A DNA stretch of 64,000 nt, taken from the NCBI GenBank assembly GCA_947479915.1, contig CANKAU010000007.1, positions 16,190 to 80,189 on the forward strand, read 5' to 3'. Origin of the DNA: Chloroflexota bacterium (GTDB lineage Bacteria > Chloroflexota > Dehalococcoidia > UBA2979). Below the pieces are notes generated by a model. The model was not told the DNA's origin and did no database searches. It saw nothing but the letters and a program-made list of their open reading frames with translations. Positions within the stretch are counted from its first letter, which is position 1. Every line of letters begins with the position of its first letter. Positions 1 through 64,000 of this stretch are shown one piece after another. The position numbers were made by a program, and so were the translations under genes.

Positions 1-539
1 GCGACGAGCTGCGCCTTCAGCTGCCGCCAGACCGCCGGGAGGTAGCGCACGTCGTCCAGCGCGTATCGGAGCTGATCCTCGGACAGCGGTCGGCGCGACC
101 ACTCGGTGTACTGCGCGCCCTTGTCCAGGTGCACGCCGGCCATGCGCTCCACGAGCGCGCCGTAGCCGATCTGCTCGCCCATGCCGAGGAATGCCGCGGC
201 GATCTGCGTGTCGAAGACCTTCGTCGCGCGAACACTGAACGCCGCGCCGATCAGCGCGAGGTCCGCCTGCGCGGAGTGGATGATGACCTCGACGTCATCG
301 CGGGCAACGAGGTCGATGACGGGACGCGGGTCGACGCGCAGCGGGTCGATCGCGGCGACGGTCGGGGTGTCGTGATCGCCCCAGCCCACCTGCACCAGCG
401 AGAGCTCGGCGACGTAGCGACCTTCGGTCATGAACTCGAGGTCGAGCGCGAACCAGCCGCACCGCGCGATCTCGGCGGCGATGGATGCCACCTCGGCGGC
501 ATCCGTGACTGGGGTCGGAAGTTGTTGTTCGACGGTCAC
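1..539 (-). CDS. rnd: Ribonuclease D (3'-5' exonuclease), N-terminal part; C-terminus lies upstream of the window
   Basis: Reverse-strand translation reads VTVEQQLPTPV...ALDLEFMTEGRYVAELSLVQV...IIHSAQADLALI...VFDTQIAAAFLGMGEQIGYGALVERMAGVHLDKGAQYTEWSRRPLSEDQLRYALDDVRYLP, matching the DEDDy RNase D family. GTG start at 537-539 (alternative 582-584). This frame is not in the supplied ORF list. Confidence 0.75.
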   Translation of the reverse strand, partial: MTVEQQLPTPVTDAAEVASIAAEIARCGWFALDLEFMTEGRYVAELSLVQVGWGDHDTPTVAAIDPLRVDPRPVIDLVARDDVEVIIHSAQADLALIGAAFSVRATKVFDTQIAAAFLGMGEQIGYGALVERMAGVHLDKGAQYTEWSRRPLSEDQLRYALDDVRYLPAVWRQLKAQLV

Positions 540-652
540 CGTCGCGACGATAACACGCGCAGCCGCTGAGAACGCCTCCCGCACGGGCGGTGAGCCGCGT
601 CCGGAGATATGCTGGAGCCACCATCCCTCAGTCCAGCAGCCGGAGCGCGGCC

Positions 653-1321
653 GTGACGAACCCCCTTCCCGACGAGGAACGCACCGAGCCGTTGCGGCTC
701 ACGGTGGTCTCCGACTTCATCTGACCGTGGTGCTACATCGGTCTCGTGGAGATCGAACGGCTGTACCGCAACTGGGACATTCAGCTCGACTGGGCGCCCT
801 TCTTCCTCGACCCGTCCATCCCGCCGGAGGGCCGTCCGCGCGCCCCGCAGGCGCCCGGTAGCCCCGAGACGCCCGTGGAGGCCCGCGGCAAGCGCCTCGG
901 CCTCGACTTCCGTCGAGGTCGCACGTTCACGCCGCACACGATCCTGTCGCTTCAGGCGGGCGAGTGGGCCGCCGCGACCGGGACGACGCAGCAGGTGATC
1001 GACTTCCACCGGGCGCTGTTCAAGGCGTACTTCACGGACTTCGAGGACCTGATGCAGATCGACACGCTCGTCCGGCACGCCGACGAGGTGGGACTGGACG
1101 GCGCGACGCTGCGCGAGGTGCTGGAGCAGGGCACCTTCGCCGACACGACGAACGAGGCGATCGAGCAGTCCTACGCGGTGGGCGTGCAGGCGATCCCGAC
1201 GTTCATCCTCGACGAGAAGTACGCGGTGGTCGGCGCGCAGGAGTACGACACGCTGGAGCGCGTGATGGAGCAGCTCAAGGCGAAGCGCCGCGAGACGCCC
1301 CTCCCCGACCCGCACGCGTAG
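653..1321 (+). CDS. DsbA/FrnE-like thiol:disulfide oxidoreductase with an in-frame TGA at 722-724 in place of the first Cys of the CPWC motif (candidate selenocysteine, otherwise a pseudogene)
   Basis: From GTG at 653 the frame reads MTNPLPDEERTEPLRLTVVSDFI-TGA-PWCYIGLVEIERL..., aligning to the FrnE N-terminus (KIDVWSDIACPWCYIGKRRLE). The listed ORF 746..1321 is the downstream remainder. High GC3 continues upstream of the TGA. Confidence 0.55.
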
Positions 1322-1425
1322 CGGCTTCGAGCGACGTGTCGGGTGAGGGGGCGGCGTCGAGTGATGAGAGAGCTGGCTAACGCGGGGCGCTCAACTCGGT
1401 TCGCCGAAGTACCGAAGCCACGCGG

Positions 1426-1947
1426 TCACTCCGAGTACCCGATCGCCTCAAAGACTGAGACAAATGGTGCCGGAGGCTGCGCGGAGACGGACACCCCGAA
1501 GCACCTTGGGTAATTCGTCGTTGGCGCACCTAGGTACCAATCAGAGAACTTCGGCATCGGGAAGTCGAACGTCCCGCTGCCTTGATCGTCGACTAGTACA
1601 GCCGCCGGAGTCAGTGTCGGTGCAGGATGATCAGTGCCTTGTAGGTGGAGGGCTGCGGAAACTCGGCTCCTCGGTGGAAAACCTGTGATCGACACGGTGA
1701 CTCGCTCACCCGGCTTAGCGGCCAAGGGTGAAATCGCCACTACCCGCGCCTGCCCATCTCTCGCCGCCTGTGATCGGTAGTCGGTACGACTCTCGGCGCA
1801 TTGATCGGGAGCGGGCTGTGCCTGTGTGTCTGTCGCTTGAAGCGACGCGACCGTCGGCGACGCGGTCCTCGTCGGACGAACTGACGGCATTCCGCATGCA
1901 GCGAGAAGCACACAGCCGACGATGGCGGCCCGCCTGATGCGCTTCAT
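1426..1947 (-). CDS. Putative lipoprotein, paralogous to the genes at 12556 and 13182
   Basis: Signal peptide with lipobox (MKRIRRAAIVGCVLLAACG). Shares the motif GERVTVSITGFPP with the RVTLRISGFPATT motif of the downstream paralogs. Confidence 0.55.
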   Translation of the reverse strand: MKRIRRAAIVGCVLLAACGMPSVRPTRTASPTVASLQATDTQAQPAPDQCAESRTDYRSQAARDGQARVVAISPLAAKPGERVTVSITGFPPRSRVSAALHLQGTDHPAPTLTPAAVLVDDQGSGTFDFPMPKFSDWYLGAPTTNYPRCFGVSVSAQPPAPFVSVFEAIGYSE

Positions 1948-1994
1948 ACGTGGACTCCGCGATTGCGCCCGCCCCGCTCGCGGGGCGACGCGCG

Positions 1995-2450
1995 CTACAC
2001 GCGGCGGGGCAGCTCCACGACGGCGGTGCCCTGCACGGGCTTCTCGCCGCGATCGTTCTCCAGCGTGACGTCGAGGTGGACGGCGCCCGCGCCGGTGCCC
2101 TCGAAGTCGCCCTCACCGTTGACGTCGGTGACCAGCGCCACACACCGGAGCAGATCCTCGTGGTGGACGGGGCGGCGGAACGAGACGTCCAGGCTCAGGA
2201 CGCGGCCCAGCGGGCCCATCCAGTCCGTGACGAGGCGCGTGAGCATCGAGGCTGACATGGGGCCGGGGACGATCGGCGCGGGGAGGCCGGCGGCCTTCGC
2301 ACGCACCGGGTCGGTAAAGCGGCCGCCGCCGTCCGGCAGGCCCGCCGCGGCGATGAACGCCACCACGTGGTCATGCGTCGGCTGCTGGGTCTCCTCGAAC
2401 TCGTCGCCGACAGAGACATCCTCGAAGTAGCGCTGAGTCAGATCGGCCAC
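1995..2450 (-). CDS. MaoC-like (R)-specific enoyl-CoA hydratase, hotdog fold
   Basis: Protein MADLTQRYFEDVSVGDEF... has the MaoC dehydratase signature. Its start is 2 nt downstream of the previous gene's stop. Confidence 0.8.
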   Translation of the reverse strand: MADLTQRYFEDVSVGDEFEETQQPTHDHVVAFIAAAGLPDGGGRFTDPVRAKAAGLPAPIVPGPMSASMLTRLVTDWMGPLGRVLSLDVSFRRPVHHEDLLRCVALVTDVNGEGDFEGTGAGAVHLDVTLENDRGEKPVQGTAVVELPRRV

Positions 2451-2451
2451 G

Positions 2452-3663
2452 CTATTCCCCCTCGCCCGTCGGCTTCACCTGGCGGTGGGCGCTGGTGCTC
2501 TCCACCGCGGCCACATCCTCGCCGTGCTGGTTGGCGTAGCGCGTGCGGCGCACGACAAAGACCATACGGCCGCTGCGGCCGGTCTTCTCGTACACCTCCT
2601 TCACCTGTGCGAAGCCCTCGATCGTGTCACCGGGGCGCACCGGGAGGTAGTACTCGTGCCGCTGCCCGGCCATCATCGTCGTGTCGCCGAAGGTGACCTT
2701 CGGGTCGGGCGGGCCGTCCATGCGCACGGACTGCACGATGCCCGGCGGGGCGATGATCCCCTTGTGCGGGCCGGCCGCTGCGAACGCCTCGTCGGTGTAG
2801 AGCGGATTGGTCTGGTCCAACGCCTCGCAGTACTCCGCGATCAACTCGCGCGTGACCTCGAACTTGCCGACAGGCACCTCGCGCCCCACGACGGAGCGGT
2901 CGTACTCCAGGTCGTCGCCACCCAGGCTGCCCTGCCCGCTGGTGCCCGGCAGGAACACCGCGGCGCCCGAGGGGCGCGGACGCGGCTCGACGCCGTCCTT
3001 CGTGTCGTCCAGGTACATCGGCGCGAACGAGGCGCTCGGGTCGCGCAGCGTGGCGACGAGGTCGTCCATCGTCTTGATGGTGCGGTCGAAGCGGGTGAGG
3101 CAGCGGCCGAGCGCGCTCACGAAGTGCGAGTCCGACGAGCCGATGACGCGCAGCCCGCGCGCATCGGCGAGGTCGAACGCGCGGCCGTTCTCGTAGTCGT
3201 TGCTGCCGCCGTTGAGCGCCTCGATCACCCGGACGCCCTCGAGCGTCACGCCGCGCTCATCGACGTGCTCAACGCAGCCGATGCGCGGACGCCCCGCGTG
3301 CGCACCGACCGCAACACCACCGGTCTCCCACGCGGCCTTGAAGACCTCCTCGTACGGGAGGGATACCGACGACAGATCGAACTTCGCAAGGAACTCCGGC
3401 GTGACGCCGAAGACCAGCACGTGGCCGATCGTCGTCTCCACCTCGACGCCGCGGAGCACGACGGCGTCGTAGCGAGCCGCCAGCTCCGAGTAGTCGCGAT
3501 CGAGGTCGAAGCGCCGGTGCTCGGTGACGACGAAGCCGTCGATCTTGAAGCCGAGCTTGCGGCGGGCGGCGATCCATTTCAGGTAGCCCTCCACCGTGCC
3601 GCCGGCATCATCGGATCCGTCCGAAGAGTGCACGTGGAGATCGAGGTACGTAGCGTCAGGCAT
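2452..3663 (-). CDS. Fusion protein: N-terminal PHP-family metal-dependent phosphoesterase domain plus C-terminal hotdog (MaoC_dehydrat_N / HadA-like) domain
   Basis: Sequence MPDATYLDLHVHSSDGSDD... carries the PHP HxH motif. After a Pro/Gly linker a hotdog domain follows (VGKFEVTRELIAEYCEALDQTNPLYTDEAF...). No stop codon separates the two parts. The long listed ORF 2452..3744 was trimmed to the Met start at 3661-3663. Confidence 0.7.
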   Translation of the reverse strand: MPDATYLDLHVHSSDGSDDAGGTVEGYLKWIAARRKLGFKIDGFVVTEHRRFDLDRDYSELAARYDAVVLRGVEVETTIGHVLVFGVTPEFLAKFDLSSVSLPYEEVFKAAWETGGVAVGAHAGRPRIGCVEHVDERGVTLEGVRVIEALNGGSNDYENGRAFDLADARGLRVIGSSDSHFVSALGRCLTRFDRTIKTMDDLVATLRDPSASFAPMYLDDTKDGVEPRPRPSGAAVFLPGTSGQGSLGGDDLEYDRSVVGREVPVGKFEVTRELIAEYCEALDQTNPLYTDEAFAAAGPHKGIIAPPGIVQSVRMDGPPDPKVTFGDTTMMAGQRHEYYLPVRPGDTIEGFAQVKEVYEKTGRSGRMVFVVRRTRYANQHGEDVAAVESTSAHRQVKPTGEGE

Positions 3664-3740
3664 CAGGCAGGCCTTCCCGCAAACTCCCGGTGGAGCGGCG
3701 TCGGGGTGGAGTGGCGATTGTCGCGCGCAATCGCAGGGCG

Positions 3741-5264
3741 TCAATCCGAAGCGTGATGGTCTTCCGTGAGGCGAGCGCGCACGAGGTGGCGCTGCACCTT
3801 CCCGGATGCCGTGCGCGGCAGCGCGTCTGTGCCCACCTCGATGCGGCGCGGCACCTTGTACGCGGCGAGCCGCGCGCGCAGGTGCGCATCGATCGCCGCG
3901 ACGTCGAGGCCACCCGTGCCGGCTGCCGGCACCACGACCGCAACCACGAGCGCGCCCCAGCGCTCATCCGGGATGCCGACCACCGCGCATTCCTCGACGC
4001 CCGCGAACGCGAGCAGTGCGGACTCGACCTCGGCGGGGTAGACGTTCTCTCCGCCGGAGACGATCAGGTCGTCGCGCCGGTCGGCGACGTAGAGGTAGCC
4101 CTCGTCGTCGAGGTACCCGAGATCCCCCGTGTGCAGCCACCCGTCGCGGATCGCCTCGGCAGTGGCCTCGGGCCGGCCGAGGTAGCCGGCGCAGACGGTC
4201 GGTCCGCTGACGACGATCTCGCCGATCTCGCCGGACGCCGCCTCTGCGCTCACGCCCTCGGCAGTCGCGACCTCGATGCGGACGGTGGTGCCGGGCAGCG
4301 GCAGCCCCGCGGAGCCGAGCTTGCGCAGCGCGTCCGCCGAAGACAGCGTGGCGACCTGCGAGGCGGTCTCGCTGAGGCCGTAGGTCTGCAGCACCGGCAC
4401 TCCACGCGCGGCGGAAGCCTCCAGCAGCGGGCGCGGCGCGGGGCCCCCACCGAGCAGCACGGCACGGAGCGTCGAGGGGTACGGCGCGTCGTCGAGCGCG
4501 TACATGCGCTGCAGCATGTTCGCAACGACCGATAGCAGCGACACGCGCTCCTCGCGCACGGAGCGCACCACGCGCGCCTCGTCGAAGCGCTCGTGGATGA
4601 CGGCGGTCGTGCCGTAGATCGCGCTGCGCAGCAGGATCGACAGCCCACCCACGTGGTACAGCGGCAGGCATGCCAGCCAGCGATCGGCCGCCTCGACACC
4701 GAGGTTCGCGGCCGACGCCACGGCGCTCCAGTAGAAGTTGCCGTGCGTCAGCACCGCGCCCTTCGGGCGTCCCGTAGTGCCGGACGTGTAGATCACGCTG
4801 TGCGGCTGCTCGAACGGGATCGAGGTCGACCCGACGAGCGGCGTCGCCGTGTGCCATGCCTGGTCGTCGGCGGGCAGCAGCGTCACGCCTGCCTCGGCGG
4901 CGGCGGCGCGCGCTTGCTCGAGGTGATCGGCGTCCGCGATGAGGTAGCGCGCGCCCGCGTCGCGCAGCTGCCACGCGATCTCGCCCGCAGTGAGTCGTGC
5001 GTTGTGCGGGGCGAGCATGCCGCCGGCGCGCGTGATCGCGTGCGCGAAGACCGCGAAGCCGTTGCCGTTCGCGTGCAACAGACCGACCGGTTCCCCCGGC
5101 GCGATGCCGAGCGCGGCAAGCCGCCCGGCCGCCGGTGCCACGCGCGCCTCGAGGTCCGCGTAGGTGAGCGCTTCGCCGTTGCACTCGACGGCGAGCGTGT
5201 CGGAGTGCGTCACAGCGCGCCGCGCGACCCAGTCGCCGAGGTCCACCGAGAGCAGTTCCGGCAT
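3741..5264 (-). CDS. menE: o-Succinylbenzoate-CoA ligase (AMP-forming)
   Basis: Adenylate-forming enzyme motifs (YTSGTTGRPKG, GYGLSE) and position in the men operon. Start reassigned to MPELLSVDLG (ATG at 5262-5264); the upstream part of the listed ORF is an Arg-rich artefact. Confidence 0.85.
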   Translation of the reverse strand: MPELLSVDLGDWVARRAVTHSDTLAVECNGEALTYADLEARVAPAAGRLAALGIAPGEPVGLLHANGNGFAVFAHAITRAGGMLAPHNARLTAGEIAWQLRDAGARYLIADADHLEQARAAAAEAGVTLLPADDQAWHTATPLVGSTSIPFEQPHSVIYTSGTTGRPKGAVLTHGNFYWSAVASAANLGVEAADRWLACLPLYHVGGLSILLRSAIYGTTAVIHERFDEARVVRSVREERVSLLSVVANMLQRMYALDDAPYPSTLRAVLLGGGPAPRPLLEASAARGVPVLQTYGLSETASQVATLSSADALRKLGSAGLPLPGTTVRIEVATAEGVSAEAASGEIGEIVVSGPTVCAGYLGRPEATAEAIRDGWLHTGDLGYLDDEGYLYVADRRDDLIVSGGENVYPAEVESALLAFAGVEECAVVGIPDERWGALVVAVVVPAAGTGGLDVAAIDAHLRARLAAYKVPRRIEVGTDALPRTASGKVQRHLVRARLTEDHHASD

Positions 5265-5274
5265 GGCGCTTCCT

Positions 5275-6387
5275 CTACCCCGTGACCCAGTCACCCTCGG
5301 CGACCTGCGCCCACGCGCCGTCCTGCGGCGCGATACCGAGGCCGGGCGCATCGAACGCGCGGAGCATGCCATCGTGCGCGACAAGCGTCTCCGCCACGAG
5401 GTCAGCCGCGAGGTGTTCGCCGGTGCCGAGGCCGTGCGCGATGCCGCCGGGGATCGCCCCGCCGATCGCGCTCGCGAGATGCAGTGCCGCCGCCGTCCCG
5501 ATCGAGGAGTCGAACGTCGTCGTCGCAAACGCGCCGATGCCCAAGCGCGCCGCGCGCTGCGCGATCGCGAACGCGGGTCGGAGTCCCCCGAGGAACATCG
5601 GCTTCAGGACGACGAGGTCCGCCGCGCGCAGTTCGAGGACGCGCTCCAGCGTTGCGGGGTCAGTCACTGACTCATCGGCGGCGATCTTCGGCGCCTCGTC
5701 CCCCAGCGCACGCGACGCCTCGCGCACGCGGGCGAGTGCCTCGACGTCGCCTGCGGCCACGGGCTGCTCGATCAGCTCGATGTGCAGCGGCGCGAGCGCG
5801 CACACGGCTGCGATCGCCGTCCACTCGTCCCACGCGCCGTTGGCGTCGAGGCGGATCGCGGCGTCCGGGACGGCATCCCGCAGTGCGTGGATCCGCCGCA
5901 CGTCGTGCTCGGGGCTGGCGGTGCCCACCTTCGCCTTCAGCACGCGGTAGCCCTGCGCGCGGGCCTCCGCGCCAAAGCGCGCGGTCTCCTCGGGCGTGCC
6001 TTCGCCAATGACCGCGTTCACGCGCACCGCCGGCGCCACGTGCTCCGTCAGCAGCGCGGCGATCGGCACCCCGGCGCGTTGCCCCTCGAGGTCGAGCGCG
6101 ACGACGTCCAGCGCGCAGCGCAGCGCCTGCACTCCGGGCGCACGAGGATCGAGCGCTTCGGCGAGCCCCGCGAGCAGCCCGACGTCGTGCCGCGCCAGCA
6201 GCGCGAGTACGTCTTCGATCGTGCCGTAACCGAGTGATGCGATGGGTGAGGCCTCGCCGTAGCCGACCCGCCCGTCGTCGTCGCGCACCTCGATCAGCAC
6301 GCCGCGGCGATCCGCCATCGCGCCGTGCGCCGCCTCGAAGCGGTGTCGCATCGGCAGGCGGAACGCGCGCCAGCGGAGAGATGCCAT
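5275..6387 (-). CDS. menC: o-Succinylbenzoate synthase (enolase superfamily)
   Basis: MASLRWRAFRLPMRHRF... with the enolase-superfamily fold pattern, 370 aa. ATG at 6385-6387 lies 3 nt from the menA stop. The listed 663-aa ORF over-extends across menA. Confidence 0.85.
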   Translation of the reverse strand: MASLRWRAFRLPMRHRFEAAHGAMADRRGVLIEVRDDDGRVGYGEASPIASLGYGTIEDVLALLARHDVGLLAGLAEALDPRAPGVQALRCALDVVALDLEGQRAGVPIAALLTEHVAPAVRVNAVIGEGTPEETARFGAEARAQGYRVLKAKVGTASPEHDVRRIHALRDAVPDAAIRLDANGAWDEWTAIAAVCALAPLHIELIEQPVAAGDVEALARVREASRALGDEAPKIAADESVTDPATLERVLELRAADLVVLKPMFLGGLRPAFAIAQRAARLGIGAFATTTFDSSIGTAAALHLASAIGGAIPGGIAHGLGTGEHLAADLVAETLVAHDGMLRAFDAPGLGIAPQDGAWAQVAEGDWVTG

Positions 6388-6389
6388 GA

Positions 6390-7328
6390 CTAGTTCGAGA
6401 GGCCGATCGCGAGCAGCAGCCCGAAGATCAGGTGCAGGCGCGCCATCGCACGGAGCGCGGCGTTCAGCGGCGGCCCGTCCGTACGGCGCAGCGAGACGGC
6501 GACCGGCATGATCGCAGCGGGCACGGAAAGCCACGACAGCAGCACGAGGCCGGAGAAACTCCCGAGGAGCCACAGCCCCGCTGCCGCGACGTACGCCCCC
6601 GCGACCACGACCACCAGTTCTGCGCGCGCGAGCCGCCGACCGAGGTACACCGCGAGCGTGTACTTCCCGGCGAGCCGGTCCTGGTCGATGTCGCGCACGT
6701 TGTTCACCACGAGGATCGCGGTCACCGTCAGCGCCACGGGCACCGACGCCGCGAGCACGTTGCTCGTCACCCGACACGCGTCCACGGCGCAGGACTGCAC
6801 GTAGTACGTCCCGGCGACCGCGACGACGCCGAAGAAGATGAACACGAAGACCTCGCCCAGGCCGCGATAGCCGAAGGGCCACGGGCCGCCGGTGTAGGTG
6901 ACCGCTGCGAGCATCGAGGCGAGCCCGATCGCGACGATCGGCCAGCCTCCGAGGTACGTGAGGTAGAGGCCGGCCACGGTCGCGAGCGCGAAGAAGGCGA
7001 TCACGCCCAGCGTGACCTGCCGTTCGGACAGCAGCCCGCGCTGCGTGACGCGGATGGGGCCGAGGCGCGTGTCCGTGTCCGCGCCTCGACGAAAGTCTGA
7101 GAGGTCGTTCGCGAGATTCGCGCCGGCCTGCAGAGCGAGCGCACCGAAGAGCGCCGCGAGCGCGGCCAGTGGCGCGCGGATGCCATCGTGCACGGCGACG
7201 CCGGTGCCCACGGCGACCGGAACAACGGCGGCGGTCAGCGTGGGCGGGCGGATCGCCATCAGCCACACGCGGAAGCGGCTCATCGTCGGCTCCGAGGCGG
7301 CACGACCGGCGGCCGAGGCCTTAGCCAT
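6390..7328 (-). CDS. menA: 1,4-Dihydroxy-2-naphthoate polyprenyltransferase (UbiA family)
   Basis: Polytopic membrane protein with the [15 protein letters not shown] motif. The N-terminus aligns to MenA. Overlaps the menB stop by 8 nt. Confidence 0.85.
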
Positions 7329-8151
7329 GGAACGGCAGTCGCTGGAACTTGCTGAAGTCGGGCTGGCGCTTCTCGACGAACGAGTTGCGGCCTTCCTTCG
7401 CCTCGTCGGTGGTGTAGTAGAGCATCGTCAGATCGCCCGCGAGCACCTGGAGGCCCGTCGCGCCGTCCGTGTCCGCGAGGAACGCGTTCTTCAGGAAGCG
7501 GATCGCGGTGGACGACTTCGCGAGGATCTCGTTCGCCCAGGTCACGCCCTCGGCTTCGAGGTCTTCGAGCGGCACGACCTTGTTTACGAGGCCCATGTCC
7601 AGCGCCTCCTGCGCACCGTACTGGCGGCAGAGGTACCAGATCTCGCGGGCCTTCTTCGTCCCGACGAGTCGCGCGAGCATGGACACGCCATAGCCCGCGT
7701 CGAACGAACCGACGCGCGGGCCGGTCTGCCCGAAGCGGGCGTTCTCTGCGGCGATCGTGATATCGCAGATGACGTGCAGCACGTGGCCGCCGCCGATCGC
7801 GTAGCCCGCCACGAGGGCGATCACCGGCTTCGGCATCTCGCGGATAAAGCGCTGGAGCGGGAGCACGTTCAGCCGCGCGCTGCCCTCGGTGTCCACGTAG
7901 CCGGCGTGGCCGCGGATGCGCTGATCGCCGCCGGAGCAGAAGGCGCGGCCGCCGGCGCCGGTGAACAGCACCACGCCGATCGCGTCGTCCTTCGCCGCGT
8001 CCATGAACGCGTCGGCCAGCTCGTCGATGGTCAGCGGGCGGAAGGCGTTGTGCACCTCGGGGCGGTTGATGGTGATCTTGGCGATCCCACCCGACTTCTC
8101 GTAGACGATGTCGGTGTAGGTCTTGGCCGCCTGCCAGCGGATGTCGGTCAT
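7321..8151 (-). CDS. menB: 1,4-Dihydroxy-2-naphthoyl-CoA synthase (crotonase fold)
   Basis: [39 protein letters not shown]...FCSGGDQ... is unmistakably MenB. ATG at 8149-8151. Confidence 0.95.
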
Positions 8152-8174
8152 CGGTCCCCCTGCACGTTTCGGGA

Positions 8175-9029
8175 TCAGGACTGGCGCTCGCGCACACCCA
8201 CCAGGAACTCGCGCACCATCGCGTTGAACGCGTCCGGCCGCTCCAGGTGTGCCGCGTGGCCGGCGTCCTCGATCAGACGCATCGTAATGTCCGGGATGGC
8301 TTCGGCCATCTCCCGCGCGATCACGCTGAACTTCGTGTCCAGCGTACCCGCCGTCAGGTGCACAGGCACCCCGATCCCACCGAGGCGGTCGCCCACCCAC
8401 TCCTGTGAGCCGGTGCCCATGCCGCGCAACGACCCCGCGAGCCCCACCGGGTTCTGCGCGAGCCGCCCTCGACGCAGCGCCGCGCGCTGGTCAGCCGAAA
8501 GCGTGCGCTGCTGGCTGTCCCACAAGGCGATGGACTGCCAGAAGTCGACGAACGCCTCCAGCCCCTCCCGTTCGAGGCGCTGCGCCAGCACCTCGTCCGC
8601 CGCCACGCGCGCTTCACGCTCCTCGGCCGTCGCGAGGCCGGGCGTGGCGCCCTCCAGGAACAGCGCGGAGACGACGTCGGGGCGGTGCACCGCCACCTGC
8701 AGCGCGACGCGCCCGCCCAGCGAGTAGCCGAGCCACGCCGCACGCTCGTGCCCGAGCACGCGGAGCAGCGCCGCGAGGTCATCGACGGCGCGGCGCATCT
8801 GGTAGCGGTCGAGGGCGACCGGGCAGCCCGAGCGCCCGTGCCCGACGAGGTCGACGGCGATCGTGGTGAAGTCGGGCGCGAGTACCTCGACGAGCGAGCG
8901 CCACGAGGCACCCGTGCCGGTGAAGCCGTGGATCAGGACGACGGGCGGGCCGTTCCCCGCCACCTCGGCGTGCAGGTTCAGCCCATCGATGTCGACGTCG
9001 TGGCCGGTCGAGGCGATCGGAGCGGCCAC
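8175..9029 (-). CDS. menH: 2-Succinyl-6-hydroxy-2,4-cyclohexadiene-1-carboxylate synthase (alpha/beta hydrolase)
   Basis: Alpha/beta-hydrolase motifs ([20 protein letters not shown]). GTG start at 9027-9029 lies immediately after the menD stop. The upstream part of the listed ORF is an artefact. Confidence 0.8.
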
Positions 9030-9033
9030 CGGG

Positions 9034-10818
9034 CTACGCCCGCGCCGCGACCACTGCGAGGCGGACGGCCTCCGCGGCGCGCGCCCACACCTGCTGGTGC
9101 AGCGCAACGTTGCGGTCGCGGTCGGTGCGGATTTCGAGGACATCGAGGCCCGGGCGCTGGAGCGCGTCGCCGATCGCCGCGCTCGCGGCGGCGCCGGGTT
9201 CGAGCAGTGCGTGTCGGCCGCCGTGCAGCGCCACCGCGTGGCGGAGGTCGAGGCCGTGCGGCGTGCCCCACCACTCCTCGAAGCGCGCGGGCATGCTCGT
9301 GCGCTGGGGGAGGAAGGAGAAGATGCCACCGCCGTCGTTGTTCACCAGTACGACGGTGAGGCTCAGGTCGTGGCGACGGATCGGCCAGAGGCCGTTCACG
9401 TCGTGCAGGAACGACAGGTCGCCGATCATCAGCGCGACCGGCCCGCCGGCCACCGCGGCCGCACCGGCAGCGCCCGAGATGACCCCGTCGATGCCACTGG
9501 CGCCGCGCGTGCCGACGATGCGGACGGCACGGTCCATGTTCGGAAAGAACGAGTCGATATCGCGCACGGGCATCGAGTTACCCGCGACGAGTGTCGCGCC
9601 CTCGGTCAGCGCGCCCGCGATGTCGAGGACCACCTGGCCTTCGAACGGCTCGTCGAGGTTGGCGATCGCGTCATCCAGCGCGGTGCGCGCCGCGGCGTTC
9701 GCGTCGCACCACAGCGCCAGCCACTCCGGGCGCGCCGAGGAACGCGCGTCGAGCGCCTCGAGCAGCGCGGAGCAGAACGCCCCGGGGTCGGCGGCCACAG
9801 CGAGCGAGGAGCGCAGGTCGGGGTCACGCCACCCGCCGCTCGCAGCCACGGCCGGGTCGACGAGGATCTGCGTCGTCGCGGTGAGCGAGGCGAGCCATGT
9901 GAATACGGGCTTCGAGGTCGGCTGCGCGCCGAAGCGGATGGTGACCTCGGGCGTGGCGGGCTCCGTGAAGGCGGTGACCCGGGCGAGCACGTCCGCACGG
10001 TCGATGACCGCGTCGAACGAGTGGTGCCCTGCGCGCATCCCGGACAGCGGATCCGCGATGATCGGCCAGCCCAGCACCTTCGCGAGCGCCGCGATTGCGG
10101 CGGCGGGGAGCCCGCTCGACTCCGGCCCGCAGACGATGACACCTCGACGTCCCGACACCACCGAGGCGACCCGGGCGATGTCGTTCGGGGTGGGCGCGGC
10201 AGGCGCGGCGATGGCGCGGCGCATCTCCGGCGTGTCGAGGTCGAACGGGAGCGTCTCGGAGTCCGCGTCCACCAGCGGCTCGCGGAACGGGATGTTCAGA
10301 TGCACCGGCCCCGCGGGCGCCTCGCACGACACGGCAGCGGCACGCGCGCCCGTCGCGGCGGCGTACCGCTCGAGGTCGGCGAGCGCACCGGCGTCGGCGA
10401 CTGGGAGGTCGACGGCCCACTTCACGTGCGTGGAAAAGATGCCGACCTGGTCGACCGTCTGGGCGGTGCCCAGGTCGCGCGCCTCGGGCGGGCGGTCGGC
10501 GGTGAGGAAGATCAGCGGGACGCGCGACAGGCGCGCCTCGACGGCGGCGGGGAGGAAGTTCGCGGCGGCGGTGCCGGACGTGCAGGCGAGGGCCACCGGC
10601 TCGCCGGTCTGCCTCGCGATGCCGAGCGCGAAGTAGCCCGCGGAGCGCTCGTCGAGGTGCAGCCACACCTTGAACGGCGACCCGGGCGACGTGGCGGCGA
10701 TGGTGATGGGGGTGTTCCGAGAGCCCGGAGCGATGACGAAGTGCCGCACACCGTTCTGGTGAAGCGACTGCAGCAGCGCGTGCACGGTGCGATCGGCGGG
10801 CTGGGCCATCCAACCCAT
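9034..10818 (-). CDS. menD: SEPHCHC synthase (ThDP-dependent)
   Basis: MGWMAQPADRTVHALLQSLHQNGVRHFVIAPGSRNTPI... with the ThDP-binding motif GDLSFLHD...NNDGGGIF. Confidence 0.9.
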   Translation of the reverse strand: MGWMAQPADRTVHALLQSLHQNGVRHFVIAPGSRNTPITIAATSPGSPFKVWLHLDERSAGYFALGIARQTGEPVALACTSGTAAANFLPAAVEARLSRVPLIFLTADRPPEARDLGTAQTVDQVGIFSTHVKWAVDLPVADAGALADLERYAAATGARAAAVSCEAPAGPVHLNIPFREPLVDADSETLPFDLDTPEMRRAIAAPAAPTPNDIARVASVVSGRRGVIVCGPESSGLPAAAIAALAKVLGWPIIADPLSGMRAGHHSFDAVIDRADVLARVTAFTEPATPEVTIRFGAQPTSKPVFTWLASLTATTQILVDPAVAASGGWRDPDLRSSLAVAADPGAFCSALLEALDARSSARPEWLALWCDANAAARTALDDAIANLDEPFEGQVVLDIAGALTEGATLVAGNSMPVRDIDSFFPNMDRAVRIVGTRGASGIDGVISGAAGAAAVAGGPVALMIGDLSFLHDVNGLWPIRRHDLSLTVVLVNNDGGGIFSFLPQRTSMPARFEEWWGTPHGLDLRHAVALHGGRHALLEPGAAASAAIGDALQRPGLDVLEIRTDRDRNVALHQQVWARAAEAVRLAVVAARA

Positions 10819-10849
10819 CTTATCCCTGTGTGAAGACAGCGTCGCGAGG

Positions 10850-10927
10850 CGGAGGAGCGTCGCGCTCCTCCGGGGCGTTCGAGGCGCACGAGGCGGCCCA
10901 CCCCTGCCCCTCCCGGCGCGGGAGGGG
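10850..10927 (-). other. Two GC-rich perfect hairpins in the menF-menD intergenic region: CGGAGGAGCG-tcg-CGCTCCTCCG (10850-10872) and CCCCTCCCG-gcg-CGGGAGGGG (10907-10927)
   Basis: Seen directly as inverted repeats with 3-nt loops inside the 288-nt non-coding gap between menF and menD. No U-tract follows either hairpin. Confidence 0.4.
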
Positions 10928-11106
10928 TTCTGAATCAGATGGATGATGCGGGGGTTGCACCCCCAACGCCCCCCAGGACGCGCTGCGGTAGGCAGCGCGG
11001 CGGGACGAGAACGGGACGTGCACTCGGGCAACCCGCACCTGCTTCGGCCCCTCGCCTGCGAAGCGGAAGAGGGCGGCGGTGAGGGTTCCGCCGTCCGAGG
11101 GGACGA

Positions 11107-12447
11107 CTACGCGCCGAGCGCCTCGGACAGGGGGCGGTACTTCAGTTGGACTTCGTCGAGCTCCTGCTGCGGGACGGAGTCGCCCATGATGCCGTTCCCC
11201 GCGAACAGCCACGCACGAGGCCCCCGCACCACGGCGGAGCGCAGCCCGACGGCGAACTCGCCGTCACCGGCGCCGTCCATCCAGCCCACCGGGCCGGCGT
11301 ACCAGCCGCGGTCGAACGCCTCGTGCTGGGTGATGACTTCGCGGGCGCGTTCGAAGGGCCAGCCGCAGACGGCGGGCGTGGGGTGGAGGCGCTGGACGAG
11401 GTCGAGGACGTCCACGCCCGGGCGCACCCGGCCGCTGATCTCCGTCGACAGGTGCTGGATGTTGCGCAGACGGCGGAGCTGCGGCTGGTTCGGCGCGACG
11501 AGGTCCTCGGTCGCGCCGTCCAGGCGCTCGCGGATCGCGCGCACGACCGTCTCGTGCTCGATGCGGTTCTTCGCACTCTCAAGGAGCGCGGTGCCGAGGC
11601 GCTCGTCCTCCTCGGGGTCGGTGCCGCGCCGCGTCGAACCCGCGAGGCCGAGTGCGCGCACGCGCCCCTGGGTGAGCGAGACGAGCAGCTCCGGCGATGC
11701 GCCGAGGAACGTGGCGTCCCCGCTGGTCATGGTGAACAGGTGGCAGTCGGCGTAGTTCGCCCGCAGCCGCGCCAGCGCCCGCCCGATCGAGATCGGGGCG
11801 TCGCCGGCCAGCGTCTGCGTGGAGGCGAGCACGGCCTTCTCGTACAGCCCGGCGCGCACCTCGGACGCGATCGTGGCGACGCTGGAGAGCCAGCGCTCCC
11901 GGTCAATCGGGGTCTCGACCCGCAGCGCGGTGGCGTCGAGGTCGCCCGGCGACCGCTGGGCACGCTCGACGAGCGCGGCGACGTCGTTCGGGGCGGCACT
12001 CGGCGCGAGGATCAGCGCGTTCGACTCGCCGGTGGCGAGGAACAGCACGCGCGGCAGCACCAGCCATCCGGCGCCGAAGCCCTCCCACGGCGTCTTCGCC
12101 GGGACGTTCGGGTTGAAGCGGAAGCCGCCGAGGAGTCTCGGCCGCAGCCCCGGCAGGTCGCCCCCGCCGGGCCGGTCCACCAGTGCGCGCGCCTGTGCGC
12201 CCAACGCGCCCGGCCCCGCGCCCCACGGTGCCTCGATGCGCCCCGCCTCGCCGACGGCGACCATCGCCAGCCCGAGCGCCGGCCGCTCGTACGAGGCGAC
12301 GACTCCCGCGCCCTGCGGGTCGTCCAGCAGTCGACGGGGGTCGAAGGAGTCCGGCAGCGTCAGCGACAGGAACGCGTCCGCGCCCGACTTCCGCCGTGCC
12401 GCCTCGATGCGCGCGAGCACGTCCCCGGCGTCGATGTCACTCGCCAC
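11107..12447 (-). CDS. menF: Isochorismate synthase
   Basis: MASDIDAGDVL... with the chorismate-utilising enzyme C-terminal domain (GGDGEFAVGLRSAVV, FAGNGIMGDS). GTG start at 12445-12447. Confidence 0.85.
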   Translation of the reverse strand: MASDIDAGDVLARIEAARRKSGADAFLSLTLPDSFDPRRLLDDPQGAGVVASYERPALGLAMVAVGEAGRIEAPWGAGPGALGAQARALVDRPGGGDLPGLRPRLLGGFRFNPNVPAKTPWEGFGAGWLVLPRVLFLATGESNALILAPSAAPNDVAALVERAQRSPGDLDATALRVETPIDRERWLSSVATIASEVRAGLYEKAVLASTQTLAGDAPISIGRALARLRANYADCHLFTMTSGDATFLGASPELLVSLTQGRVRALGLAGSTRRGTDPEEDERLGTALLESAKNRIEHETVVRAIRERLDGATEDLVAPNQPQLRRLRNIQHLSTEISGRVRPGVDVLDLVQRLHPTPAVCGWPFERAREVITQHEAFDRGWYAGPVGWMDGAGDGEFAVGLRSAVVRGPRAWLFAGNGIMGDSVPQQELDEVQLKYRPLSEALGA

Positions 12448-12475
12448 GATCGGTGCTCGCTTCTGGTGGGCTGCG

Positions 12476-12503
12476 TCGGTGGGGTACTTCCAGTATAGGC
12501 AGC
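12476..12503 (-). promoter_or_regulatory. Promoter-like element upstream of menF, carrying a TATACT -10 hexamer (minus strand)
   Basis: Minus-strand sequence GCTGCCTATACTGGAAGTACCCCACCGA lies about 40 nt upstream of the menF GTG. It is almost identical to the element at 13140-13168. Confidence 0.4.
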
Positions 12504-12555
12504 AGCCCGGTGCGGGCGAGGCGTTAGCGAGGCGGGACGCCGTTCGACTCAGGGA

Positions 12556-13095
12556 TCAAGGCACATCGAACAGATAGGGAGTCCCGTAGGCATGAAAGTA
12601 CGAGCCATTCATCGTCTCGACCTTGAAGGCTGCACAACTTCTACGAGCTGGGATGAACCCCTCGAGAGCTGCCGACGACAGAATGAACGTGACGCTAGCG
12701 GTCCCATCCGCGTCGGACGTGATGTCGACCGGCAGATACCTTCCTTCAAAGTCGAGCGGGCCGAACCAAACCACCAGGCGAGTTGTTGCGGGAAAGCCGC
12801 TAATCCTGAGAGTTACGCGATCCCCGAGGGCGGGGGCCGCAGGAACGATACCGAGGCTTGCTCCCACGAAGGTTGGGAACCCCTTTGTACTATCCGCGCA
12901 ATCCCGTTCGCTGATTGCTGTTGAAGCCACGGTGGGTGTCATACCGGGCGTCGCGCTGGCCGTTGGCGCGAGACTCGCGGTCGCCCTCGGACTCACCGAT
13001 GCGGGCGCGGGCGCGACGATCGGTCGCCGCATGCCGCATCCCACGAGAAGCGTCATCGCCAACACGAGGGGCACGAGGTGCTTCACGCGGCGCAT
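12556..13095 (-). CDS. Putative lipoprotein (tandem paralog A)
   Basis: MRRVKHLVPLVLAMTLLVGCG gives a lipobox signal peptide. An SD (GAGGTAG) precedes the ATG at 13093-13095. GC is lower than the surrounding genes. Confidence 0.6.
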   Translation of the reverse strand: MRRVKHLVPLVLAMTLLVGCGMRRPIVAPAPASVSPRATASLAPTASATPGMTPTVASTAISERDCADSTKGFPTFVGASLGIVPAAPALGDRVTLRISGFPATTRLVVWFGPLDFEGRYLPVDITSDADGTASVTFILSSAALEGFIPARRSCAAFKVETMNGSYFHAYGTPYLFDVP

Positions 13096-13145
13096 GCTAC
13101 CTCGGGCGGGCCGACCTCGCGCGGGGGGCGCGGGGTGCCTCGGTG
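13064..13145 (-). repeat. About 80-nt segment (5'-UTR plus first 12 codons) duplicated at 13829-13910
   Basis: Near-identical stretches ...acgaggtgcttcacgcggcgcatgctacctcgggcggg(c/g)cg(a/g)cctcgcgcggggggcgcggggtg... occur at both loci. Both encode MRRVKHLVPLVL. Confidence 0.7.
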
Positions 13146-13168
13146 GGGGCACTTCCAGTATAGGCAGC
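13140..13168 (-). promoter_or_regulatory. Promoter-like element (TATACT -10) upstream of lipoprotein paralog A; second copy of the menF upstream element
   Basis: Minus-strand sequence GCTGCCTATACTGGAAGTGCCCCCACCGAG matches the element at 12476-12503 at about 26 of 28 positions. Confidence 0.4.
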
Positions 13169-13181
13169 GGGGTCGTGGGGG

Positions 13182-13859
13182 CTACGGCGACTGCGGCGGT
13201 GGCGGAGCGACGACGACCGAGCCGGGAGGGTCTGCGTATTGCGTGCACCCCGATACCAACCAGAACAGGCTGACGCTCCCAACGCCGTCGTCGGTCATGA
13301 GGACCCGCATCCCGCTGGTCGAGACAGGTGCATCTAGGAAGTCGATGATTGACCCGGTCGACGTCCGTGAGACGGCGCGCAGGTGCCATGCAGGGGCGGG
13401 CATCCCTGCTCCATCCAACATCATTCGTGCCAACCGGCCTGGATCGCCTTCTAACGCCGTCCAAAGGTACTGACCGGGACAACTACCGAACAGGATCGCT
13501 GGAACGAGAGCGCCGGCCAGTGTCCCCTCCCCGCAAGAGGGCTGCCGATCCTTTCGACAGGGTTGGGCCGCACCCTTCATGTAGGGGGTGAGCGCGATCG
13601 AGTCACGAGCCAAGACCGCGGTGATGAAGGCGTCGACCGGCCCGACGCCTGTCATCGGCGGTGCGTCCCACGCGCGGACTGGCGCCGTTCGGATCGGCGT
13701 TGGAGCGGTTGCCGGTGGCGTCGACGTTCCGACCGGCTGGGCTGTCGCACTCGTCGTTGCCGTCCCCGTCCCCGTCGAGGCGGTCGGGGGCGGCTGGGTG
13801 CAGCCCGCGAGGAGCGCGGCAGCCAGCACGAGGGGGACGAGGTGCTTCACGCGGCGCAT
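13182..13859 (-). CDS. Putative lipoprotein (tandem paralog B)
   Basis: MRRVKHLVPLVLAAALLAGCT gives a lipobox. The N-terminus and leader are identical to paralog A. The body is Thr/Pro-rich and diverged. Confidence 0.6.
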   Translation of the reverse strand: MRRVKHLVPLVLAAALLAGCTQPPPTASTGTGTATTSATAQPVGTSTPPATAPTPIRTAPVRAWDAPPMTGVGPVDAFITAVLARDSIALTPYMKGAAQPCRKDRQPSCGEGTLAGALVPAILFGSCPGQYLWTALEGDPGRLARMMLDGAGMPAPAWHLRAVSRTSTGSIIDFLDAPVSTSGMRVLMTDDGVGSVSLFWLVSGCTQYADPPGSVVVAPPPPQSP

Positions 13860-13910
13860 GCTACCTCGGGCGGGGCGGCCTCGCGCGGGGGGCGCGGGGT
13901 GGCTAGACTG
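13829..13910 (-). repeat. Second copy of the duplicated leader and signal-peptide segment
   Basis: See the repeat at 13064-13145. Confidence 0.7.
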
Positions 13911-13946
13911 GCGGCAGCGAACACCGCGCGACCTCGCCATTCCGAC

Positions 13947-14147
13947 ATGGGGGTTCCGATGCCTGAGCAGCACACCGGCTTCAAGATTGGCGAGAACGGC
14001 GTCGAGGGGAAGTGCTCCCTCTGCGGCACGTATGTCATCAAGGGTGGCGTGAAGTTCCGCGAGAAGTCCGTCCTCTGCTCGGAGTGCGCCGCGCGCCAGG
14101 CGAAGATCGGCAACCCGTACGGCGCCACCCCCGGCCGCCGCGAGTAG
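13947..14147 (+). CDS. Small zinc-ribbon protein (CxxC...CxxC), 66 aa
   Basis: MGVPMPEQHTGFKIGENGVEGKCSLCGTYVIKGGVKFREKSVLCSECAARQAKIGNPYGATPGRRE. GC3 is high and the gene is divergent from lipoprotein B. Confidence 0.5.
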   Translation: MGVPMPEQHTGFKIGENGVEGKCSLCGTYVIKGGVKFREKSVLCSECAARQAKIGNPYGATPGRRE

Positions 14148-14210
14148 TCGCGCCGGCCTCGCGGCCCGCGTGACCGCCGAGGCCCACCGCCCCTACCGCC
14201 CCCACCGACC

Positions 14211-14612
14211 ATGAGCGCGATCCGCACCTTCTGGCGCACCGGCATCCTCGGGCGCTGCCCGGAGTGCGGGCGCACCTCGATGTTCAACTCCTACTACGGG
14301 CTGCACGAGCGCTGCGCGGTCTGCAACACGCGCTTCGAGTCCAACTCCGGCGAATGGCTGGGCGGCACCGCCTTCGGCTACACCATCGGCGCGCTGGTCG
14401 CACTCGCCCTCGCGCTGATCGAGGTGCAGTGGGGCATCTTCGCCGCGATGGGCCTGTCGCTGGCGTGGACCATGGGCGTGATCGCCGCGATCGCCCTCGC
14501 AGCGACGGTCGTCGGCTACCGGCCCGCGAAGGCGATCTGGTTCGCGCTGGTCTACGAGATGGGCTTCATGGCCGTCGGCGACGACCCGCCCGGGACGCCT
14601 CGACCCCGCTAG
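14211..14612 (+). CDS. DUF983-type membrane protein with N-terminal zinc ribbon
   Basis: CPECG...CAVCN followed by two transmembrane helices. Confidence 0.7.
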   Translation: MSAIRTFWRTGILGRCPECGRTSMFNSYYGLHERCAVCNTRFESNSGEWLGGTAFGYTIGALVALALALIEVQWGIFAAMGLSLAWTMGVIAAIALAATVVGYRPAKAIWFALVYEMGFMAVGDDPPGTPRPR

Positions 14613-14620
14613 CCGCCGCG

Positions 14621-14851
14621 CTACCGCGCCGCGACGGGCGGCACGAGGACGTGCAGCACGGACGTGAGTGCCATCGCCAGCACGAGCAGCGAGGCGAGCG
14701 CGATCGGCGTCGCCGCGGCCCACGCGAGGAACGCGGAGTACGGCCGCAGTCGTCCCCACGCCCAGCGCCCCACGAGGAACGCGCCGAGCCACGGCAGCGC
14801 GTAGACCACGCCCCACCCGGCCTCGATCGCCAGCGTCTCCAGATCCGGCAT
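14621..14851 (-). CDS. Small hydrophobic membrane protein (76 aa), hypothetical
   Basis: ORF with high GC3 and two predicted TM helices, convergent with the DUF983 gene. Confidence 0.4.
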   Translation of the reverse strand: MPDLETLAIEAGWGVVYALPWLGAFLVGRWAWGRLRPYSAFLAWAAATPIALASLLVLAMALTSVLHVLVPPVAAR

Positions 14852-14931
14852 GTCCTGATGCTAGCGCGAGAGGGGCACCTCGCACCGGCGATATACTCGG
14901 GCGCGGCGAAGCACGCCACGGAGGTGACGCG

Positions 14932-16680
<1,749 letters not shown>

Positions 16681-16683
16681 GGC

Positions 16684-17589
16684 GTGACTTCGGACCAGGG
16701 GCCTGGGCAGCAGCCGGCACCCGCGCCCGACGATCCGTCGGGTACGCCGGTCCCACCGGCGCCCTCGGCACCGCCGGCTGCGCCAGCGCTTTCGCCGTTC
16801 GCCCCCGGCCGCTGGGGCTGGGCGTGGATCGGGTTGTCCGTCGCGTGGACCCTGTGGGGCCTGGCGGGGCGCCCGCTGCCCGCGGGCTGGGTGGCTACGC
16901 GACCGTCTGCCGAGGCGACGCGACCGCCGGTGGCTCGCCAGCCGAACCCGGCCGCCGCCACGCCCTCGACCGGGTCTCCGCTCACGAACTCGTCACCACC
17001 CCGCCCGGGTAGCCCGACGTCATGGGAGCCGGCCGTGCGGGTCGAGAAGGGCTTCGTCCTGGCCGCCGATCTCCCGCCCGGCAACTGGGAGACGCACGTC
17101 ATGACTTCGTCGCCGTGGGTATCGCAGCAGACACCGAACTGGGGCCACCAAGCACTGCTCGGACGCGGGGTGAAGATCGAGCAGATCATCCTCGACCTGC
17201 CGCCGACCGCGGATCGCGGTCGCATCCAGAGTGCCTGGCGCGCCCTGATGGGCAAAGACGGCACGACGCCGAGCCAACTGCCCGCTGGCGGGAGCGCGCT
17301 CCTGACCAGTCTGGTCACCCGTCAGAATGCCGCCATGGAGCGGCTGTCGGTGGAGTCGATCCGGCCGATCGTCCCGCGCTACCCCGACGAGCAGTGGGGG
17401 AACTGGGCGTTCTCAATCATCACGGCGCCCGCCCGCAGCAGCATGGTCGCCGACTCGTTCGAGTGGTCCTCGGGCCGCTTCGCTACCCTGTTGATCATCG
17501 CCCGCACGGGGGATGCTCCGCCGTTCGACACGATCGAGTTGCTCCGCAAGGCCCGCGCACGCCTCGACGACGCGCAGAAAGCGAACTGA
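16684..17589 (+). CDS. Hypothetical protein with Pro-rich N-terminus and one TM segment
   Basis: GTG start 3 nt after the previous stop. Coding-like GC3. No recognisable domain. Confidence 0.45.
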   Translation: MTSDQGPGQQPAPAPDDPSGTPVPPAPSAPPAAPALSPFAPGRWGWAWIGLSVAWTLWGLAGRPLPAGWVATRPSAEATRPPVARQPNPAAATPSTGSPLTNSSPPRPGSPTSWEPAVRVEKGFVLAADLPPGNWETHVMTSSPWVSQQTPNWGHQALLGRGVKIEQIILDLPPTADRGRIQSAWRALMGKDGTTPSQLPAGGSALLTSLVTRQNAAMERLSVESIRPIVPRYPDEQWGNWAFSIITAPARSSMVADSFEWSSGRFATLLIIARTGDAPPFDTIELLRKARARLDDAQKAN

Positions 17590-17591
17590 AC

Positions 17592-18740
17592 ATGCCTGAT
17601 GACGCGTCCGAGGCTGTCGAGATCCACCGCGGGCTCAACGGCGTCTACTTTGACCGCAGCGGCACGAGCGACATCGACGGCAAGGCCGGGGAGCTGCGCT
17701 ACCGCGGCTACTCGATCCATGACCTCGCCGAGCACTCGTCGTTCGAGGAAGTGACGTACCTCCTGCTGTACGGCGAGCTGCCGACGCGCGCGCAGCTGGC
17801 GGCGTTCGACGCCGAGCTGAAGGCGGCGCGCACGCTGCCGGAGGGGGTGCTCGAGGTGATCCGCGCGGTGCAGGGCGCACATCCGATGGACGTGCTGCGC
17901 ACCGCCGTCTCCGCGCTCGCCGCGTTCGACCCGGACACCGCGGACAACAGCCGCGAGGCGACCGTCCGCAAGGGCATCCGCCTCACCTCGCAGGTGCCGA
18001 TGATCGTCGCGGCGCACCACCGCATCCGGCAGGGCCTGCCGATCGTGCCGCCGGACAACTCGCTCAACCACGCGGGCAACTTCCTGCAGATGCTGAAGGG
18101 CGAGCGCCCGTCCGAGGATGCCGTTGAGCTGATGGACATGGACCTCGTGCTGCACGCGGAACACGGGACGAACGCCAGCGCGTTCACCGCCCGCGTGGTC
18201 GCGGGCACGGACGCGAACCTGCACGCCGCCACCACCGCCGCGATCGCCGCGCTCTCCGGCCCGGCGCACGGCGGCGCCGCGGAACAGGTGATGCTGATGG
18301 CGCAGGAGATCGGCGCACCGGAGAACGCCGCCGCCTACGTGAAGGCGAAGCGAGCCAACCGCGAGGCGGTGATGGGCTTCGGGCATCGCGTGTACCGCGT
18401 CGAGGATCCGCGCGCGCGCCACATGCGCGAGGGAGTGAAGCGGCTGTCGCAGGAGATGGGTCAGCCGCAGTGGTACGAGATCCTCGAGGCGACCGTGGAG
18501 GCAATGAAGCCCTACGCGCGCCTGGGGGTCGCCGTGAACGTCGACTTCTACGCGGGCGTCGTCTACTACCTGCACGGCATCCCGGAGGATCTGTTCGTCC
18601 CGATCTTCGCGATCGGCCGCACCCCCGGCTGGGCCGTCCAGGTCCTCGAGCAGTTCGAGCACAACGTGCTCATCCGCCCCCTCACGGTGTACAACGGCCC
18701 GCCCCCGCGCGACTACGTCCCGATGGAGCGCAGGGGGTAG
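17592..18740 (+). CDS. Citrate synthase (or 2-methylcitrate synthase), about 380 aa
   Basis: MPDDASEAVEIHRGLNGVYFDRSGTSDIDGKAGELRYRGYSI...GFGHRVY... matches the citrate synthase family. Confidence 0.9.
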   Translation: MPDDASEAVEIHRGLNGVYFDRSGTSDIDGKAGELRYRGYSIHDLAEHSSFEEVTYLLLYGELPTRAQLAAFDAELKAARTLPEGVLEVIRAVQGAHPMDVLRTAVSALAAFDPDTADNSREATVRKGIRLTSQVPMIVAAHHRIRQGLPIVPPDNSLNHAGNFLQMLKGERPSEDAVELMDMDLVLHAEHGTNASAFTARVVAGTDANLHAATTAAIAALSGPAHGGAAEQVMLMAQEIGAPENAAAYVKAKRANREAVMGFGHRVYRVEDPRARHMREGVKRLSQEMGQPQWYEILEATVEAMKPYARLGVAVNVDFYAGVVYYLHGIPEDLFVPIFAIGRTPGWAVQVLEQFEHNVLIRPLTVYNGPPPRDYVPMERRG

Positions 18741-18744
18741 GGGA

Positions 18745-19596
18745 GTGCCACCGCGCGGCCTGCCAATCGCCGTCCCGGCAGATCGCCCCCTAAGGGGCGA
18801 TGAGATCGAGTTGCTATTGGCGTGGATTTTCACGCGCCCAAGACCGGACTACGAGTCCCGGTTTCAGTTGGGGACCTTCTTCAGCGAGATCGGCGACAGT
18901 CTCGGCACGCTGGCAAAAATAAACGGAGGACAGGCCGTTGTCTTCGCCCAAATTCGAAGCCTGATTTGGAAATGGGTCGTTGGGGGCTTCGTTGTTCCCT
19001 GCGGCAGCGCAGAGCAATTCGACGCCACTGAATCCGGTCGCGTGTTCCTTAGAGGAGTGGCCGATGACCGCCACCTCGCGGTAATCGAGGGCACGCTCGC
19101 CGCAAGGCTGCGCCGTGACATCCCCACGATTGACGAGGCGGTGGTCTTCTACGCCGATCAGAGCCAGCGATGCTTCCTCTCCGCTCTATATCAGCCGTCT
19201 GTCGTCATGCTTGGCTTAGCGAACGAGATGCTCGTTCAGACCCTTTTCGATGCGCTCCTTTCAGTGGAAGCAGCAGCAGGCATCCCGCCCTACCAGCCTC
19301 GACGAGGGAACACTTCGGTCGTGACGAAGATGGACTGGCTCGAGCTCCGATTTCGGGAGAATCGGACGCTGATCGGCCGGTACCTAACCGCCGCGGGACA
19401 GCCCAGCCGCTGGATCGACGATCTCCCGATGCTTCTCGGTCAGTCAAACGCCCTACGCCTCGTGAGGAACGACAGCGGCCACCCGAGTCCCTACCGCGGC
19501 GAGTATGAAGACGCGCTCGGTTTCCTCACACTCTTCCCGAAGATCGCGCAGGCTTTCACCGAAACGACTGTGGCTCTCGAAGCCCGCCGGCCATGA
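18745..19596 (+). CDS. Hypothetical protein of atypical low GC; C-terminal RLVRNDSGH (R-x4-H) motif reminiscent of HEPN/DUF4145
   Basis: GC drops to about 55-60% from 18795 to 19560 against about 72% in the flanks, with A/T-ending codons (cta, ttg, att, aaa, ata, caa). The stop overlaps the next start (ATGA). The true start may be the in-frame TTG near 18811. Confidence 0.55.
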   Translation: MPPRGLPIAVPADRPLRGDEIELLLAWIFTRPRPDYESRFQLGTFFSEIGDSLGTLAKINGGQAVVFAQIRSLIWKWVVGGFVVPCGSAEQFDATESGRVFLRGVADDRHLAVIEGTLAARLRRDIPTIDEAVVFYADQSQRCFLSALYQPSVVMLGLANEMLVQTLFDALLSVEAAAGIPPYQPRRGNTSVVTKMDWLELRFRENRTLIGRYLTAAGQPSRWIDDLPMLLGQSNALRLVRNDSGHPSPYRGEYEDALGFLTLFPKIAQAFTETTVALEARRP

Positions 19597-20099
19597 CCAC
19601 CCTCCCCACCGCGCTCGCGATCCTCGAGGGGACGCCGCGCGTGCTGCGCGCGATGGTGTACGGGGTGCCCGAGGCGATGCTGCTGCGCGTGCCGGAGAGC
19701 GGCGACGACAGCGGGTGGTGCGTGCGCGACGTCCTCGCGCACCTGCTAGTGAACGACCGGATCGCCCTCGAACGCTTTCGGCGCATCACGGTCGAGGATC
19801 ACCCGGCGATCGCCAACTTCGACGAGGAGGCGGTGCTCGCTGCCTCGGGCGCGCGGGAGCGGCCCATCGCCGCGCTCCTGGACGAGGTGGCGCGCGGGCG
19901 GCTGGAGCTGGTCACGTACCTCCACGGGCTGACCGAGGAGCAACTCCAGCGGGGTGGCGAGCACTCCGCCGTCGGCCCGATGCGCAGCATCGAACTGGTG
20001 CACCACCTCGCGTGGCACGACCTCAACCACATCCGGCAGGTCGCCACGCTGCTGGCCGAGCCGCTCCACGAACCTCGAGGCCCACTGCAGGCGTTCTGA
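19593..20099 (+). CDS. DinB/YfiT-like metal-dependent hydrolase family protein
   Basis: DinB_2 pattern (VRDVLAHLLVND...HHLAWHDLNHIRQ). Confidence 0.75.
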   Translation: MTTLPTALAILEGTPRVLRAMVYGVPEAMLLRVPESGDDSGWCVRDVLAHLLVNDRIALERFRRITVEDHPAIANFDEEAVLAASGARERPIAALLDEVARGRLELVTYLHGLTEEQLQRGGEHSAVGPMRSIELVHHLAWHDLNHIRQVATLLAEPLHEPRGPLQAF

Positions 20100-20158
20100 C
20101 GCACGAGATGCGGGATCGAGGCGGCGATCGTGTGCCTCGATTGCTCTACCCTGCTCGC

Positions 20159-20825
20159 CATGACCAGCGAACGACCGGCTACCGGCGCGACCCTCCTATC
20201 GACCTTTCGCCACGCCGCCCGCGTGCACGGCATGCTGGGCGAGAGCGAGCCGCTGAATCTCGACACCGCGTTCCGCGCGGTCCGCGACATGCCGTGGGCC
20301 GAGGCGAGCGACCTGCACCCCGAGACGGCGATCGGGGAGTGGCGCGGGACCGGGCGCGAGAAGCAGCTGCTGCTCGCCGCGATCCTCGACGCGCTCGGCT
20401 TCGAGACGGATCTGCTGGCGGTCACGCACGAGTTCGAGCCGGAGAGCGCGCCGTGGCTCCCGCCCGCGCTGATGGACGAGGTGCGCGCGGCGCCCGTACC
20501 GGACGTCCACCTGCTGCTGCGCGTGCAGACCAACCGCATGCTCGAAGAGTGGATGACGATGGACGCCACGTGGCCGCTGGCGCTCGGCGACCTCGGCCTG
20601 CCGGTGAACGACGGCGTCACACCCGGCCGCGACCACCGCCTCGCCTGCGATCCGGTCGAGGTCTACCACCTCCCGGACGTCGACGAGGACGAGGACGAGC
20701 CGGACGCGCTCTACGAGCTGATCGAGCGCATCCTGCGCGACCACGTGGGCGACGCGCCCGGCGCGTGGGAGCGGCGGCAGCGCTTCATGGGCGCGCTGGC
20801 GGAGTGGCTCGGCGCGCCTCGATAG
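20159..20825 (+). CDS. Hypothetical acidic protein
   Basis: ORF with coding GC3. No recognisable domain. Start chosen at MTSERPATG. Confidence 0.45.
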
Positions 20826-20860
20826 GCCGTGCGGGTAGCGGTGCGCTAGACTTCGACGCC

Positions 20861-21193
20861 ATGAACCGCACGCAATCGATCCGCGCCACCCTGCTCTACT
20901 CACTGGCCGGCACCGCCGTCTGGATGGGCCTCCTGCTCTACTGGGAGCAGTACACGCCGCGCGACGCCGCGATCATCTCGCCGCTGATCTTCGTCATGTT
21001 CTTCTCGACGATGCTCGCCTCGAACCGCCTGTCGGCCGCGCTGGCACGTCGCCTCGACGCTCGTCGCGCGGCGAACGCGCCGCAGCGGGGCCCCGCGGTC
21101 GTGGAGGCCACAAGCGAGCGCGCGGAGCACAACCAGCGCCGCCGCGAGCGTCTCCGCGCCGAGCGCACTCGCGCCGACCGCCGCAAGCGTTAG
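20861..21193 (+). CDS. Small membrane protein (2 TM) with Arg-rich C-terminal tail
   Basis: MNRTQSIRATLLYSLAGTAVWMGLLLYWEQ...ISPLIFVMFFSTMLA... with coding GC3. Confidence 0.4.
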   Translation: MNRTQSIRATLLYSLAGTAVWMGLLLYWEQYTPRDAAIISPLIFVMFFSTMLASNRLSAALARRLDARRAANAPQRGPAVVEATSERAEHNQRRRERLRAERTRADRRKR

Positions 21194-21253
21194 CGCGAGC
21201 CGCTGCGCCGGGGACGAGCACCTCGGACGCACCTCGACCGCACGTGCTCGCCG

Positions 21254-22360
21254 CTACGCGCAGGCCTCGATGATCGCCTGGGCCATCTCCTCGGTGCGGA
21301 GTTGGACCACGAGCGGATCGTGCAGGCCGTTGGTGACGTACGCGACGGCGAGGCCGAGGGACGGGTCGGCGTAGGAGATCGTGCACTGCTGGCCGCTGTG
21401 CCCGAAGACGCCCGGCCGGTCGTACGGCGCGAACACCCCGCCCACGATCACCCCGAGGCCGTACGAGGACGGCAGGTGGCTGCTCAGGTCCATGTCCGTG
21501 CGGACGTGCACCCGCGTCATGTCCTCCACCGTCTCGGGACGCAGCAGACGCACCTCGCCGCGCTCCGGGAGCGTGAGCACGCCGCCCTGCTCCAGCATCG
21601 CGTAGAAACGCGCGAGCGCCTCCGCCGTGCCGATGCCGTTCGCCGCGGGCAGCTGTGCCGTGAGCATCTCGCGCGAGGCGAACAGCGCGGCGATGCGCGT
21701 CGTGCGGTGCTCGGAGCCCTCAGGATCCTCGAACGTCACGTCGGACATCGCGCGGGGTAGCGCGACGACGCTCGGGTCGTCGACGCCAAGCGTCGCGTCC
21801 ATGCTCAACGGCTCGAAGATCTCCTGCGCGAGGAAGTCGCGCGGCATGCGTCCGTCGACGCGCCGCATGACCTCGCCCAGTGCGAAGCCGTAGGTCAGCG
21901 GGTGGTAGCCGACGGCGGTGCCCGGCGGCCAGAGCGCGGGCAGCGCGGCCGTGGCCGCGGCGAGGGCGCCCCAGTCGCTGGCACGCTCCGGCGGGAAGTC
22001 CTGGGGAAAGACGGGGAAGCCGCCCTGGTGCGTGAGCACGTGCCGCACGGTGCACGCAGCCTTGCCGCCCGCGGCGAACTCCGGCCACACCTCGGCGATC
22101 GGCATGTCGAGGTCAAGCGCGCCCCGCTCGACGAGCATGTGGATCGCGACCGCGGTCACCGGCTTCGTCGCGGAGAACCACTCGAGTCGCATGCCCGGTA
22201 GGGCCGCGTCCCCCAACCGCAGGTCGAGCACGGGGAGGCCGTCGCGGTAGATCCCGAGCTGCGCGTCCGGATGCCACCCGCGCTCGAAGTGCGTGCGCGC
22301 CACCTCTTCGATGCGCGCGAGACCGGCCGCCGTCAGGCCTCGAGGTTCCCCGACAGCCAT
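21254..22360 (-). CDS. Serine hydrolase of the beta-lactamase / esterase (class C-like) family
   Basis: SATKPV (S-x-x-K) motif; 368 aa. Confidence 0.8.
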   Translation of the reverse strand: MAVGEPRGLTAAGLARIEEVARTHFERGWHPDAQLGIYRDGLPVLDLRLGDAALPGMRLEWFSATKPVTAVAIHMLVERGALDLDMPIAEVWPEFAAGGKAACTVRHVLTHQGGFPVFPQDFPPERASDWGALAAATAALPALWPPGTAVGYHPLTYGFALGEVMRRVDGRMPRDFLAQEIFEPLSMDATLGVDDPSVVALPRAMSDVTFEDPEGSEHRTTRIAALFASREMLTAQLPAANGIGTAEALARFYAMLEQGGVLTLPERGEVRLLRPETVEDMTRVHVRTDMDLSSHLPSSYGLGVIVGGVFAPYDRPGVFGHSGQQCTISYADPSLGLAVAYVTNGLHDPLVVQLRTEEMAQAIIEACA

Positions 22361-22372
22361 GGCTACCCCGAT

Positions 22373-23359
22373 CTAGGCGATCTGCAGGACGATCTTACCG
22401 AAGTTCGCGTTCGACTCCATGTAGGCGTGGGCCTCGGCAATCTCATCGAAGCCGAAGACGCGGTCGACCACGGGCTGTACCGTACCGTTCGCCAGCAGCG
22501 GCACGACCCGCTGCACGAACGTCTGCACCAGCGTGGCCTTCTCCTCCAGCGGACGGCTGCGGAGCATGGTGCCGCGCAGCGTCAGCCGCTTCGACTGGAT
22601 CGCGCCGATGCTCATCTGGTCGACGGTCCCGCCGCCCATGCTGCCGACGATGATCATGCGGCCCTTCATCGCCATGGACTTCATGTTCTGCGCCCAGTAC
22701 GGCGCGCCGATCACGTCCAGCAGCACGTCGACGCCCTTGCCGCCGGTCTCGCGCTCCACGACCTCGGCGAAGTCCTCCGTGTGGTAGTTGATGCCGACAT
22801 CCAGCCCCAGCGTCTTCGCGCGGTGCAGCTTCTCGTCCGACCCCGCCGTCCCGAACGTCCTCGAAGACTGCGCGCGCGCCATCTGGATCGCGGCGGTGCC
22901 CACGCCGGAGCCGGCCGCGTGGATGAGCACGGACTCGCCCATCTGCAGCCCGCACTGCACGAAGACGGCGTCGTACGCGGTGAGGAAGACCTCCGGCACG
23001 GCGGCCGCCTGCGCAAGGTCGAGGTTCGCGGGGACGGGCATCAGCATGCGCTCATGGACGGCGACCTTGGTCGCGTGCCCCATGCCGCTCAGGAGCGCCA
23101 TGACGCGATCGCCGGGCTTCCATCCGCTCACGCGCTCGCCGACGGCCTCGATCACCCCGGACATCTCCACCCCCGGGATGTCCGCGCGGACACCGGCGGG
23201 CACGGGGTAGTTGCCGCGCCGCTGGAGCAGGTCGAGGCGGTTCAGCGCGCTGGCGTGGACGGCGACCAGCACTTCCTCCGGACCGAAGCTCGGGTCAGCC
23301 ATCTCCTGCAGCTGCAGGACCTCCGGGCCACCCTTCTCAGTGATCACGGCTGCGCGCAT
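22373..23359 (-). CDS. qor: NADPH:quinone oxidoreductase (zinc-type alcohol dehydrogenase superfamily)
   Basis: MRAAVITEKGGPEVLQLQEMADP... with the Rossmann motif AAGSGVGTAAIQ. Start trimmed to the ATG at 23357-23359. Confidence 0.85.
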   Translation of the reverse strand: MRAAVITEKGGPEVLQLQEMADPSFGPEEVLVAVHASALNRLDLLQRRGNYPVPAGVRADIPGVEMSGVIEAVGERVSGWKPGDRVMALLSGMGHATKVAVHERMLMPVPANLDLAQAAAVPEVFLTAYDAVFVQCGLQMGESVLIHAAGSGVGTAAIQMARAQSSRTFGTAGSDEKLHRAKTLGLDVGINYHTEDFAEVVERETGGKGVDVLLDVIGAPYWAQNMKSMAMKGRMIIVGSMGGGTVDQMSIGAIQSKRLTLRGTMLRSRPLEEKATLVQTFVQRVVPLLANGTVQPVVDRVFGFDEIAEAHAYMESNANFGKIVLQIA

Positions 23360-23513
23360 GTCGTCATTCTCCCTGCGTATGGTGTGCGTTCGGCGCCGCG
23401 ATGGTATCGCCCCTCGAACGGCGTACGCCATCCGCGCGACGAGGGCGCCCCCGGTCGGTGCTAGGATCGGGCAGAACCCCAAGGCGGCTGACGCCACGGC
23501 GGAAGGCTCACTC

Positions 23514-26018
23514 ATGCCGGATCTGCGCGACTCGTTGCGGCTCACCGCCGACCAGGTGACCGCGGCCTGCGATCTGAGCTGGCTCCACTTCAACACGACC
23601 GAGGATCTCCCGGTGCTTGAGGCGGTCTTCGGGCAGGAGCGCGCGGTGCGCGCGATCGAGTTCGCCCTCGGCATGTCGGCCCCGGGCTACAACCTCTTCG
23701 CCTCTGGACCGGACGGCTTCGGCAAGACGACGATCGTGGAGTCGTTCCTGCGGCGCCGCGCCGCGCAGATGCCCGCCCCGCTGGACTGGGTGTACGTCCA
23801 CAACTTCAACGACCCCGATCGTCCCGTCGCGATCTCGCTGGCCCCCGGCAACGCCCACGCCTTCGCGCTCGCCGTCGAACGGGCCGTCGAGGCGGCCGGA
23901 CGCGAGTTGAGCTCGGTCTTCGACTCCGATTCCTACGCGCGCCGCCGACAGGAGCTCGCCGACGAGCTGGATCGCGCGCGCGGGGTGATCCTCGAGGCGC
24001 TCCAGCGCCAGGCCGAGACCATGGGCTTCGCGCTCCAGTTCGGGCAGGCGGGGATCGTCTCCGCGCCGCTGATCGATGGCCACCCCGCCAGCGAGGAAGC
24101 GTTCGCCGCGCTCCCCGAGGAGCGGCGCAACGCCATCCTCGAGCAGCGCCGCCAGCTGGAGCGCGTCGTGCAGGAGTCGCTGCTGCAGGTGCGCGGCCTA
24201 GAGCGCGAGGCCGGCGAGAAGGCCACGAAGCTGGACCAGGAGGTCGCGGGCTACGCGACCTCTCACCTCTTCGAGCCGCTGATCGAGACCTACGGCTCCG
24301 ACATCGAGATCCGCGAATTCCTCGAGGCGGTTTCCGAGGACATCCAGGCGCAGCGCGACCGCTTCCGCAACGCGGGCCAACCGCAGCCCGTGCTACCGGG
24401 GATGATGATGCCTTCGCAGACGCCCCAGCTGAACCGCTACGCGGTGAACGTGGTCGTGTCCAACGACCCCCAGCGCGGCGCGCCGGTCATCCGCGAGGCG
24501 AACCCGACCTACTACAACCTCCTCGGACGCATCGAGTACCAGGGCCAGTTCGGCACCGCCGTGACCGACCACACCATGGTGAAGCCCGGGTCGCTGGCAC
24601 GCGCCAACGGTGGCTACTTGGTCATCCGCCTGCGCGATCTTCTCGCGAACCCGCAGGCGCTGGACGGCCTGAAGCGCGCACTGTCCTCGCAACGCCTCGC
24701 CATCGAGAACATCGCCGAGGCGTTCGGGCTGGTGCCGACAACGGGCCTGCGGCCGGAGCCGCTGCCGCTCAACGTGAAGGTCGTGATCGTCGGCGACGGC
24801 TCGCTGTACGGGCTCCTGTACCGCTACGACCCGGACTTCCGCGATCTGTTCCGCGTGAAGGCCGACTTCGAGACCGACTTCCCGCGCTCGCAGGAGAATG
24901 TCCGCGGCGTGGCCAACGTGATCCGCGCGGAGTGCGAGCGTTCCAGCCTGCTCCCCTTCTCGCGAGACGCCATCGGCCGCCTGATCGAGCACTCCTCGAG
25001 GATGGTCGAGGATCAGCGGCGGCTCTCCGCGAACATGGCGGCGTTCCTCGACATCGTCCGGCAGGCAGACTACTGGGCGCGACAGGACGGCGCGAAGATC
25101 GTGGAGGGCAGGCACGTCGACCGCTCGCTGGACGAGCGCATCTACCGCTCCTCGCTGGTGCGCGAGCGGATCATCGATGCGATGAACGACGGCTCCCTCT
25201 ACGTGGCGACCGAGGGCGCCGTGGTCGGCCAGATCAACGCGCTGTCCGTGTACGACCTGGGCGACATCTCCTTCGGTCGGCCGTCACGCGTGACGTGCGT
25301 GGTGTCCGCCGGACGCGGCACGATCGTGATGGTCGAGCGCGAGAGCGAGATGGCCGGCCGCATCCACAACAAGGGCTTCCTCATCCTGCGCGGCTTCCTC
25401 GCGAACAGGTTCGGCCAGAACCGTGCGAGCTCGCTGCACGCCAGCCTCACGTTCGAGCAGCTCTACGGGGACATCGACGGCGACTCGGCCTCCTCCACGG
25501 AGCTGTACTCGCTGCTGTCGGCGCTGTCGGAGCAGCCGATCGACCAGCAGATCGCGGTCACGGGCTCGGTGGATCAACTGGGCCGCGTCCAGCCCATCGG
25601 CGGCGCGACCGCGAAGATCGAGGGCTTCTTCGACATCTGCTCCGCCCGCGGGCTCACCGGCCGCCACGGCGTGATGCTCCCCCGCACGAACGTGGAGACG
25701 GTGGTGCTGCGCCCGGACGTCGCGCAGGCGATCCGCGAAGGCAAGTTCCACATCTACGCGGCCGACACCATCGAAGAGGGCATCGAGGTGCTGACCGGCG
25801 TGCCCGCCGGGCACGAGCGCGGCGAGGACGGACGCTTCCCCGAGGGAACGATCTTCCGCATGGTCGAAGATCGCCTCGCGAAATTCGCCAGCGAGCTGGA
25901 AGTGCGCCCGAACGCGGGCGGAGCCGAGATGCAGCACGTGCCGCCCGCCCGCATGGAGCAGCGCACGCCGCCGGGCATCCCGCCCAGCCCGCCGCCCGAG
26001 CCGCCGGTCATCGTGTAG
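23514..26018 (+). CDS. Lon-like ATP-dependent protease (COG1067 / LonC-type: AAA+ domain plus Lon S16 protease domain)
   Basis: Walker A GPDGFGKTT and C-terminal Lon protease domain (GDSASSTELYSLLSALS...). 834 aa. Listed ORF start trimmed to MPDLRDSL. Confidence 0.85.
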   Translation: MPDLRDSLRLTADQVTAACDLSWLHFNTTEDLPVLEAVFGQERAVRAIEFALGMSAPGYNLFASGPDGFGKTTIVESFLRRRAAQMPAPLDWVYVHNFNDPDRPVAISLAPGNAHAFALAVERAVEAAGRELSSVFDSDSYARRRQELADELDRARGVILEALQRQAETMGFALQFGQAGIVSAPLIDGHPASEEAFAALPEERRNAILEQRRQLERVVQESLLQVRGLEREAGEKATKLDQEVAGYATSHLFEPLIETYGSDIEIREFLEAVSEDIQAQRDRFRNAGQPQPVLPGMMMPSQTPQLNRYAVNVVVSNDPQRGAPVIREANPTYYNLLGRIEYQGQFGTAVTDHTMVKPGSLARANGGYLVIRLRDLLANPQALDGLKRALSSQRLAIENIAEAFGLVPTTGLRPEPLPLNVKVVIVGDGSLYGLLYRYDPDFRDLFRVKADFETDFPRSQENVRGVANVIRAECERSSLLPFSRDAIGRLIEHSSRMVEDQRRLSANMAAFLDIVRQADYWARQDGAKIVEGRHVDRSLDERIYRSSLVRERIIDAMNDGSLYVATEGAVVGQINALSVYDLGDISFGRPSRVTCVVSAGRGTIVMVERESEMAGRIHNKGFLILRGFLANRFGQNRASSLHASLTFEQLYGDIDGDSASSTELYSLLSALSEQPIDQQIAVTGSVDQLGRVQPIGGATAKIEGFFDICSARGLTGRHGVMLPRTNVETVVLRPDVAQAIREGKFHIYAADTIEEGIEVLTGVPAGHERGEDGRFPEGTIFRMVEDRLAKFASELEVRPNAGGAEMQHVPPARMEQRTPPGIPPSPPPEPPVIV

Positions 26019-26029
26019 ATGGCGTCCGG

Positions 26030-26605
26030 ATGACGATGTCCCCAGAGCGCGCCGGGCTGCCGCTGCTGACGCTGGACTTCGACGGTGTGATCTGCCGCCC
26101 GCCATTCGGGCGGAACGTCGGCATCCACCGCACGTTCCTCGACCCGGCCGCGCCGCCGCCCGAGGCAACGCAATACCCGCGCTGGCTGAACGACGCGCTG
26201 GACCACCTGCGCTTCGACCTGCGCGGCCCGATGCCCGGTGTCGCCGAGGCCCTCCGCGCACTACGCGAGGTGCGCCGCCTGACCATCGTCACCGGTCGCC
26301 GCAGCTCGCCGCGGTCGTGGTTGCGATGGCACGGCCTGGAGGGGTTCGTGGACGGGATCGTGGTGAACGACACAGCGCTGAAGAGCCCACACTTCAAGCT
26401 GCGCACGCTCGGCGCCCTGCACGCCGACGAGCACATCGACGACGACCCGAGGACGGCGCAACTGCTGGCGCAGGCATCCTCGACGCGAGTCTATCTCTGC
26501 GACTGGCCGCGCAATCGCGAACTGCATTACGACCCTCGCGTGGAACGCGTGGCCGACCTGCGCGCACTCGCGGAGCGGCTCAACGGCACCTCGACGGCGC
26601 ACTGA
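26030..26605 (+). CDS. HAD-superfamily hydrolase
   Basis: LDFDGVI (DxDxV) motif. The start lies 12 nt after the Lon-like stop. Confidence 0.6.
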   Translation: MTMSPERAGLPLLTLDFDGVICRPPFGRNVGIHRTFLDPAAPPPEATQYPRWLNDALDHLRFDLRGPMPGVAEALRALREVRRLTIVTGRRSSPRSWLRWHGLEGFVDGIVVNDTALKSPHFKLRTLGALHADEHIDDDPRTAQLLAQASSTRVYLCDWPRNRELHYDPRVERVADLRALAERLNGTSTAH

Positions 26606-26811
26606 ACTCGATCGGATCGAGCCGCGTGCGCATCGCGATGCGATCCAGGCGATGCGCGAAATTTCCTGCGCGGATCCCGTAGATGAACGCAACCAATCCG
26701 CGCGATGATGCGTTGTGTTGAGCGTGACGATCACAGGGCCCTGCAGTCGTCACGACCACACCCACGGGGTGCCGCCCGCTCATCCGCGGCGGCTAGTCAA
26801 AGGAACCAACT

Positions 26812-26895
26812 TTGGCTGCGACGAAGAAGCCCGCCGCGAAGCCCGCGGCGAAGCCGGCTGCCAAGCCGGCCGCCAAGCCCGCGAAGAAGAAGTAA
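26812..26895 (+). CDS. Micro-ORF: 27-aa Lys/Ala/Pro repeat peptide (M)AATKKPAAKPAAKPAAKPAAKPAKKK
   Basis: TTG start preceded by AAGGAA at 6-nt spacing. It is the first start after an in-frame TAG. A perfect intrinsic terminator follows 33 nt downstream. Confidence 0.35.
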   Translation: MAATKKPAAKPAAKPAAKPAAKPAKKK

Positions 26896-26927
26896 CTCCT
26901 CTTCGCGCCGCACGGCGCATCACTCAA

Positions 26928-26963
26928 CAAGGCCACCGGGACGCCGGTGGCCTTGTTGCTTGT
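26928..26963 (+). terminator. Rho-independent terminator CAAGGCCACCGG-gacg-CCGGTGGCCTTG followed by TTGCTTGT (possibly bidirectional, between convergent genes)
   Basis: 12-bp perfect stem, 4-nt loop and a T-rich tail, seen directly in the sequence. Confidence 0.6.
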
Positions 26964-26995
26964 CCGAGGCCGTGCAGCGCGAAGAGCGGGCGCGG

Positions 26996-27808
26996 CTACT
27001 CGAGGAGGCCGACGCGGCGGAGCAGCGTCAGGCAGTCCTCCGGGGCGCCGGCCACGTACGGCGGCACCTGGATCGTCTGCGGCGAGAGTTCGATCTGCGT
27101 CCCCTCGATCGACATGAGGATGCCGCCGACGCCTTCGAGGACGGCGACGCCGCCGGACACGTCCCAGACCGAACGCGGCCCGGTGGAGAAGTAGACGTCC
27201 GTGTCCACGCCGGCGGCGTGCACCAGCTTCACGGCGGCGGAGCCGCACGGGTACACCTCGTACGGGATGCGGTACTGCAGGCGGCGGCGCTCGTAGTCGT
27301 TGCGCGAGACGACCACGCGCTCCACCACGCCGTCGTTCGGAAGCATCGCCATCGGCACGCCGTCGCGGCGGCTCTCCCGGCGCGTCGAGGTGACCAGACC
27401 GGAGAGCACCGTGCCGTCCCAGGGGAAGCCGACGCCCCCGAGCACCAGCCGGTCATCCACGTACAGCCCGACCGAGACGCCGTACTCCGGTAGCCCGCGC
27501 AGGAACTCGCGCGTCCCGTCCAGGGGGTCAATGACCCACGTCGCCTCGCCGCGGATCAGCGGGGCTTCCTCCTCGGACTCCTCGGAGAGCCACCGGGCAC
27601 CCTCGATGAGGGGCATGAGGCGCTCGTGCAGCACGCGGTCGGCGGCGTAGTCCGCCTCGGTGACGGGGCCGGCCTCACCCTTGCTCGCGACCTTCATCGA
27701 GGTCTGCGCCAGCACCGCGCGAATCGCCTCGTTCGCCGCGCGCACGGCATCCTCCAGCCCCTCACGCACGGCATCGAGGTCGATCGCATCGAGGCGGGAA
27801 GAGGTCAC
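26996..27808 (-). CDS. Inositol monophosphatase family protein (SuhB/CysQ/HisN-like)
   Basis: WVIDPLDGT and DYAA motifs. Confidence 0.85.
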   Translation of the reverse strand: MTSSRLDAIDLDAVREGLEDAVRAANEAIRAVLAQTSMKVASKGEAGPVTEADYAADRVLHERLMPLIEGARWLSEESEEEAPLIRGEATWVIDPLDGTREFLRGLPEYGVSVGLYVDDRLVLGGVGFPWDGTVLSGLVTSTRRESRRDGVPMAMLPNDGVVERVVVSRNDYERRRLQYRIPYEVYPCGSAAVKLVHAAGVDTDVYFSTGPRSVWDVSGGVAVLEGVGGILMSIEGTQIELSPQTIQVPPYVAGAPEDCLTLLRRVGLLE

Positions 27809-27864
27809 GGGCGCTCCGATCTGCGGGCGTGCGGGCAGTTCACCGATGCTACACTCGCCCTGAC

Positions 27865-29319
27865 ATGCCGACGACCGCCAGCCCCGCCCTCATCGAGGCG
27901 CTCCAGCGCGCTGTCGGGTCGCAGCATGTCCTCCATGCGCCCGAGGACCTGATCGCCTACGAGTACGACGCGACGATCGACCGCGCGCGCCCGGACGCCG
28001 TGCTCTTCCCTGCCACCGCGGAGCAGGTTGCGGCCGTGGTCCGCGCGGCGAACCAGTACGACGTCCCGGTGATCCCTCGCGGCTCCGGCACCGGGCTGTC
28101 CGGTGGCACGGTGCCCGTGAAGGGCGGCGTGGTGGTCGCGCTGACGCGCATGAACCGCATCGTCGAGGTGGACGCAGTGAACCGCGTCGCCGTCGTGGAG
28201 CCGGGCGTCGTCAACCTGCAGCTGCAGGAGGCGCTCGCCCCGCTGCGGCTGGCATGGGCGCCCGACCCCTCCTCGCAGCGCATCTGCACCGTCGGCGGCA
28301 ACATCGCCAACAACTCAGGCGGCCCGCACACTCTCGCGCACGGCTCCACGGTGAACCACGTGCTCGGCCTCGAGGTCGTCGTCTCCGACGGACGCGTGAT
28401 CAACCTCGGTGGGCGCGTCCTGGACGCGCCGGGCATCGACCTGCGCGGGCTGTTCGTCGGGTCGGAGGGCACGCTCGGGATCGTGACGCAGGCGACGATT
28501 CGGCTCGTCCCCGCTGCACCCGACGTGCGCACCATGCTCGCGATCTTCGATAGCGTCGACGAGGCGTCCGCGGCCGTCTCCGCGATCATTCGCAACGGCG
28601 TGATCCCGGTGGCGCTGGAAATGCTCGACCAGGAGATCATCAAGCTCGTCGAACCGCGCATCCACGCCGGCTACCCGTTGGACGCCGGCGCCGTGCTGCT
28701 CATCGAGGTCGAAGGCCTCTCCGAGGGCGTCGCCGTCGAGGCGGACGCAGTCATCGAGGCCTGTCGGGCATGCGGCGCGCGCGAAGTTCGCTCGGCGGAC
28801 ACGCAGCCCGCGCGCGACAAGCTCTGGGAGGGCCGCAAGGTCGGCATCGGCGCGATCGGCGCGGCCGCGCCGGCCTTCTATCTCCTCGACGGCGTCGTGC
28901 CGCGCACGAAGCTGCCACAGGTCATGCGCCGCGTACTCGAGCTATCCGCGCAGTACGGCTTCAAGTGCGCCAACATCTTCCACGCCGGCGACGGCAACCT
29001 GCACCCGAACATCATGTTCGACCCGCAGGAGGAAGGCGCCACGCAGCGCGTCCTCGATCTCGGCGGCGAGATCATGCGGCTGTGCGTGGACGTCGGCGGG
29101 TCGATCACGGGCGAGCACGGGATCGGGCTTGAGAAGCGCTCCTACATGGAGTGGGTGTTCTCCCCGCCCGACCTCGCGGCGATGGAGCGCGTGCGCCTCG
29201 CCTTCGGCAGCGCCGACCGATTCAACCCCTGCAAGATCCTCCCCGGCGGCCACGGCTGTGCCACCGGCCACGCGGACGAGCTGGCCCGACACATCGCCAA
29301 GCCCGGGGTGTACATCTAG
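27865..29319 (+). CDS. glcD: Glycolate oxidase subunit GlcD (FAD-linked oxidase)
   Basis: FAD-binding PCMH domain (RGSGTGLSGG) plus the C-terminal FAD-oxidase domain. Start chosen at MPTTASP. Confidence 0.9.
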   Translation: MPTTASPALIEALQRAVGSQHVLHAPEDLIAYEYDATIDRARPDAVLFPATAEQVAAVVRAANQYDVPVIPRGSGTGLSGGTVPVKGGVVVALTRMNRIVEVDAVNRVAVVEPGVVNLQLQEALAPLRLAWAPDPSSQRICTVGGNIANNSGGPHTLAHGSTVNHVLGLEVVVSDGRVINLGGRVLDAPGIDLRGLFVGSEGTLGIVTQATIRLVPAAPDVRTMLAIFDSVDEASAAVSAIIRNGVIPVALEMLDQEIIKLVEPRIHAGYPLDAGAVLLIEVEGLSEGVAVEADAVIEACRACGAREVRSADTQPARDKLWEGRKVGIGAIGAAAPAFYLLDGVVPRTKLPQVMRRVLELSAQYGFKCANIFHAGDGNLHPNIMFDPQEEGATQRVLDLGGEIMRLCVDVGGSITGEHGIGLEKRSYMEWVFSPPDLAAMERVRLAFGSADRFNPCKILPGGHGCATGHADELARHIAKPGVYI

Positions 29320-29329
29320 TGAGCGCACG

Positions 29330-30568
29330 ATGACCTCCCCCACCCGCCTGGAGTCGCTCCGCCACGCCGTTCCGTCCGACGTCGAACGCTCGCCGAGCGG
29401 CTTCGGCATCGACGCTGTCGAGCCCGCGCTCGCCTTCAGCCCGGACGACCGCAACGAGGTCGCCGCGCTGCTCCGCGCCGCCGACGAGGCGGGCGTGGTG
29501 GTCGTGCCGCAGGGTGGACGCACGGCGCTGAGCCTCGGCCGGCCGCTGCAGCGCTACGACGTGGCGCTGGAGACGCGCGGGCTGCAGCGCATCGTGGAGT
29601 ACGTGCCCGACGACCTGACGCTCACTGTGGAGGCCGGCATCCACCTGGAGGCGCTGCAGCAGACGCTGCGCGAGCACGGCCAGTACCTGCCCATCGACCC
29701 ACCGCCCGATGACCACGTGTCCATCGGCGGCCTGCTGGCGACGGCGCGCTCTGGTGCGTGGCGCGGGCACCTCCCAGCCGCGCGCGACCTGCTCCTCGGC
29801 GCGGTGGTCGCCTCGCCCACCGGGCAGCTGGAGTCCTCCGGTGGGCGCGTGGTGAAGAACGTCACCGGCTACGACATGCACCGCATGCACACGGGCGCGC
29901 TCGGCGCGTTCGGCGTCATCGTCGAGGCGTCGTTCAAGGTGGCGCCGCTGCCGCCCGTCACCCGCACCCTCGCCGCGCGCGCGGACACGATCGCCGAGGC
30001 GGGCGCGCTCGCGATGCGCCTCTGGAACGCGAGTCTGGCGGCGCGCGCGATCAGCATCCTCGCCCCCGAGACCGCGGAGCGGATCGGCCTCGAAGCGAGC
30101 CCGACCGTCCTCATCGAACTCGCGGGCCTCGAGGTCTCCGTCGATCGCTCCACGCAGATCATCCGCGAGGCGAACCCGCGCGCGGACGAGCCTGCCGGCA
30201 CACCATGGGAGCGCCTGCGCCGTCTGCATGGCGACCGCGTCGCTGCGGTCGTGCGCTTCGGGGTGCCCTCCTCGGACGTCATCGGCGCGATCGAGGCCGC
30301 CCGGGGTGCCGGGTGCATCGCGTGGGGACACATCGCCTCAGGCGCGGTGATCGGCCATGCGCCGAGCCTCGACGCTGCTTCAGTGCAGCGGCTGCGCGCG
30401 CACGCGACGGAGCGCGGGGGCTTCCTGCAGCTCGAGTCCGGGTCGAGGGGGCTCCGCGCGGCGGTCGACCCGTTCGGGCCGGGCGAGGTCGACCTCGTAC
30501 GTTCGCTCAAGGCGCGCTTCGACGCGCGCGGTACCCTGAATCGTGGACGATGGATGGAGGGCGTGTGA
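29330..30568 (+). CDS. glcE: Glycolate oxidase FAD-binding subunit GlcE
   Basis: FAD_binding_4 family. Immediately follows glcD and precedes glcF. Confidence 0.85.
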   Translation: MTSPTRLESLRHAVPSDVERSPSGFGIDAVEPALAFSPDDRNEVAALLRAADEAGVVVVPQGGRTALSLGRPLQRYDVALETRGLQRIVEYVPDDLTLTVEAGIHLEALQQTLREHGQYLPIDPPPDDHVSIGGLLATARSGAWRGHLPAARDLLLGAVVASPTGQLESSGGRVVKNVTGYDMHRMHTGALGAFGVIVEASFKVAPLPPVTRTLAARADTIAEAGALAMRLWNASLAARAISILAPETAERIGLEASPTVLIELAGLEVSVDRSTQIIREANPRADEPAGTPWERLRRLHGDRVAAVVRFGVPSSDVIGAIEAARGAGCIAWGHIASGAVIGHAPSLDAASVQRLRAHATERGGFLQLESGSRGLRAAVDPFGPGEVDLVRSLKARFDARGTLNRGRWMEGV

Positions 30569-31911
30569 CGCCCAGCGCACCCGGCACCCCGACGCACGAG
30601 CACACCAGCCTGTCGCAGGGCCTGCACTTCGTGGGCCCGGACGTGCCGTCCGTCGCCGACCTGCAGAACTGCATCCACTGCGGTTTCTGCCTTCCCACCT
30701 GCCCAACCTACGTCGCCACCGGGCAGGAGCTCGAGTCGCCCCGCGGCCGCCTGCACCTGATCTCCGCTGTGCACGACGGGCGCATCGAGGCGACCGACCG
30801 CACGCTGGCGCACTTCGACCGCTGCCTCCAGTGCCGCGCGTGCGAGACGGCGTGCCCCTCCGGCGTGCCCTACGGCCGGATCATGGAGGATGCGCGCGCC
30901 TCGATCATGGCGAACGCGCCCACGGCGCAGCCCGTCTCGTGGCGACTGCGCGCGCTCGCGCTGCGGTACGTCGTCGCGCGGCGTCCCGTGCTGCGCTTCG
31001 TGCTGGACCTCGGACGGCTGTACTCGCGATCGGGGCTGCAGCGCATCGCGCGCGGTCCGCTGCGCCGGCTGCTCCCCGCGAAGATCGCGCGCATGGAGTC
31101 CTCGATCCCCGTGCTCACCGAGACGCCCTTCCGCGAGACCGGCACGCTCGCCAGCCCGCGGGAGGTGACCGCGCGCGTCGCGCTACTCCTCGGCTGCATG
31201 CACGGCGAGATGTACCCCCGCATGCACGAGGCGACCGTGCGCGTGCTCGCGCACGCGGGCTGCGAGGTCGTCGCGCCGCCGGAGCAGGTGTGCTGCGGCG
31301 CGCTGCACTCGCACGCCGGTGACGCAGAGACCGCCCGCGCCCTCGCCCGCCGCAACATCGCGGCGTTCGAGGCTGCCGGAGTGGACGCGGTGATCGTGAA
31401 CGCCGCCGGCTGCGGCGCCGCGATGAAGGAGTACGACCGCCTGCTGCGCAATGACCCGCACTGGGGCCCGCGTGCGCAGCGCTTCTCGCACTCGGTGAAG
31501 GACGTGCTGGAGTACGTCGCGGAGCGCGACTTCGCGCACGACCTCGGCACCGTCGATGAGACCGTGACGCTGCAGGAGGCGTGCCACCTGGCCCACGCGC
31601 AGAAGATCCGCGAGGCGCCCCGCCGCATCCTGCGCGCGATCCCCGGCCTGCGCATCGAGGAGCTCAAGACGCCGGACCGCTGCTGCGGCTCGGCGGGCAT
31701 CTACTCGTTCGTGCAGCCCGACCTGTCCGCGGCGATCCTCGACGCGAAGATGGAGGACGTCATGCGCACGGGCGCCGACGTCATCTGCACCGCGAACCCC
31801 GGCTGCACGCTGCAGTTGCAGGCGGGCGTCGTACGCACCGGCATGCACGCCGAGGTGCGCCATGTGATCGAGGTCCTGGATCAGGCTGTGCGCGCCGGCG
31901 CCGCTCGCTAG
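30550..31911 (+). CDS. glcF: Glycolate oxidase iron-sulfur subunit GlcF
   Basis: Two 4Fe-4S motifs (CIHCGFCLPTCP, CLQCRACETACP) and CCG domains. The start overlaps the glcE end. The N-terminal 264 aa of the listed ORF are an artefact. Confidence 0.85.
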   Translation: MDGGRVTPSAPGTPTHEHTSLSQGLHFVGPDVPSVADLQNCIHCGFCLPTCPTYVATGQELESPRGRLHLISAVHDGRIEATDRTLAHFDRCLQCRACETACPSGVPYGRIMEDARASIMANAPTAQPVSWRLRALALRYVVARRPVLRFVLDLGRLYSRSGLQRIARGPLRRLLPAKIARMESSIPVLTETPFRETGTLASPREVTARVALLLGCMHGEMYPRMHEATVRVLAHAGCEVVAPPEQVCCGALHSHAGDAETARALARRNIAAFEAAGVDAVIVNAAGCGAAMKEYDRLLRNDPHWGPRAQRFSHSVKDVLEYVAERDFAHDLGTVDETVTLQEACHLAHAQKIREAPRRILRAIPGLRIEELKTPDRCCGSAGIYSFVQPDLSAAILDAKMEDVMRTGADVICTANPGCTLQLQAGVVRTGMHAEVRHVIEVLDQAVRAGAAR

Positions 31912-31927
31912 CCTCGAGCCTCGTGCG

Positions 31928-33568
31928 CTAGGCGCGCTGCGGTGCGCTCCAGATGCCGGACAGCACACCGGTGTTCAGGTCGTAGGCGTTGAATTCGTAG
32001 CCGGAGATGCCCGCGGCGATCGTCGCGTACTCCGGCATCGAGGCGATCGGGAGCATCGCGGGGCCGTCGTCCAGCAGCAGCTTCTGTGCCGCGCGGGACT
32101 TCTGTGCGCGCTCCTTCGGGTCGAAGGCGGAGAGCACTCCCCGCACCGCGACGTCGTACATCGGGTTCGAGTAGCCCCACAGCGAGAACTTCCCCGCAAT
32201 GCCCTCGGTCGTGTGCAGTCGCAGCCCGATATCGGGCGTGTCGATCGCGCCGAGGTCGAACAGCGTCGCCTCGAAGTCCCCGGCCATGAAGCTCTTCTGC
32301 CAGCCCTCGAACGGCACGGTCTGCAGGCGCGGCGCGAAGCCGGTGGACTGCAGGTTCTCGGCGACCAGTTGCGACCACTGGAGCATCAGCGGCAGGTCCG
32401 GCACGGACAGGCGGAACGTCAGCCCCTCGACGCCCGCGGCGACCAGCAGCTGCCGCGCCTCGTGCGCATCCCGGCGGTACAGCGGATGTCCGAGCAGCTC
32501 CTGCTCCGGGATCGCGTCCCCGGCATGCGCCGGGCCGACCGGCCCCGAGGTGTACGAGCGGTCGAGCGCCAGCAGAGGCTCGCGCTCCAGCGACATGCCG
32601 ATCGCCCGGCGCACGCGCGCGTCCTGGAACGCTGCGACGTAGCGCACCGATGCGCCGTTCTTCGATGGCAGCAGCGAGAGGCCGAGGCCGCGCAGGCGGC
32701 GCGCCGGACGCTGCTGCGTCGAGGTCCCCTGAGGCAGTCCGCTCGCCGGGCGCGTGCCCGCGGCAAGGGTGCGCACATCGATCTCACCGCGGGCAAACGC
32801 GGCATCCAGCTCGCTCGCGACGTTCGCGCCGGTGACCTCAATCGCCCCCAGGAGCGGCTTTGCGTCACCGGTGAGCGTGGGGTTCGTGGCGTAGCGCATG
32901 CCGGTATCGCCGCGCTTCTTCGGCACCCACATGCCGCTGCCCACGCGCTCGGTCGTGCCTGCGTAGTTGCCCTCGCCACGCACCGAGGCGCCCGGCGCGC
33001 CGAGCAGCTCGAAGAGCAGCCCGAACGGCGCCTTCAGGTGCAGCACCAGCGTCCGGCTGTCCGGCCGGTCGATGCGGTCGACCACTTCGGTGAACAGCGT
33101 GTGGCCCTCGGAGGCGCGGCGCTGGAAGTCGGTGCGCACGGTGTCGGCGCTCAGCGGCTGCTCGGTGCCATTGCCATCCGGGTGGAAGCGTTGGCTCTCG
33201 CGCAGCGTGAACCGCACCAGCTGCGGCTCGGGCTGCTCCACCGCGCGCGCGATCTCCTGGTGCACCGCCGGACCTCGAGGATCGACGGCGACGAGGCGCG
33301 CGTAGGCGAGGAGCAGATCCTCGTTGTCGCTCAGGAGCCCCGTGCCGGCGTTGCGCACGCGCCCGAGGCGCAGCACACCCGCAGGCGGGCGCTTGCCGGT
33401 GCTCTTCGGCCGGTCATTCATCGCGATCCCGCCGGGGGCGGGCGTAGCGGCGGACGGCCCGGGCGCGCCCGCAGTGCAGGCAACGAACAGCCCCGCAGCG
33501 GCTGCACCCATGCCGAGGGCGAGCGCACGACGGCGTCCGATGCGACGGCTGAACGGGCGTGGTGTCAT
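31928..33568 (-). CDS. ABC transporter substrate-binding protein (family 5, peptide/nickel type) with Tat/lipoprotein signal
   Basis: SRRIGRRRALALGMGAAAAGLFVAC signal peptide. SBP_bac_5 family. Confidence 0.85.
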   Translation of the reverse strand: MTPRPFSRRIGRRRALALGMGAAAAGLFVACTAGAPGPSAATPAPGGIAMNDRPKSTGKRPPAGVLRLGRVRNAGTGLLSDNEDLLLAYARLVAVDPRGPAVHQEIARAVEQPEPQLVRFTLRESQRFHPDGNGTEQPLSADTVRTDFQRRASEGHTLFTEVVDRIDRPDSRTLVLHLKAPFGLLFELLGAPGASVRGEGNYAGTTERVGSGMWVPKKRGDTGMRYATNPTLTGDAKPLLGAIEVTGANVASELDAAFARGEIDVRTLAAGTRPASGLPQGTSTQQRPARRLRGLGLSLLPSKNGASVRYVAAFQDARVRRAIGMSLEREPLLALDRSYTSGPVGPAHAGDAIPEQELLGHPLYRRDAHEARQLLVAAGVEGLTFRLSVPDLPLMLQWSQLVAENLQSTGFAPRLQTVPFEGWQKSFMAGDFEATLFDLGAIDTPDIGLRLHTTEGIAGKFSLWGYSNPMYDVAVRGVLSAFDPKERAQKSRAAQKLLLDDGPAMLPIASMPEYATIAAGISGYEFNAYDLNTGVLSGIWSAPQRA

Positions 33569-34454
33569 GCGTGCGGCGTCTGCGCCAACGGGTGCGCTGC
33601 CTTGGCCTTCCGGGGTGACCCTGATCGCGGCTGCGTGGGCGACTCGCTCGGCGCCGTCGCCGGAGCGGAGCGGGGTGGAGGCCCTGCGACGATCCTACGA
33701 GGCAGCAGCCCCGCGTCGCAAACCACCGGCCGGCAGCGGCAAGTGGATTCGCGCCCGCGCCTCGGCGGGGGCTACGATCCCCGGCATGTGGGAAGCACCG
33801 GGCCGCGATCGAGGATCCTCCGAGCCGCCGGGCGATGCGCCCACGGGTGGTGACGCCCTCGGCGGGGCTCCTGACTCCAGCCGCCCGGCGAACCCGTGGC
33901 CGCGGCTGCTCGCGTTCGCCGCCGTGGTGGGCATCGTCGTCGTGCTGACGGGGACGTGCCTCGTGTCCTACGCGCGGCCGCCAGAGCGCGAGCTGCGCGC
34001 CTCGTTCGCGGAGTTCAGCATCGCGGTGCCGAAGTTCCTGCCTGTCACCACCTTCGGCGCGGACGCCGGGGGACGCACCTTCGGCGCGTGGGTGACCGTG
34101 AACGCCGACGGCCGCGTCTTCGCCGTGCTGTCGAGGTCGCCCGAGACCGGGTGCCACGTCCGCTGGGACGGCGGCGCCCCCGGAGCAGCGCTCCCCGACG
34201 GACAGTTCATCGACCCCTGCGGCCCCGCGCGCTACGGCGCGAACGGCGCGGCGCTGAACAACACTGCTCCCCGCGACCTGCACACCTTCCCCGGCCGCGT
34301 CGAGGGCCGTCGCGACGTCATCGTGCCGATCGCCACGCTCATCCTCGGCGCGTGCCGCACAGACGGCGCCACGGGCTGCTCGAAGACCACCGGTGCAGAG
34401 ACGCGCGCGCTCCCACAAACAGGACTGCCGCCCGAGGTCGGGCGGCAGCCGTAG
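33567..34454 (+). CDS. Hypothetical membrane-anchored protein (one TM). Start uncertain; alternative ATG at 33786
   Basis: High GC3 from 33567. TM segment WPRLLAFAAVVGIVVVLTG. The C-terminal domain has conserved Cys/His but no clean Rieske motif. Confidence 0.45.
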   Translation: MRAASAPTGALPWPSGVTLIAAAWATRSAPSPERSGVEALRRSYEAAAPRRKPPAGSGKWIRARASAGATIPGMWEAPGRDRGSSEPPGDAPTGGDALGGAPDSSRPANPWPRLLAFAAVVGIVVVLTGTCLVSYARPPERELRASFAEFSIAVPKFLPVTTFGADAGGRTFGAWVTVNADGRVFAVLSRSPETGCHVRWDGGAPGAALPDGQFIDPCGPARYGANGAALNNTAPRDLHTFPGRVEGRRDVIVPIATLILGACRTDGATGCSKTTGAETRALPQTGLPPEVGRQP

Positions 34455-34478
34455 TTCTACGCGATCGGGTCGGTCTCG

Positions 34479-34868
34479 CTACCAGATGCCGAGCGCGAGC
34501 TTGACGTCCTCGGACGCCATGGTGCGCGGATCCCAGGGGGGCTGCCAGACGAGGTTCACCTCGACGTCGAGGACGTTCGGGAGCTGCGCCACCTTGTGGT
34601 AGATCATGCCCTGCAGCATCGGCCCCACCGGGCACGCCGGAGAAGTGAGCGTCAGGTCGACCTGCACCAGGCCGTCGTCCTCGATGTTCACGCCGTAGAG
34701 CAGACCGAGATCGACGATGCTCATGCGGAGTTCGGGGTCCTCGACGGTCTGGAGCACCGCGCGCACCTCGTCCTCGGTCGGCGGGCCGTCGTGTGCGGGG
34801 ATTTCCACGGGCGCGGCTTCAGCGTGCTCGTGGTGGTGCTGGTGGTCGTGGACGTGCGCCTCGGTCAT
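34479..34868 (-). CDS. sufT: Fe-S cluster assembly protein SufT (DUF59/MIP18 family)
   Basis: DUF59 motif VEDPELRMSIVDLGLLYGV...TSPACP, with a His-rich N-terminus. Confidence 0.8.
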   Translation of the reverse strand: MTEAHVHDHQHHHEHAEAAPVEIPAHDGPPTEDEVRAVLQTVEDPELRMSIVDLGLLYGVNIEDDGLVQVDLTLTSPACPVGPMLQGMIYHKVAQLPNVLDVEVNLVWQPPWDPRTMASEDVKLALGIW

Positions 34869-34870
34869 GG

Positions 34871-35338
34871 CTAGGCGCTCCTTTCATCGGTCGTGACAGC
34901 GCCGCCTTCACCAACGAGCGCCTGTTCGAGCGTCTTCCATGAGAGCGAGGCGCACTTCACGCGCGCCGGGAACTTCGCGACGCCGATCAGCGCCTCGATG
35001 TCATCGAACCCGTCGATGCCGGGGGACTCCGCAGTGACCATCATCTGCTGGAACGCATCGATGCCGCCGCGTGCCTCCGTGACCGTGCGGCCCTTCACGT
35101 ACTCGGTCATCATGCTGGCCGAGGCCTGCGAGATGGAGCAGCCGCGCCCGGAGAACGAGATGTCGACGATGTGGTCGTCCGCGACGGACACGTCGATGCG
35201 CACCTGATCGCCGCAGAGCGGGTTCGAGCCGTCCGCGCTGCACGTCGGCGCGTCGATGCCGCCGTGGTTGCGCGGCTGGCGGTAGTGGTCGAGGAGGATC
35301 TCGCGGTAGAGATCGTCCAGCAGCGAGCCAGTGGTCAT
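34871..35338 (-). CDS. sufU: SufU (NifU/IscU-like sulfur acceptor)
   Basis: NPLCGD...GRGCSIS motifs. Confidence 0.85.
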   Translation of the reverse strand: MTTGSLLDDLYREILLDHYRQPRNHGGIDAPTCSADGSNPLCGDQVRIDVSVADDHIVDISFSGRGCSISQASASMMTEYVKGRTVTEARGGIDAFQQMMVTAESPGIDGFDDIEALIGVAKFPARVKCASLSWKTLEQALVGEGGAVTTDERSA

Positions 35339-36609
35339 GAGCCGACTCCGAAGAACGCCGACGTCGCCTCGAGCGCCGACGCCAGCGCGTCCACCTCGGC
35401 GGTCGTGTTGTAGATGTAGAACGAGGCACGCGCGGTGGCAGGCACATCGAGCGCCGCCATTACCGGCTGCGCGCAGTGGTGTCCCGTGCGGATCGCGACG
35501 CCACGCGTGTCGAGGAGCTGACCCACGTCGTGCGGGTGGACGCCCTCCAGCTCGAAGGAGACGACGCCACCGCGCTGCAGCGCGTCCATCGGCCCGAAGA
35601 TCGAGACGCCGGGCACGTCGGCCAGCCGTCGCAGCGCGTAGTCCGTGATCTCGATCTCGTGGCGGCGCACCTCGTCCATGCCGAGCGCCGACAGGTAGTC
35701 GACGGCAGCACCGAGGCCGATCGCGTCGGCGATGTTGGGCGTGCCCGCCTCGAACTTCGCGGGGACGTCGGCCCAGGTGGAATGCTCCATGGTCACGCTA
35801 AGGATCATGTCGCCGCCGCCCATGAACGGATCCATGGAATCCAGCAGCGGCAGCCGGCCCCACAGCACGCCGATGCCGGTCGGCCCGAGCATCTTGTGCC
35901 CCGAGAACGCGAGGAAGTCGACGCCCAGCGCCTGCACGTCGACGGCCATGTGCGGCACCGACTGCGCACCGTCGATGAGCACGAGCGCACCCTGAGCCTT
36001 CGCCAGCGGGATGATTTCCTGCAGCGGGACGATCGTGCCCAGCGCGTTCGACATCGCCGTGATCGACAGCAGCTTCGTCTTCGGGCCGATGATCTGGCGG
36101 GCGACCTCGAGGTCCAGCGTCCCGTCCGGCAGCATCGGGATGTACTTCACCACGATGCCCCGCTCGTCGCGCAGCATCTGCCACGGGACGATGTTGGAGT
36201 GGTGCTCGATCTCGGAGACGACCACCTCGTCGCCGGCCTGCAGGAATTTCCGTGCCCAGCCGTGCGCCACGAGGTTGATCGACTCGGTGGTGTTGCGCGT
36301 GAAGATGACCTCGCGCGCATCGGATGCGCCGATGAACGCCGCGATCTTCACGCGGGCGCCCTCGTACAGCTCGGTCGCCTCCACGGACAGCGTGTGGACG
36401 CCGCGGTGGATGTTCGCGTTGTGGTCGCGGTAGAAGCGCGTCAGTTCCGCGATCACCTGCACCGGCTTCTGGCTGGTGGCGGCGTTGTCGAGGTAGACGA
36501 GCCCGACACCCGGCGCGACCTCGCGCTTGAGGATCGGGAAGTCGCGGCGGATACGCGTGATGTCGAAGGGCAGGCGCGCGCCCGGCTGGGAGTGTGCGGT
36601 AAGCGTCAC
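35335..36609 (-). CDS. sufS: Cysteine desulfurase SufS
   Basis: Class-V aminotransferase with the active-site lysine region (SGHKMLGPTG) and RTGHHCA. GTG start at 36607-36609 overlaps the Rieske gene by 4 nt. Confidence 0.9.
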   Translation of the reverse strand: MTLTAHSQPGARLPFDITRIRRDFPILKREVAPGVGLVYLDNAATSQKPVQVIAELTRFYRDHNANIHRGVHTLSVEATELYEGARVKIAAFIGASDAREVIFTRNTTESINLVAHGWARKFLQAGDEVVVSEIEHHSNIVPWQMLRDERGIVVKYIPMLPDGTLDLEVARQIIGPKTKLLSITAMSNALGTIVPLQEIIPLAKAQGALVLIDGAQSVPHMAVDVQALGVDFLAFSGHKMLGPTGIGVLWGRLPLLDSMDPFMGGGDMILSVTMEHSTWADVPAKFEAGTPNIADAIGLGAAVDYLSALGMDEVRRHEIEITDYALRRLADVPGVSIFGPMDALQRGGVVSFELEGVHPHDVGQLLDTRGVAIRTGHHCAQPVMAALDVPATARASFYIYNTTAEVDALASALEATSAFFGVGS

Positions 36610-36923
36610 TGTGCCGCCTCGCAATCGATGATCAGGTCGTCGCCCTCGCGGGTGACGGCGTAGGCCTGCACGCTCTTCACGGCGGGGAGCGAGATCACTC
36701 GCCCCGTCTTCGCATCGAACTGCGCGCCGTGTCGAGGACACAGGATCCGCCCGTTGCGGATGCGCCCCTCGCCCAGCGGGCCGCCGTCGTGCGTGCAGAC
36801 GTTGTCGATGGCGTAGTACTCGCCGTCGACGTTGCTGAGGGCGAGCGAGCGACCGGCGCACTCCACCACGCGCACCTCGTTCAGGGGCACGTCGGAAGCC
36901 GCCGCTACGCGCTCGTCACTCAT
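36606..36923 (-). CDS. Rieske [2Fe-2S] ferredoxin embedded in the suf operon
   Basis: CTHDGGPL ... CPRHGAQF Rieske motifs. Confidence 0.8.
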   Translation of the reverse strand: MSDERVAAASDVPLNEVRVVECAGRSLALSNVDGEYYAIDNVCTHDGGPLGEGRIRNGRILCPRHGAQFDAKTGRVISLPAVKSVQAYAVTREGDDLIIDCEAAQ

Positions 36924-36998
36924 CGTGGCTCCTCACTCGAGGCCCGAAGGTCCGGATCGGGGCGGGCCGAGTCTTCCCGGCACCAGCCCCGAAATGAA

Positions 36999-38231
36999 TT
37001 ACAGATCGGCGTTGACGATCTTCTGCTGGACGCGCTCCAACATGTCCTCGGACAGCGCCGCGAACGCCTCGTCGTTGAGCACGCTGGCGAAGAAGCCGCC
37101 GACGAGGAGCTTCAGCGCGCCGCGGTAGTCGATGCCGCGGCTCTGCAGGTAAAAGAGCGCTTCCTGGTCGACGGGTCCCACGGTCGCGCCGTGGCCACAG
37201 CGGATCACGTCCGCTGTGAGGATCTCCAGCACTGGGTCGGAGTCCGCCTTCGCGCGGTCGGAGAGCAGCAGATTGCGGTTCTCCTGGTTCGCGGCGGATC
37301 CGCCTGCCGTGGTCTCCACGCGGGTGATGCCGTAGTACACCGAGCGCGAGGCGCCCGCGAGCGCGGCCTTGATCTCGACGTCGCTCGTGGACTTCGGGCC
37401 CATGTGGTCCTGCAGCGTGACGAAGTCGAAGTGCTGGTCTGCGTCGCCGAGCGCGATGCCACGGATCAGCGAGTTCGCCCCCTGGCCCTCGATCAGCGCC
37501 TCGATCTGCTGCTTCAGCAGGTGCCCGCCGAGCGCGAGCGACGCCACCTGCACGTCCGCGTTCCGCCCGATGCGCGAGCGCAGCGTGGTGAACTCGACCG
37601 TGCTGGCGCCCCAGTCGCCGTCGAACAGCACGCGGACGCGCGCGTCGTCGTTCGCAACGATCTCGACGACCGCCGCCACGAGCAGCGGCGCCTCCGTCGA
37701 GCGGTTCTTCACGATGACCGTGACCTCGCTGTTGGCTTCGGCCACCACGAGGATGCGCGGATAGATGGCCCCGGTCGTGCCGGCCACGTCCACCGTGACG
37801 GGCGCCTCGAAGGCCCCACCGCGGGGAGCGTGGACGAAGACGCCACCGGTCCACTGCGCCGCGTTCGCGGCCACGAACTTGCTCTCGGTGCCCTGCACCA
37901 CGGAGCCCAGCGCGCCCTCGACAGCGGTCGCCTGAGCGGCGTCCGTCAGCGCGGCCGCAATCGTGCCGGCGAACCCGCCGGACGGCGCGCTCCCCGTCAC
38001 ACGCGGCGCGAACGCCGCGTCGGGCGCGAACGCCTCGATCGTGTGGCCGCTGAGGTCCGTGTACTTCCACGGGCGCAGCGCGGGCGTCGGCATCGGGGTC
38101 GCGGCGAAGGCGCGTGCGCCCTCCTCGCGCGCCCGCACGAGCCACCCGGGCTCGCTGCGGGCGGCCGCGGCCGCGGACACCTGCGCTTCGGCGTACACGC
38201 CGAGGTCAGTGGTGATCTGCGTGTCCGCCAT
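36999..38231 (-). CDS. sufD: Fe-S cluster assembly protein SufD
   Basis: SufB/SufD family C-terminal beta-helix region. Confidence 0.9.
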   Translation of the reverse strand: MADTQITTDLGVYAEAQVSAAAAARSEPGWLVRAREEGARAFAATPMPTPALRPWKYTDLSGHTIEAFAPDAAFAPRVTGSAPSGGFAGTIAAALTDAAQATAVEGALGSVVQGTESKFVAANAAQWTGGVFVHAPRGGAFEAPVTVDVAGTTGAIYPRILVVAEANSEVTVIVKNRSTEAPLLVAAVVEIVANDDARVRVLFDGDWGASTVEFTTLRSRIGRNADVQVASLALGGHLLKQQIEALIEGQGANSLIRGIALGDADQHFDFVTLQDHMGPKSTSDVEIKAALAGASRSVYYGITRVETTAGGSAANQENRNLLLSDRAKADSDPVLEILTADVIRCGHGATVGPVDQEALFYLQSRGIDYRGALKLLVGGFFASVLNDEAFAALSEDMLERVQQKIVNADL

Positions 38232-39649
38232 TAACCGACCGAGCCTTCCATCTGGAGCTCGATGAGGCGGTTCAGCTCGATCGCGTACTCCATGGGGAGT
38301 TCCTTCACGATCGGCTCGACGAAGCCGTTGACCACCATCTTCGCCGCATCTTCTTCCTTGATGCCGCGCGACATGAGGTAGAACAACTGGTCCTCACCGA
38401 GCTTCGAGACCGAAGCCTCGTGGCCGATGTTCACCTGCTCCTCGTCGATCTCCATCGTCGGGTACGTGTCGGAGCGCGAGTGCTCGTCCAGCAGCAGCGC
38501 ATCGCAGCGCACCGTCGAGGTGGAGTGGTGCGCGCCTTCGTAGACCTTCAGCAGGCCGCGGTACGAGGTGCGCCCCTTCCCGCGCGACACCGACTTCGAG
38601 ATGATTGCGCTCGAGGTGTGCGGGGCGACGTGGACGATCTTGCCGCCCGCGTCCTGGTGCTGCCCGTCGCCGGCGAACGCCAGCGAGAGGATCTCGCCGT
38701 GCGCGCCCGGCTCCATCAGGTACACGGACGGGTACTTCATGGTGAGCATGGAGCCGAGGTTGCCGTCGACCCACTCCATGATCGCGTTCTCGTACGCGTA
38801 CGCCCGCTTGGTGACGAGGTTGTAGACGTTGTTCGACCAGTTCTGGATCGTCGAGTAGCGCACGCGGGCGTTCTTCTTGACGATGATCTCAACCACCGCC
38901 GAGTGGAGCGACGCGGTGCTGTAGATGGGGGCCGTGCAGCCCTCCACGTAGTGCACCTGCGAACCCTCGTCCGCGATGATCAGCGTGCGCTCGAACTGGC
39001 CCATGTTCTCGGTGTTGATGCGGAAGTAGGCCTGGAGGGGGATGTCCACCTTCACGCCCTTCGGCACGTAGATGAACGAGCCGCCCGACCACACCGCGGT
39101 GTTCAGCGCCGAGAAGCGGTTGTCACCCGCCGGCACGATGGTGCCGAAGTACTCCTTGACGAGCTCCGGGTACTCCGCGAGCGCCTGGTCCATGCCGAGG
39201 AACACGACGCCCAGCTTCGCGAGATCCTCGCGGATGTTGTGGTAGACGACCTCGGAGTCGTACTGAGCGCCCGCACCGGCGAGGAACTGGCGCTCCGCCT
39301 CCGGGATGCCCAGCTTGTCGAAGGTGTCCTTGATGTACTCCGGCACGTCGTCCCAGCTCGTGGAGTCGGTGTCGGTGGCGCGCACGTAGTAGTGGATGTC
39401 ATCGAAGTCGATGGCATTCAGAACGTCGGGGCTGCCGGCCCACGAGGGGTTCTTCATCTTGAGGAACTGCTGGTAGGCGTCGAGACGGTTCTCGAGCATC
39501 CATGCCGGCTCGCCCTTCATCGCGGACATGCCGCGGATGACTTCCTCGTTCAGGCCCTTCTCGGCGATGAACAGCGGCTTCTCGTCGTCGTGGAAGCCCC
39601 ACTTGTACTCGCCAACTGCGTCGCGAGCGGACGGGTTCACGGTGGTCAT
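38231..39649 (-). CDS. sufB: Fe-S cluster assembly protein SufB
   Basis: Highly conserved SufB sequence ([32 protein letters not shown]). Confidence 0.95.
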
Positions 39650-40425
39650 GCGGACACCTCCTGCGTGAGACCCAGCTCCTTGAGGATCGGGTCGTAGCCC
39701 TCGGTTTCGATCTGCTTCGCCAGCGACGCGTCGCCGGAGCGGACGATCTTGCCCGCGACCAGGATGTGCACGAAGTCAGGGTGGATGTAGTTCAGGATGC
39801 GCTCGTAGTGCGTGATGAGCAGGATCGCCTGCTCCGGGCGCCGCAGCGCGTTCACGCCCTCCGAGACCGTCCGCAGCGCGTCCACGTCGAGGCCGGAGTC
39901 GGTCTCGTCGAGGATCGCGAGGTCGGGCTTCAGCAGGCCCATCTGCAGGATCTCGGCGCGCTTCTTCTCGCCGCCGGAGAAGCCGTCGTTCACGTAGCGC
40001 CGCGCGAACTCCTCGCCCATCTTGAGCTTGGCCAGCGTCTCGCGGAGCTCACCCAGGAACTCGCGGGCCGGGACTTCCTCGCCACGACGCGCCTTCAGCG
40101 CCTCGCGCATGAAGTTCACCATCGTCACGCCGGGGATGGCGGTCGGGTACTGGAACGAGAGGAAGATGCCCTTCCGCGCACGCTCGTCGGCGGTCGCGGC
40201 GGTGATGTCCTCGCCCTGGTACAGGATCTGGCCGCTGTCCACGGTGTAGGTGGGGCTGCCGGCGATCGTGCTGGAGAGCGTGCTCTTCCCGGAGCCGTTC
40301 GGGCCCATGATCGTGTGGACCTCGCCCGGTCGGATGACCAGGTCGATGCCCTTGATGATCTGCACCTCGGGCTTATCCGTGATGCTGACCTTGAGGTCGC
40401 GGACTTCGAGGATCGGTTCGCTCAT
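39646..40425 (-). CDS. sufC: Fe-S cluster assembly ATPase SufC
   Basis: ABC ATPase motifs ([17 protein letters not shown]). Confidence 0.95.
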
Positions 40426-41129
40426 CGTGCGGATGCACCCTTCTGCTCGAGCACCGGGAGGAGGCCACTCGCCACCACCGGTCGCTCGTCATCGTTCTTT
40501 GCTACGAGGTACTCACAGGCAGCGCCGCCGCCCGCGACCGTTGTGATCTGTTCCACGGGCGCGCCGAGCAGCAGCTCGATCGCCCGCCGGTCTGCCGCAC
40601 AGCACGCGTGCGTCTCGCTGGCCGTAGTTCGGTACGGGCAGCCGGTGTTGCGCAGGCGGAAGAAATCGCCCGCGTCCTCAACCTCCTGCAGGATGCCCTC
40701 GTGCGACAGCGCGATCGTCACTTCGTGCACGCGCTCGCCGATGGACTCGCCGCGGATCTGCGATGAGTGCTCGCGCGCCATGGACTCCGCCACCCGGTCG
40801 AAGAGGCGGTCGATGACGCCTCGACCGTCCGCGCCGTCGATCTCGGCCGCGCTGAGGTTCGCAAGCGCCGGCGACAGCCGGTCGAGGAGCTTCTGGTAGT
40901 GGCTCGATGAGGTGCGCTCCTCGCCCGCCTCGGACAGGGCAAACCGGGTGCTGGGGCGCCCCCGCGACTGCCGGACGAGGTGCGACACGACCAGGCCGTC
41001 CGCGACCATCAGGTCCATGTGGCGCCGGATCGAACCCGCCGAGACGCCGATCTCCTCGGCGAGCTCCGCGACAGAGCGCGCTCCGCGCTCGTGCAGGATG
41101 CGGACGACTTCGTCCCTCGTGCGTTCCAT
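40422..41129 (-). CDS. sufR: SufR-type transcriptional regulator (winged HTH plus C-terminal Cys cluster)
   Basis: N-terminal wHTH followed by a Cys-containing C-terminus (GCPY...HACC...AACEY). First gene of the suf operon. Confidence 0.75.
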
Positions 41130-41161
41130 CGATGCTCCCCCGCGCGCTTCTGCCTGACTCA

Positions 41162-41190
41162 GGTTAGGAGTGCCCTGCAGGGTATGTCAA
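41162..41190 (-). promoter_or_regulatory. Candidate sufR promoter: -35 TTGACA with an upstream A/T tract and a 10-bp perfect palindrome CCCTGCAGGG in the spacer (operator candidate)
   Basis: Minus strand reads AATAAAATGCAATAAACG-TTGACA-TACCCTGCAGGGCACTCC-TAACCT about 30 nt upstream of the sufR ATG. This is the only AT-rich stretch in the sufR/phaJ divergent region. Confidence 0.4.
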
Positions 41191-41346
41191 CGTTTATTGC
41201 ATTTTATTGGAGGTAAATCACCAATCACCGGCACGTTCGTGCGAGCACACTCCGGCACCCTGTCCCCTCGTTGTCCCCTCGGCAACGCGCCCCCTACGAT
41301 CCGACGCGAACGAACGGCCCCACCGAGGACCTCGAAGGAGCGCACG

Positions 41347-41799
41347 ATGGCAGACGAGACGACCCAGGACGAGGTGCGCGGGCTGAAGGTCGGCCACACG
41401 GTGCTCTTCCAGCGCCAGGTCGACCCCGAGACCATCCAGAAGTTCGTAGACGTCAGCGGCGACACGAACCCGCTCCACGTCGATCCCGCCTACGCGGCGC
41501 GAACCCGCTTCAAGCGCCCGATCGCCCACGGCATGATCGGCGCGGCGTTCATCTCCGCAGCCATGGCGACCAAGCTCTCCCCGGGCCACGTCATCGTCTA
41601 CCTCGGCCAGAACCTCGAGTTCGTCGCGCCGGTGTACGAGTACGACGTGCTGACCGTGACCTGCACCGTCACGGCCGTGGAGCCACGCCGCAACCGCGTG
41701 AAGGTGGACACCACCGTCACGAACCAGGAGAGCGCGGAAGTTATCCGCGGCGACGCGTACGTCCTCGTCGACGAGCTCGCGCCTGCTGACGCCGAGTAA
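41347..41799 (+). CDS. MaoC-like (R)-specific enoyl-CoA hydratase (PhaJ-like)
   Basis: Strong SD (AAGGAG). Hotdog MaoC motif (DTNPLHVDPAYAA...IAHGM). Confidence 0.8.
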   Translation: MADETTQDEVRGLKVGHTVLFQRQVDPETIQKFVDVSGDTNPLHVDPAYAARTRFKRPIAHGMIGAAFISAAMATKLSPGHVIVYLGQNLEFVAPVYEYDVLTVTCTVTAVEPRRNRVKVDTTVTNQESAEVIRGDAYVLVDELAPADAE

Positions 41800-41806
41800 C
41801 AGCGCG

Positions 41807-42556
41807 ATGCCCGGCAGCCTCGCGGGACAGGTCGCCGTCGTCACCGGCGGGAGTCGCGGCATCGGCCGCGCGTGCGTCCTCGCGCTCGCCGCGGAGGGCG
41901 CCGATGTCGTCATCAACTACGTCTCGTCCGAGGATGCCGCGCAGTCCGCGCGCGCGGAGGCCGAGGCGCTGGGCGTCCGCGCGATCGTCGTGCGCGCCGA
42001 CGTAGGCGACGAGGCCGAGGCGCGCCGGCTGATCGAGGCTGCCGAGGCGGTGTTCGAGCGCGTCGACATCCTCGTGAACAACGCGGGCATCGCTCGCGTG
42101 AAGTTGATCCACCGCCTCACGCGCGAGGACTGGGACGACGTGATCCGCACGAACCTGTCCTCGGCGTTCTTCTGCACGCAGGCAGTCATCCCCGGCATGC
42201 GCACGCGCGGCAGCGGGCGCATCGTCAACATTGCGTCGATGGTCGGTCAGCACGGCGACCCGGGGCAGGCGAACTACGCCGCGGCGAAGGGCGGCATGAT
42301 CGCGCTGACGAAGTCAGCCGCGAAGGAACTCGCCCGCTTCGGCATCACGGTGAACGCGCTCTGCCCCGGCTACGTGGACACCGACATGTCCAGCGTCATG
42401 CCCGAGCAGTACCGCAAGGATCTCCTCGCCTCGATCCCGCTCGGCCGCATGGCCACCGCCGAGGAGATCGCGGCCAGCGTCATCTTCCTCGCCGGCCCCG
42501 GCGGCGCGTTCTACACCGGCGCGGAGCTCAGCCCCAACGGCGGGCAATACATGTAG
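41807..42556 (+). CDS. fabG: 3-Oxoacyl-ACP reductase (SDR family)
   Basis: TGGSRGIG, NNAG and YAAAK motifs. Confidence 0.9.
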   Translation: MPGSLAGQVAVVTGGSRGIGRACVLALAAEGADVVINYVSSEDAAQSARAEAEALGVRAIVVRADVGDEAEARRLIEAAEAVFERVDILVNNAGIARVKLIHRLTREDWDDVIRTNLSSAFFCTQAVIPGMRTRGSGRIVNIASMVGQHGDPGQANYAAAKGGMIALTKSAAKELARFGITVNALCPGYVDTDMSSVMPEQYRKDLLASIPLGRMATAEEIAASVIFLAGPGGAFYTGAELSPNGGQYM

Positions 42557-42580
42557 GCTGCGTCCTCGGAGGCAGCGCAC

Positions 42581-43141
42581 GTGAGCCGTCGCATCCAGGT
42601 CATGGGCCAATCCGGCAGCGGCAAGAGCACGCTCGGTCTCCGGCTCGCCGAGGTCCTGGGCGTCCCGCACGTCGAGCTCGACGCATTGTTCTGGCTCCCC
42701 AACTGGGTCGAGCGCGACGGCGATGAGTTCCGCGCGATGGTCGCGGCGGCGACCGCCGGTGACGCCTGGGTCGTCAGCGGGAACTACAGCGGGCGCGTCC
42801 GCGACCTGACCTGGCCCCGAGCGAGCATGGTCGTGTGGCTGGACCTGCCGCTGTACGTGACGCTGCCGCGCCTCATCGCGCGGTCATGGCGTCGATGGCG
42901 ACAGCGAGAAGTGCTGTGGGGCACGAACGTGGAGCGGTTCTGGCCGCAGCTCGCCGTGTGGGATGCGAACTCCCTGGTCGGCTACTCGCTACGGGCGCGG
43001 CCCCGGTTTCGGGCGCTGATGCTGGGCGCTCTCGCAGACCCGGAGTGGGCGCAGGCGCGGTGGATACGCCTGACCTCGCAGCGCGAGGTCGATCGTTTCC
43101 TCGCCTCCTTCATGGCCGAGCACGCCGAGCGGAGCGCCTGA
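42581..43141 (+). CDS. P-loop NTPase (adenylate/shikimate-kinase-like, topology-modulation-protein-like)
   Basis: GQSGSGKST Walker A motif. Confidence 0.65.
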   Translation: MSRRIQVMGQSGSGKSTLGLRLAEVLGVPHVELDALFWLPNWVERDGDEFRAMVAAATAGDAWVVSGNYSGRVRDLTWPRASMVVWLDLPLYVTLPRLIARSWRRWRQREVLWGTNVERFWPQLAVWDANSLVGYSLRARPRFRALMLGALADPEWAQARWIRLTSQREVDRFLASFMAEHAERSA

Positions 43142-43791
43142 TGCCATCTCGACTCCGCTTCTCGCTCGCGAAGGCGTACGCGCACCTGCGCGCCGCCGAC
43201 CCCGTGCTCGCCGCGCTGATCGAGGAGCACGGGCCGTATCGCCCTCGACCGGCGATGGATCACTACGATTCGCTGCTGCGCACGATCCTCTTCCAGCAGC
43301 TCGCCGGCGCGGCTGCGCGGAGCATCCAGCGCCGCTGGCTCGCGCTCTACGGCGACGGCCCCGGCGGCGGCGAGGGGCGCTACCCCACCCCACAGGAGCT
43401 ACTGGCGACGACCGACGAGGCGTTCCGGGGCGCGGGCGTCTCTCGCCAGAAGGCCGGCTACATGCGCTCACTCGCCGAGCACGTCGTCGCGGGCGACCTC
43501 GACTTCGCGGGCATCGACGCGCTCCCGGACGACGAGGTCACCCGCCGGCTCGTAGTGGTGAAGGGGCTGGGCGAGTGGTCGGCGCACATGTTCCTGATGT
43601 TCCAACTGGGACGGCCGGACGTCCTGCCCATCGGTGACCTCGGCGTGCGCATCGGCATGGGGATCGCGTACGGCCTCGACGCCCCTCCGACCCCGGCGCA
43701 GGCGCGGGCGATCGGCGAGCCGTGGGCGCCCTACCGCTCGGTCGCGTCGTGGTACATGTGGCGCGCGACCGAGGGTCCTCGGACGACTTAG
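43141..43791 (+). CDS. DNA-3-methyladenine glycosylase II-like (HhH-GPD superfamily)
   Basis: HhH-GPD pattern (VKGLGEWSAHMFLMF...D). The start overlaps the previous stop. Confidence 0.8.
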   Translation: MPSRLRFSLAKAYAHLRAADPVLAALIEEHGPYRPRPAMDHYDSLLRTILFQQLAGAAARSIQRRWLALYGDGPGGGEGRYPTPQELLATTDEAFRGAGVSRQKAGYMRSLAEHVVAGDLDFAGIDALPDDEVTRRLVVVKGLGEWSAHMFLMFQLGRPDVLPIGDLGVRIGMGIAYGLDAPPTPAQARAIGEPWAPYRSVASWYMWRATEGPRTT

Positions 43792-43924
43792 GCACGCATC
43801 ACGAACGTGGAGCCCGCCGAAGGATCGTGCGGTCGCGCGCTCCTATACTGAGCCCCCGAGGGTGCCGATCGGCCCCCACGAGGCAGCCGCGAGCGGCGCT
43901 CAGGCCGCGCGCGAAGGGGTGTCC

Positions 43925-44830
43925 ATGCGGATCGTGCTCTTCGGCCAGGCCGCGTTCGGCAAGGACGTCTTCGAGAAGCTCCGCCAGGCGGGCGAGGACG
44001 TCGTCGGCGTCTCCACGCCTCGACAGGGCACGCGTCCCGACCCCCTGTTCGAGGCCGCCAGCATCGCCGGCGTGCCGGTGATCGAAACGCCGGCGCTGCG
44101 CCAGGACGGTCCCTTCGAGCAGTTCCTGGCGCTGAAGCCCGATCTCCTCGTCTTCGCGTTCGTGACGGACATCGTGCGGAAGCGCGTGCTGGACGCCGCC
44201 ACGCACGGCGCGATCCAGTACCACCCATCGCTGCTGCCGCTCCACCGCGGCCGTACCGCGATGAACTGGGCGATCATCTCCGGCGCTGAGAAGACCGGCC
44301 TGTCGATCTTCTGGGTCGACGAGGGCATCGACACCGGCCCGATCCTGCTCCAGCGCGAGGTGGACATCGACCCCGCGGACAGCGTCGCCACGCTCTACTT
44401 CGACCGGCTGTACCCGATGGGCGTCGACGCGCTCGTGGAGGCGACCCGCCTCGTGCGCGAGGGTGAGGCGCCCCGCATCCCTCAGAACCACGCGCTCGCC
44501 ACCTACGAGGCACCCTGCGGCCCGGAGCACGCCAAGATCGACTGGATGTACCACTCCCGCGTGGTCTCCAACCTGATCCGCGGCTGCGACCCCCAGCCGG
44601 GCGCCATGACGAACCTGAACGGCGAGCCGATCCGGCTGTTCGAGGCGCAACTGCGCCCGGGCGCCCCCGGCGAGCCGCCGGGCACGGTGATGGCGATCAT
44701 CGACGGTCGCGCCGAGATCGCCGGCGTCGGTGGCACAATCATCGTGGGCCGCGCGCAGCGGGCCGGGGCAGCGAAGCAGCCCGCCGGTGAGGTGATGATG
44801 GTCGGCGACGTCCTCGAACGGACGCCCTGA
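43925..44830 (+). CDS. Formyltransferase family protein (Fmt/ArnA-like)
   Basis: HPSLLPLHRG motif and C-terminal Fmt-like domain. A TATACT hexamer at 43844-43849 lies upstream. Confidence 0.75.
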   Translation: MRIVLFGQAAFGKDVFEKLRQAGEDVVGVSTPRQGTRPDPLFEAASIAGVPVIETPALRQDGPFEQFLALKPDLLVFAFVTDIVRKRVLDAATHGAIQYHPSLLPLHRGRTAMNWAIISGAEKTGLSIFWVDEGIDTGPILLQREVDIDPADSVATLYFDRLYPMGVDALVEATRLVREGEAPRIPQNHALATYEAPCGPEHAKIDWMYHSRVVSNLIRGCDPQPGAMTNLNGEPIRLFEAQLRPGAPGEPPGTVMAIIDGRAEIAGVGGTIIVGRAQRAGAAKQPAGEVMMVGDVLERTP

Positions 44831-44859
44831 CCCAGGCTCGACACGATGAGGAGCACCGG

Positions 44860-45980
<1,121 letters not shown>

Positions 45981-45984
<4 letters not shown>

Positions 45985-47249
45985 TCGGCTGGGCGAGGCG
46001 CACCCTCGGCCCGATCTTCGAGCACGAGCAACTGATGATGATCACCGTGTCCACGGTGCTCGTCATGATGGGCCAGGGCGTGATCTCGCCCGTTCTCCCG
46101 CTGTTCTCGAACAAATTTGGCGTCGGCGCGGCGGCGATCGGCCTGACGCTCACGTCGTTCGGCCTCGCGCGCCTCGTACTGAACATCCCGATGGGGATCG
46201 CGGCGGACCGCTATGGGCGGCGGCTACTGCTGGTCAGCGGCCCGATCATCGCGGCCGTCGGCATGGTGGGCTCCGGGCTCTCCGGGTCGCTGCCCGAGCT
46301 GCTCGCCTGGCGCTTCATCGCCGGCGCTGGCTCCGCGATCTATGCGACCGGCGCGCAGGTGTTCCTCGCGGACGTATCGACGCCCGCGACCCGCGCGAGG
46401 TACCTCGGCACGAACCAGGGCGCGCTGCTGCTGGGCACCTCGTTCGGCCCCGCGATCGGCGGCTTCACCGCGGACGCATGGGGCCTGGAGGCGCCGTTCC
46501 TGATCGTCGGGCTGTGCTCGCTGGTGGCGGGCGGCTATGCCTACCTGCGCCTGCCCGAGACGCGCCACCTCAACCCGGAGGCGCCGAGGCCCGTCGCCGT
46601 CGCTGCGGGCGCCGCCCCACCTCGAACCGCGTGGCTCCAGCTGCTGCTGTCGCGGGACTTCCTGCTAATCGCGGTGATGAACGCCGCGATCTTCCTCACG
46701 CGCACCGGCGGGCGTCAGACGATCATGCCGCTGCTGGGCGCGACCACGCTGGGGCTGTCGACCGCGTCCCTCGGCTGGATCTTCTCGCTCATGGCGATCG
46801 TGAACATGCTGCTGGTCGTGCCGTCCTCGGTGATCGCGGATCGCATGGGTCGCAAGTGGTCGATCGTGCCGAGCGGCGTGCTGGTGGGGCTGACCATGTT
46901 CATGCTCGCGGGCACGCACTCGTACTGGATGTTCTTCAGCGCGGCAATGCTGCACTCAGTCGCCGCGTCGCTGTCCGGCCCCGCGCCGGCCGCCTACGCC
47001 GTGGACATCTCGCCCCCCGGCCTGCGAGGGCTGGGGATGGGCATGTTCCGCTCCGGTGGCGACGTGGGATTCATGATCGGCCCACCGCTGGTCGGCTTCA
47101 TCGCGGACTACTCGGGCTTCGGCGCGGCGATGTTCGCGAACGGTGTGATCATGGTCGCGGCGTCGGTGCTGTTCCTGCTGGCAACCGAGACCGGCGGCAG
47201 GCAGGTGCGCGCGCGACAGGCCGCCGAGGCGGCACCGACCGCCCGCTAG
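45981..47249 (+). CDS. MFS transporter
   Basis: Twelve TM segments; GRR loop motif (DRYGRRLLL). The start overlaps the ald stop. Confidence 0.85.
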
Positions 47250-47743
47250 TCGGGGACGGCGGCCCAGCCGAGCGCCTCGGACATCTGTTGCTCCACCTCG
47301 GGCGACAGACGCATGAACAGCGCGGTCGCCTCCGCGAGGCGCTCGCCGTCCGCATCGTCCACGCTCGCCTCGACCTCGATGCGGCGTCCGCGCATCCGCA
47401 CCACACGCCCGTGCACGATCAGCGTCCCGGTCGTGCCCACTGTCTTGCGGTAACGCGTCTCCATCTTTGCCGTGACGCCCAGCGCGCGGTCGGCGGCCCA
47501 CATCGCCCACGCCATCGACTCGTCGAGGAGTGCGGCCAGCACGCCGCCGTGCATGACGCCCGGGAAGCCCTGATCCTCCGGCTTGGGATCGTAGCGGCAG
47601 ACCACCGCGCCCCCGCCCGCCTCGGAGACCTCGCGGCTGAAGCGCAGATGCAGGCCATGCTGGTTACGGGCGCCGCACGCGAAGCAGACCTGGTCGTAGA
47701 GACGCTCGTCGAAGGCGCCCGCGGCGTGCTCCGCGTCAGCCAT
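47246..47743 (-). CDS. PaaI/YbgC-like hotdog thioesterase
   Basis: [11 protein letters not shown] motif of the 4HBT/PaaI family. Start trimmed to MADAEHAAG. Confidence 0.75.
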
Positions 47744-48138
47744 CAGGCGAGGTGCACGGAGGCGGTACCGGTAAGCAGCGCCTCGCCGCTCGCGTCCTCG
47801 CAGGAGACGTCGTAGGTCGCGACGCCGTCGTGCTCCGATTTCAGCACCGCGCGCGCGGTGACCTCGATGGGAACAAGCGCGGGCTGGCGCCAGCGCACCT
47901 TCAGCGACCCGCCACGCTCCCACGCCTCGCCGAAGGCGTTCGTCATGGCCTCCGACACGAGCGCGAGGACGAGCATGCCGTGCGCGACGGGGCGACCGAA
48001 CGGGCCGGCGTACGCCTCGGGCGTCTCGCGGTGGATCGGGTTCGGGTCGCGCGCCGCGACCGCGTACTTGTCGACACGCGGCTGGTCGATGAGCCGCGTC
48101 ACGGGCTCCACGGCGGAGGGTGGGGTCACTGCGGTCAC
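47743..48138 (-). CDS. MaoC-like dehydratase (HadB-like)
   Basis: DPNPIHRE...AHGM hotdog hydratase motif. Confidence 0.8.
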   Translation of the reverse strand: MTAVTPPSAVEPVTRLIDQPRVDKYAVAARDPNPIHRETPEAYAGPFGRPVAHGMLVLALVSEAMTNAFGEAWERGGSLKVRWRQPALVPIEVTARAVLKSEHDGVATYDVSCEDASGEALLTGTASVHLA

Positions 48139-48581
48139 TCGGCGCTCCCAGCGCTAGACGGATCAGTCGATGCGGCATCGTCGGGGGGTGGGACGAGCAC
48201 GGAGGCGCGCGACACGGCGACCACCTCGTCGCCCGCGCGCGCCTCCGCGTCGAACGACGCCATGAGCGCGCCGCGACGGACGGCGTGCGAGGCAACGAGC
48301 ACGGTGACCGTGAGCGGCTCGCCGATGCGCACAGGGCGCATGGACTCGTGCTCCTGGCCGGTGTGCATCACGCCCTTCGGGATCTCGATCTGCGAAAGGA
48401 GCGTGGCGAGCATCAGCGCGCTCATCATCACGGGCGGGACGTGCTCGCCCCAGCGGTCGGCCGGCTCACCGGTGGCATCAAGGTATGCGCGCACATCGTC
48501 GGCGCTGATCGTGAGATCGACGGGCGGCAGCACGTCGCCGCGAGAGAGGGTGTCGAAGGCGATTCGTGTAGGCGAGGTCAC
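48135..48581 (-). CDS. MaoC_dehydrat_N / HadA-like hotdog protein
   Basis: N-terminal-half MaoC dehydratase family protein, overlapping the next gene by 4 nt. Confidence 0.7.
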   Translation of the reverse strand: MTSPTRIAFDTLSRGDVLPPVDLTISADDVRAYLDATGEPADRWGEHVPPVMMSALMLATLLSQIEIPKGVMHTGQEHESMRPVRIGEPLTVTVLVASHAVRRGALMASFDAEARAGDEVVAVSRASVLVPPPDDAASTDPSSAGSAE

Positions 48582-48591
48582 GTGCGGCGCG

Positions 48592-48948
48592 TTAGCCCTC
48601 GACGGCCGAGAGCATCTCGGACTGCATGTGCTCGCGGCCCCACTCGGCGAGCGGGAGCATCGCCTGCGCGAGCTCGCGGCCGGACTCGGTGAGCTCGTAC
48701 TCGACCCACGGCGGCATCGTCGCGACGAGGTGTCGCTCGACGAGCCCGATCTCTTCGAGCGTCTTCAGACGATCGCGGAGCGTGCGGGAGTTGCAGCCGC
48801 CGACGGTGGCGGCCAGGTCGTTGAAGCGGCGCTTGCCATCGAGCAATTCGTAGAGAATCCGCGGGACCCAGCGCTGCCCGACCAGCGCGAGCGTGGCTCG
48901 CACGGGGCAGAAGTCACCATCGCGGGTGCGCGCCTGACGTGATTCCAT
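48592..48948 (-). CDS. HxlR-family transcriptional regulator
   Basis: CPVRATLALVGQRWVPRILYEL...FNDL matches the HxlR wHTH. Trimmed to MESRQ. Confidence 0.8.
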   Translation of the reverse strand: MESRQARTRDGDFCPVRATLALVGQRWVPRILYELLDGKRRFNDLAATVGGCNSRTLRDRLKTLEEIGLVERHLVATMPPWVEYELTESGRELAQAMLPLAEWGREHMQSEMLSAVEG

Positions 48949-49017
48949 CGCGTGCCTCCCGGGCTGGTTCCCAACGCTACCGCAGTGTGCGCGTTCTTGC
49001 CACAACTGCCGGACGCC

Positions 49018-49044
49018 GGAACCGGGCGCGTCGCGCCCGGTTCC
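49018..49044 (-). terminator. Perfect 12-bp hairpin GGAACCGGGCGC-gtc-GCGCCCGGTTCC downstream of prx (no U-tract)
   Basis: Seen directly, 22 nt after the prx stop. Confidence 0.45.
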
Positions 49045-49066
49045 CTGCAATCGATTCGTCGAGGCG

Positions 49067-49507
49067 CTACTTGATGTAATCCTCGACATTGCTGTGGTCG
49101 CGCTTCTCGCGCCCGTTGTACATCGCCATCGCGATCTTGCCCTCGCGGTCGATCACGAAGGTCGCACGATCGGCCGAGGCCGACGCCTCGTTCCAGCAGT
49201 CGTAGGCCGTCGCCACCTCGCCCTTGAGGTCGGCGAGCAACGAATGCGTGAAGTGCTCGCGCTCCTTCCAGACCGCGTGCGAGAAACGGGAGTCGCGCGA
49301 GATGCCGTAGACCTTCGCGCCCTTTGCCTGCCAGCCGCCGAAGTTGTCGCGGACCTCGCAGTTCTCCGCGGTGCACGTGCCAGAGAAGTCGAACGGGTAG
49401 AAGAACAGGACGACGGGCGTCCCCTTGAGCTCGGAGAGCGTGACCTTCTCGTTCGACTCGTCGACGAGCGTGAAGTCCGGAGCCTGCTGACCAACCTCGA
49501 GAGCCAT
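49067..49507 (-). CDS. Peroxiredoxin (AhpC/TSA family, Bcp/AhpE-like)
   Basis: FYPFDFSGTCT motif; 146 aa. Confidence 0.9.
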   Translation of the reverse strand: MALEVGQQAPDFTLVDESNEKVTLSELKGTPVVLFFYPFDFSGTCTAENCEVRDNFGGWQAKGAKVYGISRDSRFSHAVWKEREHFTHSLLADLKGEVATAYDCWNEASASADRATFVIDREGKIAMAMYNGREKRDHSNVEDYIK

Positions 49508-49647
49508 GTCGTTCCCTCCAGCGAACGCCGCGCTTGCGCGCCCGGCGTGATGTCGTGCTGCGAATGCGCGACGAGGTGCCTCGCGCGCCGTCGGCGAGTT
49601 TAGCAGCCTGCGCCTGCGTGAATCAGTGTCAGTGCCGCCCGGGCACA

Positions 49648-49675
49648 GAAGAGCCGGGCCCGTGCCCGGCTCTTC
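49648..49675 (-). terminator. Perfect 12-bp hairpin GAAGAGCCGGGC-ccgt-GCCCGGCTCTTC downstream of the GltD-like gene
   Basis: Seen directly, about 20 nt after the stop at 49696. Confidence 0.45.
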
Positions 49676-49695
49676 GCAACGCTGCGCGTGTCCGA

Positions 49696-51138
49696 CTACT
49701 TCGTCGCGAGGTACGCCGAGATGGCCTCGGCGGCGCGGTGGCCGTCGGCGAGCGCGGTGACCACCAGGTCGGCGCCGTTCACGTCGTCACCACCGGCGAA
49801 GACGCCCGGCAGGTTCGTCTGCAGCGTGTCCGGGTCGGCCACGATGCGAGCCCAGCGGTCGCGGACCATGTCTGGGACCACCTCGCCCCAGTCCTCGTCC
49901 ACGCCGTAGCCGATCGCGACCACGATCATGTCGGCGGGCAGGTCGAACTCGGAGTCCGGCACCGGCTCGGGGCGGCGGCGACCGGTGTCGTCGGCGGGGC
50001 CGAGCGCCATGCGCTGGCAGCGGAGCCCGCGCACCTCGCCCGCGTCACCGAGGAGCACGGCGAGCGGCGCCGCGAGGTACTCGAACTGGACGCCTTCCTC
50101 GTTCGCGTGCATGCGCTCTTCGACGCGGCCCTGCATCTCCGCCTCGGTGCGGCGGTAGACCAGCGTCACATCCTCCGCACCCAGGCGGCGCGCGGAGCGC
50201 ACGCAGTCCATGGAGGTGTCACCGCCGCCGACGACCACCACGCGGCGCGGCGAGCCCAGCGGCTCGCGCATCGATTCAGGCAGGTCGCTCTCGGGCAGGT
50301 TGGTCCGCACCAGGAAGTTCGTCGCCGTCAGCACCTGCGCGGCGTCTTCGCCAGGAATGCCGAGGCGCGTGCCGGTCTGGGCGCCGATGCCGACGAAGAT
50401 CGCGTCAAACTCCGCCGTGAGCTGGGCCCAGTCGACGTCCTCGCCCACGCGCGTGTTCGTACGCACCTCGACCCCGAGGGCCTCGAGGTCGCGGAACTTG
50501 CGATCGACGGCAGGCTTGTTCAGCTTGAAGGTGGGGATGCCGTAGCGCAGCACGCCACCGGCGGTCGGCCAGGCCTCGAAGATCACGGCCGCGTGGCCCT
50601 GCTTCGCGAGACGCTCAGCGACGGCGATGCTCGCGGGACCACTGCCCACGATACCGACGCGCTTCCCGGTGGGCGCGACCGGGGTCGCCGGCACCGGGCT
50701 GTTTGCGCGCTGCCACTCCGAGACGAACGTCTCGAGCTTGCCGATGGCGACGGGGAGCGCGTTCTTGCCGACGACGCAATGCCCCTCGCAGAGCCGCTCC
50801 TGCGGGCAGAGGCGCCCGCACATCTCGGGCAGCTCGCTGGTCTCGCGGAAGACGTTGGCGGCGCCGTTGAAGTCGTTGTTCTCCAGCATCCAGAACGCGC
50901 GCGGGATGTCGTTGTGAACGGGGCACGCCTTCTGACACGGCGCGGCGGGGCACTGGATGCAGCGCGCGGCCTCCTGCATGGCAATGCCGGGATCGAAGAG
51001 GTTCGTCACCTCGTCCCAGTTGCCGATGCGTGCGTCGGGCTTCTGCTTGGTGGGGCGATGGGAGGGTGCAGCGAGGCGCGCCTTCCGATCGACGACCGGG
51101 CGCTCCGGCTTGGCTTGCTTCTCAACGGGGTCAGGCAT
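49696..51138 (-). CDS. GltD-family NADPH-dependent oxidoreductase (glutamate synthase small-subunit-like), standalone
   Basis: N-terminal Fe-S Cys motifs (CIQCPAAPCQKACP) and two dinucleotide-binding motifs (GSGPASIA, VVVGGGDTSMD). No gltB adjacent. Confidence 0.85.
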   Translation of the reverse strand: MPDPVEKQAKPERPVVDRKARLAAPSHRPTKQKPDARIGNWDEVTNLFDPGIAMQEAARCIQCPAAPCQKACPVHNDIPRAFWMLENNDFNGAANVFRETSELPEMCGRLCPQERLCEGHCVVGKNALPVAIGKLETFVSEWQRANSPVPATPVAPTGKRVGIVGSGPASIAVAERLAKQGHAAVIFEAWPTAGGVLRYGIPTFKLNKPAVDRKFRDLEALGVEVRTNTRVGEDVDWAQLTAEFDAIFVGIGAQTGTRLGIPGEDAAQVLTATNFLVRTNLPESDLPESMREPLGSPRRVVVVGGGDTSMDCVRSARRLGAEDVTLVYRRTEAEMQGRVEERMHANEEGVQFEYLAAPLAVLLGDAGEVRGLRCQRMALGPADDTGRRRPEPVPDSEFDLPADMIVVAIGYGVDEDWGEVVPDMVRDRWARIVADPDTLQTNLPGVFAGGDDVNGADLVVTALADGHRAAEAISAYLATK

Positions 51139-51315
51139 GACCGATGTACTCCGGAAGCGAACGCCTCGCGAACGGTGCCGCAAGGTACCGTGCTCACCAT
51201 ACGGGCCGATACGCGCTGTGCTCAATCAGCAAAGTTGGCAATCGAAGCCGGGAGCGGCGCGAAATCCCGGTAGTATTGCCGCGCTCCTACATCGTCATCA
51301 CAAAGGCCACTCGCC

Positions 51316-52059
51316 ATGCCGTCCGCCATGCCTCGCGTCTCGTTCCGCCGCATCCTGCTGCCGATCCTCGGACTCGCCGCCGTGCTCGCGATCGGGGTCG
51401 CGCCCTCGACTGCGCTCGGCCAGCAGCCCGGCCCGACGCGCGCGCAGATTGAGTCCGCGACATACCCCGTCCCGGTAGCACCCGGCGGCACCGCGACGCT
51501 CATCGGCGGGAAGTTCGAGGTCGCCGCCGCGCCCGGATCGGCCAGCAAGATCACCGCGACGCTCGTCTCCAGCGCGAACGGGGTCATCGGTGGCCAGCCG
51601 GGCGCCGCGGTGGTACTCGCCACGAGCGGCGGTGGCAGCGGCACATTCTTCGAGCTGTACGTGTTGGATGTGACCGCGCAGACCATCGCGCGCGTGTCGC
51701 TCGGCGTCCGGATCCGTCTGGACGGGCTGAGCATCTCGACGGCGGGCCAAATCGCGGTCGCGATGGGGGTGCCGGCATCCGGCGCCCCGCTATGCTGCGC
51801 CACCGGACAGCAGACGCGCTTCTACGATCTGCAGAAGACCCCCGCCGGCTCCTTCGACCTGGTGCTGGTGCGCACGGCGACCGCGGTGGTCGACCCGCCC
51901 CGCCCCGTCCAGCCGCCGCGGCCCGCGACGACCGGCACCGGCGGCATCGAAGCACCGCGCGGCGTGGGCGCGCCGTTCGCGTTCCTCGTGCTGGCGTCCG
52001 TGCTGGTGGGGAGCGCCGCCGCGCACGTCGCGGCCGGTCGAGGCTGCCCGCGCTCCTGA
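51316..52059 (+). CDS. Secreted/anchored hypothetical protein (signal peptide plus C-terminal hydrophobic anchor)
   Basis: Signal peptide MPSAMPRVSFRRILLPILGLAAVLAIGVAPSTALG. C-terminal sequence GAPFAFLVLASVLVGSAAAHV. Confidence 0.5.
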   Translation: MPSAMPRVSFRRILLPILGLAAVLAIGVAPSTALGQQPGPTRAQIESATYPVPVAPGGTATLIGGKFEVAAAPGSASKITATLVSSANGVIGGQPGAAVVLATSGGGSGTFFELYVLDVTAQTIARVSLGVRIRLDGLSISTAGQIAVAMGVPASGAPLCCATGQQTRFYDLQKTPAGSFDLVLVRTATAVVDPPRPVQPPRPATTGTGGIEAPRGVGAPFAFLVLASVLVGSAAAHVAAGRGCPRS

Positions 52060-52066
52060 GAGCGTG

Positions 52067-52519
52067 CTAGTCAGGCGGCAGGCGATCGTCCGGCGAGAGG
52101 ATGGCGAACATCGCGTTCGCAACGCCGACCAGACGCCCCTGCCCGTCGAACAGCTCGGCGTTGGTGTGCCACGCACGGCGTCCTCGGCGCAGCACCATGC
52201 CGACGACGCGCAGGCGATCGCCCGGCGCGGGTCGCAGCCAGCGGATGTCGAGCTGCATCGTCGCCGACATGTCGTGAGGCGCGATCATCGAGTGGATCGC
52301 GGCGGCCATCGCGCTGTCCGCGATCATCGTCCACATGCCGCCGTGCAGGACGCCGTTCGGGTTGTAGTGGCGCGGCGCGACGTTCAGCGTGATCTCGGCC
52401 CACCCTTCGCCCGCCGCCGTGAGCGCGAAGTCGAGGTCCCGGAACAGCGGTACGGTCATCTTCTGCTGAAGCCGCTGCAGGATGACCGGGTCGTTCACTC
52501 GCGCAGTGTCATCCGTCAT
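52067..52519 (-). CDS. PaaI-family hotdog thioesterase
   Basis: NPNGVLHGGMWTMIADSAM motif. Confidence 0.8.
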   Translation of the reverse strand: MTDDTARVNDPVILQRLQQKMTVPLFRDLDFALTAAGEGWAEITLNVAPRHYNPNGVLHGGMWTMIADSAMAAAIHSMIAPHDMSATMQLDIRWLRPAPGDRLRVVGMVLRRGRRAWHTNAELFDGQGRLVGVANAMFAILSPDDRLPPD

Positions 52520-52578
52520 GCAGCCTCCGGGCGCACATCTCGTTCTCGCGGGTCATTCGAGGCTGGCGGCGGGCGGCG

Positions 52579-52998
52579 CTAGCCCTCGCGCGCCCGGCAG
52601 TCCGGGCACACGCCGTAGACCTCGAGCCGGTGCGCGTCGACGCGGTAGCCGGTACGACGGGCGATATCGTCCAGCAGCCCCTCGAGGTCCCCGGACGCGA
52701 AGTCGCTCACGGCGCCGCACTCGGAGCAGACGAGGTGGTGGTGGTGGCCGCCGGAGGCGAGGCGATAAGCGGCGGTGCCGTCGTCCAGCACGACCTGGCA
52801 GACAATGCCGAGGTCCTGCAGCAATCGCAGCGTGCGAAAGACGGTAGCGCGCCCCACGGCAGGGGCTGCCTCGACCACGTCGTCGGCCATGAAGTGATCG
52901 CCCAGGCCCTGCATCACCTCCACGAGCGCGCGACGCGGAGCGGTCAGGCGGAAGCCCTCGCTCGCGAGCGCGCTCTCAATGCTGTCGATGCTGGCCAT
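52579..52998 (-). CDS. fur: Fur-family metalloregulator (Fur/Zur/PerR)
   Basis: HHHHLVCSECG...CPDC metal sites with an N-terminal wHTH. Confidence 0.85.
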   Translation of the reverse strand: MASIDSIESALASEGFRLTAPRRALVEVMQGLGDHFMADDVVEAAPAVGRATVFRTLRLLQDLGIVCQVVLDDGTAAYRLASGGHHHHLVCSECGAVSDFASGDLEGLLDDIARRTGYRVDAHRLEVYGVCPDCRAREG

Positions 52999-53062
52999 AA
53001 CGTCATGCTCCCTTGAGGTTCAGGGTCTGTCAACGAACCAGCCGAACAGGCAGAATGAACTG

Positions 53063-54226
53063 ATGAACAGACAACGCGCACGACTCGCACTGTGGGTGGG
53101 CACGACGACGTTCGTCTGCTTCATCTGTTATCTCGCGCTCACCTCGCTCATCCCGTTCCTCGTCGGGGCGGTGATCTCCTACGCCTTCGCGCCGGTCGTG
53201 GATCGGCTGCTGGTGCTGATCCCACTGTCGAAGCCAGATCACCTCGCGCTCCGCCGCGGGCTGGCGGTCTTCGCGATCTACCTCGTCTTCTTCGGCGCGA
53301 GCACGGTGGCGCTGCTGTCGCTCATCCCGATCGCCGCCGAGCAGTTCCAGCACTTCATCGAGCAGCTCCCCTCGATCCTCGAATCGGCACGCACGCAGAG
53401 CATGGGGCTCGTCGAGCAGTACCAGCAGCGCGTCCCGCCCGAGGTGCAGGTGCGGCTGAACGCGGCCGCCGAACAGGGCGCAAGCACCGTGGCGAGCGTG
53501 GTCGCCGGGGCGGTGCAGACGACCATCTTCACGTTGACCAGCACGGTCGGGTTCCTCGCCGGGCTCGCGATCGTGCCGTTCTGGATGTTCTACGTGATGC
53601 GTGACCGGCACATCGCCGGACGCAACCTCGTGCTCGCCGCGCCGATCGAGGTGCGCGAGGACGTGCGGCTGATGCTCGCGCTGTCCGATCGGCTGCTCGG
53701 CCGCTACATCCGAGCGCAGCTCGTCCTCGGCCTGGTCGTTGGCGTCGCCGTCGGGGGAGCGCTCGCACTGCTCGGCGTCGACCTGTCGCTGGGCCTGGGC
53801 GTGTGGGCCGGACTGACGGAGCTGATCCCGATCATCGGGCCATGGATTGGCGCGGTGCCCGGCCTGATCCTGATCGTCGCGACCGATCCCGGCAAACTGC
53901 CGTGGGTCGCGCTGGTCTACTTCATGGTGCAGCAGTTGGAAAACAACTTCCTCGTGCCGCGCATCCAGGGGCAGGCGCTCGACATGCACCCGGCGATCGT
54001 GATCATCCTGCTGGTGGTCGGCGGCGCGGTATTCGGATTCGCGGGGTTGGTCGCAGTGATCCCGGCGACCGCGATCCTGCGGGAACTGTTCTGGTACCTC
54101 GACCGGCGGCTGCTGGGCCAGGAGCCGGAGCAGGCGTTCGCCGCGAGCCACGTCAACGCTGGCAAGCGATCGGACGGCACGGAGGACGCGTCGACGGCCG
54201 CAGAGCCGCTCGAAGTGGTGCGGTAG
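53063..54226 (+). CDS. AI-2E family transporter (PerM/YdiK, UPF0118)
   Basis: Eight TM segments and the VPRIQGQAL motif. Start trimmed so it does not overlap fur. Confidence 0.85.
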   Translation: MNRQRARLALWVGTTTFVCFICYLALTSLIPFLVGAVISYAFAPVVDRLLVLIPLSKPDHLALRRGLAVFAIYLVFFGASTVALLSLIPIAAEQFQHFIEQLPSILESARTQSMGLVEQYQQRVPPEVQVRLNAAAEQGASTVASVVAGAVQTTIFTLTSTVGFLAGLAIVPFWMFYVMRDRHIAGRNLVLAAPIEVREDVRLMLALSDRLLGRYIRAQLVLGLVVGVAVGGALALLGVDLSLGLGVWAGLTELIPIIGPWIGAVPGLILIVATDPGKLPWVALVYFMVQQLENNFLVPRIQGQALDMHPAIVIILLVVGGAVFGFAGLVAVIPATAILRELFWYLDRRLLGQEPEQAFAASHVNAGKRSDGTEDASTAAEPLEVVR

Positions 54227-54236
54227 GCCGAGGACG

Positions 54237-55091
54237 CTAGCGCGTCGAGGCGCGCTTCGGGAGCGTTGCCATCAGGACGACGGGGCCGGTCGCGGCCGGG
54301 TCGTCGGCGCGGCTGGTGGCGACCACGTACACCCGCACCGCCTCAAGACGCGTGTCGCGCTGGAGCGCCACGCGCGCGCCCATGCTGCTGTCCGGCACGA
54401 ACGAGGCGGCAAGCGTTAGCTGCGACAGCGGATCCTCCAGCCAGACGCGGTACGCGCCGCCGAGCGGCAGGCTGGGCAGCGAGTGCAGGACGAGGACACT
54501 GGCACCCTCGAGCTCGCTCGTGAGGTAGGCCCCGCCGGCGCCGTGACTCGCGGCGGTCTGCTCCATGACGGTGGCCACGGCCTTCGGGTCGGCCTGCACC
54601 TTCTGTACCGCCTGCTCGTCCTTCAGCGCGGAGTTCAGCTGCAGGCTCAGCGTGCGCGCCTCCTGCACCCCGCTCGCCGCGCCCGCGAGCCGGTCGAGGC
54701 GCTTCGCGTCGGATTCGACGACCGCGCTGAGCGCGGCGGTCTGGTGACGCAGCTGCACGAGCGTGGTCTGGAGCGTTGCGGCCCAGATCGTGACCGCGGC
54801 CAGCGCGGCGGCGAGGACGTACACCGGCATGTGCCGGCCGGAGAGCGACGGGCGCCAGGAGCGGCGGCGGCTTCGGCGTGCCGCGGCGAGCACACGCTCG
54901 CGCAGGGCGGGGTCGGCGCGCCGCAGCGGTACGGACAGCGCGATGAGGTCGGCGATCTCACGATATGCACGGAACTGTGTCGCAGCGGCAGGGTCGGTGC
55001 GGATCAGGTGATCTGCATCCACCGCGTCGGGCGCGCTCAACGTGCCCAGCGCGTGCGCAGCGAGCAGTTCCTCGCGCTCCTCGGGCGTCAT
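54237..55091 (-). CDS. Anti-sigma factor (RskA-like, single TM)
   Basis: N-terminal anti-sigma domain, TM segment (VYVLAAALAAVTIWAA) and C-terminal periplasmic domain. Overlaps the sigma gene by 4 nt. Confidence 0.75.
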   Translation of the reverse strand: MTPEEREELLAAHALGTLSAPDAVDADHLIRTDPAAATQFRAYREIADLIALSVPLRRADPALRERVLAAARRSRRRSWRPSLSGRHMPVYVLAAALAAVTIWAATLQTTLVQLRHQTAALSAVVESDAKRLDRLAGAASGVQEARTLSLQLNSALKDEQAVQKVQADPKAVATVMEQTAASHGAGGAYLTSELEGASVLVLHSLPSLPLGGAYRVWLEDPLSQLTLAASFVPDSSMGARVALQRDTRLEAVRVYVVATSRADDPAATGPVVLMATLPKRASTR

Positions 55092-55654
55092 CGCGACACC
55101 CGATCGGATTCCCAGGTGGAGAACTCGGCGAGCGACTCGCGCAGCTTCCGCATGCCAAGGCGCACACGCGTCTTCACGGTGCCCAGCGGGTCACCGGTGC
55201 GCTCTGCGATCTCCACGTGCGTGAGGCCGCCAAAGTACGCCAACTCGATCACCCGTCGCTGCGCAGGAGGCAGTCGCGTCATCGCCGCTCGCACGGCTGC
55301 GCGCGCCTCCGCGACCATCAGTTCCGCCTGCGGGTCGTCCAGGTGGCCGACCGCTGCAATCTCGTGTCCCGGCTCGTCATCCTCGACGTCTTCGGAGCGC
55401 ATGCGCCGCGTGACGCGCCGCAGCTCATCCAGTGAGCGGTTGCGCGTGACCGACATGAGCCAGCTGATGAACCGCCCTCGCGTCGGGTCGTAGGAGATGG
55501 GCTGCCGCCAGAGGCGGAGGAACACCTCCTGCACCACGTCCTCCGCCAACTGGGAGTCGTGGAGCACCCGCAGGCTGACGGAGAACACCAGCGTGGAGTA
55601 GCGGTCGTACAGCAACTCCAGCGCAACGATGTCGCCAGTGGCGAGCGCGGCCAT
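55088..55654 (-). CDS. ECF-type sigma-70 factor (start uncertain; may extend to about 55798)
   Basis: Region 2 (EDVVQEVFLRLWR) and region 4 (RVIELAYFGGLTHVEIAERTG). Confidence 0.85.
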   Translation of the reverse strand: MAALATGDIVALELLYDRYSTLVFSVSLRVLHDSQLAEDVVQEVFLRLWRQPISYDPTRGRFISWLMSVTRNRSLDELRRVTRRMRSEDVEDDEPGHEIAAVGHLDDPQAELMVAEARAAVRAAMTRLPPAQRRVIELAYFGGLTHVEIAERTGDPLGTVKTRVRLGMRKLRESLAEFSTWESDRVSR

Positions 55655-55860
55655 CAGCTCGGCGTCCGTCGCGTCCGGGCGCGCGTTCGATCGCCTGCTA
55701 CTCAGGGATACGTCTGTACCGGCGGCGCGGATTCGCGCACGCAGCCCCGCCGCCCGCTCACGGGGCGAAGGCGAGGACGGAGCGGGGGCATCGACCACAG
55801 GGGTCCTCCGCAAACGCAGGTGGGGGCCGGCGGTGCGGCAATGATAAGCAAAGTGGTAGC

Positions 55861-55888
55861 CGCGTGTGTGCGCGTGGGTACACACGCG
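55861..55888 (-). terminator. Inverted repeat CGCGTGTGT-N10-ACACACGCG followed on the minus strand by a U-rich stretch, between the membrane-protein gene and the sigma gene
   Basis: Seen directly. Confidence 0.4.
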
Positions 55889-55919
55889 AGATGGGGCACC
55901 TCGTGGGATCGAGGATGCG

Positions 55920-56750
55920 CTAGACGGCAGCGCCGGTGGTGAAGAGCAGCCCCCGCGCGAGCACCTCGCCGGCGAGGAGCAGGCCGAGCGCGATGTAGAG
56001 CAGGCCGGTCGCGGACATCATGCCGCGGATGGTGGCGGCTTTCCACGCGAGCACCGTGACCACCAGCGGGAAGACGAGGCCCGCGGCAACGCGCAGCCAG
56101 AACGCCGGGTTCGCGCCCAGCGAGATCGCGAACGCGCCGTCAGCCAGCGGCACCTGCCGCGCCGGGATCGCCACGCCGAGGGCGACCGAGACGACCTCCA
56201 GCACGATCGCGGCGAGCAGCACCAGCGACATCTGCTCCATGGGCTCCTTGGGGAGTCGACCCGAGGTGAGGTACCAGTGCCCCCAGAGCATCGCCATCAG
56301 CGAGCCGCCGAGGACGCTGGTCGCGGCGACGAGGCTGAGGAACATGCCCCCGACCGACCACGCGGGCTGCCCGAGCCACAGCGCGAGCACGACCAGCGAG
56401 ACGAGCCCGAGGACGCTGCCGATCGCGCCGAGGACGACCTCCAGCCGCTGCCGCTCCATCACCGCGGCGATCGTGTGACCGGTCGTGGCGACGATGAACG
56501 CGCCGAACGCGACGCCGAACGGCCGCAGCCACGCCGAGGCGAGCGCGTAGCCCTCGACCTCGTTCGTCGGAGCGAGCAGGAGGTATGTCCACCCGGCGAG
56601 CATCGCCAGCGGCAGCACGGTGAGCGCACCGGCCTTCACGTAGCCCGCGGTCACCTGCTTACGGGCGTCGAAGACCGTCATCATGGCGAGCCCGCCGATG
56701 GCGAGTTCGACCAGCAGGACGAGGACGGTGTACGGGAGGGATGCTGCGCT
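55920..56750 (-). CDS. Polytopic integral membrane protein, hypothetical
   Basis: About 8 TM segments. GTG start at 56748-56750 (alternative TTG at 56777). Confidence 0.5.
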   Translation of the reverse strand, partial: SAASLPYTVLVLLVELAIGGLAMMTVFDARKQVTAGYVKAGALTVLPLAMLAGWTYLLLAPTNEVEGYALASAWLRPFGVAFGAFIVATTGHTIAAVMERQRLEVVLGAIGSVLGLVSLVVLALWLGQPAWSVGGMFLSLVAATSVLGGSLMAMLWGHWYLTSGRLPKEPMEQMSLVLLAAIVLEVVSVALGVAIPARQVPLADGAFAISLGANPAFWLRVAAGLVFPLVVTVLAWKAATIRGMMSATGLLYIALGLLLAGEVLARGLLFTTGAAV

Positions 56751-56860
56751 CACCGGCCCATCGTCGGTGGCGGGCAATCCTCGGTCAACGCGGGCCTGGG
56801 GCGGGCGAGGTCGCCCGGCCGGTGGGCAGCGCGCGCGGGCTGTGTCAGGATGGGCGCACC

Positions 56861-57391
56861 ATGCCGCAATACGTCGTCGCGCAGTACGGGGATCGCCGCC
56901 GCTACCTGGTGAAGGCGCTGCGCGAGATCGGCCACCGCATCACCCGCCTCGCCTCCCGCATGGACGACGACGACCTCGGCCGCGTCGCCCCCGGCGAGGA
57001 GTGGAGCGTCACCGAGATCGTCGGCTACCTCCGCGACAGCGAGCGCGAGGATCTCGCCGCCCTCGAGGCGATGCTGCGGGTCGATGGGTCGAAGATCGCC
57101 GACCGTCGCGCGATCCGGCACGTGGACGACGGCGCGTACCGCAAGGCCGACCCTGCCGACCTCCTGTGGGACTTCGCCACGCTGCGCGACGAGACGGTCT
57201 GGCTGCTGGAGAGCGCCGGCACCGCGTGGAACCACGTCGGCATCCACCCCTACCGCGGCGAGGTCCCCGTCCTCGAGTTCGTCGCCGAGATGAACGAGCG
57301 CGACCTGGACGCGATGTGGCGCATCCAGCGCGCCCACGACGCCCTCCGCCCCCCCGGCCGCGAGCAAGTCACGGGCCTCGCCGAGCCCTAG
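56861..57391 (+). CDS. DinB-family protein (DinB_2)
   Basis: MPQYVVAQYGDRRRYLVKALREIGHRITRL... has a DinB-like four-helix pattern. Confidence 0.7.
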   Translation: MPQYVVAQYGDRRRYLVKALREIGHRITRLASRMDDDDLGRVAPGEEWSVTEIVGYLRDSEREDLAALEAMLRVDGSKIADRRAIRHVDDGAYRKADPADLLWDFATLRDETVWLLESAGTAWNHVGIHPYRGEVPVLEFVAEMNERDLDAMWRIQRAHDALRPPGREQVTGLAEP

Positions 57392-57394
57392 CGC

Positions 57395-59368
57395 CTACCA
57401 GGCGGGGGCGGCGGTGGCCTGCTCGATGGCGCTCAGGAGGCCGTCGGGCTGCGTGACGGGGGCGGAGCAGACGGAGCCGACGCAGACGTAGGCGACGCGG
57501 GTGCGGTCCAGCGGCAGGTCGAGCTGGCGCATCAGGAGATCGTCCTGCGGCAGCGACAGGCGTTGCACGGTGCGCGCCGCCAGCGGCAGCCGCAGCGCTT
57601 CGAGGAACAGCGGGTCGGCGACGCGATCCGGCTCACCCGCCGGCCATTCCGACACGATCTTGAACTCCGGCTCCGCGGACAGCAGCCGATCGACGACGCG
57701 CGCGAAGTCGGCGATCGCGAGACCGCGCGCCTCGAGGCCGTTCGCGAAGCCGCTGAGCGTCTCCAGCGCGACCTGCAGGTGGCGCTCGTCGTGCGTGAGA
57801 CGACCGAGCCACAGGAACGCCTCGGCGACGGCGACATTCTCGGCGATCGGCATCACCGGCTCGGCGAGGAGCGCCGTGTCGTCGTGCTCGTCGGCGGTGT
57901 CCCAGAAGCCACGGCCCGGCTCGCGCCAGCTCCGCTGCAGCGCGCGCGCCAGCGCCCGGGCCGCGTCGAGGTGCGCCTCGAGGCCGGTGACCTCGTAGGC
58001 GTGGAGGAAGGCGAGCATGGTGTGCGCCTGGTCGCCGAGCAGGCCGAGGAACTGCGCCCCGTCGTCCCACGTGTGGTAGACGCCGGCCTCGCCCGCGCGC
58101 ATCCGCGCCGCGAGGAAGTCGACCGCGCGCAGCCCGCGCTCCGTCCAGTCGCGACGGTTGAACGCGATGCCACACGCCATCAGCCCGCGCGCGGCGATCG
58201 CGCACGAGGACGCGAACACGCGCTCATCGACCGCGGGGGCCGGCACCAGCGAACGCGCGACGCGATCGGGCAACGCGGCGTAGTCCTCGTCGGCGTCCTG
58301 CGCGTTGGCGATCCCGCCGAGGTAGTTGCCCAGAGTGGCGCTGATGTACGCGACGGTCTGCTCGACGGGCTCGCGGAGGCGGTCAGCGGCGTCCTCATCA
58401 GAGATCGCGACCTCGGCGATCGCGAGGAGCATCGCGCCCTGGTCGACGGCAAGTTTCTCGACGTGCGGGTGCGACCAGTCCGGCTGCGTGGCGTAGCGGT
58501 AGAAGCCGCCATCGACGCCGTCGTACAGCCCGCCCTCCACCATCTGGTCGAGGACGAACGCGGCGCGGTCGAGCACGTCCGGCGTGCCTCGACGGTGGTG
58601 GGCGTAGCGCCAGAGGCGCAGTGCGTCGGCGTGGGGGAAACGAAGGAGCGCACGCGTCTCGTCGGGCGCCGTCGCCTCCTCGCGCTCGGGCTCCCGGAAG
58701 CCGCCGGTCGTCTCGTCGTAAGCGGCCTCGAGGATGTCGAGTGCGACGTCGAGGATGGAGGGCGTGAGCGATCCGGCGGTGCGACGACCGGCCTCGGCGG
58801 CACGCTCCGCAGCACGGGTGGCGCGAGCCGTCTCGATCACGGCGGTCAGGCCGTCGCGGTTCACGAGCCACGACTCCTGGACGCCCTGCAGCGCGTCGAG
58901 CATCTGCTGCGGGTCGAGGTAGGTGGTCTTCGCGATCACGTCGCCGTCGCTGGTCAGGAAGGCCGTCGTCGGCCAGCCGCCCGCGTTGTAGCGCGCGTTG
59001 ACGTCGGGGCGCTCATCAGTGTCGACGCGGATCGCGACGAAGCGGCGCGTGATCAACTCGATCACGCGCTCATCGGAGTACGTGGTCTCATCCATCACGT
59101 GGCACCAGTGGCACCACGTCCCGGAGATCGAAAGCAGCACGGGCAGGTCGTTGCGACGTGCGACGTCGAACGCCTCGTCGCTCCATTCCTGCCACGGAAT
59201 GGAATCGGCGCGATTCGGTCGCGGAGAGAAGTGGAAGGGCCCGGCGTCCGTCACACGATCCTCGTCGTTCCAGTGGCGACCACGCGCCACGCCATAGATC
59301 GAGCGTAACACCCGCGGATCGTTCGTCCGCTTGGGGTTCGCCCGCATGCGACGCCGAAGGCCTCGCAC
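57395..59368 (-). CDS. Thioredoxin-domain protein YyaL (DUF255, N-terminal Trx-like fold plus six-hairpin glycosidase-like domain)
   Basis: WCHWCHVM motif. About 650 aa. Confidence 0.9.
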   Translation of the reverse strand: MRGLRRRMRANPKRTNDPRVLRSIYGVARGRHWNDEDRVTDAGPFHFSPRPNRADSIPWQEWSDEAFDVARRNDLPVLLSISGTWCHWCHVMDETTYSDERVIELITRRFVAIRVDTDERPDVNARYNAGGWPTTAFLTSDGDVIAKTTYLDPQQMLDALQGVQESWLVNRDGLTAVIETARATRAAERAAEAGRRTAGSLTPSILDVALDILEAAYDETTGGFREPEREEATAPDETRALLRFPHADALRLWRYAHHRRGTPDVLDRAAFVLDQMVEGGLYDGVDGGFYRYATQPDWSHPHVEKLAVDQGAMLLAIAEVAISDEDAADRLREPVEQTVAYISATLGNYLGGIANAQDADEDYAALPDRVARSLVPAPAVDERVFASSCAIAARGLMACGIAFNRRDWTERGLRAVDFLAARMRAGEAGVYHTWDDGAQFLGLLGDQAHTMLAFLHAYEVTGLEAHLDAARALARALQRSWREPGRGFWDTADEHDDTALLAEPVMPIAENVAVAEAFLWLGRLTHDERHLQVALETLSGFANGLEARGLAIADFARVVDRLLSAEPEFKIVSEWPAGEPDRVADPLFLEALRLPLAARTVQRLSLPQDDLLMRQLDLPLDRTRVAYVCVGSVCSAPVTQPDGLLSAIEQATAAPAW

Positions 59369-59422
59369 TGATCACAACGCGCGGGTGACGCGACACGTTA
59401 CGGCCGAGACGTCCCGACTACC

Positions 59423-59950
59423 TCACAACGCGCAGTACCACTCCTCGGCGGCGCGGGCCGCGCCGTCAGCCTCCCACCGCTCGATGTTGCCGGTCGGCGC
59501 GAAGCCGTGGCGTGCGTAGAGCCGCTGCGCGCGCTCGTTCTCGGTCGCGACCCAGAGCGACAGCCCGGCGGCGCCCCAGCGCACGGCCCAGTCGATCACC
59601 GTCTCCATGAGCGCGTCGGCCCAGCCCTGCGCGCGGAGATCCTCGTCCACCCACATCGCACCGAGCGTACCGAGGTGCGGCGGCACCTCGCTCAGCGCGG
59701 CGTACAGCGTCCCGCCCAGGACGCCGTCGCCACGGTCGACGACGAAGAGCGCGCGGGGATCGTCCCCGGCGACGGAGGTGGCGAGGTCGTGCCACGTCTG
59801 CTCCGGGTCGGAGAGTGCCTCGGCGAGCGTCTGACCGTAGGCGGCCGGCTCGCGCTCCAGCGCGCGGAGGCGGGCGGCGCGGTACGCCAGCCCCTCGTCC
59901 GCGCGGAGACGGCGAAGCTCCAGCGCCCCGGCGGGCTCGGAAGAGGCCAT
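59423..59950 (-). CDS. GNAT-family N-acetyltransferase
   Basis: Acetyl-CoA binding region (LGAMWVDEDLRAQGWADAL). Trimmed to MASSEPAG. Confidence 0.75.
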   Translation of the reverse strand: MASSEPAGALELRRLRADEGLAYRAARLRALEREPAAYGQTLAEALSDPEQTWHDLATSVAGDDPRALFVVDRGDGVLGGTLYAALSEVPPHLGTLGAMWVDEDLRAQGWADALMETVIDWAVRWGAAGLSLWVATENERAQRLYARHGFAPTGNIERWEADGAARAAEEWYCAL

Positions 59951-59960
59951 CGCGGGCGGC

Positions 59961-60503
59961 CTAGAAGCCCAGGTCCTCGTGGCCGAGCAGCGTGCGCGCC
60001 AGCGACGCCTTGCCAAGGTGGCTGTTCCCGTGTGCGATCAGCACCTGCCCGATGTGCTCCGAGCGCGAGCACTCGCCCCACGGCTTCAGCAATACTGCCT
60101 CGGCGAGGTACTCGTCGGTCATCGCGGCAACGCGCGGGACGGAGGCGTCGCGCAGCGCGCGGACGTAGTCGAGGAACAGCGCGGGATCGGGGAAGCGCAG
60201 CGAGCGGGCGTCCTCGGTGCTCATGCCGGTGCCCTGCGCCACCTTGGGCAGCGCGAAGCGGTCGTTGTAGCCCTCGCGCAGCCACAGCGGCGTTTCGCGG
60301 TCGAAGACGAAGAACAGCACGTTGTCGATGGTCCGCGCGACGTGCCAGATGTCGAAGCCGATCGAGTTCGCCTGCGCATGCGGCAGGTGGTTCAACTCGT
60401 CGACGCTCAGATCCTCGATGCTGCGAATGCAGTTCTCGAAGACACGATCGAGAAGCAGCGCGTAGGTCGCTGCGTTCGCGGAAGTGGACGGCGCGTCGGT
60501 CAT
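59961..60503 (-). CDS. DinB-family protein
   Basis: DinB_2-like sequence (IWHVARTID...HIGQ). Confidence 0.75.
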   Translation of the reverse strand: MTDAPSTSANAATYALLLDRVFENCIRSIEDLSVDELNHLPHAQANSIGFDIWHVARTIDNVLFFVFDRETPLWLREGYNDRFALPKVAQGTGMSTEDARSLRFPDPALFLDYVRALRDASVPRVAAMTDEYLAEAVLLKPWGECSRSEHIGQVLIAHGNSHLGKASLARTLLGHEDLGF

Positions 60504-60542
60504 GGGGGGCTCCTCGATTGATGCGGGCTGGTGGGCGACCGG

Positions 60543-60947
60543 CTAGCCGCGGCGCGACGCGATGACGAAGAAGACGCCGGCGAGGATCAGCAGCGCGGGC
60601 AGCCCCATGCGGAGCAGACCGGACGCCATCCACCACAGCAGTTGCAGCCCCTCGAAGGCCATCGCGATGCCGATCACGACCAGGACGAGGCCGACGAGCA
60701 GCGTGGTGTTCGCGCTCGCGGTGCCGACCGGCACGCCGGCGTCCGGGTCAGGCGCCGGCATGATCGCCCATAGCACGGCGTAGGCCAGCAACCCGCCCGG
60801 CCCCATCGTGAACACCGCGAGCAGCACGAACCCCACGCGCACCAGCGTCGCGTCGATCCCGAAGTAGTCCGCGAGGCCGCCGCAGACGCCGCCGATCTTG
60901 CGGTCGTCGCTACGCGTGAGACGCCGCGGCTGCGGGCGCTCCTGCAT
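60543..60947 (-). CDS. pspC: PspC-domain membrane protein
   Basis: RLTRSDDRKIGGVCGGLADYFGIDATLVRVGFVL is the PspC signature. Trimmed to MQERPQ. Confidence 0.75.
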   Translation of the reverse strand: MQERPQPRRLTRSDDRKIGGVCGGLADYFGIDATLVRVGFVLLAVFTMGPGGLLAYAVLWAIMPAPDPDAGVPVGTASANTTLLVGLVLVVIGIAMAFEGLQLLWWMASGLLRMGLPALLILAGVFFVIASRRG

Positions 60948-61390
60948 CACGCACGATCCTTCAGCAACTGCTCGATCGTCTTCAGGTCGCCCTCGGAGAT
61001 CTTGTGCAGATTGCCGCGGAAGCACATGCCGAGCTTCTTCGGTCCGAAGTTACGCGTCTTGTCCAGGAGGTCAGTGATCTCGCGCACGTCGATCGCGTTG
61101 CCGGGCTTCGCGATCACCACCGGCTTCGTGGCGATGCGGTACGGGTAGTCCTCGCCCGGCTTGCCGTCCGAGCGCAGTCCGATGTCGCTCGTGTCCGCGA
61201 ACATCTCGCCCGTGACCTCGACGACGCCGCCGAAGAGCACGTCCTTCGTCAGGTAGTAGACGATGCGGTCGCCGGGACGCATCTCGGAGGACTGCTTCTC
61301 GCGCGACGCCTTGAACGGCGAGAGGTCGAACCCACGCTCACGCAGCACCTCGAAGTTGTCGACGGAACCGACGTTGATCCAGGCCTGCAT
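60947..61390 (-). CDS. EVE-domain (PUA-like) protein, standalone
   Basis: MQAWINVGSVDNFE...PGDRIVYY matches the EVE/Thy-N family. Its stop overlaps the pspC start. Confidence 0.7.
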   Translation of the reverse strand: MQAWINVGSVDNFEVLRERGFDLSPFKASREKQSSEMRPGDRIVYYLTKDVLFGGVVEVTGEMFADTSDIGLRSDGKPGEDYPYRIATKPVVIAKPGNAIDVREITDLLDKTRNFGPKKLGMCFRGNLHKISEGDLKTIEQLLKDRA

Positions 61391-61487
61391 CACGCGCTCC
61401 AAACTCCAGATACGCGACGGCCCCGCTGAGCGGGGCCGTCCGTGTTGTGTGCTCAGTCGAGGTGGCTCGGCCGCCTCGTGCGGGCCG

Positions 61488-61916
61488 CTAGTTGCAGGCC
61501 CGCGGCGTCCCACCGCCGTCGGCCGTCTGGAAGGACGAGCCGCAGGCGCACGAGGAGGTCGCGTTCGGGTTGTAGATCGTGAAGCCGGACTTCATCAGAT
61601 CCTCGACGTAGTCGATCTCGGCGCCGCTGATCATCGGGACGGAGTCGCGGTCGACCACGACCTTCACGCCGCCGGTCGCCTCGATCACCTGGTCCTCGGC
61701 CTCGACCTGCGTGGCGATCGCCATGCCGTACTGGTAGCCGGAGCAGCCGCCGCCGACGACGAACACGCGAAGCATGCCGTCCGGGGCGCCCTTCGAGGCG
61801 AGCAGCGACTGCGCCTTCACGGCGGCGCGCTCGGTGACGGTGACGGACGCCGTCAGGCTCGGGAGGGTGAACGCGGGCGTGCTTGAGATCGGCGCACCCA
61901 TGCCAGCAAGAGTCAT
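61488..61916 (-). CDS. A-type Fe-S carrier (HesB/IscA/ErpA family)
   Basis: VVGGGCSGYQYG...CACGSSF motifs. Confidence 0.85.
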   Translation of the reverse strand: MTLAGMGAPISSTPAFTLPSLTASVTVTERAAVKAQSLLASKGAPDGMLRVFVVGGGCSGYQYGMAIATQVEAEDQVIEATGGVKVVVDRDSVPMISGAEIDYVEDLMKSGFTIYNPNATSSCACGSSFQTADGGGTPRACN

Positions 61917-62076
61917 GTCGTCCTCGATCCGTTCGTGAATCTCATTCGTGGATCACGGGGCCTCGCGAGGTCGCGCGGCACCGGGTGATGCTGTCTTCAT
62001 GATACGCGCCGGGGGTATGCCCCACAACGCGTGACCGGATCGCGTCCCGCTCGGCTGTGCGCGACCGTGCGCGGAC

Positions 62077-62298
62077 TCAGGCGCCCCGTGTGCGCTGCCA
62101 CCACCGGCGCAGCGCTACCCCGGACCAGATCGCCTCGACGACCCCGAAGGGCCACGCGCCCTGCATGAACCCGTAAACCGAGGAGGCCACGCACGCCGCG
62201 GCGAACGCCAGCACGAACCACGGCGAGCGATCCTCCAGCGCGTAGAAGGCGAGCATCAGCGTGACGGCCGCCGCCCCGAAGAGCGTGAGCGCGTCCAT
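62077..62298 (-). CDS. Small 2-TM membrane protein (73 aa)
   Basis: MDALTLFGAAAVTLMLAFYALEDRSPWFVLAFAAACVASSVYGF... Lies downstream of the SufR-like gene on the same strand. Confidence 0.4.
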   Translation of the reverse strand: MDALTLFGAAAVTLMLAFYALEDRSPWFVLAFAAACVASSVYGFMQGAWPFGVVEAIWSGVALRRWWQRTRGA

Positions 62299-62317
62299 CA
62301 GCGGGGAGCGGCTCGAG

Positions 62318-62968
62318 TCATGGGGCGGTGACGAGGTAGCCCGAGTGGAAGTCGTGCGGGATCTCCGCAGCGGGGATCGGCTGCACGTCCACCTCGAGGA
62401 TCTGGGAGAGCATCCGGCGGTCATGGTCGCAGGTGCCGGGCTTCCCGCCGGTGAGCCGGGTGCAGGGACAGCCTCGTCCGAGCAGCCGCACCGCGCCGTC
62501 GTGAGTCACAACCTCGAAGTCGATGCCCTCCTCGGCGACCAGTCGGACCACGGAGCGCACGCGCGCCTCCAGCGTGTCGCCACTGACGCGCGGGGCGTAC
62601 TCGGTGGCAATGCGATCCGCCATCTTCTCGAAGACCAGCGCGGCAATATCGCCGCCGGAGCGCCCCGCCGTCTCGGCAGCGTCGAGGCCCACGATCTCGC
62701 CGAGCAGGCGCTGCGTCAGGCGGACGTAGTGGTGGGGAAAGAGGTCGGCGCCCGCTTCGGTCAGGGAGAAGAGGTGGCGCGGACGGCCGGTCTGGCCTCG
62801 CACCTGGGTGACGGAGACGTAGTTGTCGCGCTGGAGGACGTCCAGGTGCCGGCGCACGGTGGCCCCGGCGAGCCCGAGTTCGGCGGCGAGATCCTCGACG
62901 CCGACGCGCTCGCGCCGACGGAGGATGGCGAGGATCTCCTCGCGGGTGCCATCAACGTGGGCGGGCAT
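62318..62968 (-). CDS. Second SufR-like regulator (wHTH plus C-terminal GCPC...C motif), divergent from a cysteine desulfurase gene
   Basis: The N-terminus is homologous to the sufR gene at 40422 (TREEILAILRRRERVGVEDLAAELG...RPRHLFSLTEAG). C-terminus contains GRGCPCTRLTGGKPGTCDHD. Confidence 0.7.
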   Translation of the reverse strand: MPAHVDGTREEILAILRRRERVGVEDLAAELGLAGATVRRHLDVLQRDNYVSVTQVRGQTGRPRHLFSLTEAGADLFPHHYVRLTQRLLGEIVGLDAAETAGRSGGDIAALVFEKMADRIATEYAPRVSGDTLEARVRSVVRLVAEEGIDFEVVTHDGAVRLLGRGCPCTRLTGGKPGTCDHDRRMLSQILEVDVQPIPAAEIPHDFHSGYLVTAP

Positions 62969-63052
62969 GCCCCGATCCTAGCATCGTTTTTCTCCTTTTC
63001 GAGCGAAATACGTTCAAAACCGCGCATTCCCCGCCGGGGTATTCTTTGATCA

Positions 63053-64000
63053 TGACCGCCAACACCACCCCGCTGGGCTCCGGCCACGCCCGGATCTACC
63101 TCGATCACGCCGCGACCACGCCGCCTGACCCGGGCGTGGTGGACGTGATGATCCCGTTCCTCCGCGAGCAGTGGCACAACCCGTCGTCGATCTACGTGGA
63201 GGCGCAGCGCGCCCGCACGAGCATCGACGAGGCGCGGGCGACGATCGCCGCGCTCATCGGCGCACAGCCGGACGAGGTGCTGTTCACCAGCGGCGGCTCC
63301 GAGGGCGACAGCCTCGCACTGCGGGGCGTGCTGGCGGCGTCCCGGCGGCGCGGCAAGCACCTCATCGTTTCGTCCGTGGAGCACCACGCCGTCCTCGACA
63401 CCGCCGAGCAGCTTGAGCGCGACGGGATCGCCGAGGTGACGGTCGTCGGCGTGGGCGCGGACGGCCGCGTCGACCCCGCGACCGTGGAGGCCGCCGTCCG
63501 CGACGACACGGTGCTCGTCTCGATCATGCACGCGAACAACGAGGTCGGCGCGGTCAACGACATCGCGGAGATCGCGCGCCGCGTCCGGGCGAAGAATCCG
63601 CACGCGATGGTGCACACGGACGCGGTGCAGTCGGCCGCGCACCTCGGCGTACACGTCGACCGCCTCGGCGTCGACCTGATGACGATCACGGCCCACAAGC
63701 TCTACGGACCGCGCGGCGCGGGTGCGCTGTACGTGCGGTCGGGCACGCCGCTGCAGGGCCAGATCGTCGGCGGCGGACAGGAGCGCGGCATCCGCGCCGG
63801 CACCGAGGACACCGCGGCGATCGCTGGCTTCGCGCACGCGATGACGCTCGCCTCGGAGCGCCGCGAGGCCGACCTTGGCCACGAGCGCGCGCTGCAGGAG
63901 CGGCTGCTGGCGGAACTCCCGGCGCGCATCCCGATGCTCGCGATCACCGGCCCGCGCGACCTCGCGCACCGCCTGCCCGGCAACGTCTCGTGCACCGTCG
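63053..64000 (+). CDS. Cysteine desulfurase (IscS/NifS class V aminotransferase), 5' part; continues beyond the window
   Basis: SGGSEGDS...HHAVLDT...ITAHKLYGPRGAGALY. The active-site lysine region is present. Confidence 0.9.

Follow-up and report, generated by a model that had tools for sequence, protein, structure and literature searches.

An in-frame UGA at the active site of a FrnE/DsbA-like oxidoreductase from Dehalococcoidia most likely encodes selenocysteine

In the genome of a bacterium of the class Dehalococcoidia, a gene for a protein that resembles the oxidoreductases FrnE and DsbA carries an in-frame TGA codon at the very place where the redox motif CPWC of such proteins begins. 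Does this codon end translation, leaving either a dead gene or a shorter protein that starts beyond it, or is it read as an amino acid and, if so, as selenocysteine (Sec)? We addressed this question by analysing the whole 64,000-nucleotide stretch of DNA that contains the gene (hereafter, the window), together with the adjoining part of the contig and related loci from public collections. We conclude that the UGA at positions 722–724 most likely encodes an active-site selenocysteine. As judged by sequence comparison, and with a probability of roughly 0.93, positions 653–1321 are predicted to encode a cytoplasmic FrnE/DsbA-like thiol-disulfide oxidoreductase (COG2761, PF01323) with the redox motif Sec24-Pro-Trp-Cys27. 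The parts of the gene on which the argument turns are the following.

653..1321, forward strand: coding sequence of the predicted FrnE/DsbA-like selenoprotein, 222 residues including Sec24, with a GTG start and a TAG stop
642..645, forward strand: likely Shine-Dalgarno sequence GGAG, 7 nt ahead of GTG 653, read from the sequence
722..724, forward strand: in-frame TGA, read here as selenocysteine, residue 24, falling on the first Cys of the CPWC motif of FrnE and of 16 Cys orthologues
722..733, forward strand: predicted redox motif U-P-W-C (TGA CCG TGG TGC), in which Cys27 is the sole cysteine of the protein
746..1321, forward strand: truncated 191-aa ORF as annotated, lacking the active site and a Shine-Dalgarno sequence, its GTG start being the apical loop of a hairpin

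On translation, positions 653–1321 form a single frame of 222 codons followed by TAG, the sole internal stop being the TGA at codon 24 (...LTVVSDFI-TGA-PWCYIGLVEIERL..., with the near context VVSDFI-TGA-PWCYIGL); the peptide that spans the recoded site would read LTVVSDFI-U-PWCYIGLVEIER. Third codon positions have a GC content of 0.82 over the 40 codons that precede the TGA and of 0.90 beyond it, which, at a genomic GC content of 70%, looks like coding sequence on either side, just as the original prediction had maintained when it described a continuous, coding-like frame flanking the TGA, with coordinates that all proved correct. The N-terminus of the full-length product, VTNPLPDEERTEPLRLTVVSDFI, aligns with those of the full-length Cys homologues P0009 and P0002, which start with MTN....

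The product that appears in public records is the one starting from GTG 746, which is precisely the ORF of the gene callers and of GenBank. A protein identical to this truncated ORF is recorded on 22 contigs in a public collection, and the members of its public cluster, 191–197 aa in length, are labelled ‘DsbA family protein’ or ‘hypothetical protein’. When 5.8 billion proteins were searched, many of the homologues obtained were 181–199 residues long and started just past the CPWC position; full-length homologues of 213–251 residues that read ...SDFICPWCY... were recovered as well. If the annotation is taken at face value, the true product would be a 191-residue protein with a DsbA fold but no redox centre, and the segment upstream of 746 would be an untranslated leader. 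Such a protein, however, would have neither strand 1 of the fold nor its CxxC motif, and inspection of the sequence reveals no GGAG-like Shine-Dalgarno motif ahead of GTG 746, whereas GGAG precedes 653. Furthermore, the 23 upstream codons are conserved as protein and match the N-termini of the full-length Cys homologues. In the five codons ahead of the TGA, V-S-D-F-[IV] is kept among the relatives while the codons vary synonymously (Ser is encoded by TCC, TCG, TCA, or AGC), and because this upstream peptide is conserved despite synonymous change, the upstream segment appears to be translated in frame with the downstream one. GTG 746 itself is simply a Val codon inside the hairpin loop described below. 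We consider translation from 746 as the source of the true product to be extremely improbable; the ORF 746..1321 is an annotation artefact.

The TGA is not a sequencing error, given that the same codon is found in independent contigs of one species: of the 22 contigs, we read four, from four assemblies (three from ENA and one from NCBI), and all of them have the TGA and an identical upstream frame. Orthologues provide a check that the original prediction had itself named, namely, which of the two, Cys or TGA, they have at this codon and whether the site is disrupted by a frameshift or otherwise. In a scan of one genome per species, we identified 80 loci, nearly all from Chloroflexota and mostly from Dehalococcoidia or Tepidiformales MAGs, of which 79 include the N-terminus and hence can be assessed at the TGA codon. 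This codon is TGA in 63 of these 79 loci and TGC or TGT in the remaining 16, the classic pattern of a Sec/Cys pair, and a frameshift or second stop was found in none of the 79, so that the orthologues come down in favour of the prediction on both counts. The proteins of the 63 TGA species show 43% to 87% identity to the window protein. TGA forms also occur on complete chromosomes, for example OZ252250.1, OZ241365.1, and OZ242017.1. In a neighbour-joining tree, the Cys forms fall into at least four or five separate clades within a family that consists mostly of Sec forms.

A single base separates TGA from TGC or TGT, and the Sec machinery is not seen within the window, so a nonsense mutation could be imagined to have killed a Cys-containing FrnE-like gene. 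Against this pseudogene scenario stands the recurrence of the same TGA at the same codon across the 63 species-level genomes. In addition, both halves of the gene are intact, and synonymous change has left their protein sequences conserved, no second disruption has accumulated at any locus, and a hairpin specific to the TGA forms has been maintained. The probability that the gene is dead is, in our estimate, vanishingly small. The two alternatives that had been put forward along with the original prediction, a pseudogene and a product starting at 746, are both contradicted by the fact that the TGA and the peptide ahead of it are conserved, and we regard them as effectively excluded.

With Cys placed at the TGA, the Pfam domain DSBA (PF01323) matches residues 16–204 (E = 2.3e-27, 96.5 bits against a cut-off of 25.6). 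The closest solved relative is FrnE of Deinococcus radiodurans (PDB 5CNW and related entries, E = 4e-23), in which SDIACPWCYIG aligns with SDFIUPWCYIG of the window protein. The claim that the TGA replaces the first Cys of CPWC is thereby borne out, the codon aligning with Cys1 both of FrnE (5CNW) and of the 16 Cys orthologues. Because Cys27 is the sole cysteine of the protein, the redox couple must be Sec24/Cys27. The whole protein, which ends in ...KAKRRETPLPDPHA, contains no second, C-terminal cysteine pair.

The fold was taken from the AlphaFold model of P0009, a natural Cys homologue that is 73% identical to the window protein (mean pLDDT 87.8). This model consists of a strand at 14–20, the CxxC motif at the start of a helix at 25–40, a helical insertion, the I-P-T-F loop, and two strands; the motif thus lies between strand 1 and helix 1, as in DsbA/thioredoxin folds. 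In a Foldseek search with the model, the top five hits were all FrnE entries, with TM of about 0.7. The best PDB folds were FrnE (5XWH and 5CNW) and SCO1869, followed by YjbH, kappa-class GST, HCCA isomerase, and DsbAs. One further element of the fold can be located in the gene.

1193..1204, forward strand: I-P-T-F loop, residues 181–184, with P182 and T183 invariant in the family, directly before the strand 183–186 of the model

This loop appears to take the position of the cis-proline loop of DsbA and thioredoxin, and knowledge of the fold suggests that the proline would be in the cis state. As to the cellular location, the N-terminus (VTNPLPDEERTEPLR) is acidic and hydrophilic and leads straight into strand 1 of the model, with no hydrophobic signal sequence apparent on inspection. 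Since a signal peptide is absent, a cytoplasmic location is predicted from this reading of the N-terminus.

The second line of evidence is an RNA element that begins shortly past the TGA.

738..756, forward strand: putative bacterial SECIS-type hairpin, with stem 738–745 / 749–756 and loop GUG 746–748, or alternatively a 7-bp stem with loop CGUGG

Here, 738–745 (UCGGUCUC) pairs with 749–756 (GAGAUCGA) at a spacing of 13 nt from the TGA. The loop starts 21 nt past the UGA (20 nt in the 7-bp form), inside the loop distance of 16–37 nt that we take to be the criterion of bSECISearch. Folded alone, the hairpin has an energy of −9.5 kcal/mol and z = −2.8 against shuffles; the fold energy is modest, with z of about −2.2 to −2.8. 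The fold prediction for the window also included a lower stem (727–733 / 763–769), which is not conserved in the relatives and was excluded from the element.

When 64 TGA forms are aligned without gaps and set against the 16 Cys forms, the consensus among the TGA forms is UCGGYCU(C)-GNN-(G)AGRUCGA. Within the TGA alignment, 99.3% of the cells of the 8-bp helix are paired, compared with 68% in the same columns of the Cys forms. The stem-loop with a G in its small apical loop is present as originally described, and all seven of its core pairs are intact in 64/64 TGA forms against 2/16 Cys forms (Fisher p = 8e-14, a statistic that ignores phylogeny). RNAalifold independently finds just one structure to be conserved in the family, namely this hairpin, with 7 bp and the loop CGNNG. 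Among the TGA forms, the entropy of third codon positions is 0–0.3 bit in the stem columns (18, 21, 24, 30, and 33) and 0.8–1.6 bit in the loop and flanks; in the Cys forms, the same stem columns reach 0.7–1.4 bit. The encoded protein follows suit, in that the residues after PWCY are mostly [IV]-G-L-[VG]-E-V-[ED] in the TGA forms and variable in the Cys forms (TEIE, ETID, KELE, and others). L011, a Cys form that branches within the TGA clade of the window, has a mismatched stem and an altered loop. A hairpin that is kept with TGA and lost with Cys is what one would expect if an RNA element were needed only for the UGA.

Covariation is limited to one pair. Pair 21–31, which most sequences have as C-G, is replaced by U-A in the window and in L008–L010, its three closest relatives, a compensatory double change that probably goes back to one event within the window's own clade; in two other TGA sequences, the pairing is held via G-U wobbles. 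The support for the hairpin comes mainly from the contrast between the Sec and Cys forms and from sequence conservation. As in bacterial SECIS elements such as that of E. coli fdhF, the hairpin lies within the coding sequence soon past the UGA and has a small apical loop that bears a G, and it is retained just where the UGA is present. It differs from models of such elements in matching no Rfam covariance model and in that its 19-nt sequence is unusually invariant, with one covarying pair. Specifically, no family of Rfam reached its gathering threshold anywhere in the window, and at E <= 10 there were only chance matches within 600–900, none of them to a SECIS family. Bacterial SECIS elements are diverse, so this null result weighs little.

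The hairpin also bears on the possibility that the UGA is read through with some residue other than Sec, by genome-wide reassignment (to Trp or Gly), by near-cognate suppression, or by insertion of Cys at this site. What speaks for such read-through is that machinery for Sec insertion was not found in the DNA at hand. Using E. coli SelA, SelB, and SelD (from NC_000913) as tblastn queries, we found no selA, selB, or selD in the 64-kb window, in the 9.3 kb upstream on the contig, or in about 1.3 Mb of related loci, and ARAGORN predicted no tRNA-Sec in the window or in any fetched locus; none was seen in the upstream 9 kb either. Three weak matches to SelB were set aside, two of which, when read, proved by sequence to be TypA/BipA-type GTPases, the third lying on locus L083. 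An ARAGORN ‘tRNA-???’ at 33650–33740 on the reverse strand was likewise rejected as a tRNA-Sec because it falls inside a coding region and is not supported by Rfam. Furthermore, TGA is a minority stop, used by 9 of the 31 genes that could be called with confidence in the window and by 3 of 20 on locus L090; overall, at 70% GC, TAG accounts for about 70–75% of stops and TGA for 15–30%.

These TGA-terminated genes, however, also count against reassignment, given that many of them are well supported and show no coding signal past the TGA. Because TGA still terminates ordinary genes, the recoding has to be site-specific. A scan of the window for further in-frame TGAs with coding signal before and after them yielded nothing convincing, the candidates at positions 5668, 20097, 43139, 44828, 52895, 55090, and 62763 being antisense frames, gene ends, or abutting genes. 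The position of the codon argues against read-through with an arbitrary residue as well: it is that of the catalytic Cys of a redox motif, where the chemistry favours Sec or Cys alone. Added to this are a hairpin at SECIS distance that is conserved just in the TGA forms and the documented use of Sec in the class. All told, we consider non-Sec read-through to be very unlikely.

For the presence of the Sec machinery, published work lends indirect support at the level of the class or phylum. Selenoproteins were recorded in Chloroflexi in 2006 (PMC1794560), and tRNA-Sec species of Chloroflexi have been described (PMC5389517). A tRNA-Sec of 8/4 form in its acceptor and T stems is reported from Chloroflexi. 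BSepDB, which admits just those species that have at least two of the key Sec genes SelA, SelB, and SelD, counts two Dehalococcoidia MAGs, which have 49 and 46 selenoprotein genes, among its ten richest bacteria (PMC13326102). Within our own set, locus L052, a TGA form, has a second in-frame TGA 4 kb away, in a domain of the UGSC family with the sequence GMGC-U-GSC (NF041046, E = 9e-14, below the curated cut-off), which is followed by a downstream hairpin of its own.

Taken as a selenoprotein gene, the locus would work as follows. During translation, the UGA at 722–724 would bypass termination because the hairpin at 738–756, 13 nt past it, would act as a bacterial SECIS element and bring the SelB-GTP-Sec-tRNA(Sec) complex to the ribosome, where selenocysteine would be inserted; the dependence on SelB and tRNA-Sec is what we infer for this recoding. 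Sec24 would then be the exposed nucleophile at the N-terminus of helix 1, cycling between the selenolate and a selenenylsulfide with Cys27, and would reduce or isomerise disulfides in substrates. This redox chemistry, along with the kind of physiological substrate, is proposed by analogy with D. radiodurans FrnE.

A broader reading concerns the way in which the lineage handles UGA rather than the gene itself. Termination may have moved off UGA (for example, through a weak RF2 or strong competition by SelB), and SelB may recognise a lineage-specific sequence. The TAG-heavy stop use, combined with a 19-nt hairpin that is nearly invariant in more than 60 species, is what prompts this suggestion; we offer it as a speculative and unlikely one.

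The gene stands alone in the genome, with a divergent RNase D gene upstream and a 673-bp spacer downstream. Past the spacer, on the opposite strand and thus convergent, are genes for a MaoC-like hydratase and a PHP_C/FAS1_DH protein and a menaquinone biosynthesis cluster of men-type domains (AMP-binding, MR_MLE, UbiA, ECH, abhydrolase, TPP enzyme, and chorismate-binding). This gene order is kept in about 30 related genomes, among Sec and Cys forms alike, which is most simply explained by common ancestry; a functional tie between the FrnE-like enzyme and the syntenic menaquinone cluster is a weaker possibility. The annotated neighbour genes include no DsbB- or VKOR-like partner. The rest of the window carries housekeeping genes, among them a Suf Fe-S cluster and the genes for citrate synthase and a Lon-like protease.

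The original prediction was also correct in holding that DsbA-like selenoproteins had already been described. A DsbA-like family (COG2761, UxxC) was one of 15 selenoprotein families from the Sargasso Sea data and was assigned a predicted bacterial SECIS element (Zhang, Fomenko and Gladyshev 2005, PMC1088965). Where that study, to guard against sequencing errors, asked for a TGA conserved in at least two different sequences, the one described here recurs in 63 other species-level genomes. A survey of 2016 counted the DsbA-like selenoprotein family in 41 organisms (PMC5029168), and a 2026 review lists it as ‘DsbA-like protein form 1, PF01323, UxxC’ (PMC13188914). The window protein shares with this form the PF01323 domain, a UxxC motif with Sec in place of the first Cys, widespread Cys homologues, and a hairpin with a small, G-bearing loop inside the coding region just past the UGA. 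No difference in kind was found between the two, the likeness being one to the family description rather than a residue-wise one to AACY01178397 or NIP15863.1. What sets the window member apart is that it comes from a high-GC Dehalococcoidia MAG and that its public annotation is solely the truncated ORF. By its sequence features, the window gene is a further member of this known family and shows every sequence-level characteristic of it; it may already be included in BSepDB.

Among characterised proteins, the window protein is most like D. radiodurans FrnE, with which it shares the C-P-W-C-Y-I-G context (Sec replacing the first Cys), the lack of a signal peptide, and a thioredoxin fold with a helical insertion. 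We take COG2761 to be named after FrnE. The two differ in that their identity is about 30%, the nucleophile of the window protein would be Sec rather than Cys, and the additional C-terminal cysteines of FrnE are missing from the window protein. A C-terminal cysteine pair on a flexible tail is a defining feature of FrnE; PDB 5CP1 is its C239S mutant, and C239 is presumably part of this C-terminal CxxxxC tail. Periplasmic DsbA of the E. coli type is alike in fold class (TM of about 0.5–0.6) and in having a CxxC-type motif at the N-terminus of helix 1. Unlike that enzyme, which has CPHC and is reoxidised by DsbB, the window protein has PW rather than PH within the motif and no signal peptide, and the identity is 13–18%. 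It belongs outside the periplasmic DsbA group.

Because the family has been known since 2005 and Dehalococcoidia are known to be rich in selenoproteins, the window gene is best described as a further, misannotated member of a known family. It leaves the understanding of selenoproteins unchanged and will not surprise a specialist. The immediate consequence is a correction of annotation: for this gene and most of its relatives, public records give truncated proteins of 181–199 residues without the active site, whereas the true product of the window gene is a predicted selenoenzyme of 222 residues. Beyond that, the family offers a clean comparative case of an RNA element overlaid on a coding sequence, in which the hairpin fixes the residues after PWCY to roughly [IV]-G-L-[VG]-E-V-[ED], and does so solely when the UGA is present. 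The family also shows the repeated exchange of Sec and Cys within one bacterial class, along with the decay of the hairpin after conversion to Cys.

The selenoprotein gene of the window (653-1321, plus strand), with its in-frame TGA most likely read as Sec24, lies in a gene neighborhood that is broadly conserved among relatives. The order RNase D, DsbA-like protein, MaoC-like hydratase, PHP_C/FAS1_DH protein and menaquinone biosynthesis (men) genes is common to about 30 related genomes and holds down to about 50% identity, in genomes encoding the Sec form as well as those encoding the Cys form. The selenoprotein gene and the menaquinone cluster are convergent, with the genes for the MaoC-like hydratase and the PHP_C/FAS1_DH protein preceding the men genes. 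The features of the window considered here are as follows.

1322-1994: spacer of 673 bp separating the selenoprotein gene from the MaoC gene, with a lower GC content of 64%
1426-1947, minus strand: ORF within the spacer, with a lipoprotein-like N-terminus, MKRIRRAAIVGCVLLAACG
1995-12555, minus strand (11250-20576 on L090, the window's own contig): menaquinone biosynthesis cluster region with men-type domains (AMP-binding, MR_MLE, UbiA, ECH, abhydrolase, TPP enzyme, chorismate-binding)
34482-39775, minus strand: Suf-type iron-sulfur assembly cluster (FeS_assembly_P, class-V aminotransferase, that is, a SufS-like cysteine desulfurase, and SufB/D)

Close relatives have a far shorter spacer, of about 70-430 bp. 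The ORF that it contains in the window has a third-position GC of only 0.64, yields no Pfam match, has no homologue in the related loci and is absent from the gene calls on L090. Selenocysteine lyase activity is also possible for SufS-type enzymes; nothing in the window connects the Suf cluster with the selenoprotein. At 33650-33740 on the minus strand, ARAGORN reports a 'tRNA-???' of 91 nt whose anticodon has only two bases; it was rejected as a false positive because it falls within a long coding ORF and lacks Rfam support.

TGA is the usual preferred stop codon in high-GC bacteria, but TAG leads in the window and its relatives although the GC content is 70%. The genes called in the window end in TAG (21), TGA (9) or TAA (1), and genes called independently on L090 (1-20576), which is from that contig, give 15, 3 and 2, respectively. 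Pooled over the window and 73 high-GC related loci (range L008-L087), the counts are 367 TAG, 234 TGA and 75 TAA, with the same pattern in Sec-form and Cys-form genomes. One clade (L006 and L033) is dominated by TGA, which accounts for 15 of the 20 stops on L006. A literature search on TAG-dominated stop usage found nothing.

In one related TGA-form genome (L052), a second in-frame TGA (14734-14736, plus strand) is located 4 kb from the DsbA-like gene. It lies in the motif GMGC-U-GSC. The N-terminal domain that contains this motif belongs to the UGSC family (match to NCBIfam NF041046 at E = 9e-14, under the curated cut-off) and is fused to a C-terminal region of about 400 residues. A hairpin with the loop CGUGAU begins 5 nt downstream of the TGA.

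In the window, gene callers place the start of a truncated 191-aa ORF at GTG 746-748. This GTG forms the apical loop of the SECIS-type hairpin (738-756, plus strand), and because of this coincidence, the mis-start recurs in public annotations of the DsbA-like family.

Follow-up and report, generated by a model that had tools for sequence, protein, structure and literature searches.

A PHP–hotdog fusion and its MaoC-like partner beside the men operon of Dehalococcoidia: a candidate module for the DHNA-CoA hydrolase step

Results

The men operon of the window (that is, the whole analysed stretch of 64,000 nucleotides) is followed on the same strand by two genes carrying three components: a PHP-fold metallohydrolase domain fused to a HadA-type hotdog domain (hotdog A), and a separate MaoC-like hotdog protein (hotdog B). 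The three components form a conserved module, which adjoins men genes in most loci of the window's clade. Tentatively, with a probability of about 0.4 and from sequence comparison, we read it as an acyl-CoA hydrolase specific to Dehalococcoidia, which would carry out the DHNA-CoA hydrolase (MenI) reaction.

The men operon and the fusion gene

NCBIfam and Pfam scans place the operon menF-menD-menH-menB-menA-menC-menE at 3741..12447 of the minus strand, with menF at 11107-12447, menD at 9034-10812, menH at 8175-9011, menB at 7321-8151, menA at 6390-7328, menC at 5275-6387, and menE at 3741-5264 (all minus). Matches to menD, menH, menB, menE, and isochorismate synthase exceed NCBIfam equivalog or subfamily cut-offs, and the same gene order recurs beside the module in related loci. 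The fusion gene (2452-3663, minus strand) starts with ATG at 3663 and encodes 403 aa, with the N-terminus MPDATYLDLHVHSSDGSDDAGG and zero internal stops. The menE stop codon ends at 3741, which leaves the same-strand spacer of 77 nt (3664..3740, minus strand) described in the first-pass annotation. Motif, promoter, and terminator scans of this spacer found a ribosome-binding-like site, GGGAAGG; one weak sigma-70-like match (9 of 12) at 3744-3717, overlapping the menE stop; and no terminator-like hairpin, the terminator-like sites of the scan occurring at background frequency. By the common strand, the short spacer without a terminator-like site, and the conserved adjacency, the module is assigned to the men operon, and co-transcription is predicted.

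Contigs from ENA, NCBI, and Logan assemblies, 16 in all and assembled independently, encode the identical 403-aa protein, and about 100 full-length PHP+hotdog orthologues have identities of 50–99%. The fusion gene is real: a frameshift or an assembly artefact is ruled out by the identical protein on the 16 contigs and by fused orthologues down to 50% identity. Hence the uninterrupted PHP–hotdog reading frame seen at first pass holds; the frameshift named there as a possible refutation was not found, and split genes do exist in relatives. Fused orthologues bear only automatic database names, e.g., ‘acyl dehydratase/predicted metal-dependent phosphoesterase TrpH’, and a literature search for the PHP–MaoC combination returned no publication, in line with the earlier statement that the fusion appears undescribed.

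The domain order proposed earlier is borne out by Pfam and NCBIfam matches: the PHP domain (aa 1–222; 2998..3663, minus strand) is followed by a Pro/Gly-rich linker (aa 223–256; 2896..2997, minus strand) and by hotdog A of the MaoC_dehydrat_N type (aa 257–403 and the stop codon; 2452..2895, minus strand). The linker matches the intergenic region of unfused relatives, and stop codons of split loci are found at the equivalent of approximately aa 207–225. The AlphaFold2 model of the whole protein has pLDDT 91.7 and pTM 0.85, with low scores only in the linker (residues ~223–256; mean pLDDT of 71–74 for 10-residue blocks over aa 231–250); the pTM suggests that the PHP–hotdog interface is fixed in the two-domain chain.

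The PHP domain

Pfam PHP_C matches residues 157–207 of the fusion (52 bits; cut-off 21.3). The best NCBIfam match of the PHP part, CehA/McbA metallohydrolase at residues 8–164, is below its cut-off, and the Pfam PHP model PF02811 does not match the window protein, but does match its relatives. In alignments of 24, 90, and 16 sequences, the candidate metal ligands H10, H12, D18/D19, E48-H49, E74/E76, H81, H122, D178, and H180 are invariant. Since all metal ligands are invariant, the PHP part is probably catalytic. The barrel fold and the ligand pattern, HxH, (E)H, E, H, H, DxH, place the domain in the PHP superfamily. Foldseek aligns it to PHP structures with probability 1.0, the nearest being 2anu, 7rty, 3e38, 3e0f, and 7ug9, and a profile search of PDB sequences retrieves 3e0f at E 1.6e-5. 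The nearest PHP relatives with known activity, which by profile and Foldseek are distant, act on nucleotide phosphoesters. The CehA/McbA family we take to be hydrolases of naphthyl carbamate esters; if so, carboxyl-type ester hydrolysis occurs in the PHP fold. Within the small-PHP subfamily to which the domain belongs, one protein occurs as a fusion with an ADP-ribosylglycohydrolase.

The two hotdogs

Hotdog A matches Pfam FAS1_DH_region (PF13452, MaoC_dehydrat_N type) over residues 257–386 (81 bits; cut-off 22), PDB profiles of MaoC-like dehydratases, ChsH1, and HadA, and, by Foldseek, structures 3exz, 4ffu, 4rlw, and 4w78. It carries TNPLY instead of D-x-N-P-x-H, with Tyr at the His position as in ChsH1. 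With this degenerate motif, and directly upstream of a B subunit, it falls among the HadA/MaoC_dehydrat_N non-catalytic subunits, and judging by the motif is of the usual non-catalytic A-subunit type. HadA NCBIfam equivalogs score far below their cut-offs on the fusion (33.6 vs. 180), so hotdog A is not an orthologue of mycobacterial HadA.

Hotdog B (1995..2450, minus strand; 151 aa) starts with GTG at 2450, and the fusion ends with TAG at 2454-2452; thus, a MaoC-type gene does come next, as claimed at first pass, but after one spacer base rather than two. It scores 34.9 bits with Pfam MaoC_dehydratas (PF01575; cut-off 27), as expected for a MaoC-family single hotdog fold, and HadB is its sole PDB sequence match. 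Alignment with HadB (4rlj_B/5zy8_B) shows no Asp36/His41 dyad and no hydratase-2 motif in any of the 76 aligned orthologues. The Asp36 position and the loop length are variable, and the His41 position is occupied by Phe in 74 of the 76, those that keep an Arg-Phe motif; this motif (Arg44-Phe45) follows the variable loop, and ‘HG’ of HadB is replaced by ‘PG’. Invariant or nearly so are G15, R44, F45, W77, R92, H97, and D127. The absence of the dyad excludes the default hydratase function, so the name MaoC hydratase does not fit the partner as far as catalysis goes; the HadA/HadB-like arrangement noted earlier describes the gene order well, but not HadAB-type catalysis. The HadAB-type dehydratase was rejected on the catalytic motif, from the HadB alignment and the 76 orthologues. 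The 4HBT match of hotdog B is not significant (17.4 bits; cut-off 20.6), and its family is named from Dehalococcoidia only. Neither module protein matches the NCBIfam MenI/DHNA-CoA hydrolase models, which leaves both outside the known MenI families. A separate canonical hydratase pair with the DPNPIH motif lies at 47743-48581 of the window.

Split and fused forms of the module

In related genomes, the PHP protein, hotdog A, and hotdog B are encoded by separate adjacent genes, so the fusion is the derived form of a three-component module. A survey of related genomes for this architecture shows PHP and hotdog A fused in at least 34 of 80 genome loci (and in about 100 protein clusters) and separate but adjacent in at least 31 of the 80. 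Hotdog B always follows PHP/hotdog A, in most loci with gaps from −14 to about +20 nt. All module hits come from Dehalococcoidia/Chloroflexota. In a far sister clade of 25 loci, all three genes and the Arg-Phe motif are present, but none of the loci is men-linked; there, the module adjoins an SDR/FabG-like gene, an amidase, and an alpha/beta hydrolase, neighbours that come from closely related genomes and suggest no coherent pathway. Only three related loci have an APS kinase gene next to the module. A conserved hypothetical gene (~205–230 aa, no family match) stands beside the module in 18 loci and is not present in the window.

Linkage to men genes

A locus was counted as men-linked when at least three true men orthologues lay no more than 10 kb from the module. 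By this measure, 36 of the 51 loci of clade II, to which the window belongs, are men-linked, as are 22 of the 29 with at least 8 kb available on both sides; the seven well-flanked loci without linkage include one with a generic crotonase directly upstream. Three arrangements are seen. In arrangement (a), menE comes immediately before the module, in the same orientation. In arrangement (b), the gene immediately before the module is menC, and the locus lacks menE: menFDH(B)AC remain beside the module, and menE lies elsewhere, as does menB in about half of these loci. In arrangement (c), the module is convergent with a men operon whose products are 34–54% identical to those of the window (MenB, 78–80%). 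The link with the men pathway, positional at first pass, is strengthened by this recurrence. A same-strand men gene precedes the module by no more than 175 nt in 17 loci, which suggests co-transcription; in approximately ten loci, a gene of the opposite strand stands between menE and the module, which must therefore have a promoter of its own there.

The earlier statement that no MenI is recognisable was too strong: a PaaI/YdiI-type 4HBT hotdog thioesterase is encoded at 52067-52519 of the window. Its match is generic (TIGR00369, 64.5 bits), and the DHNA-CoA hydrolase equivalog PRK10293 gives 33 bits against a cut-off of 226; by family it could be an alternative, real MenI. Within 10 kb of the module-linked men operons, no homologue of this thioesterase was found. 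Neither the module nor this thioesterase was found near 80 men operons of other lineages (MenA ~50% identical), sampled by a MenA profile in metagenome contigs; the sample consists mostly of such other lineages, and the absence of the module applies to them. The module is therefore a lineage-specific addition. Some of the men linkage may reflect synteny passed down inside a single class.

Discussion

By analogy with HadAB and ChsH1–ChsH2, we infer that the two hotdogs probably pair as a heterodimer and bind an acyl-CoA thioester. The conserved P62-G63 pair, where the oxyanion hole usually lies, would hold the carbonyl of the thioester, and the whole module would hydrolyse its substrate, neither hydrating nor dehydrating it. 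For the clade of the window, 1,4-dihydroxy-2-naphthoyl-CoA is the most likely substrate. The module may then supply the DHNA-CoA hydrolase step, the sole soluble hydrolytic step for which these men operons have no gene. The catalytic water could come from the PHP metal site or from new hotdog residues, e.g., H97/D127 of hotdog B.

The MenI reading is favoured by the genomic evidence (fusion and fission of the components, the men linkage, the lack of a nearby PaaI-type thioesterase in module-linked operons, and the lineage-specific distribution) and by the proteins themselves (the lost dyad, the invariant PHP ligands, the pTM of 0.85), given also that known MenI enzymes are all of the hotdog fold and were recruited independently in different lineages (PMC8918352; bioRxiv 10.1101/2020.12.21.423900). 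It is weakened by the thioesterase at 52067-52519, which could itself be MenI; by the sister clade and the seven clade II loci that are not men-linked; and by the activity of the nearest characterised PHP relatives on nucleotide phosphoesters. Arrangement (b), without menE and often without menB, is unlike a strict partnership with the CoA-dependent steps. Moreover, to our knowledge, neither MaoC-type hotdogs nor PHP enzymes are known as thioesterases, and both points count against the MenI reading. A more specific form of it, in which the dead MaoC-type heterodimer is an acyl-CoA platform and the trinuclear metal site of the PHP domain cleaves the thioester or, in a coupled fashion, the CoA nucleotide, would make the module a new DHNA-CoA hydrolase; we regard this form as unlikely. 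If true, this would make MenI metal-dependent here and bring thioester-directed chemistry into the PHP superfamily for the first time.

Among known systems, the (3R)-hydroxyacyl-ACP dehydratases HadAB/HadBC of Mycobacterium and the steroid enoyl-CoA hydratase ChsH1–ChsH2 share with the module adjacent MaoC_dehydrat_N and MaoC genes, single-hotdog folds, and a non-catalytic A subunit with an NP(L/I)Y motif; ChsH2 is also a precedent for an extra domain attached to a hotdog subunit. The module differs by Arg-Phe in place of the Asp/His dyad in its B subunit, by the fused or adjacent PHP metallohydrolase, and by its context, which is menaquinone biosynthesis and not fatty-acid or steroid metabolism. 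Known MenIs (YdiI of E. coli, Slr0204 of Synechocystis, MenI of S. aureus and Listeria) are similar in the hotdog fold and the proposed reaction, and fill the same gap in the pathway as lineage-specific, non-orthologous recruits, as is proposed for the module; however, they are 4HBT/PaaI-type, metal-independent homotetramers of ~130–150 aa subunits with Asp/Glu/His active sites and no PHP partner. Small PHP phosphoesterases, namely TM0559 (2anu), BAD_1165 (3e0f/3o0f), Cv1693 (2yb1), and RNase AM (7ug9, 9etk), have the same PHP barrel with a PHP_C extension, HxH...EH...E...H...H...DxH ligands, and length of ~210–290 aa, but only 15–19% identity, TM ~0.5–0.65, and no association with hotdogs or CoA-ester pathways. 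PsfC of the fosfomycin pathway, a dinuclear iron PHP-superfamily protein, is alike in size, fold, and the C-terminal motif; it differs by lacking an H122-equivalent ligand and a hotdog partner and by acting on a phosphonate hydroxy-acid.

The activity of PHP relatives on nucleotides leads to the alternative of general CoA-ester/adenine-nucleotide processing, not specific to MenI: the hotdogs would bind the acyl-pantetheine, and the PHP domain, e.g., a 3'-phosphatase or a pAp-type phosphatase, would act on the 3'-phospho-ADP end, with the men linkage reflecting CoA-ester clearing or recycling, or shared regulation. The nearest solved relative by sequence, BAD_1165 (3e0f), presumably belongs to the COG0613 group, whose characterised members we take to be a 3',5'-bisphosphonucleotide phosphatase and RNase AM. 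The JGI name of the module proteins, ‘phosphoesterase TrpH’, and the retention of all nine ligands of the trinuclear phosphoesterase site, including H122, absent from PsfC, agree with this role; so do the ADP-ribosylglycohydrolase fusion of a small-PHP relative, suggestive of ADP-type ligands, the APS kinase adjacent to the module, and the generic acyl-CoA contexts (crotonase or SDR) of the far clade and some clade II loci. Still, the fusion and APS kinase hints come from very few sequences, the structural likeness to nucleotide-acting PHP enzymes is moderate (TM ~0.5–0.6), no known step of menaquinone synthesis requires CoA dephosphorylation, and a housekeeping role is hard to square with a tight and repeatedly rearranged men linkage; we consider this role possible, at rather long odds. 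Somewhat more doubtful is a module unrelated to menaquinone, serving another acyl-CoA pathway, with men adjacency as class-level inherited synteny. All hits being from Dehalococcoidia/Chloroflexota, the loci are not phylogenetically independent; men linkage is missing from the entire sister clade and from about a quarter of the well-flanked loci of clade II, and some loci have an opposite-strand gene after menE. On the other hand, the adjacency survives convergent inversion, loss of menE/menB from the cluster, the change between split and fused forms, and the divergence of Men proteins seen in arrangement (c), and the 17 short same-strand spacers suggest co-transcription.

Two enzymatic alternatives are much less probable. 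A HadAB-like (3R)-hydroxyacyl-CoA/ACP dehydratase or enoyl hydratase with an attached phosphatase would explain the gene order and folds shared with HadA/HadB and ChsH1/ChsH2, but is very improbable given the non-conserved Asp36 position, the Phe for His41 and ‘PG’ for ‘HG’ replacements, the Tyr of hotdog A at the His position, as in non-catalytic A subunits, HadA/HadB NCBIfam scores all far under the cut-offs, and the separate DPNPIH pair in the window. A PHP domain that works, on the model of PsfC, as a dinuclear non-haem iron oxidase or decarboxylase on a substrate bound by the hotdogs, and not as a hydrolase, is scarcely to be expected either. PsfC itself is described as an enzyme with dinuclear non-haem iron (bioRxiv 10.64898/2026.01.15.699783). 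By structure, it (7rty) ranks second or third among the neighbours (TM ~0.61–0.63), with a profile match at E 1.5e-3 and a similar C-terminal ‘GGSDAH...G.C.T.F’ stretch; however, Gln in PsfC replaces the H122 ligand that is invariant in the module family, AHAG is retained in the phosphoesterase 3e0f, an uncharacterised PHP protein, TM0559, is structurally no more distant than PsfC, and the classical men pathway has no missing oxidative step.

We know of no gene assigned to the DHNA-CoA hydrolase step of menaquinone/phylloquinone synthesis in many phyla, and a literature search for MenI and Dehalococcoidia returned no paper. The men-linked module is a concrete candidate for this step in Dehalococcoidia. 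If the MenI reading is true, it would give the first function to several hundred small PHP proteins, to a dyad-replaced MaoC-like subfamily, and to the PHP–hotdog partnership, and, if the PHP site proves catalytic, would add to the chemistry known from the PHP superfamily. Should the module turn out not to be MenI, the tight linkage is still a sign of an accessory reaction, so far unrecognised, in the quinone biosynthesis of these bacteria.

Gene order and domain structure

According to the ORF list and family scans, the men operon of the window reads along the minus strand in the order menF (11107–12447), menD (9034–10812), menH (8175–9011), menB (7321–8151), menA (6390–7328), menC (5275–6387), and menE (3741–5264). 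It is followed, after a 77-nt spacer, by the fusion gene (2452–3663) and, with one base between the fusion stop codon and the GTG start, by the partner gene (1995–2450), both on the same strand. The 403-aa fusion protein starts MPDATYLDLHVHSSDGSDD and matches Pfam PHP_C at residues 157–207, FAS1_DH_region/MaoC_dehydrat_N at residues 257–386, and, under the model's cut-off, the NCBIfam CehA/McbA metallohydrolase domain at residues 8–164; the partner matches Pfam MaoC_dehydratas. Therefore, the first-pass annotation described the sequence correctly, as a PHP domain fused to one hotdog domain (hotdog A) and followed by a MaoC-type hotdog protein (hotdog B).

The fusion is real: gene calls on 16 contigs, drawn from ENA, NCBI, and Logan assemblies, include the identical 403-aa protein, and a search of 5.8 billion proteins yields about 100 full-length PHP–hotdog proteins (50–99% identity), those with a named source all coming from Dehalococcoidia/Chloroflexota MAGs. 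When each species is represented by a single genome, relatives occur in at least 571 genomes. The AlphaFold2 model, built from 90 sequences, is confident (pLDDT 91.7, pTM 0.85), with low confidence only in the Pro/Gly linker.

On the same strand as the partner, and 47 nt downstream of it, is an ORF for a predicted lipoprotein (1426–1947, minus strand, 173 aa, …LLAACG…), with a G+C-rich hairpin (CGCCCCGCGAGCGGGGCG) between the partner stop codon and this ORF. No family model matches the lipoprotein, 80 related loci contain no homologue, and the public annotation of the identical contig omits it.

Hotdog subunits

In the alignment of the partner with HadB of M. tuberculosis, the position of the catalytic Asp36 is occupied by a non-conserved residue, and that of His41 by Phe45. 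Among 76 partner orthologues, the canonical D-x-N-P-I-H is replaced by a variable-length loop and an Arg-Phe motif, the latter kept in 74, and "PG" stands where the "HG" motif is expected. The hotdog A motif is NP(L)Y, as is typical for non-catalytic A subunits, ChsH1 and HadA among them. Hence, the hydratase-2 dyad is found in neither subunit, and the earlier naming of the partner as a MaoC hydratase does not hold in the catalytic sense. The conserved polar residues R44, R92, H97, and D127 of the partner could form a different active site.

The window contains a second HadA/HadB-like pair of overlapping genes (47743–48138 and 48135–48581, both on the minus strand). It is probably the real (R)-specific hydratase/dehydratase of this genome, since its B subunit keeps the canonical motif (…RDPNPIHRE…).

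Split and fused modules

We reconstructed the genes of the module (PHP, hotdog A, and hotdog B) in 80 related genome loci. Many of these have a stop codon near residue 207–225 of the PHP part, then a separate hotdog A gene (~150 aa), and then hotdog B. In nearly all loci hotdog B directly follows hotdog A, and in most cases the stop and start codons overlap or nearly abut. The neighbor-joining tree of the PHP parts has two clades: clade I, whose members share 38–44% identity with the window protein, contains split modules only, and clade II comprises split lineages and one fused lineage that includes the window protein. The fusion is thus the derived state. Such a pattern, with the parts joined in one lineage and encoded apart in others, counts as classical evidence of joint function.

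Stand-alone PHP genes, 58–59% identical to the PHP half of the fusion, were seen in loci L074, L077, L079, and L082 (match approximately 10001–10645), where no hotdog A or B homologue is detectable and no men genes are present within the locus; hence, the PHP component also exists alone.

PHP domain

The expected metal ligands (H10, H12, D18/19, E48-H49, E74/76, H81, H122, D178, and H180) do not vary in any of three alignments (24, 90, and 16 sequences). In a Foldseek search with a separate model of just the PHP domain, the closest structures are TM0559 (2anu), PsfC (7rty), BVU_3505 (3e38), BAD_1165 (3e0f/3o0f), RNase AM (7ug9), EndoQ, and PHP domains of Pol III alpha, all at TM ~0.5–0.65; by sequence profile, BAD_1165 (E 1.6e-5) is the nearest solved protein, followed by PsfC (E 1.5e-3). 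AHAG is kept at the H122 ligand in BAD_1165, while PsfC, described as a dinuclear iron enzyme (bioRxiv 10.64898/2026.01.15.699783), has Gln. Because of this ligand, the domain resembles a trinuclear hydrolase more than it does PsfC.

At E ≤ 1e-10, the small-PHP subfamily has ~690 clusters, most of which are stand-alone proteins (~210 aa); one 532-aa protein from the representative search (P0308) fuses an ADP-ribosylglycohydrolase domain to it. In three related clade I loci, a gene identified by eye as adenylylsulfate (APS) kinase abuts hotdog B (L057, 11605–12144; L060, 11641–12183; L063, 9981–10529), which hints weakly at 3'-phospho-adenosine nucleotides as possible ligands of the PHP part.

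Linkage to men genes

Comparison of the window Men proteins with the 80 loci by tblastn shows at least three true men orthologues within 10 kb of the module in 36 of the 51 clade II loci, and in 22 of the 29 with at least 8 kb on both sides. One of the seven well-flanked unlinked loci has a generic crotonase upstream; the other unlinked clade II loci are mostly on short contigs. The 25 clade I loci are never men-linked, their neighbors being an SDR/FabG-like gene, an amidase, and an alpha/beta hydrolase.

Three arrangements are seen in linked loci: (a) menFDH(B)ACE followed by the module on one strand, as in the window; (b) a split module directly after menFDH(B)AC, with menE not in the locus; and (c) a module and a men operon in convergent orientation, the Men proteins sharing just 34–54% identity with those of the window, except MenB (78–80%). 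In 17 loci, no more than 175 nt separate the module from a menE or menC gene preceding it on the same strand; in about ten, a conserved opposite-strand hypothetical gene stands between menE and the module. Eighty men operons of other lineages, collected from metagenome contigs with a MenA profile, lack both the module and any homologue of the PaaI-type thioesterase of the window; therefore, the module is a lineage-specific addition to men clusters.

Several module-adjacent men clusters are devoid of menB, menE, or both (L003/L013, L012, L016, L034, L061, L068–L070, L081), and some of these carry a generic crotonase (30–37% identical to MenB) a few kb downstream. A hypothetical protein of ~205–230 aa is conserved directly beside the module in 18 loci (L018, 3458–4147, minus; L013, 9275–9895, minus; L020, 2361–2990, plus; and 15 others), divergent upstream or, in the convergent type, downstream on the same strand; neither Pfam nor NCBIfam matches it, and the window does not encode it. 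A DsbA-family thioredoxin-fold gene (746–1321, plus strand, in the window) is a conserved opposite-strand neighbor of the men-linked module, ~1.7–3 kb downstream in 28 related loci (e.g., L005, L013, L069), accompanied in 16 loci by a DoxX-like membrane protein gene identified by eye (e.g., L030, 11696–12139). These neighbors may point to a connection of menaquinone with disulfide or redox functions.

Possible function

Of the soluble steps, the men operons with the module leave only DHNA-CoA hydrolysis (MenI) and the final methylation without a gene. The MenI enzymes known so far are thioesterases with the hotdog fold that different lineages recruited independently of one another (PMC8918352; bioRxiv 10.1101/2020.12.21.423900). 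From genomic context only, the most economical reading, with a probability of about 0.4, is that the module acts as a DHNA-CoA thioester hydrolase: this is suggested by the men linkage, two hotdog domains no longer able to hydrate, a Gly retained at the oxyanion-hole position, and an intact metal hydrolase. Counted against a strict menaquinone role are the absence of men linkage in clade I and in the seven well-flanked clade II loci. An accessory activity of the PHP domain, directed at CoA or adenine nucleotides, is a less probable reading; an unrelated acyl-CoA function, with the men adjacency being inherited synteny, is somewhat more doubtful still. With the dyad missing from both hotdog subunits, a true hydratase is very improbable, and a PsfC-like oxidase, given H122, slightly more so.

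A generic thioesterase remains a conventional alternative MenI candidate: the PaaI/YdiI-type 4HBT hotdog protein encoded at 52067–52519 (minus strand) scores 64.5 bits with TIGR00369, and 33 bits against a cut-off of 226 with the DHNA-CoA hydrolase equivalog PRK10293. It is adjoined by a gene (52579–52998) that by eye encodes a Fur-like regulator.

The literature that was searchable has nothing on a PHP domain with MaoC, nor on MenI with Dehalococcoidia, and databases give automatic names only, in agreement with the initial impression that the PHP fusion was undescribed. The components of the module are members of known superfamilies; what appears undescribed is the PHP–hotdog combination, the replacement of the catalytic motif, and the association with men genes. 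The comparative signal is strong and lends itself to direct testing.

Follow-up and report, generated by a model that had tools for sequence, protein, structure and literature searches.

The window analysed here, which is the whole stretch of 64,000 nucleotides, carries an open reading frame (ORF) between the genes of a citrate synthase and a DinB_2 protein, read in the same direction and set apart by its composition. A first-pass annotation, made from the letters alone, had taken this single gene for a horizontally acquired toxin or abortive-infection gene. The locus raises the question of where the gene came from, what it encodes and what such a product may do in an operon of central metabolism. 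The ORF (18745-19596, forward strand) starts with GTG and encodes a protein of 283 amino acids, two of them Cys. The start at 18745 is supported by an N-terminal 'DRPL' motif (residues 13-16), which is conserved and common to the target protein and its homologs.

The comparison of the ORF with the rest of the window showed a strong outlier. Its GC content was 0.613 against 0.703 for the window, and its GC3 was 0.711 against 0.901±0.031, with a minimum of 0.839, for 34 reference genes. The CAI-like index was 0.387 compared to 0.712±0.063 in the reference genes (z=-5.2), and rare codons (relative adaptiveness <0.1) made up 21.2% of the ORF compared to 4.6% on average and 8.8% at most. The local GC content in 200-bp windows was 0.55-0.645 across 18800-19599 and then returned to 0.68-0.73; among about 6300 sliding windows of 800 bp, three were as GC-poor as 18795-19596, all three overlapping it. 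The claim of a low-GC gene with deviant codon usage was thus borne out by GC, GC3 and the CAI-like index alike, and the windowed scan placed the lowest-GC 800 bp in this ORF. The values attached to that claim needed correction: the whole ORF has a GC content of 61% and not of 55-60%, and the host background, put at about 72%, was found to be about 70%.

Other low-GC patches of the window (GC about 0.625) were found at 1426-1947, 12556-13482 and 13182-13973, all on the reverse strand. Their products are predicted lipoproteins, the signal peptides of which are nearly identical (MRRVKHLVPLVLA...GC) and which have the motif 'G(D/E)RVT..I(S/T)GFP' in common; they appear to be paralogous secreted proteins, not defence cargo.

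The locus was compared with 41 related loci from freshwater Dehalococcoidia/Chloroflexota metagenome-assembled genomes (MAGs), the citrate synthases of which are 72-97% identical. It is among such MAGs that the host belongs, as judged by the relatives of its citrate synthase. The relatives keep the order acetyl-CoA-synthetase-like gene (acs), citrate synthase, a variable slot, DinB_2 (in some), a 231-aa protein and a beta-lactamase-like gene. The target gene was absent from the syntenic locus in all 41, as judged by tblastn and by six-frame translations searched with the family HMM (all E>2), which also detected no remnant of it there; other genes, or none, occupy the site. The interspecies sequence homology ends exactly at the stop codon of citrate synthase, and the cargo genes of the relatives begin 3-7 nt past this stop, behind the same AGGGGG. 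Within its own population the situation is the reverse. At least 24 contigs encode the identical protein, and its context is the same in all of them; they come from several metagenome series and two MAGs. Contigs with an identical citrate synthase or DinB protein always carry the gene. It appears to be fixed in this population, with no presence/absence polymorphism among the sampled contigs.

The gene is present in every contig of this population, across several sample series, and lies in an operon of co-directional genes, tightly coupled to both neighbours. Both facts might be expected of an ordinary gene of the host, such as a housekeeping factor of RNA processing, and its composition would then stem from amino-acid content or low expression rather than from transfer. 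However, the deviation lies at synonymous sites, the GC3 being below the minimum and the share of rare codons above the maximum of the 34 reference genes. Moreover, the syntenic site of all related species is without the target, and the family is sparse and patchy across Chloroflexota, Nitrospirota, Acidobacteriota and a Mycobacterium plasmid. A host gene is therefore very improbable, and the outlier composition and codon usage, together with the absence from the 41 syntenic loci, establish the horizontal acquisition that had been proposed.

The region to the right of the slot diverges far faster between species than that to the left. The DinB_2 proteins are about 60% and the 231-aa proteins 48-68% identical in species in which citrate synthase and the acetyl-CoA-synthetase-like protein are 90-96% identical. 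DinB_2 is missing from seven loci (L011, L012, L014, L045, L017, L018 and L025). At L012:7956-8579 and L045:7963-8538 it is replaced, between the cargo and the 231-aa gene, by a protein of about 190-207 aa (GC 0.75) with an N-terminal signal or transmembrane-like segment, a C-terminal hydrophobic segment and no Pfam match. The variable region may thus extend past the single cargo gene. The 231-aa protein gave no Pfam match either. Its relatives contain the motif 'EWRGTCSGKHYLL', which gives the impression of belonging to a catalytic Cys as in transglutaminases or cysteine proteases; in the window copy the motif is 'EWRGTGREKQLLL' and has lost the Cys. Several MAG records with close citrate synthase homologs and an unchanged synteny (L012, L019, L020 and L026-L031) bear implausible taxonomic labels ('Dehalococcoides mccartyi', 'Enterobacteriaceae', 'beta proteobacterium'), which suggests mislabelled or chimeric bins.

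Both junctions of the cargo gene are very tight (Table 1). The AGGGGG at the 3' end of citrate synthase is likely to be the Shine-Dalgarno sequence of the cargo. At the other end the ATGA coupling to DinB, described already in the first-pass annotation, is present. It comes from where the cargo sits in the slot rather than from any functional tie to DinB, since in L016 the PDC-S11 cargo, which is unrelated to the target, overlaps the DinB ATG with its stop in the same way. DinB_2 was accordingly rejected as a partner or antitoxin, as it also occurs without the target in L013, L051, L016 and L034.

A promoter and terminator scan of 14000-21500 revealed no promoter-like sites and one terminator-like site, at chance level and on the opposite strand. 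The cargo is probably co-transcribed with citrate synthase. Since the gene starts 4 nt past the citrate synthase stop, behind the AGGGGG, overlaps the next start and leaves almost no intergenic DNA, transcription reading through from the citrate synthase operon would keep it constitutively expressed. No integrase was found within ±10 kb of the target, and no integrase, tRNA or repeats were seen at the window locus; Rfam gave no RNA families, and there is no credible tRNA in its vicinity. The gene does not look like an integron gene cassette, as the overlap of the cargo stop with the next start leaves no room for attC and an integrase is absent from the same ±10 kb. Elsewhere in the window ARAGORN reported a 91-nt 'tRNA-???' with a two-base anticodon at 33650-33740 on the reverse strand; no Rfam tRNA was found there at the gathering threshold, and the call is probably a false positive.

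Table 1. Features of the target locus in the window and occupants of the corresponding slot in related loci.
Feature	Sequence	Positions	Strand	Remarks
Citrate synthase, conserved left flank	window	17592..18740	+	PF00285, E=5.6e-125; TAG stop 18738-18740
Left junction	window	18732..18744	+	AGGGGG at citrate synthase 3' end, TAG stop 18738-18740, 4-nt spacer
Complete cargo gene, winged helix and HEPN	window	18745..19596	+	ORF, homolog alignment, composition
N-terminal winged-helix domain, residues 1-105	window	18745..19059	+	helices 18-30, 42-48, 63-79; beta-hairpin wing 83-94
C-terminal HEPN domain, DUF4145-like, residues ~117-283	window	19093..19593	+	
Codon of E161	window	19225..19227	+	in G157-x-A159-x-E161 motif, core HEPN helix
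Predicted catalytic motif R241-N-D-S-G-H246, residues 241-246	window	19465..19482	+	R-x4-H, RNDSGH
Right junction, ATGA	window	19593..19596	+	cargo TGA 19594-19596 over DinB_2 ATG 19593-19595
DinB_2 protein, right flank	window	19593-20099	+	PF12867, E=4.9e-13; variably present in relatives
Conserved 231-aa protein, right flank	window	20130-20825	+	synteny; right flank total 19593..20825
Empty slot	L025			98 nt
Empty slot	L034			275 nt
Abi_alpha gene	L045	7139-7966		PF14337, 9.4e-55; PADLOC PDC-S47, 2.3e-50
PDC-S11	L016	7142-8152		2.1e-93; NucS_C-like nuclease with DUF6416
MqsA-like zinc-finger gene	L017	7171-7434		
Low-GC family, 246-268 aa	L011	5135-5941		GC of family 0.58-0.65
Low-GC family, 246-268 aa	L012	7136-7942		GC of family 0.58-0.65
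Low-GC family, 246-268 aa	L014	5346-6086		GC of family 0.58-0.65
205-aa ORF	L051	188-805		GC 0.54; 'DLRNVLAHG' (RNVLAH, R-x4-H)
ABC transporter, ArsR, AHSA1 genes	L022, L023, L029			host composition

In the relatives the flanks of the slot are conserved, and its cargo varies and is mutually exclusive; recognised defence genes are among it, and some sites are empty. The target sits in a cargo hotspot where genes of recognised defence types are frequent. Two further kinds of cargo deserve attention. The low-GC family of L011, L012 and L014, which are among the closest relatives, shows a conserved R-x6-H ('R..(L/D)NK.KHG') and conserved Trp residues, matches nothing in Pfam or PADLOC and is a candidate for a new defence gene. 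The ORF of L051, with weak matches to HEPN_Apea (0.016) and DUF4145 (0.19), may from its sequence be a second, unrelated HEPN cargo. Both were tried as members of the target family and rejected, as hhalign to the family alignment described below gave no significant result (probabilities of 0.1% and 1.4%).

The protein itself gave no match at E<=1 to the Pfam, PADLOC, NCBIfam and PHROGs profiles. A word-indexed search of 5.8 billion proteins found the target alone, and with an alignment as the query it gave 6 proteins only. The family emerged only with an exhaustive HMMER search; among 1.84 billion cluster representatives it yielded 127 relatives, 30 of them at E<=1e-10. They are mostly of 270-290 aa and are aligned over nearly the full length, the closest being about 37% identical (E=7.8e-45). 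A 41-sequence family alignment (A1) was built, and residue counts were made over 105 full-length members. Such a family, together with the confident fold reported below, rules out a spurious ORF.

Four residues, G81, E161, R241 and H246, are invariant in A1. Among the 105 full-length members R241 and H246 are each kept in 104, N242 and P247 each in 102, G245 in 98 and R238 in 102. E161, likewise kept in 104, is accompanied by G157 (103/105) and A159 (97/105), and is probably in or beside the active site of the predicted RNase. A lone R-x4-6-H motif is not significant, because it arises in 43% of shuffles of the target protein (RNxxxH in 0.5%); it is the invariance across the family that gives weight to RNDSGH. 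The Rx4H motif that had been noticed from the letters is thus present, but it is not strictly C-terminal, as it lies about 37 residues before the C-terminus and is followed by one further helix.

The family leads to DUF4145, a Pfam entry of the HEPN clan. The target remained unmatched in the profile search that had been suggested as a check, but 20 of the 41 members of A1 matched DUF4145 at E<=1 (best 1.3e-5), within their C-terminal half. In the member P0051, residues 145-263 align to positions 1-86 of the 88 of the model. All ten members that were scanned singly stayed below the DUF4145 gathering threshold of 23.1 bits (P0051 22.3, P0029 20.5, P0049 18.2 and P0005 17.6 bits). The link between the target and DUF4145 is transitive and mostly below the gathering score, so that the target is, by sequence comparison, a remote relative and not a formal member. 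P0051 bears the NCBI name 'DUF4145 domain-containing protein'; every other member with a name is called 'hypothetical protein'. With PADLOC the target, P0002 and P0029 matched no family at E<=1 or E<=0.1, and P0051 matched the CARF-HEPN model only (0.0082).

AlphaFold2 supplied with A1 gave a confident model (pLDDT 91.5, pTM 0.82), according to which a winged helix is followed by a HEPN domain that is DUF4145-like but divergent. The C-terminal part is an all-alpha, up-and-down helical bundle, in which the conserved R-x4-6-H is found between the last two core helices, as in the HEPN superfamily; RNDSGH lies between helices 227-238 and 254-279. The bundle is interrupted by a two-helix insert of about 50 residues (175-226). 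The additional N-terminal domain that had been suspected is present and has a winged-helix fold, with W75, G81, T95 and G98 as conserved residues; it is a putative sensor or regulatory domain. Comparison with the PDB by Foldseek gave nothing below E=0.6, with winged-helix regulators indicated (LmrR, prob 0.97), and phmmer and profile searches of the PDB sequences gave coiled-coil noise only and no HEPN match.

The recognition helix of the winged helix is rather acidic in the family consensus. Nucleic-acid binding by this domain is uncertain because of this acidity, and the ligand may be DNA, RNA or protein. The same feature bears on the possibility of a non-catalytic nucleic-acid-binding or regulatory protein, that is, a winged-helix transcription factor with a helical sensor or a Roquin-like RNA-binding module, in which the HEPN domain would be a scaffold. 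Against it, the recognition helix is not basic. Moreover, R241, N242, H246 and E161 are near-absolutely conserved in proteins of about 18-37% overall identity to the target, which is the signature of a catalytic HEPN domain (PMC3710099), and the gene is foreign and shares its slot with defence effectors. A non-catalytic role is thus decidedly unlikely, and we retain that of a predicted RNase.

The contexts of the homologs elsewhere are also informative. P0005 adjoins a CBASS operon (HORMA, TIR-SAVED, SMODS, AAA), an integrase and a Rep gene; P0004 overlaps the end of an Mrr_cat restriction nuclease gene; P0002 adjoins a primase/DnaB-type element in a Chloroflexota MAG; and P0128 has PDDEXK_7 and AAA_5 genes in its vicinity, as well as a transposase fragment. 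A distant homolog adjoins a recombinase gene on a mobilizable Mycobacterium plasmid. P0003 (in L056:1438-2577), about 38% identical to the target, comes from the same lake metagenome series, has a GC of 0.605 in a contig of 0.70, and directly abuts a 94-aa DUF2283 gene upstream, the pair lying downstream of dapB. Here the family seems to have been inserted independently, into a host of a similar kind. A tblastn search of 50,697 phage genomes gave no homologs.

No partner gene was shared across the homolog contexts, a handful of cases of which some are uninformative; they contained no NTase gene, and no MNT gene was found near the target. Since the homologs have no common neighbour and DinB_2 is present in relatives without the target, the gene looks self-contained. 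These observations weigh against an addiction or toxin module, or cargo of a mobile element engaged in inter-element conflict, in which the HEPN RNase would stabilise a DNA segment or drive stress-induced dormancy and would not serve phage defence. There is no candidate antitoxin among the neighbours, which are citrate synthase and the DinB_2 found also in relatives without the target, and no partner is conserved across the homologs examined. The window locus also has no integrase, tRNA or repeats. This explanation is rather unlikely in our judgement.

The reading we prefer, and consider the probable one, is that of a horizontally acquired single-gene cargo of the defence type in a hypervariable slot, combining a winged-helix sensor with a HEPN RNase effector. 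The abortive-infection or toxin role advanced in the first-pass annotation is strongly suggested by the context, namely by Abi_alpha/PDC-S47 and PDC-S11 in the same slot of sister species and by homologs beside CBASS, Mrr, integrases and recombinases; what was observed is the company of the gene, and the function would follow from it. We also looked for the opposite picture, a lack of HEPN similarity and a conserved, host-like presence in relatives, and did not find it.

On the basis of HEPN biology, two protomers would associate through their HEPN domains, so that R241 and H246 of both would come together in a composite RNase site that needs no metal. On the model of RAZR, AbiJ and the like, this enzyme would be inactive until the winged helix senses a nucleic acid or protein derived from the invader. 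Activation would then lead to cleavage of cellular and/or phage RNA, to growth arrest and to an aborted infection.

It is tempting to speculate further, and we do so tentatively, as the proposal is possible and not yet probable, that the winged-helix and HEPN family has so far gone unrecognised as a single-protein RNase against phages, one equipped with a novel sensor type, and at the same time that the site after citrate synthase is an integrase-free 'plug-in' slot, in which promoterless immune effectors are swapped stop-to-start. The effectors of such a slot would include this HEPN protein, Abi_alpha/PDC-S47, PDC-S11 and at least one family with a conserved R-x6-H, and they would be expressed from the central-metabolism operon by means of a ribosome-binding site embedded in the citrate synthase gene.

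If the reading we prefer is right, a family of sensor and HEPN effector with about 127 clusters, almost all labelled 'hypothetical', would be added to the single-protein abortive-infection RNases, of which RAZR is, to our knowledge, at present the sole DUF4145-type member understood mechanistically. A compact defence hotspot would moreover be recognised in streamlined, uncultured freshwater Chloroflexota, about the phage immunity of which we know of almost nothing. The other occupants of the slot, above all the 246-268-aa family without a database match, offer inexpensive candidates for new defence genes. That unrelated cargo genes are packed so exactly from stop to start also raises the question of how they are replaced without visible recombination machinery.

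The closest known counterpart, and the best characterised, is RAZR (PD-T7-4; ring-activated zinc-finger RNase; Nature 2026), in which one polypeptide combines a zinc finger at the N-terminus with a DUF4145/HEPN domain at the C-terminus. It acts by abortive infection, is triggered by phage ring proteins and cuts ssRNA, the R and H being essential (PMC13017515). In contrast, the N-terminus of the target is a winged helix and not a Cys4 zinc ribbon (only 2 Cys are present), its HEPN domain, in a protein of about 283 aa, carries a large insert, its motif is R-x4-H compared to R146...H154 in RAZR, and it has no PADLOC match. The target is analogous to RAZR and not a member of the RAZR family. With DUF4145 (PF13643, clan CL0291), a HEPN family with restriction-modification and Abi contexts and many N-terminal fusions (PMC3710099), the target family shares the RNxxxH signature, the association with restriction and Abi genes and the variable N-terminal fusions, whereas the helical insert and the fusion to a winged helix are not among the architectures in that HEPN survey of 2013.

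The target differs from HepT-MNT, RnlA/LsoA, AbiJ, AbiU2 and AbiD/F in having no MNT or other antitoxin gene, no Abi_2 or AbiJ-like profile match and a different N-terminal domain; for HEPN-MNT (HepT/MntA) in particular, the adjacent minimal nucleotidyltransferase gene was not found, the neighbours being citrate synthase and DinB_2. The HEPN domain of Roquin is not known to be catalytic. Roquin, which also combines a winged helix (ROQ) with a HEPN domain (PDB 4txa, 4qik), is a eukaryotic RNA-binding regulator in which the ROQ domain is inserted inside the HEPN domain, and its sequence is 8-10% identical to the target. The resemblance is most likely convergent in architecture.

Integration hotspots of defence genes between conserved core genes occur in E. 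coli, Pseudomonas and P2/P4 elements. The present slot is like these in its conserved flanks and in its mutually exclusive, diverse low-GC cargo with recognised defence families, and differs from them in that a single promoterless gene lies in a central-metabolism operon, with the junctions at stop and start codons and with no integrase, tRNA or repeats seen. Compared to the catalogued defence systems, the target is without a match to any PADLOC-DB model at E<=1. HEPN genes of the Abi type are common in variable islands, and the target is best seen as representing a new family, as yet uncharacterised, of a familiar kind, in which a sensor domain is fused to a HEPN RNase and carried as mobile cargo of the defence or toxin type. 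Its more interesting points are the architecture of a winged helix with a DUF4145-like domain, the exact stop-to-start slot in a central-metabolism operon and the unexplored lineage of its host.

Follow-up and report, generated by a model that had tools for sequence, protein, structure and literature searches.

A conserved micro-ORF for a candidate free-standing KPAA-repeat peptide, preceded by a structured leader, in uncultured Dehalococcoidia

Introduction

Can a tail rich in lysine, alanine and proline be a gene in its own right? K/A/P-repeat tails are known as appendages of nucleoid and granule proteins, among them AlgP, PhaF, HupB and histone H1, whereas at the locus described here the tail alone would make up the gene. 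The question arises from a 64-kb stretch of DNA (the window, by which the whole analyzed stretch is meant), in which an earlier sequence-only reading had pointed out a short TTG-initiated open reading frame with an AAGGAA Shine-Dalgarno (SD) sequence 6 nt upstream. Both are present as described. The predicted peptide contains 9 lysines in 27 residues, with a net charge of approximately +9, and the 12-nt period of the underlying DNA repeat yields four perfect KPAA units plus variants. No other small ORF in the 64-kb window reaches both 20% K and 70% K+A+P. This uniqueness, together with the recurrence of the frame in 27 other species, sets the micro-ORF apart from a chance occurrence.

Genomic context and database representation

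The host is an uncultured Chloroflexota (Dehalococcoidia) bacterium and not an actinobacterium. Homologues of the protein encoded immediately upstream were all labelled Chloroflexi or Dehalococcoidia, and a phosphatase protein identical to that encoded downstream was found on contigs of the uncultured Chloroflexota metagenome-assembled genome GCA_947475775.1 and on related metagenome scaffolds. The upstream protein is termed HAD-like since some of its homologues have a HAD-hydrolase Pfam domain. Features of the locus are collected in Table 1.

Table 1. Positions of the micro-ORF, its putative regulatory elements and relevant genes within the window.
Feature	Position	Strand or orientation	Remarks
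LonC-like protease gene	23514-26018	+	Upstream of the micro-ORF
HAD-like gene	26036-26605	+	189 aa; no Pfam match for the window copy
Hairpin-forming inverted repeat GCGCATCGC / GCGATGCGC	26628-26657	+	Just past the stop of the HAD-like gene; includes a 14-bp palindrome
Palindromic A/T block GAAATTTC	26658-26665	+	Approximately 25-35 nt upstream of the -35-like element
Promoter-like motif GCAAC-N17-CGTT	26689-26714	+	Motif and exact 17-nt spacing conserved
5'UTR hairpin P1	26723-26754	+	Invariant apex GGGCCC at 26736-26741
Near-invariant single-stranded element CACCCAUGGGU	26758-26769	+	Window copy CACCCACGGGGU; conserved across loci
5'UTR hairpin P2	26771-26793	+	Base CCGG/CCGG in most relatives, GCCG/CGGC in the window
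Helix P3, (GC)UAGUCAAAG / CUUUGGCU(GC)	26792-26819	+	Predicted fold
SD sequence AAGGAA	26800-26805	+	
Micro-ORF	26812-26895	+	TTG start, TAA stop; 27 aa, MAATKKPAAKPAAKPAAKPAAKPAKKK
12-nt tandem repeat	26826-26882	+	4.8 copies, within the micro-ORF coding region
Stop-codon hairpin	26880-26907	+	KKK codons GAAGAAG pair with downstream CUUCUUC
Outer 18-nt inverted repeat	26899-26916 / 26969-26986		Encloses the terminator hairpin
Small 3'UTR hairpin GCGCC-GCAC-GGCGC	26905-26918	+	Inverted repeat
Terminator hairpin and tail CTTGTCCG	26925-26966	+	15-bp perfect stem 26925-26939 / 26944-26958, loop GACG
Inositol-monophosphatase-family gene	26996-27808	convergent	Downstream of the micro-ORF
ECF sigma/anti-sigma gene pair	~54237-55700	-	SigK/RskA-like; encoded in the window

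An inositol-monophosphatase-family ORF was called downstream, in convergent orientation, in 16 of 28 loci, and in these the micro-ORF is the last + strand feature before the phosphatase gene. In several other loci the downstream + strand ORF looked antisense to the phosphatase gene, a judgement that covers one ORF cluster, and a few loci end just past the micro-ORF.

The suspicion that standard gene callers would miss the frame was borne out: on three contigs with the same locus no gene had been called between the HAD-like and phosphatase genes, and an in-frame upstream ATG, where present, has led to spurious extended protein calls (P0121 and P0138). Searches of Pfam, NCBIfam and PDB with the peptide returned no family above threshold; the best Pfam match was a sub-threshold 'PT repeat' (15.9 bits against a cut-off of 26.2), and no HU domain was found. 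When the 42-aa in-frame extended version from locus L005 served as query, one 33-aa mis-called relative was recovered and nothing more. When 1.8 billion representatives were searched exhaustively with HMMER, a 32-aa stop-to-stop translation as query yielded long low-complexity proteins together with P0138, which is a 90-aa mis-called read-through of the leader. The family is thus essentially missing from protein databases, the two upstream-extended mis-calls being the exceptions.

Conservation and coding potential

In order to compare the locus among relatives, 80 loci from GTDB species representatives of the Dehalococcoidia were fetched via the neighboring HAD-like gene. A homologous micro-ORF was present in 27 of these 80 species-level genomes, on the same strand and 0.2-3.3 kb downstream of the HAD-like gene. 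Only about a third of the species having the HAD-like neighbor therefore carry the micro-ORF within 4 kb, and a scan of the 53 loci without it for other K-rich small ORFs found none. Members of the family range from 22 to 32 aa. The peptide is made up almost entirely of four to five KPAA repeats, flanked by a fixed (M)AATKK at the N-terminus and by KKK, with KRK as a variant, before the stop. The arrangement (M)AATKK...KKK-stop is common to 21 loci and the window, one further locus begins MPAKK, and five loci form a more distant subfamily (e.g. MATTKKAPAKAAPAKAAPAKKAPAKPAPKRK). The number of KPAA repeats differs between species and also, by one unit, between near-identical contigs, one of which has exactly one 12-nt (KPAA) unit fewer. 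A second near-identical contig has an assembly gap inside the micro-ORF repeat.

Start codons occur at the same position throughout (TTG in 22, GTG in 4, ATG in 1 and unclear in 1), and an SD sequence of the type AAAGGA/GAGGA always lies 6-10 nt ahead of the start. Within codons 2-13 of 21 sequences, the first, second and third codon positions had 1, 0 and 8 variable sites, with Ala and Pro codons drifting freely while the residues are kept. The apparent synonymous drift is somewhat inflated by the bias towards AAG, GCN and CCN codons in a genome of 69% GC. As this GC content would predict, the other five frames are frequently open, but none has conserved boundaries. The sequence-only reading had proposed that loss of the frame in relatives, with the terminator alone kept, would speak against a gene; the reverse was observed, with start, SD and frame kept in 27 relatives. 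The micro-ORF is very probably a conserved, translated and real gene.

A competing explanation is that the element is a non-coding structured sRNA, or a mere bidirectional terminator for the phosphatase gene, and that the ORF is an accident of the GC-rich 12-nt repeat. Consistent with this explanation, the predicted transcript (26720-26975) is unusually structured as a whole (folding z = -6.1), the start codon is buried in helix P3, the terminator hairpin lies only 38 nt past the stop of the convergent gene, and the best Rfam match was the sub-threshold sX6. The sX6 match, however, reached only 28.6 bits, below the gathering score of 40, and aligned with the repeat composition and the terminator only. 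Furthermore, the variation falls mainly at third codon positions, conservation extends to the SD, the start and the KKK-stop, the repeat does not include the N-terminal AATKK, and the U-richer flank of the hairpin in relatives is on the micro-ORF strand, all of which leave a non-coding element very improbable.

Leader RNA and translation initiation region

The region ahead of the micro-ORF had been described as palindrome-dense. This proved real, as all three claimed palindromes were found (CGCATCGCGATGCG, 26629-26642; GCGCGGAT-N20-ATCCGCGC, 26668-26703; CGTGACGA...TCGTCACG, 26723-26754), and the leader resolves into a promoter-like motif followed by covarying 5'UTR hairpins. RNAalifold applied to a plain MAFFT alignment missed the leader helices owing to indels, and an alignment based on a covariance model was used instead. 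The model, built from seven close sequences, matched the leader in 23 of 23 core loci; its other hits were to the reverse strand of these same palindromic hairpins, apart from one marginal match (L011:1350-1424, E = 0.67). In an alignment that was fitted to its own model and includes seven palindromic reverse-strand rows, 86.9% of cells pair, versus 30-38% with slid partners, and in 23 of 26 pairs both partners change. An Rfam search returned no family match to the leader.

Covariation is found in both 5' hairpins. The P1 stem has up to five pair types at a single position (UA/GC/AU/CG/UG for pair 4-31; GC/AU for pair 5-30), while the interior of P2 is variable in sequence and length, with 8 of 9 pairs of helix 2 changing on both sides. 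The third helix, P3, involves the translation initiation region: in the predicted fold about half of the SD is buried, together with all of the UUG start codon and with codon 2. For 16 of the 23 core loci the energy of P3 lies between -12 and -14 kcal/mol, versus -6 to -7 kcal/mol for shuffles; the helix is weaker in a group mostly using GTG and is absent from locus L010 and from the distant subfamily.

Three otherwise puzzling features of the initiation region are explained by P3. All 22 of 22 sequences have GCT at codon 2 although the other Ala codons drift, and the preference for UUG, which pairs with CAA, is partly accounted for. The TTG had been presented as the first start after an in-frame TAG; the TAG is indeed present (26794-26796) but is not a conserved stop, and it belongs to P3 as part of UAGUC. 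A conserved ATG within CCCATGGG was considered as the true start or as a uORF and was rejected, its relation to the frame being variable (in frame, TAG-separated or out of frame).

In silico, the start codon was unpaired with a probability of no more than 0.12 at temperatures up to 65 °C in the four P3-bearing loci examined (window, L005, L011 and L070). Since P3 is predicted to hold the start codon paired over this range, efficient translation is not self-evident. An RNA thermometer was also considered and rejected: the SD and start are sequestered, but P3 does not melt up to 65 °C in silico.

A compact, highly folded small mRNA whose SD and start are sequestered and whose 3' hairpin is strong is also what is found at hok/tisB-type loci, and the product might accordingly be a toxic or antimicrobial polycation silenced by mRNA structure, similar to a type I toxin. 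Polycationic peptides can be membrane- or nucleic-acid-toxic. The peptide encoded here, however, has no hydrophobic segment or signal sequence, no antisense promoter or antitoxin was found, and the chromosomal synteny is fixed across species, unlike a mobile distribution. A silenced toxin is the least probable of the readings weighed here.

Promoter-like motif and flanking elements

The motif G[CT]AAC-N17-CGTT is kept in every subfamily, in at least 22 loci, with invariant spacing and a variable spacer sequence. It occurs 25 times in 680 kb (loci and window, both strands), and 22 of the 25 occurrences precede the micro-ORF; on the + strand of the window it is found once. A conserved -35 'AAC' and -10 'CGT' are the hallmark of ECF sigma promoters (PMC5758882). 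Both are found in the motif, with a fixed 17-nt spacing that agrees with the approximately 16-17 nt of such promoters, and the motif resembles an ECF-sigma promoter. A sigma-70 promoter was rejected, as no -35/-10 pair was present at acceptable spacing and a promoter scan found none.

The window encodes an ECF sigma/anti-sigma pair, indicating that ECF-type factors exist in the host. The region upstream of this sigma gene was checked for G[CT]AAC-N17-CGTT, which was absent, and the factor is no more than a possible cognate one.

Further upstream, the A/T block is kept as GAAA(n)TTTC in both subfamilies and could be a UP-like element or a regulator site. Beyond this block the loci cannot be aligned. 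The inverted repeat there, which shows no sequence conservation among loci, probably represents the 3' structure of the HAD-like gene and not a part of the micro-ORF unit.

The 3' end

Downstream of the coding region, a CTTCTTC-like sequence right after the stop is kept in most core-family loci and absent from several distant ones, and the same kind of small 3'UTR hairpin is formed by different sequences in relatives (CTCGGC..GCCGA, CTAGCG..CGCTAG). The sequence-only reading had also proposed an intrinsic terminator. Its perfect hairpin and GACG loop were confirmed, but the stem is 15 bp and not 12, and the tail CTTGTCCG is not T-rich. The hairpin is G+C-rich (-32 kcal/mol, z = -4.0) and is nested in an outer inverted repeat. 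The window tail does not contain a U-tract of at least five T in the eight nucleotides directly after the stem, and a consensus terminator scan made no call, while several relatives have U-richer tails on the micro-ORF strand (e.g. TTTGTG, or a stem ending in TTTT). The lower stem covaries, and 22 of 26 loci retain the apex CCGG-GACG-CCGG, with one locus having the flipped loop CGTC. By its location, the hairpin also appears positioned to terminate the convergent inositol-monophosphatase-family gene.

A short ORF followed by hairpins is the classical layout of a regulatory leader peptide or attenuator, and the convergent phosphatase arrangement, kept in most loci, would suit an antisense or transcription-interference regulator of the phosphatase gene. 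Arguing against a role of this kind, a co-directional gene after the terminator is absent in most loci examined and none follows consistently, the peptide sequence itself is conserved and not merely rich in one regulatory codon, and no alternative anti-terminator pairing was seen in the folds. Such a regulatory role is considered less probable still than a non-coding element.

Proposed function and significance

The locus is probably a self-contained unit, stress-regulated and translationally gated, that codes for a free-standing polycationic peptide. In the proposed mechanism, a self-contained transcription unit of roughly 250 nt would encode the conserved microprotein, with transcription starting approximately 7-10 nt past G[CT]AAC-N17-CGTT as an ECF (stress)-like promoter. 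The mRNA would begin with P1 and its GGGCCC apex at the 5' terminus, followed by the invariant CACCCAUGGGU and then P2. Pairing of UAGUCAAAG with CUUUGGCU in P3 would hide the UUG start and half of the SD, such that translation would be gated and P3 would have to be opened. After the ORF, two small hairpins would precede the long terminator hairpin.

The disordered polycation may then act as a free histone-H1, AlgP or PhaF tail, binding DNA, and possibly RNA/ribosomes or polyphosphate, by charge, and polyanions would be compacted or shielded by the peptide under the inducing condition. Analogy to the tails of AlgP, PhaF and histone H1 makes it probable that the peptide binds DNA, RNA or polyphosphate, and the variable number of KPAA repeats fits charge-based rather than shape-specific binding. 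The comparisons show that the ORF with its frame, start and SD, the promoter-like motif, the helices and the synteny are conserved; transcription, translation, ECF dependence, the opening of P3 and polyanion binding are the inferred parts of this scheme. As a whole, the combination of ECF-type induction, P3 gating and a histone-H1-tail-like polyanion binder is modestly favored.

The main rival is that the product is a ribosome- or rRNA-associated microprotein like bTHX, bS22, bL37 or SRA. Tiny polycations of this type occupy pockets in rRNA or, in certain conditions, associate with ribosomes. The micro-ORF peptide is of the same size class and charge and likewise has a gene to itself, complete with SD and terminator. 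K/A/P extensions of the KPAA type are also found in eukaryotic (trypanosome) proteins, and a literature search for the repeat led to Trypanosoma cruzi only, in one case to ribosome biogenesis. A PDB sequence search and NCBIfam, however, gave no ribosomal chain matching the peptide, and a simple repeat whose unit number varies even between near-identical contigs is unlike the shape-specific ribosomal peptides. Furthermore, the promoter is ECF-like and not of a housekeeping type, and the gene is missing near conserved neighbors in two thirds of related species. A ribosomal role is consequently judged unlikely.

A bolder version of the polyanion-binding reading would be a stress-controlled 'bacterial protamine' module, in which a sensor leader gates a free histone-H1-tail peptide that compacts the nucleoid or organizes polyphosphate. 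Sensing might be done by a riboswitch, or by an operator to which a protein or, in autoregulation, the polycation itself binds. The module is a doubtful proposition, with a low but appreciable probability. If it were true, a domain elsewhere known only as an appendage would here be an independent, separately regulated product with a previously undescribed leader RNA.

The gene is conserved in a clade of abundant uncultured environmental Dehalococcoidia along with its promoter motif, an Rfam-absent structured leader and a terminator. It would represent a new family for the small-protein 'dark matter', having been missed on the examined same-locus contigs and mis-extended in at least two entries (P0121 and P0138), and may serve as a minimal natural system for what K/A/P tails do alone. 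The leader is a candidate new cis-regulatory RNA and the motif a candidate ECF-type regulon marker, in a phylum whose gene regulation is almost unstudied.

Comparison with known systems

The closest likeness is to AlgP (AlgR3) and PhaF of Pseudomonas, which have C-terminal KPAA-repeat, 'histone H1-like' domains; peptides of KPAA repeats bind to DNA in vitro, and AlgP is associated with granules of polyphosphate (PMC9239181). The micro-ORF peptide has the same tandem KPAA unit, the Lys/Ala/Pro richness, the disorder expected from composition and the variable repeat number. AlgP, however, is 352 aa long and combines some 25-45 repeats with a helical N-terminal domain, whereas the micro-ORF peptide is composed of 4-5 repeats alone and occurs in a different phylum. 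There is no structured N-terminal domain of the AlgP/PhaF kind in the 27 aa, and in-frame extensions upstream show no conservation. With AlgP and H1 tails the peptide has a low-complexity composition in common, and no homology beyond this.

The K/A/P-rich tails of mycobacterial HupB/MDP1, Ku, HBHA and Rv3852, chlamydial Hc1/Hc2, the C-terminal domain of eukaryotic H1 and protamines are likewise polycationic and of low complexity, and bind polyanions by charge. Within the micro-ORF family, the distant subfamily recalls PAKKA-type repeats and gave a weak Rv3852_fam match (E = 0.01; score 16 bits, cut-off 100). Tails of the HupB type sit on folded domains or on much longer proteins, whereas the micro-ORF peptide would be the product of a stand-alone gene without an HU fold.

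Among ribosome-associated peptides, bTHX, bS22, bL37 and SRA are 24-45 aa long, strongly basic, encoded by stand-alone genes and easily missed by gene callers. They are Arg-rich, non-repetitive and of fixed length, unlike the KPAA-repeat peptide.

With respect to regulation, the promoter-like motif G[CT]AAC-N17-CGTT resembles the ECF-type sigma-V promoter of B. subtilis (GCAAAC...CGTC). Similar to fourU/ROSE thermometers and riboswitch expression platforms, P3 has a U-rich strand (CUUUG / UCCUU) predicted to pair with the SD region, with the start codon inside the helix. In comparison to RNA thermometers, P3 is too stable to melt below 65 °C in silico, is without an Rfam match and is absent from the distant subfamily. 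The micro-ORF leader combines conserved unpaired nucleotides with flanking covarying helices, as is found in SD-sequestering control elements.

Repeat array and protein predictions

Comparison of the window with two contigs on which the neighbouring protein is identical indicates that the KPAA array of the micro-ORF acts as a variable-number repeat and is prone to assembly problems. The repeat of the first (L003) is exactly one 12-nt KPAA unit shorter than that of the window, and the repeat of the second (L002) contains a run of Ns. Furthermore, public predictions overlapping the micro-ORF include spurious N-terminally extended proteins from gene callers (P0138, 90 aa; P0121, 33 aa): at loci where a start codon further 5' is by chance in its frame, the leader RNA is read as coding sequence continuous with the micro-ORF.

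Positions of features compared or located in this analysis
Feature	Location	Strand	Remarks
LonC-like protease and HAD-like genes	window 23514-26605		HAD-like protein of 189 aa
KPAA repeat	window 26826-26882
Region compared with the KPAA repeat, L003	3943-4014
Region compared with the KPAA repeat, L002	~8437-8925
Region aligned with sX6	window 26797-26977
ECF sigma factor gene and next gene	window 54237-55700	-	Sigma70_r2, Sigma70_r4_2 and Sigma70_ECF domains (sigma gene)
Second G[CT]AAC-N17-CGTT match	window 59376-59401	-	GTAAC...CGTT; sole other match in window

Promoter-like motif and leader hairpin

The ECF promoter-like motif of the micro-ORF, G[CT]AAC-N17-CGTT, was examined together with the ECF sigma factor gene encoded in the window. 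Since the motif is absent from the region 5' of this gene, where GCGTT is present, the encoded sigma would not obviously be the cognate factor of the micro-ORF promoter. The gene that follows the sigma factor gene matched the C-terminal domain of the RskA anti-sigma factor below threshold (24.3 bits, cut-off 29.4). The second motif match is probably due to chance, as neither a GGGCCC hairpin nor a micro-ORF is found 3' of it. AGGGCCC occurs three times in the whole window compared with approximately 10 expected from shuffled sequences, and two of these three occurrences form the apex of the leader hairpin P1; GGGCCC thus seems to be avoided in the remainder of the window.

Gene neighbourhood, terminator and comparison with sX6

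The LonC-like protease and HAD-like genes represent a conserved adjacent pair across the Dehalococcoidia (window and L004-L083, loci of relatives). In several species, genes for a putative transporter and a methyltransferase-like protein, both guessed from sequence, intervene between this pair and the micro-ORF.

The apex of the terminator hairpin appears to be flipped in one species only (L006, from 4791 onwards), the loop reading CGTC, the reverse complement of the otherwise conserved GACG.

The micro-ORF region was aligned with Rfam RF02225 (sX6), a Xanthomonas 'sRNA'. In this alignment the sX6 consensus resembles a small protein-coding mRNA, with an AUG, a K-, A- and E-rich coding stretch and then a terminator; sX6 may be a mis-classified small-protein gene.
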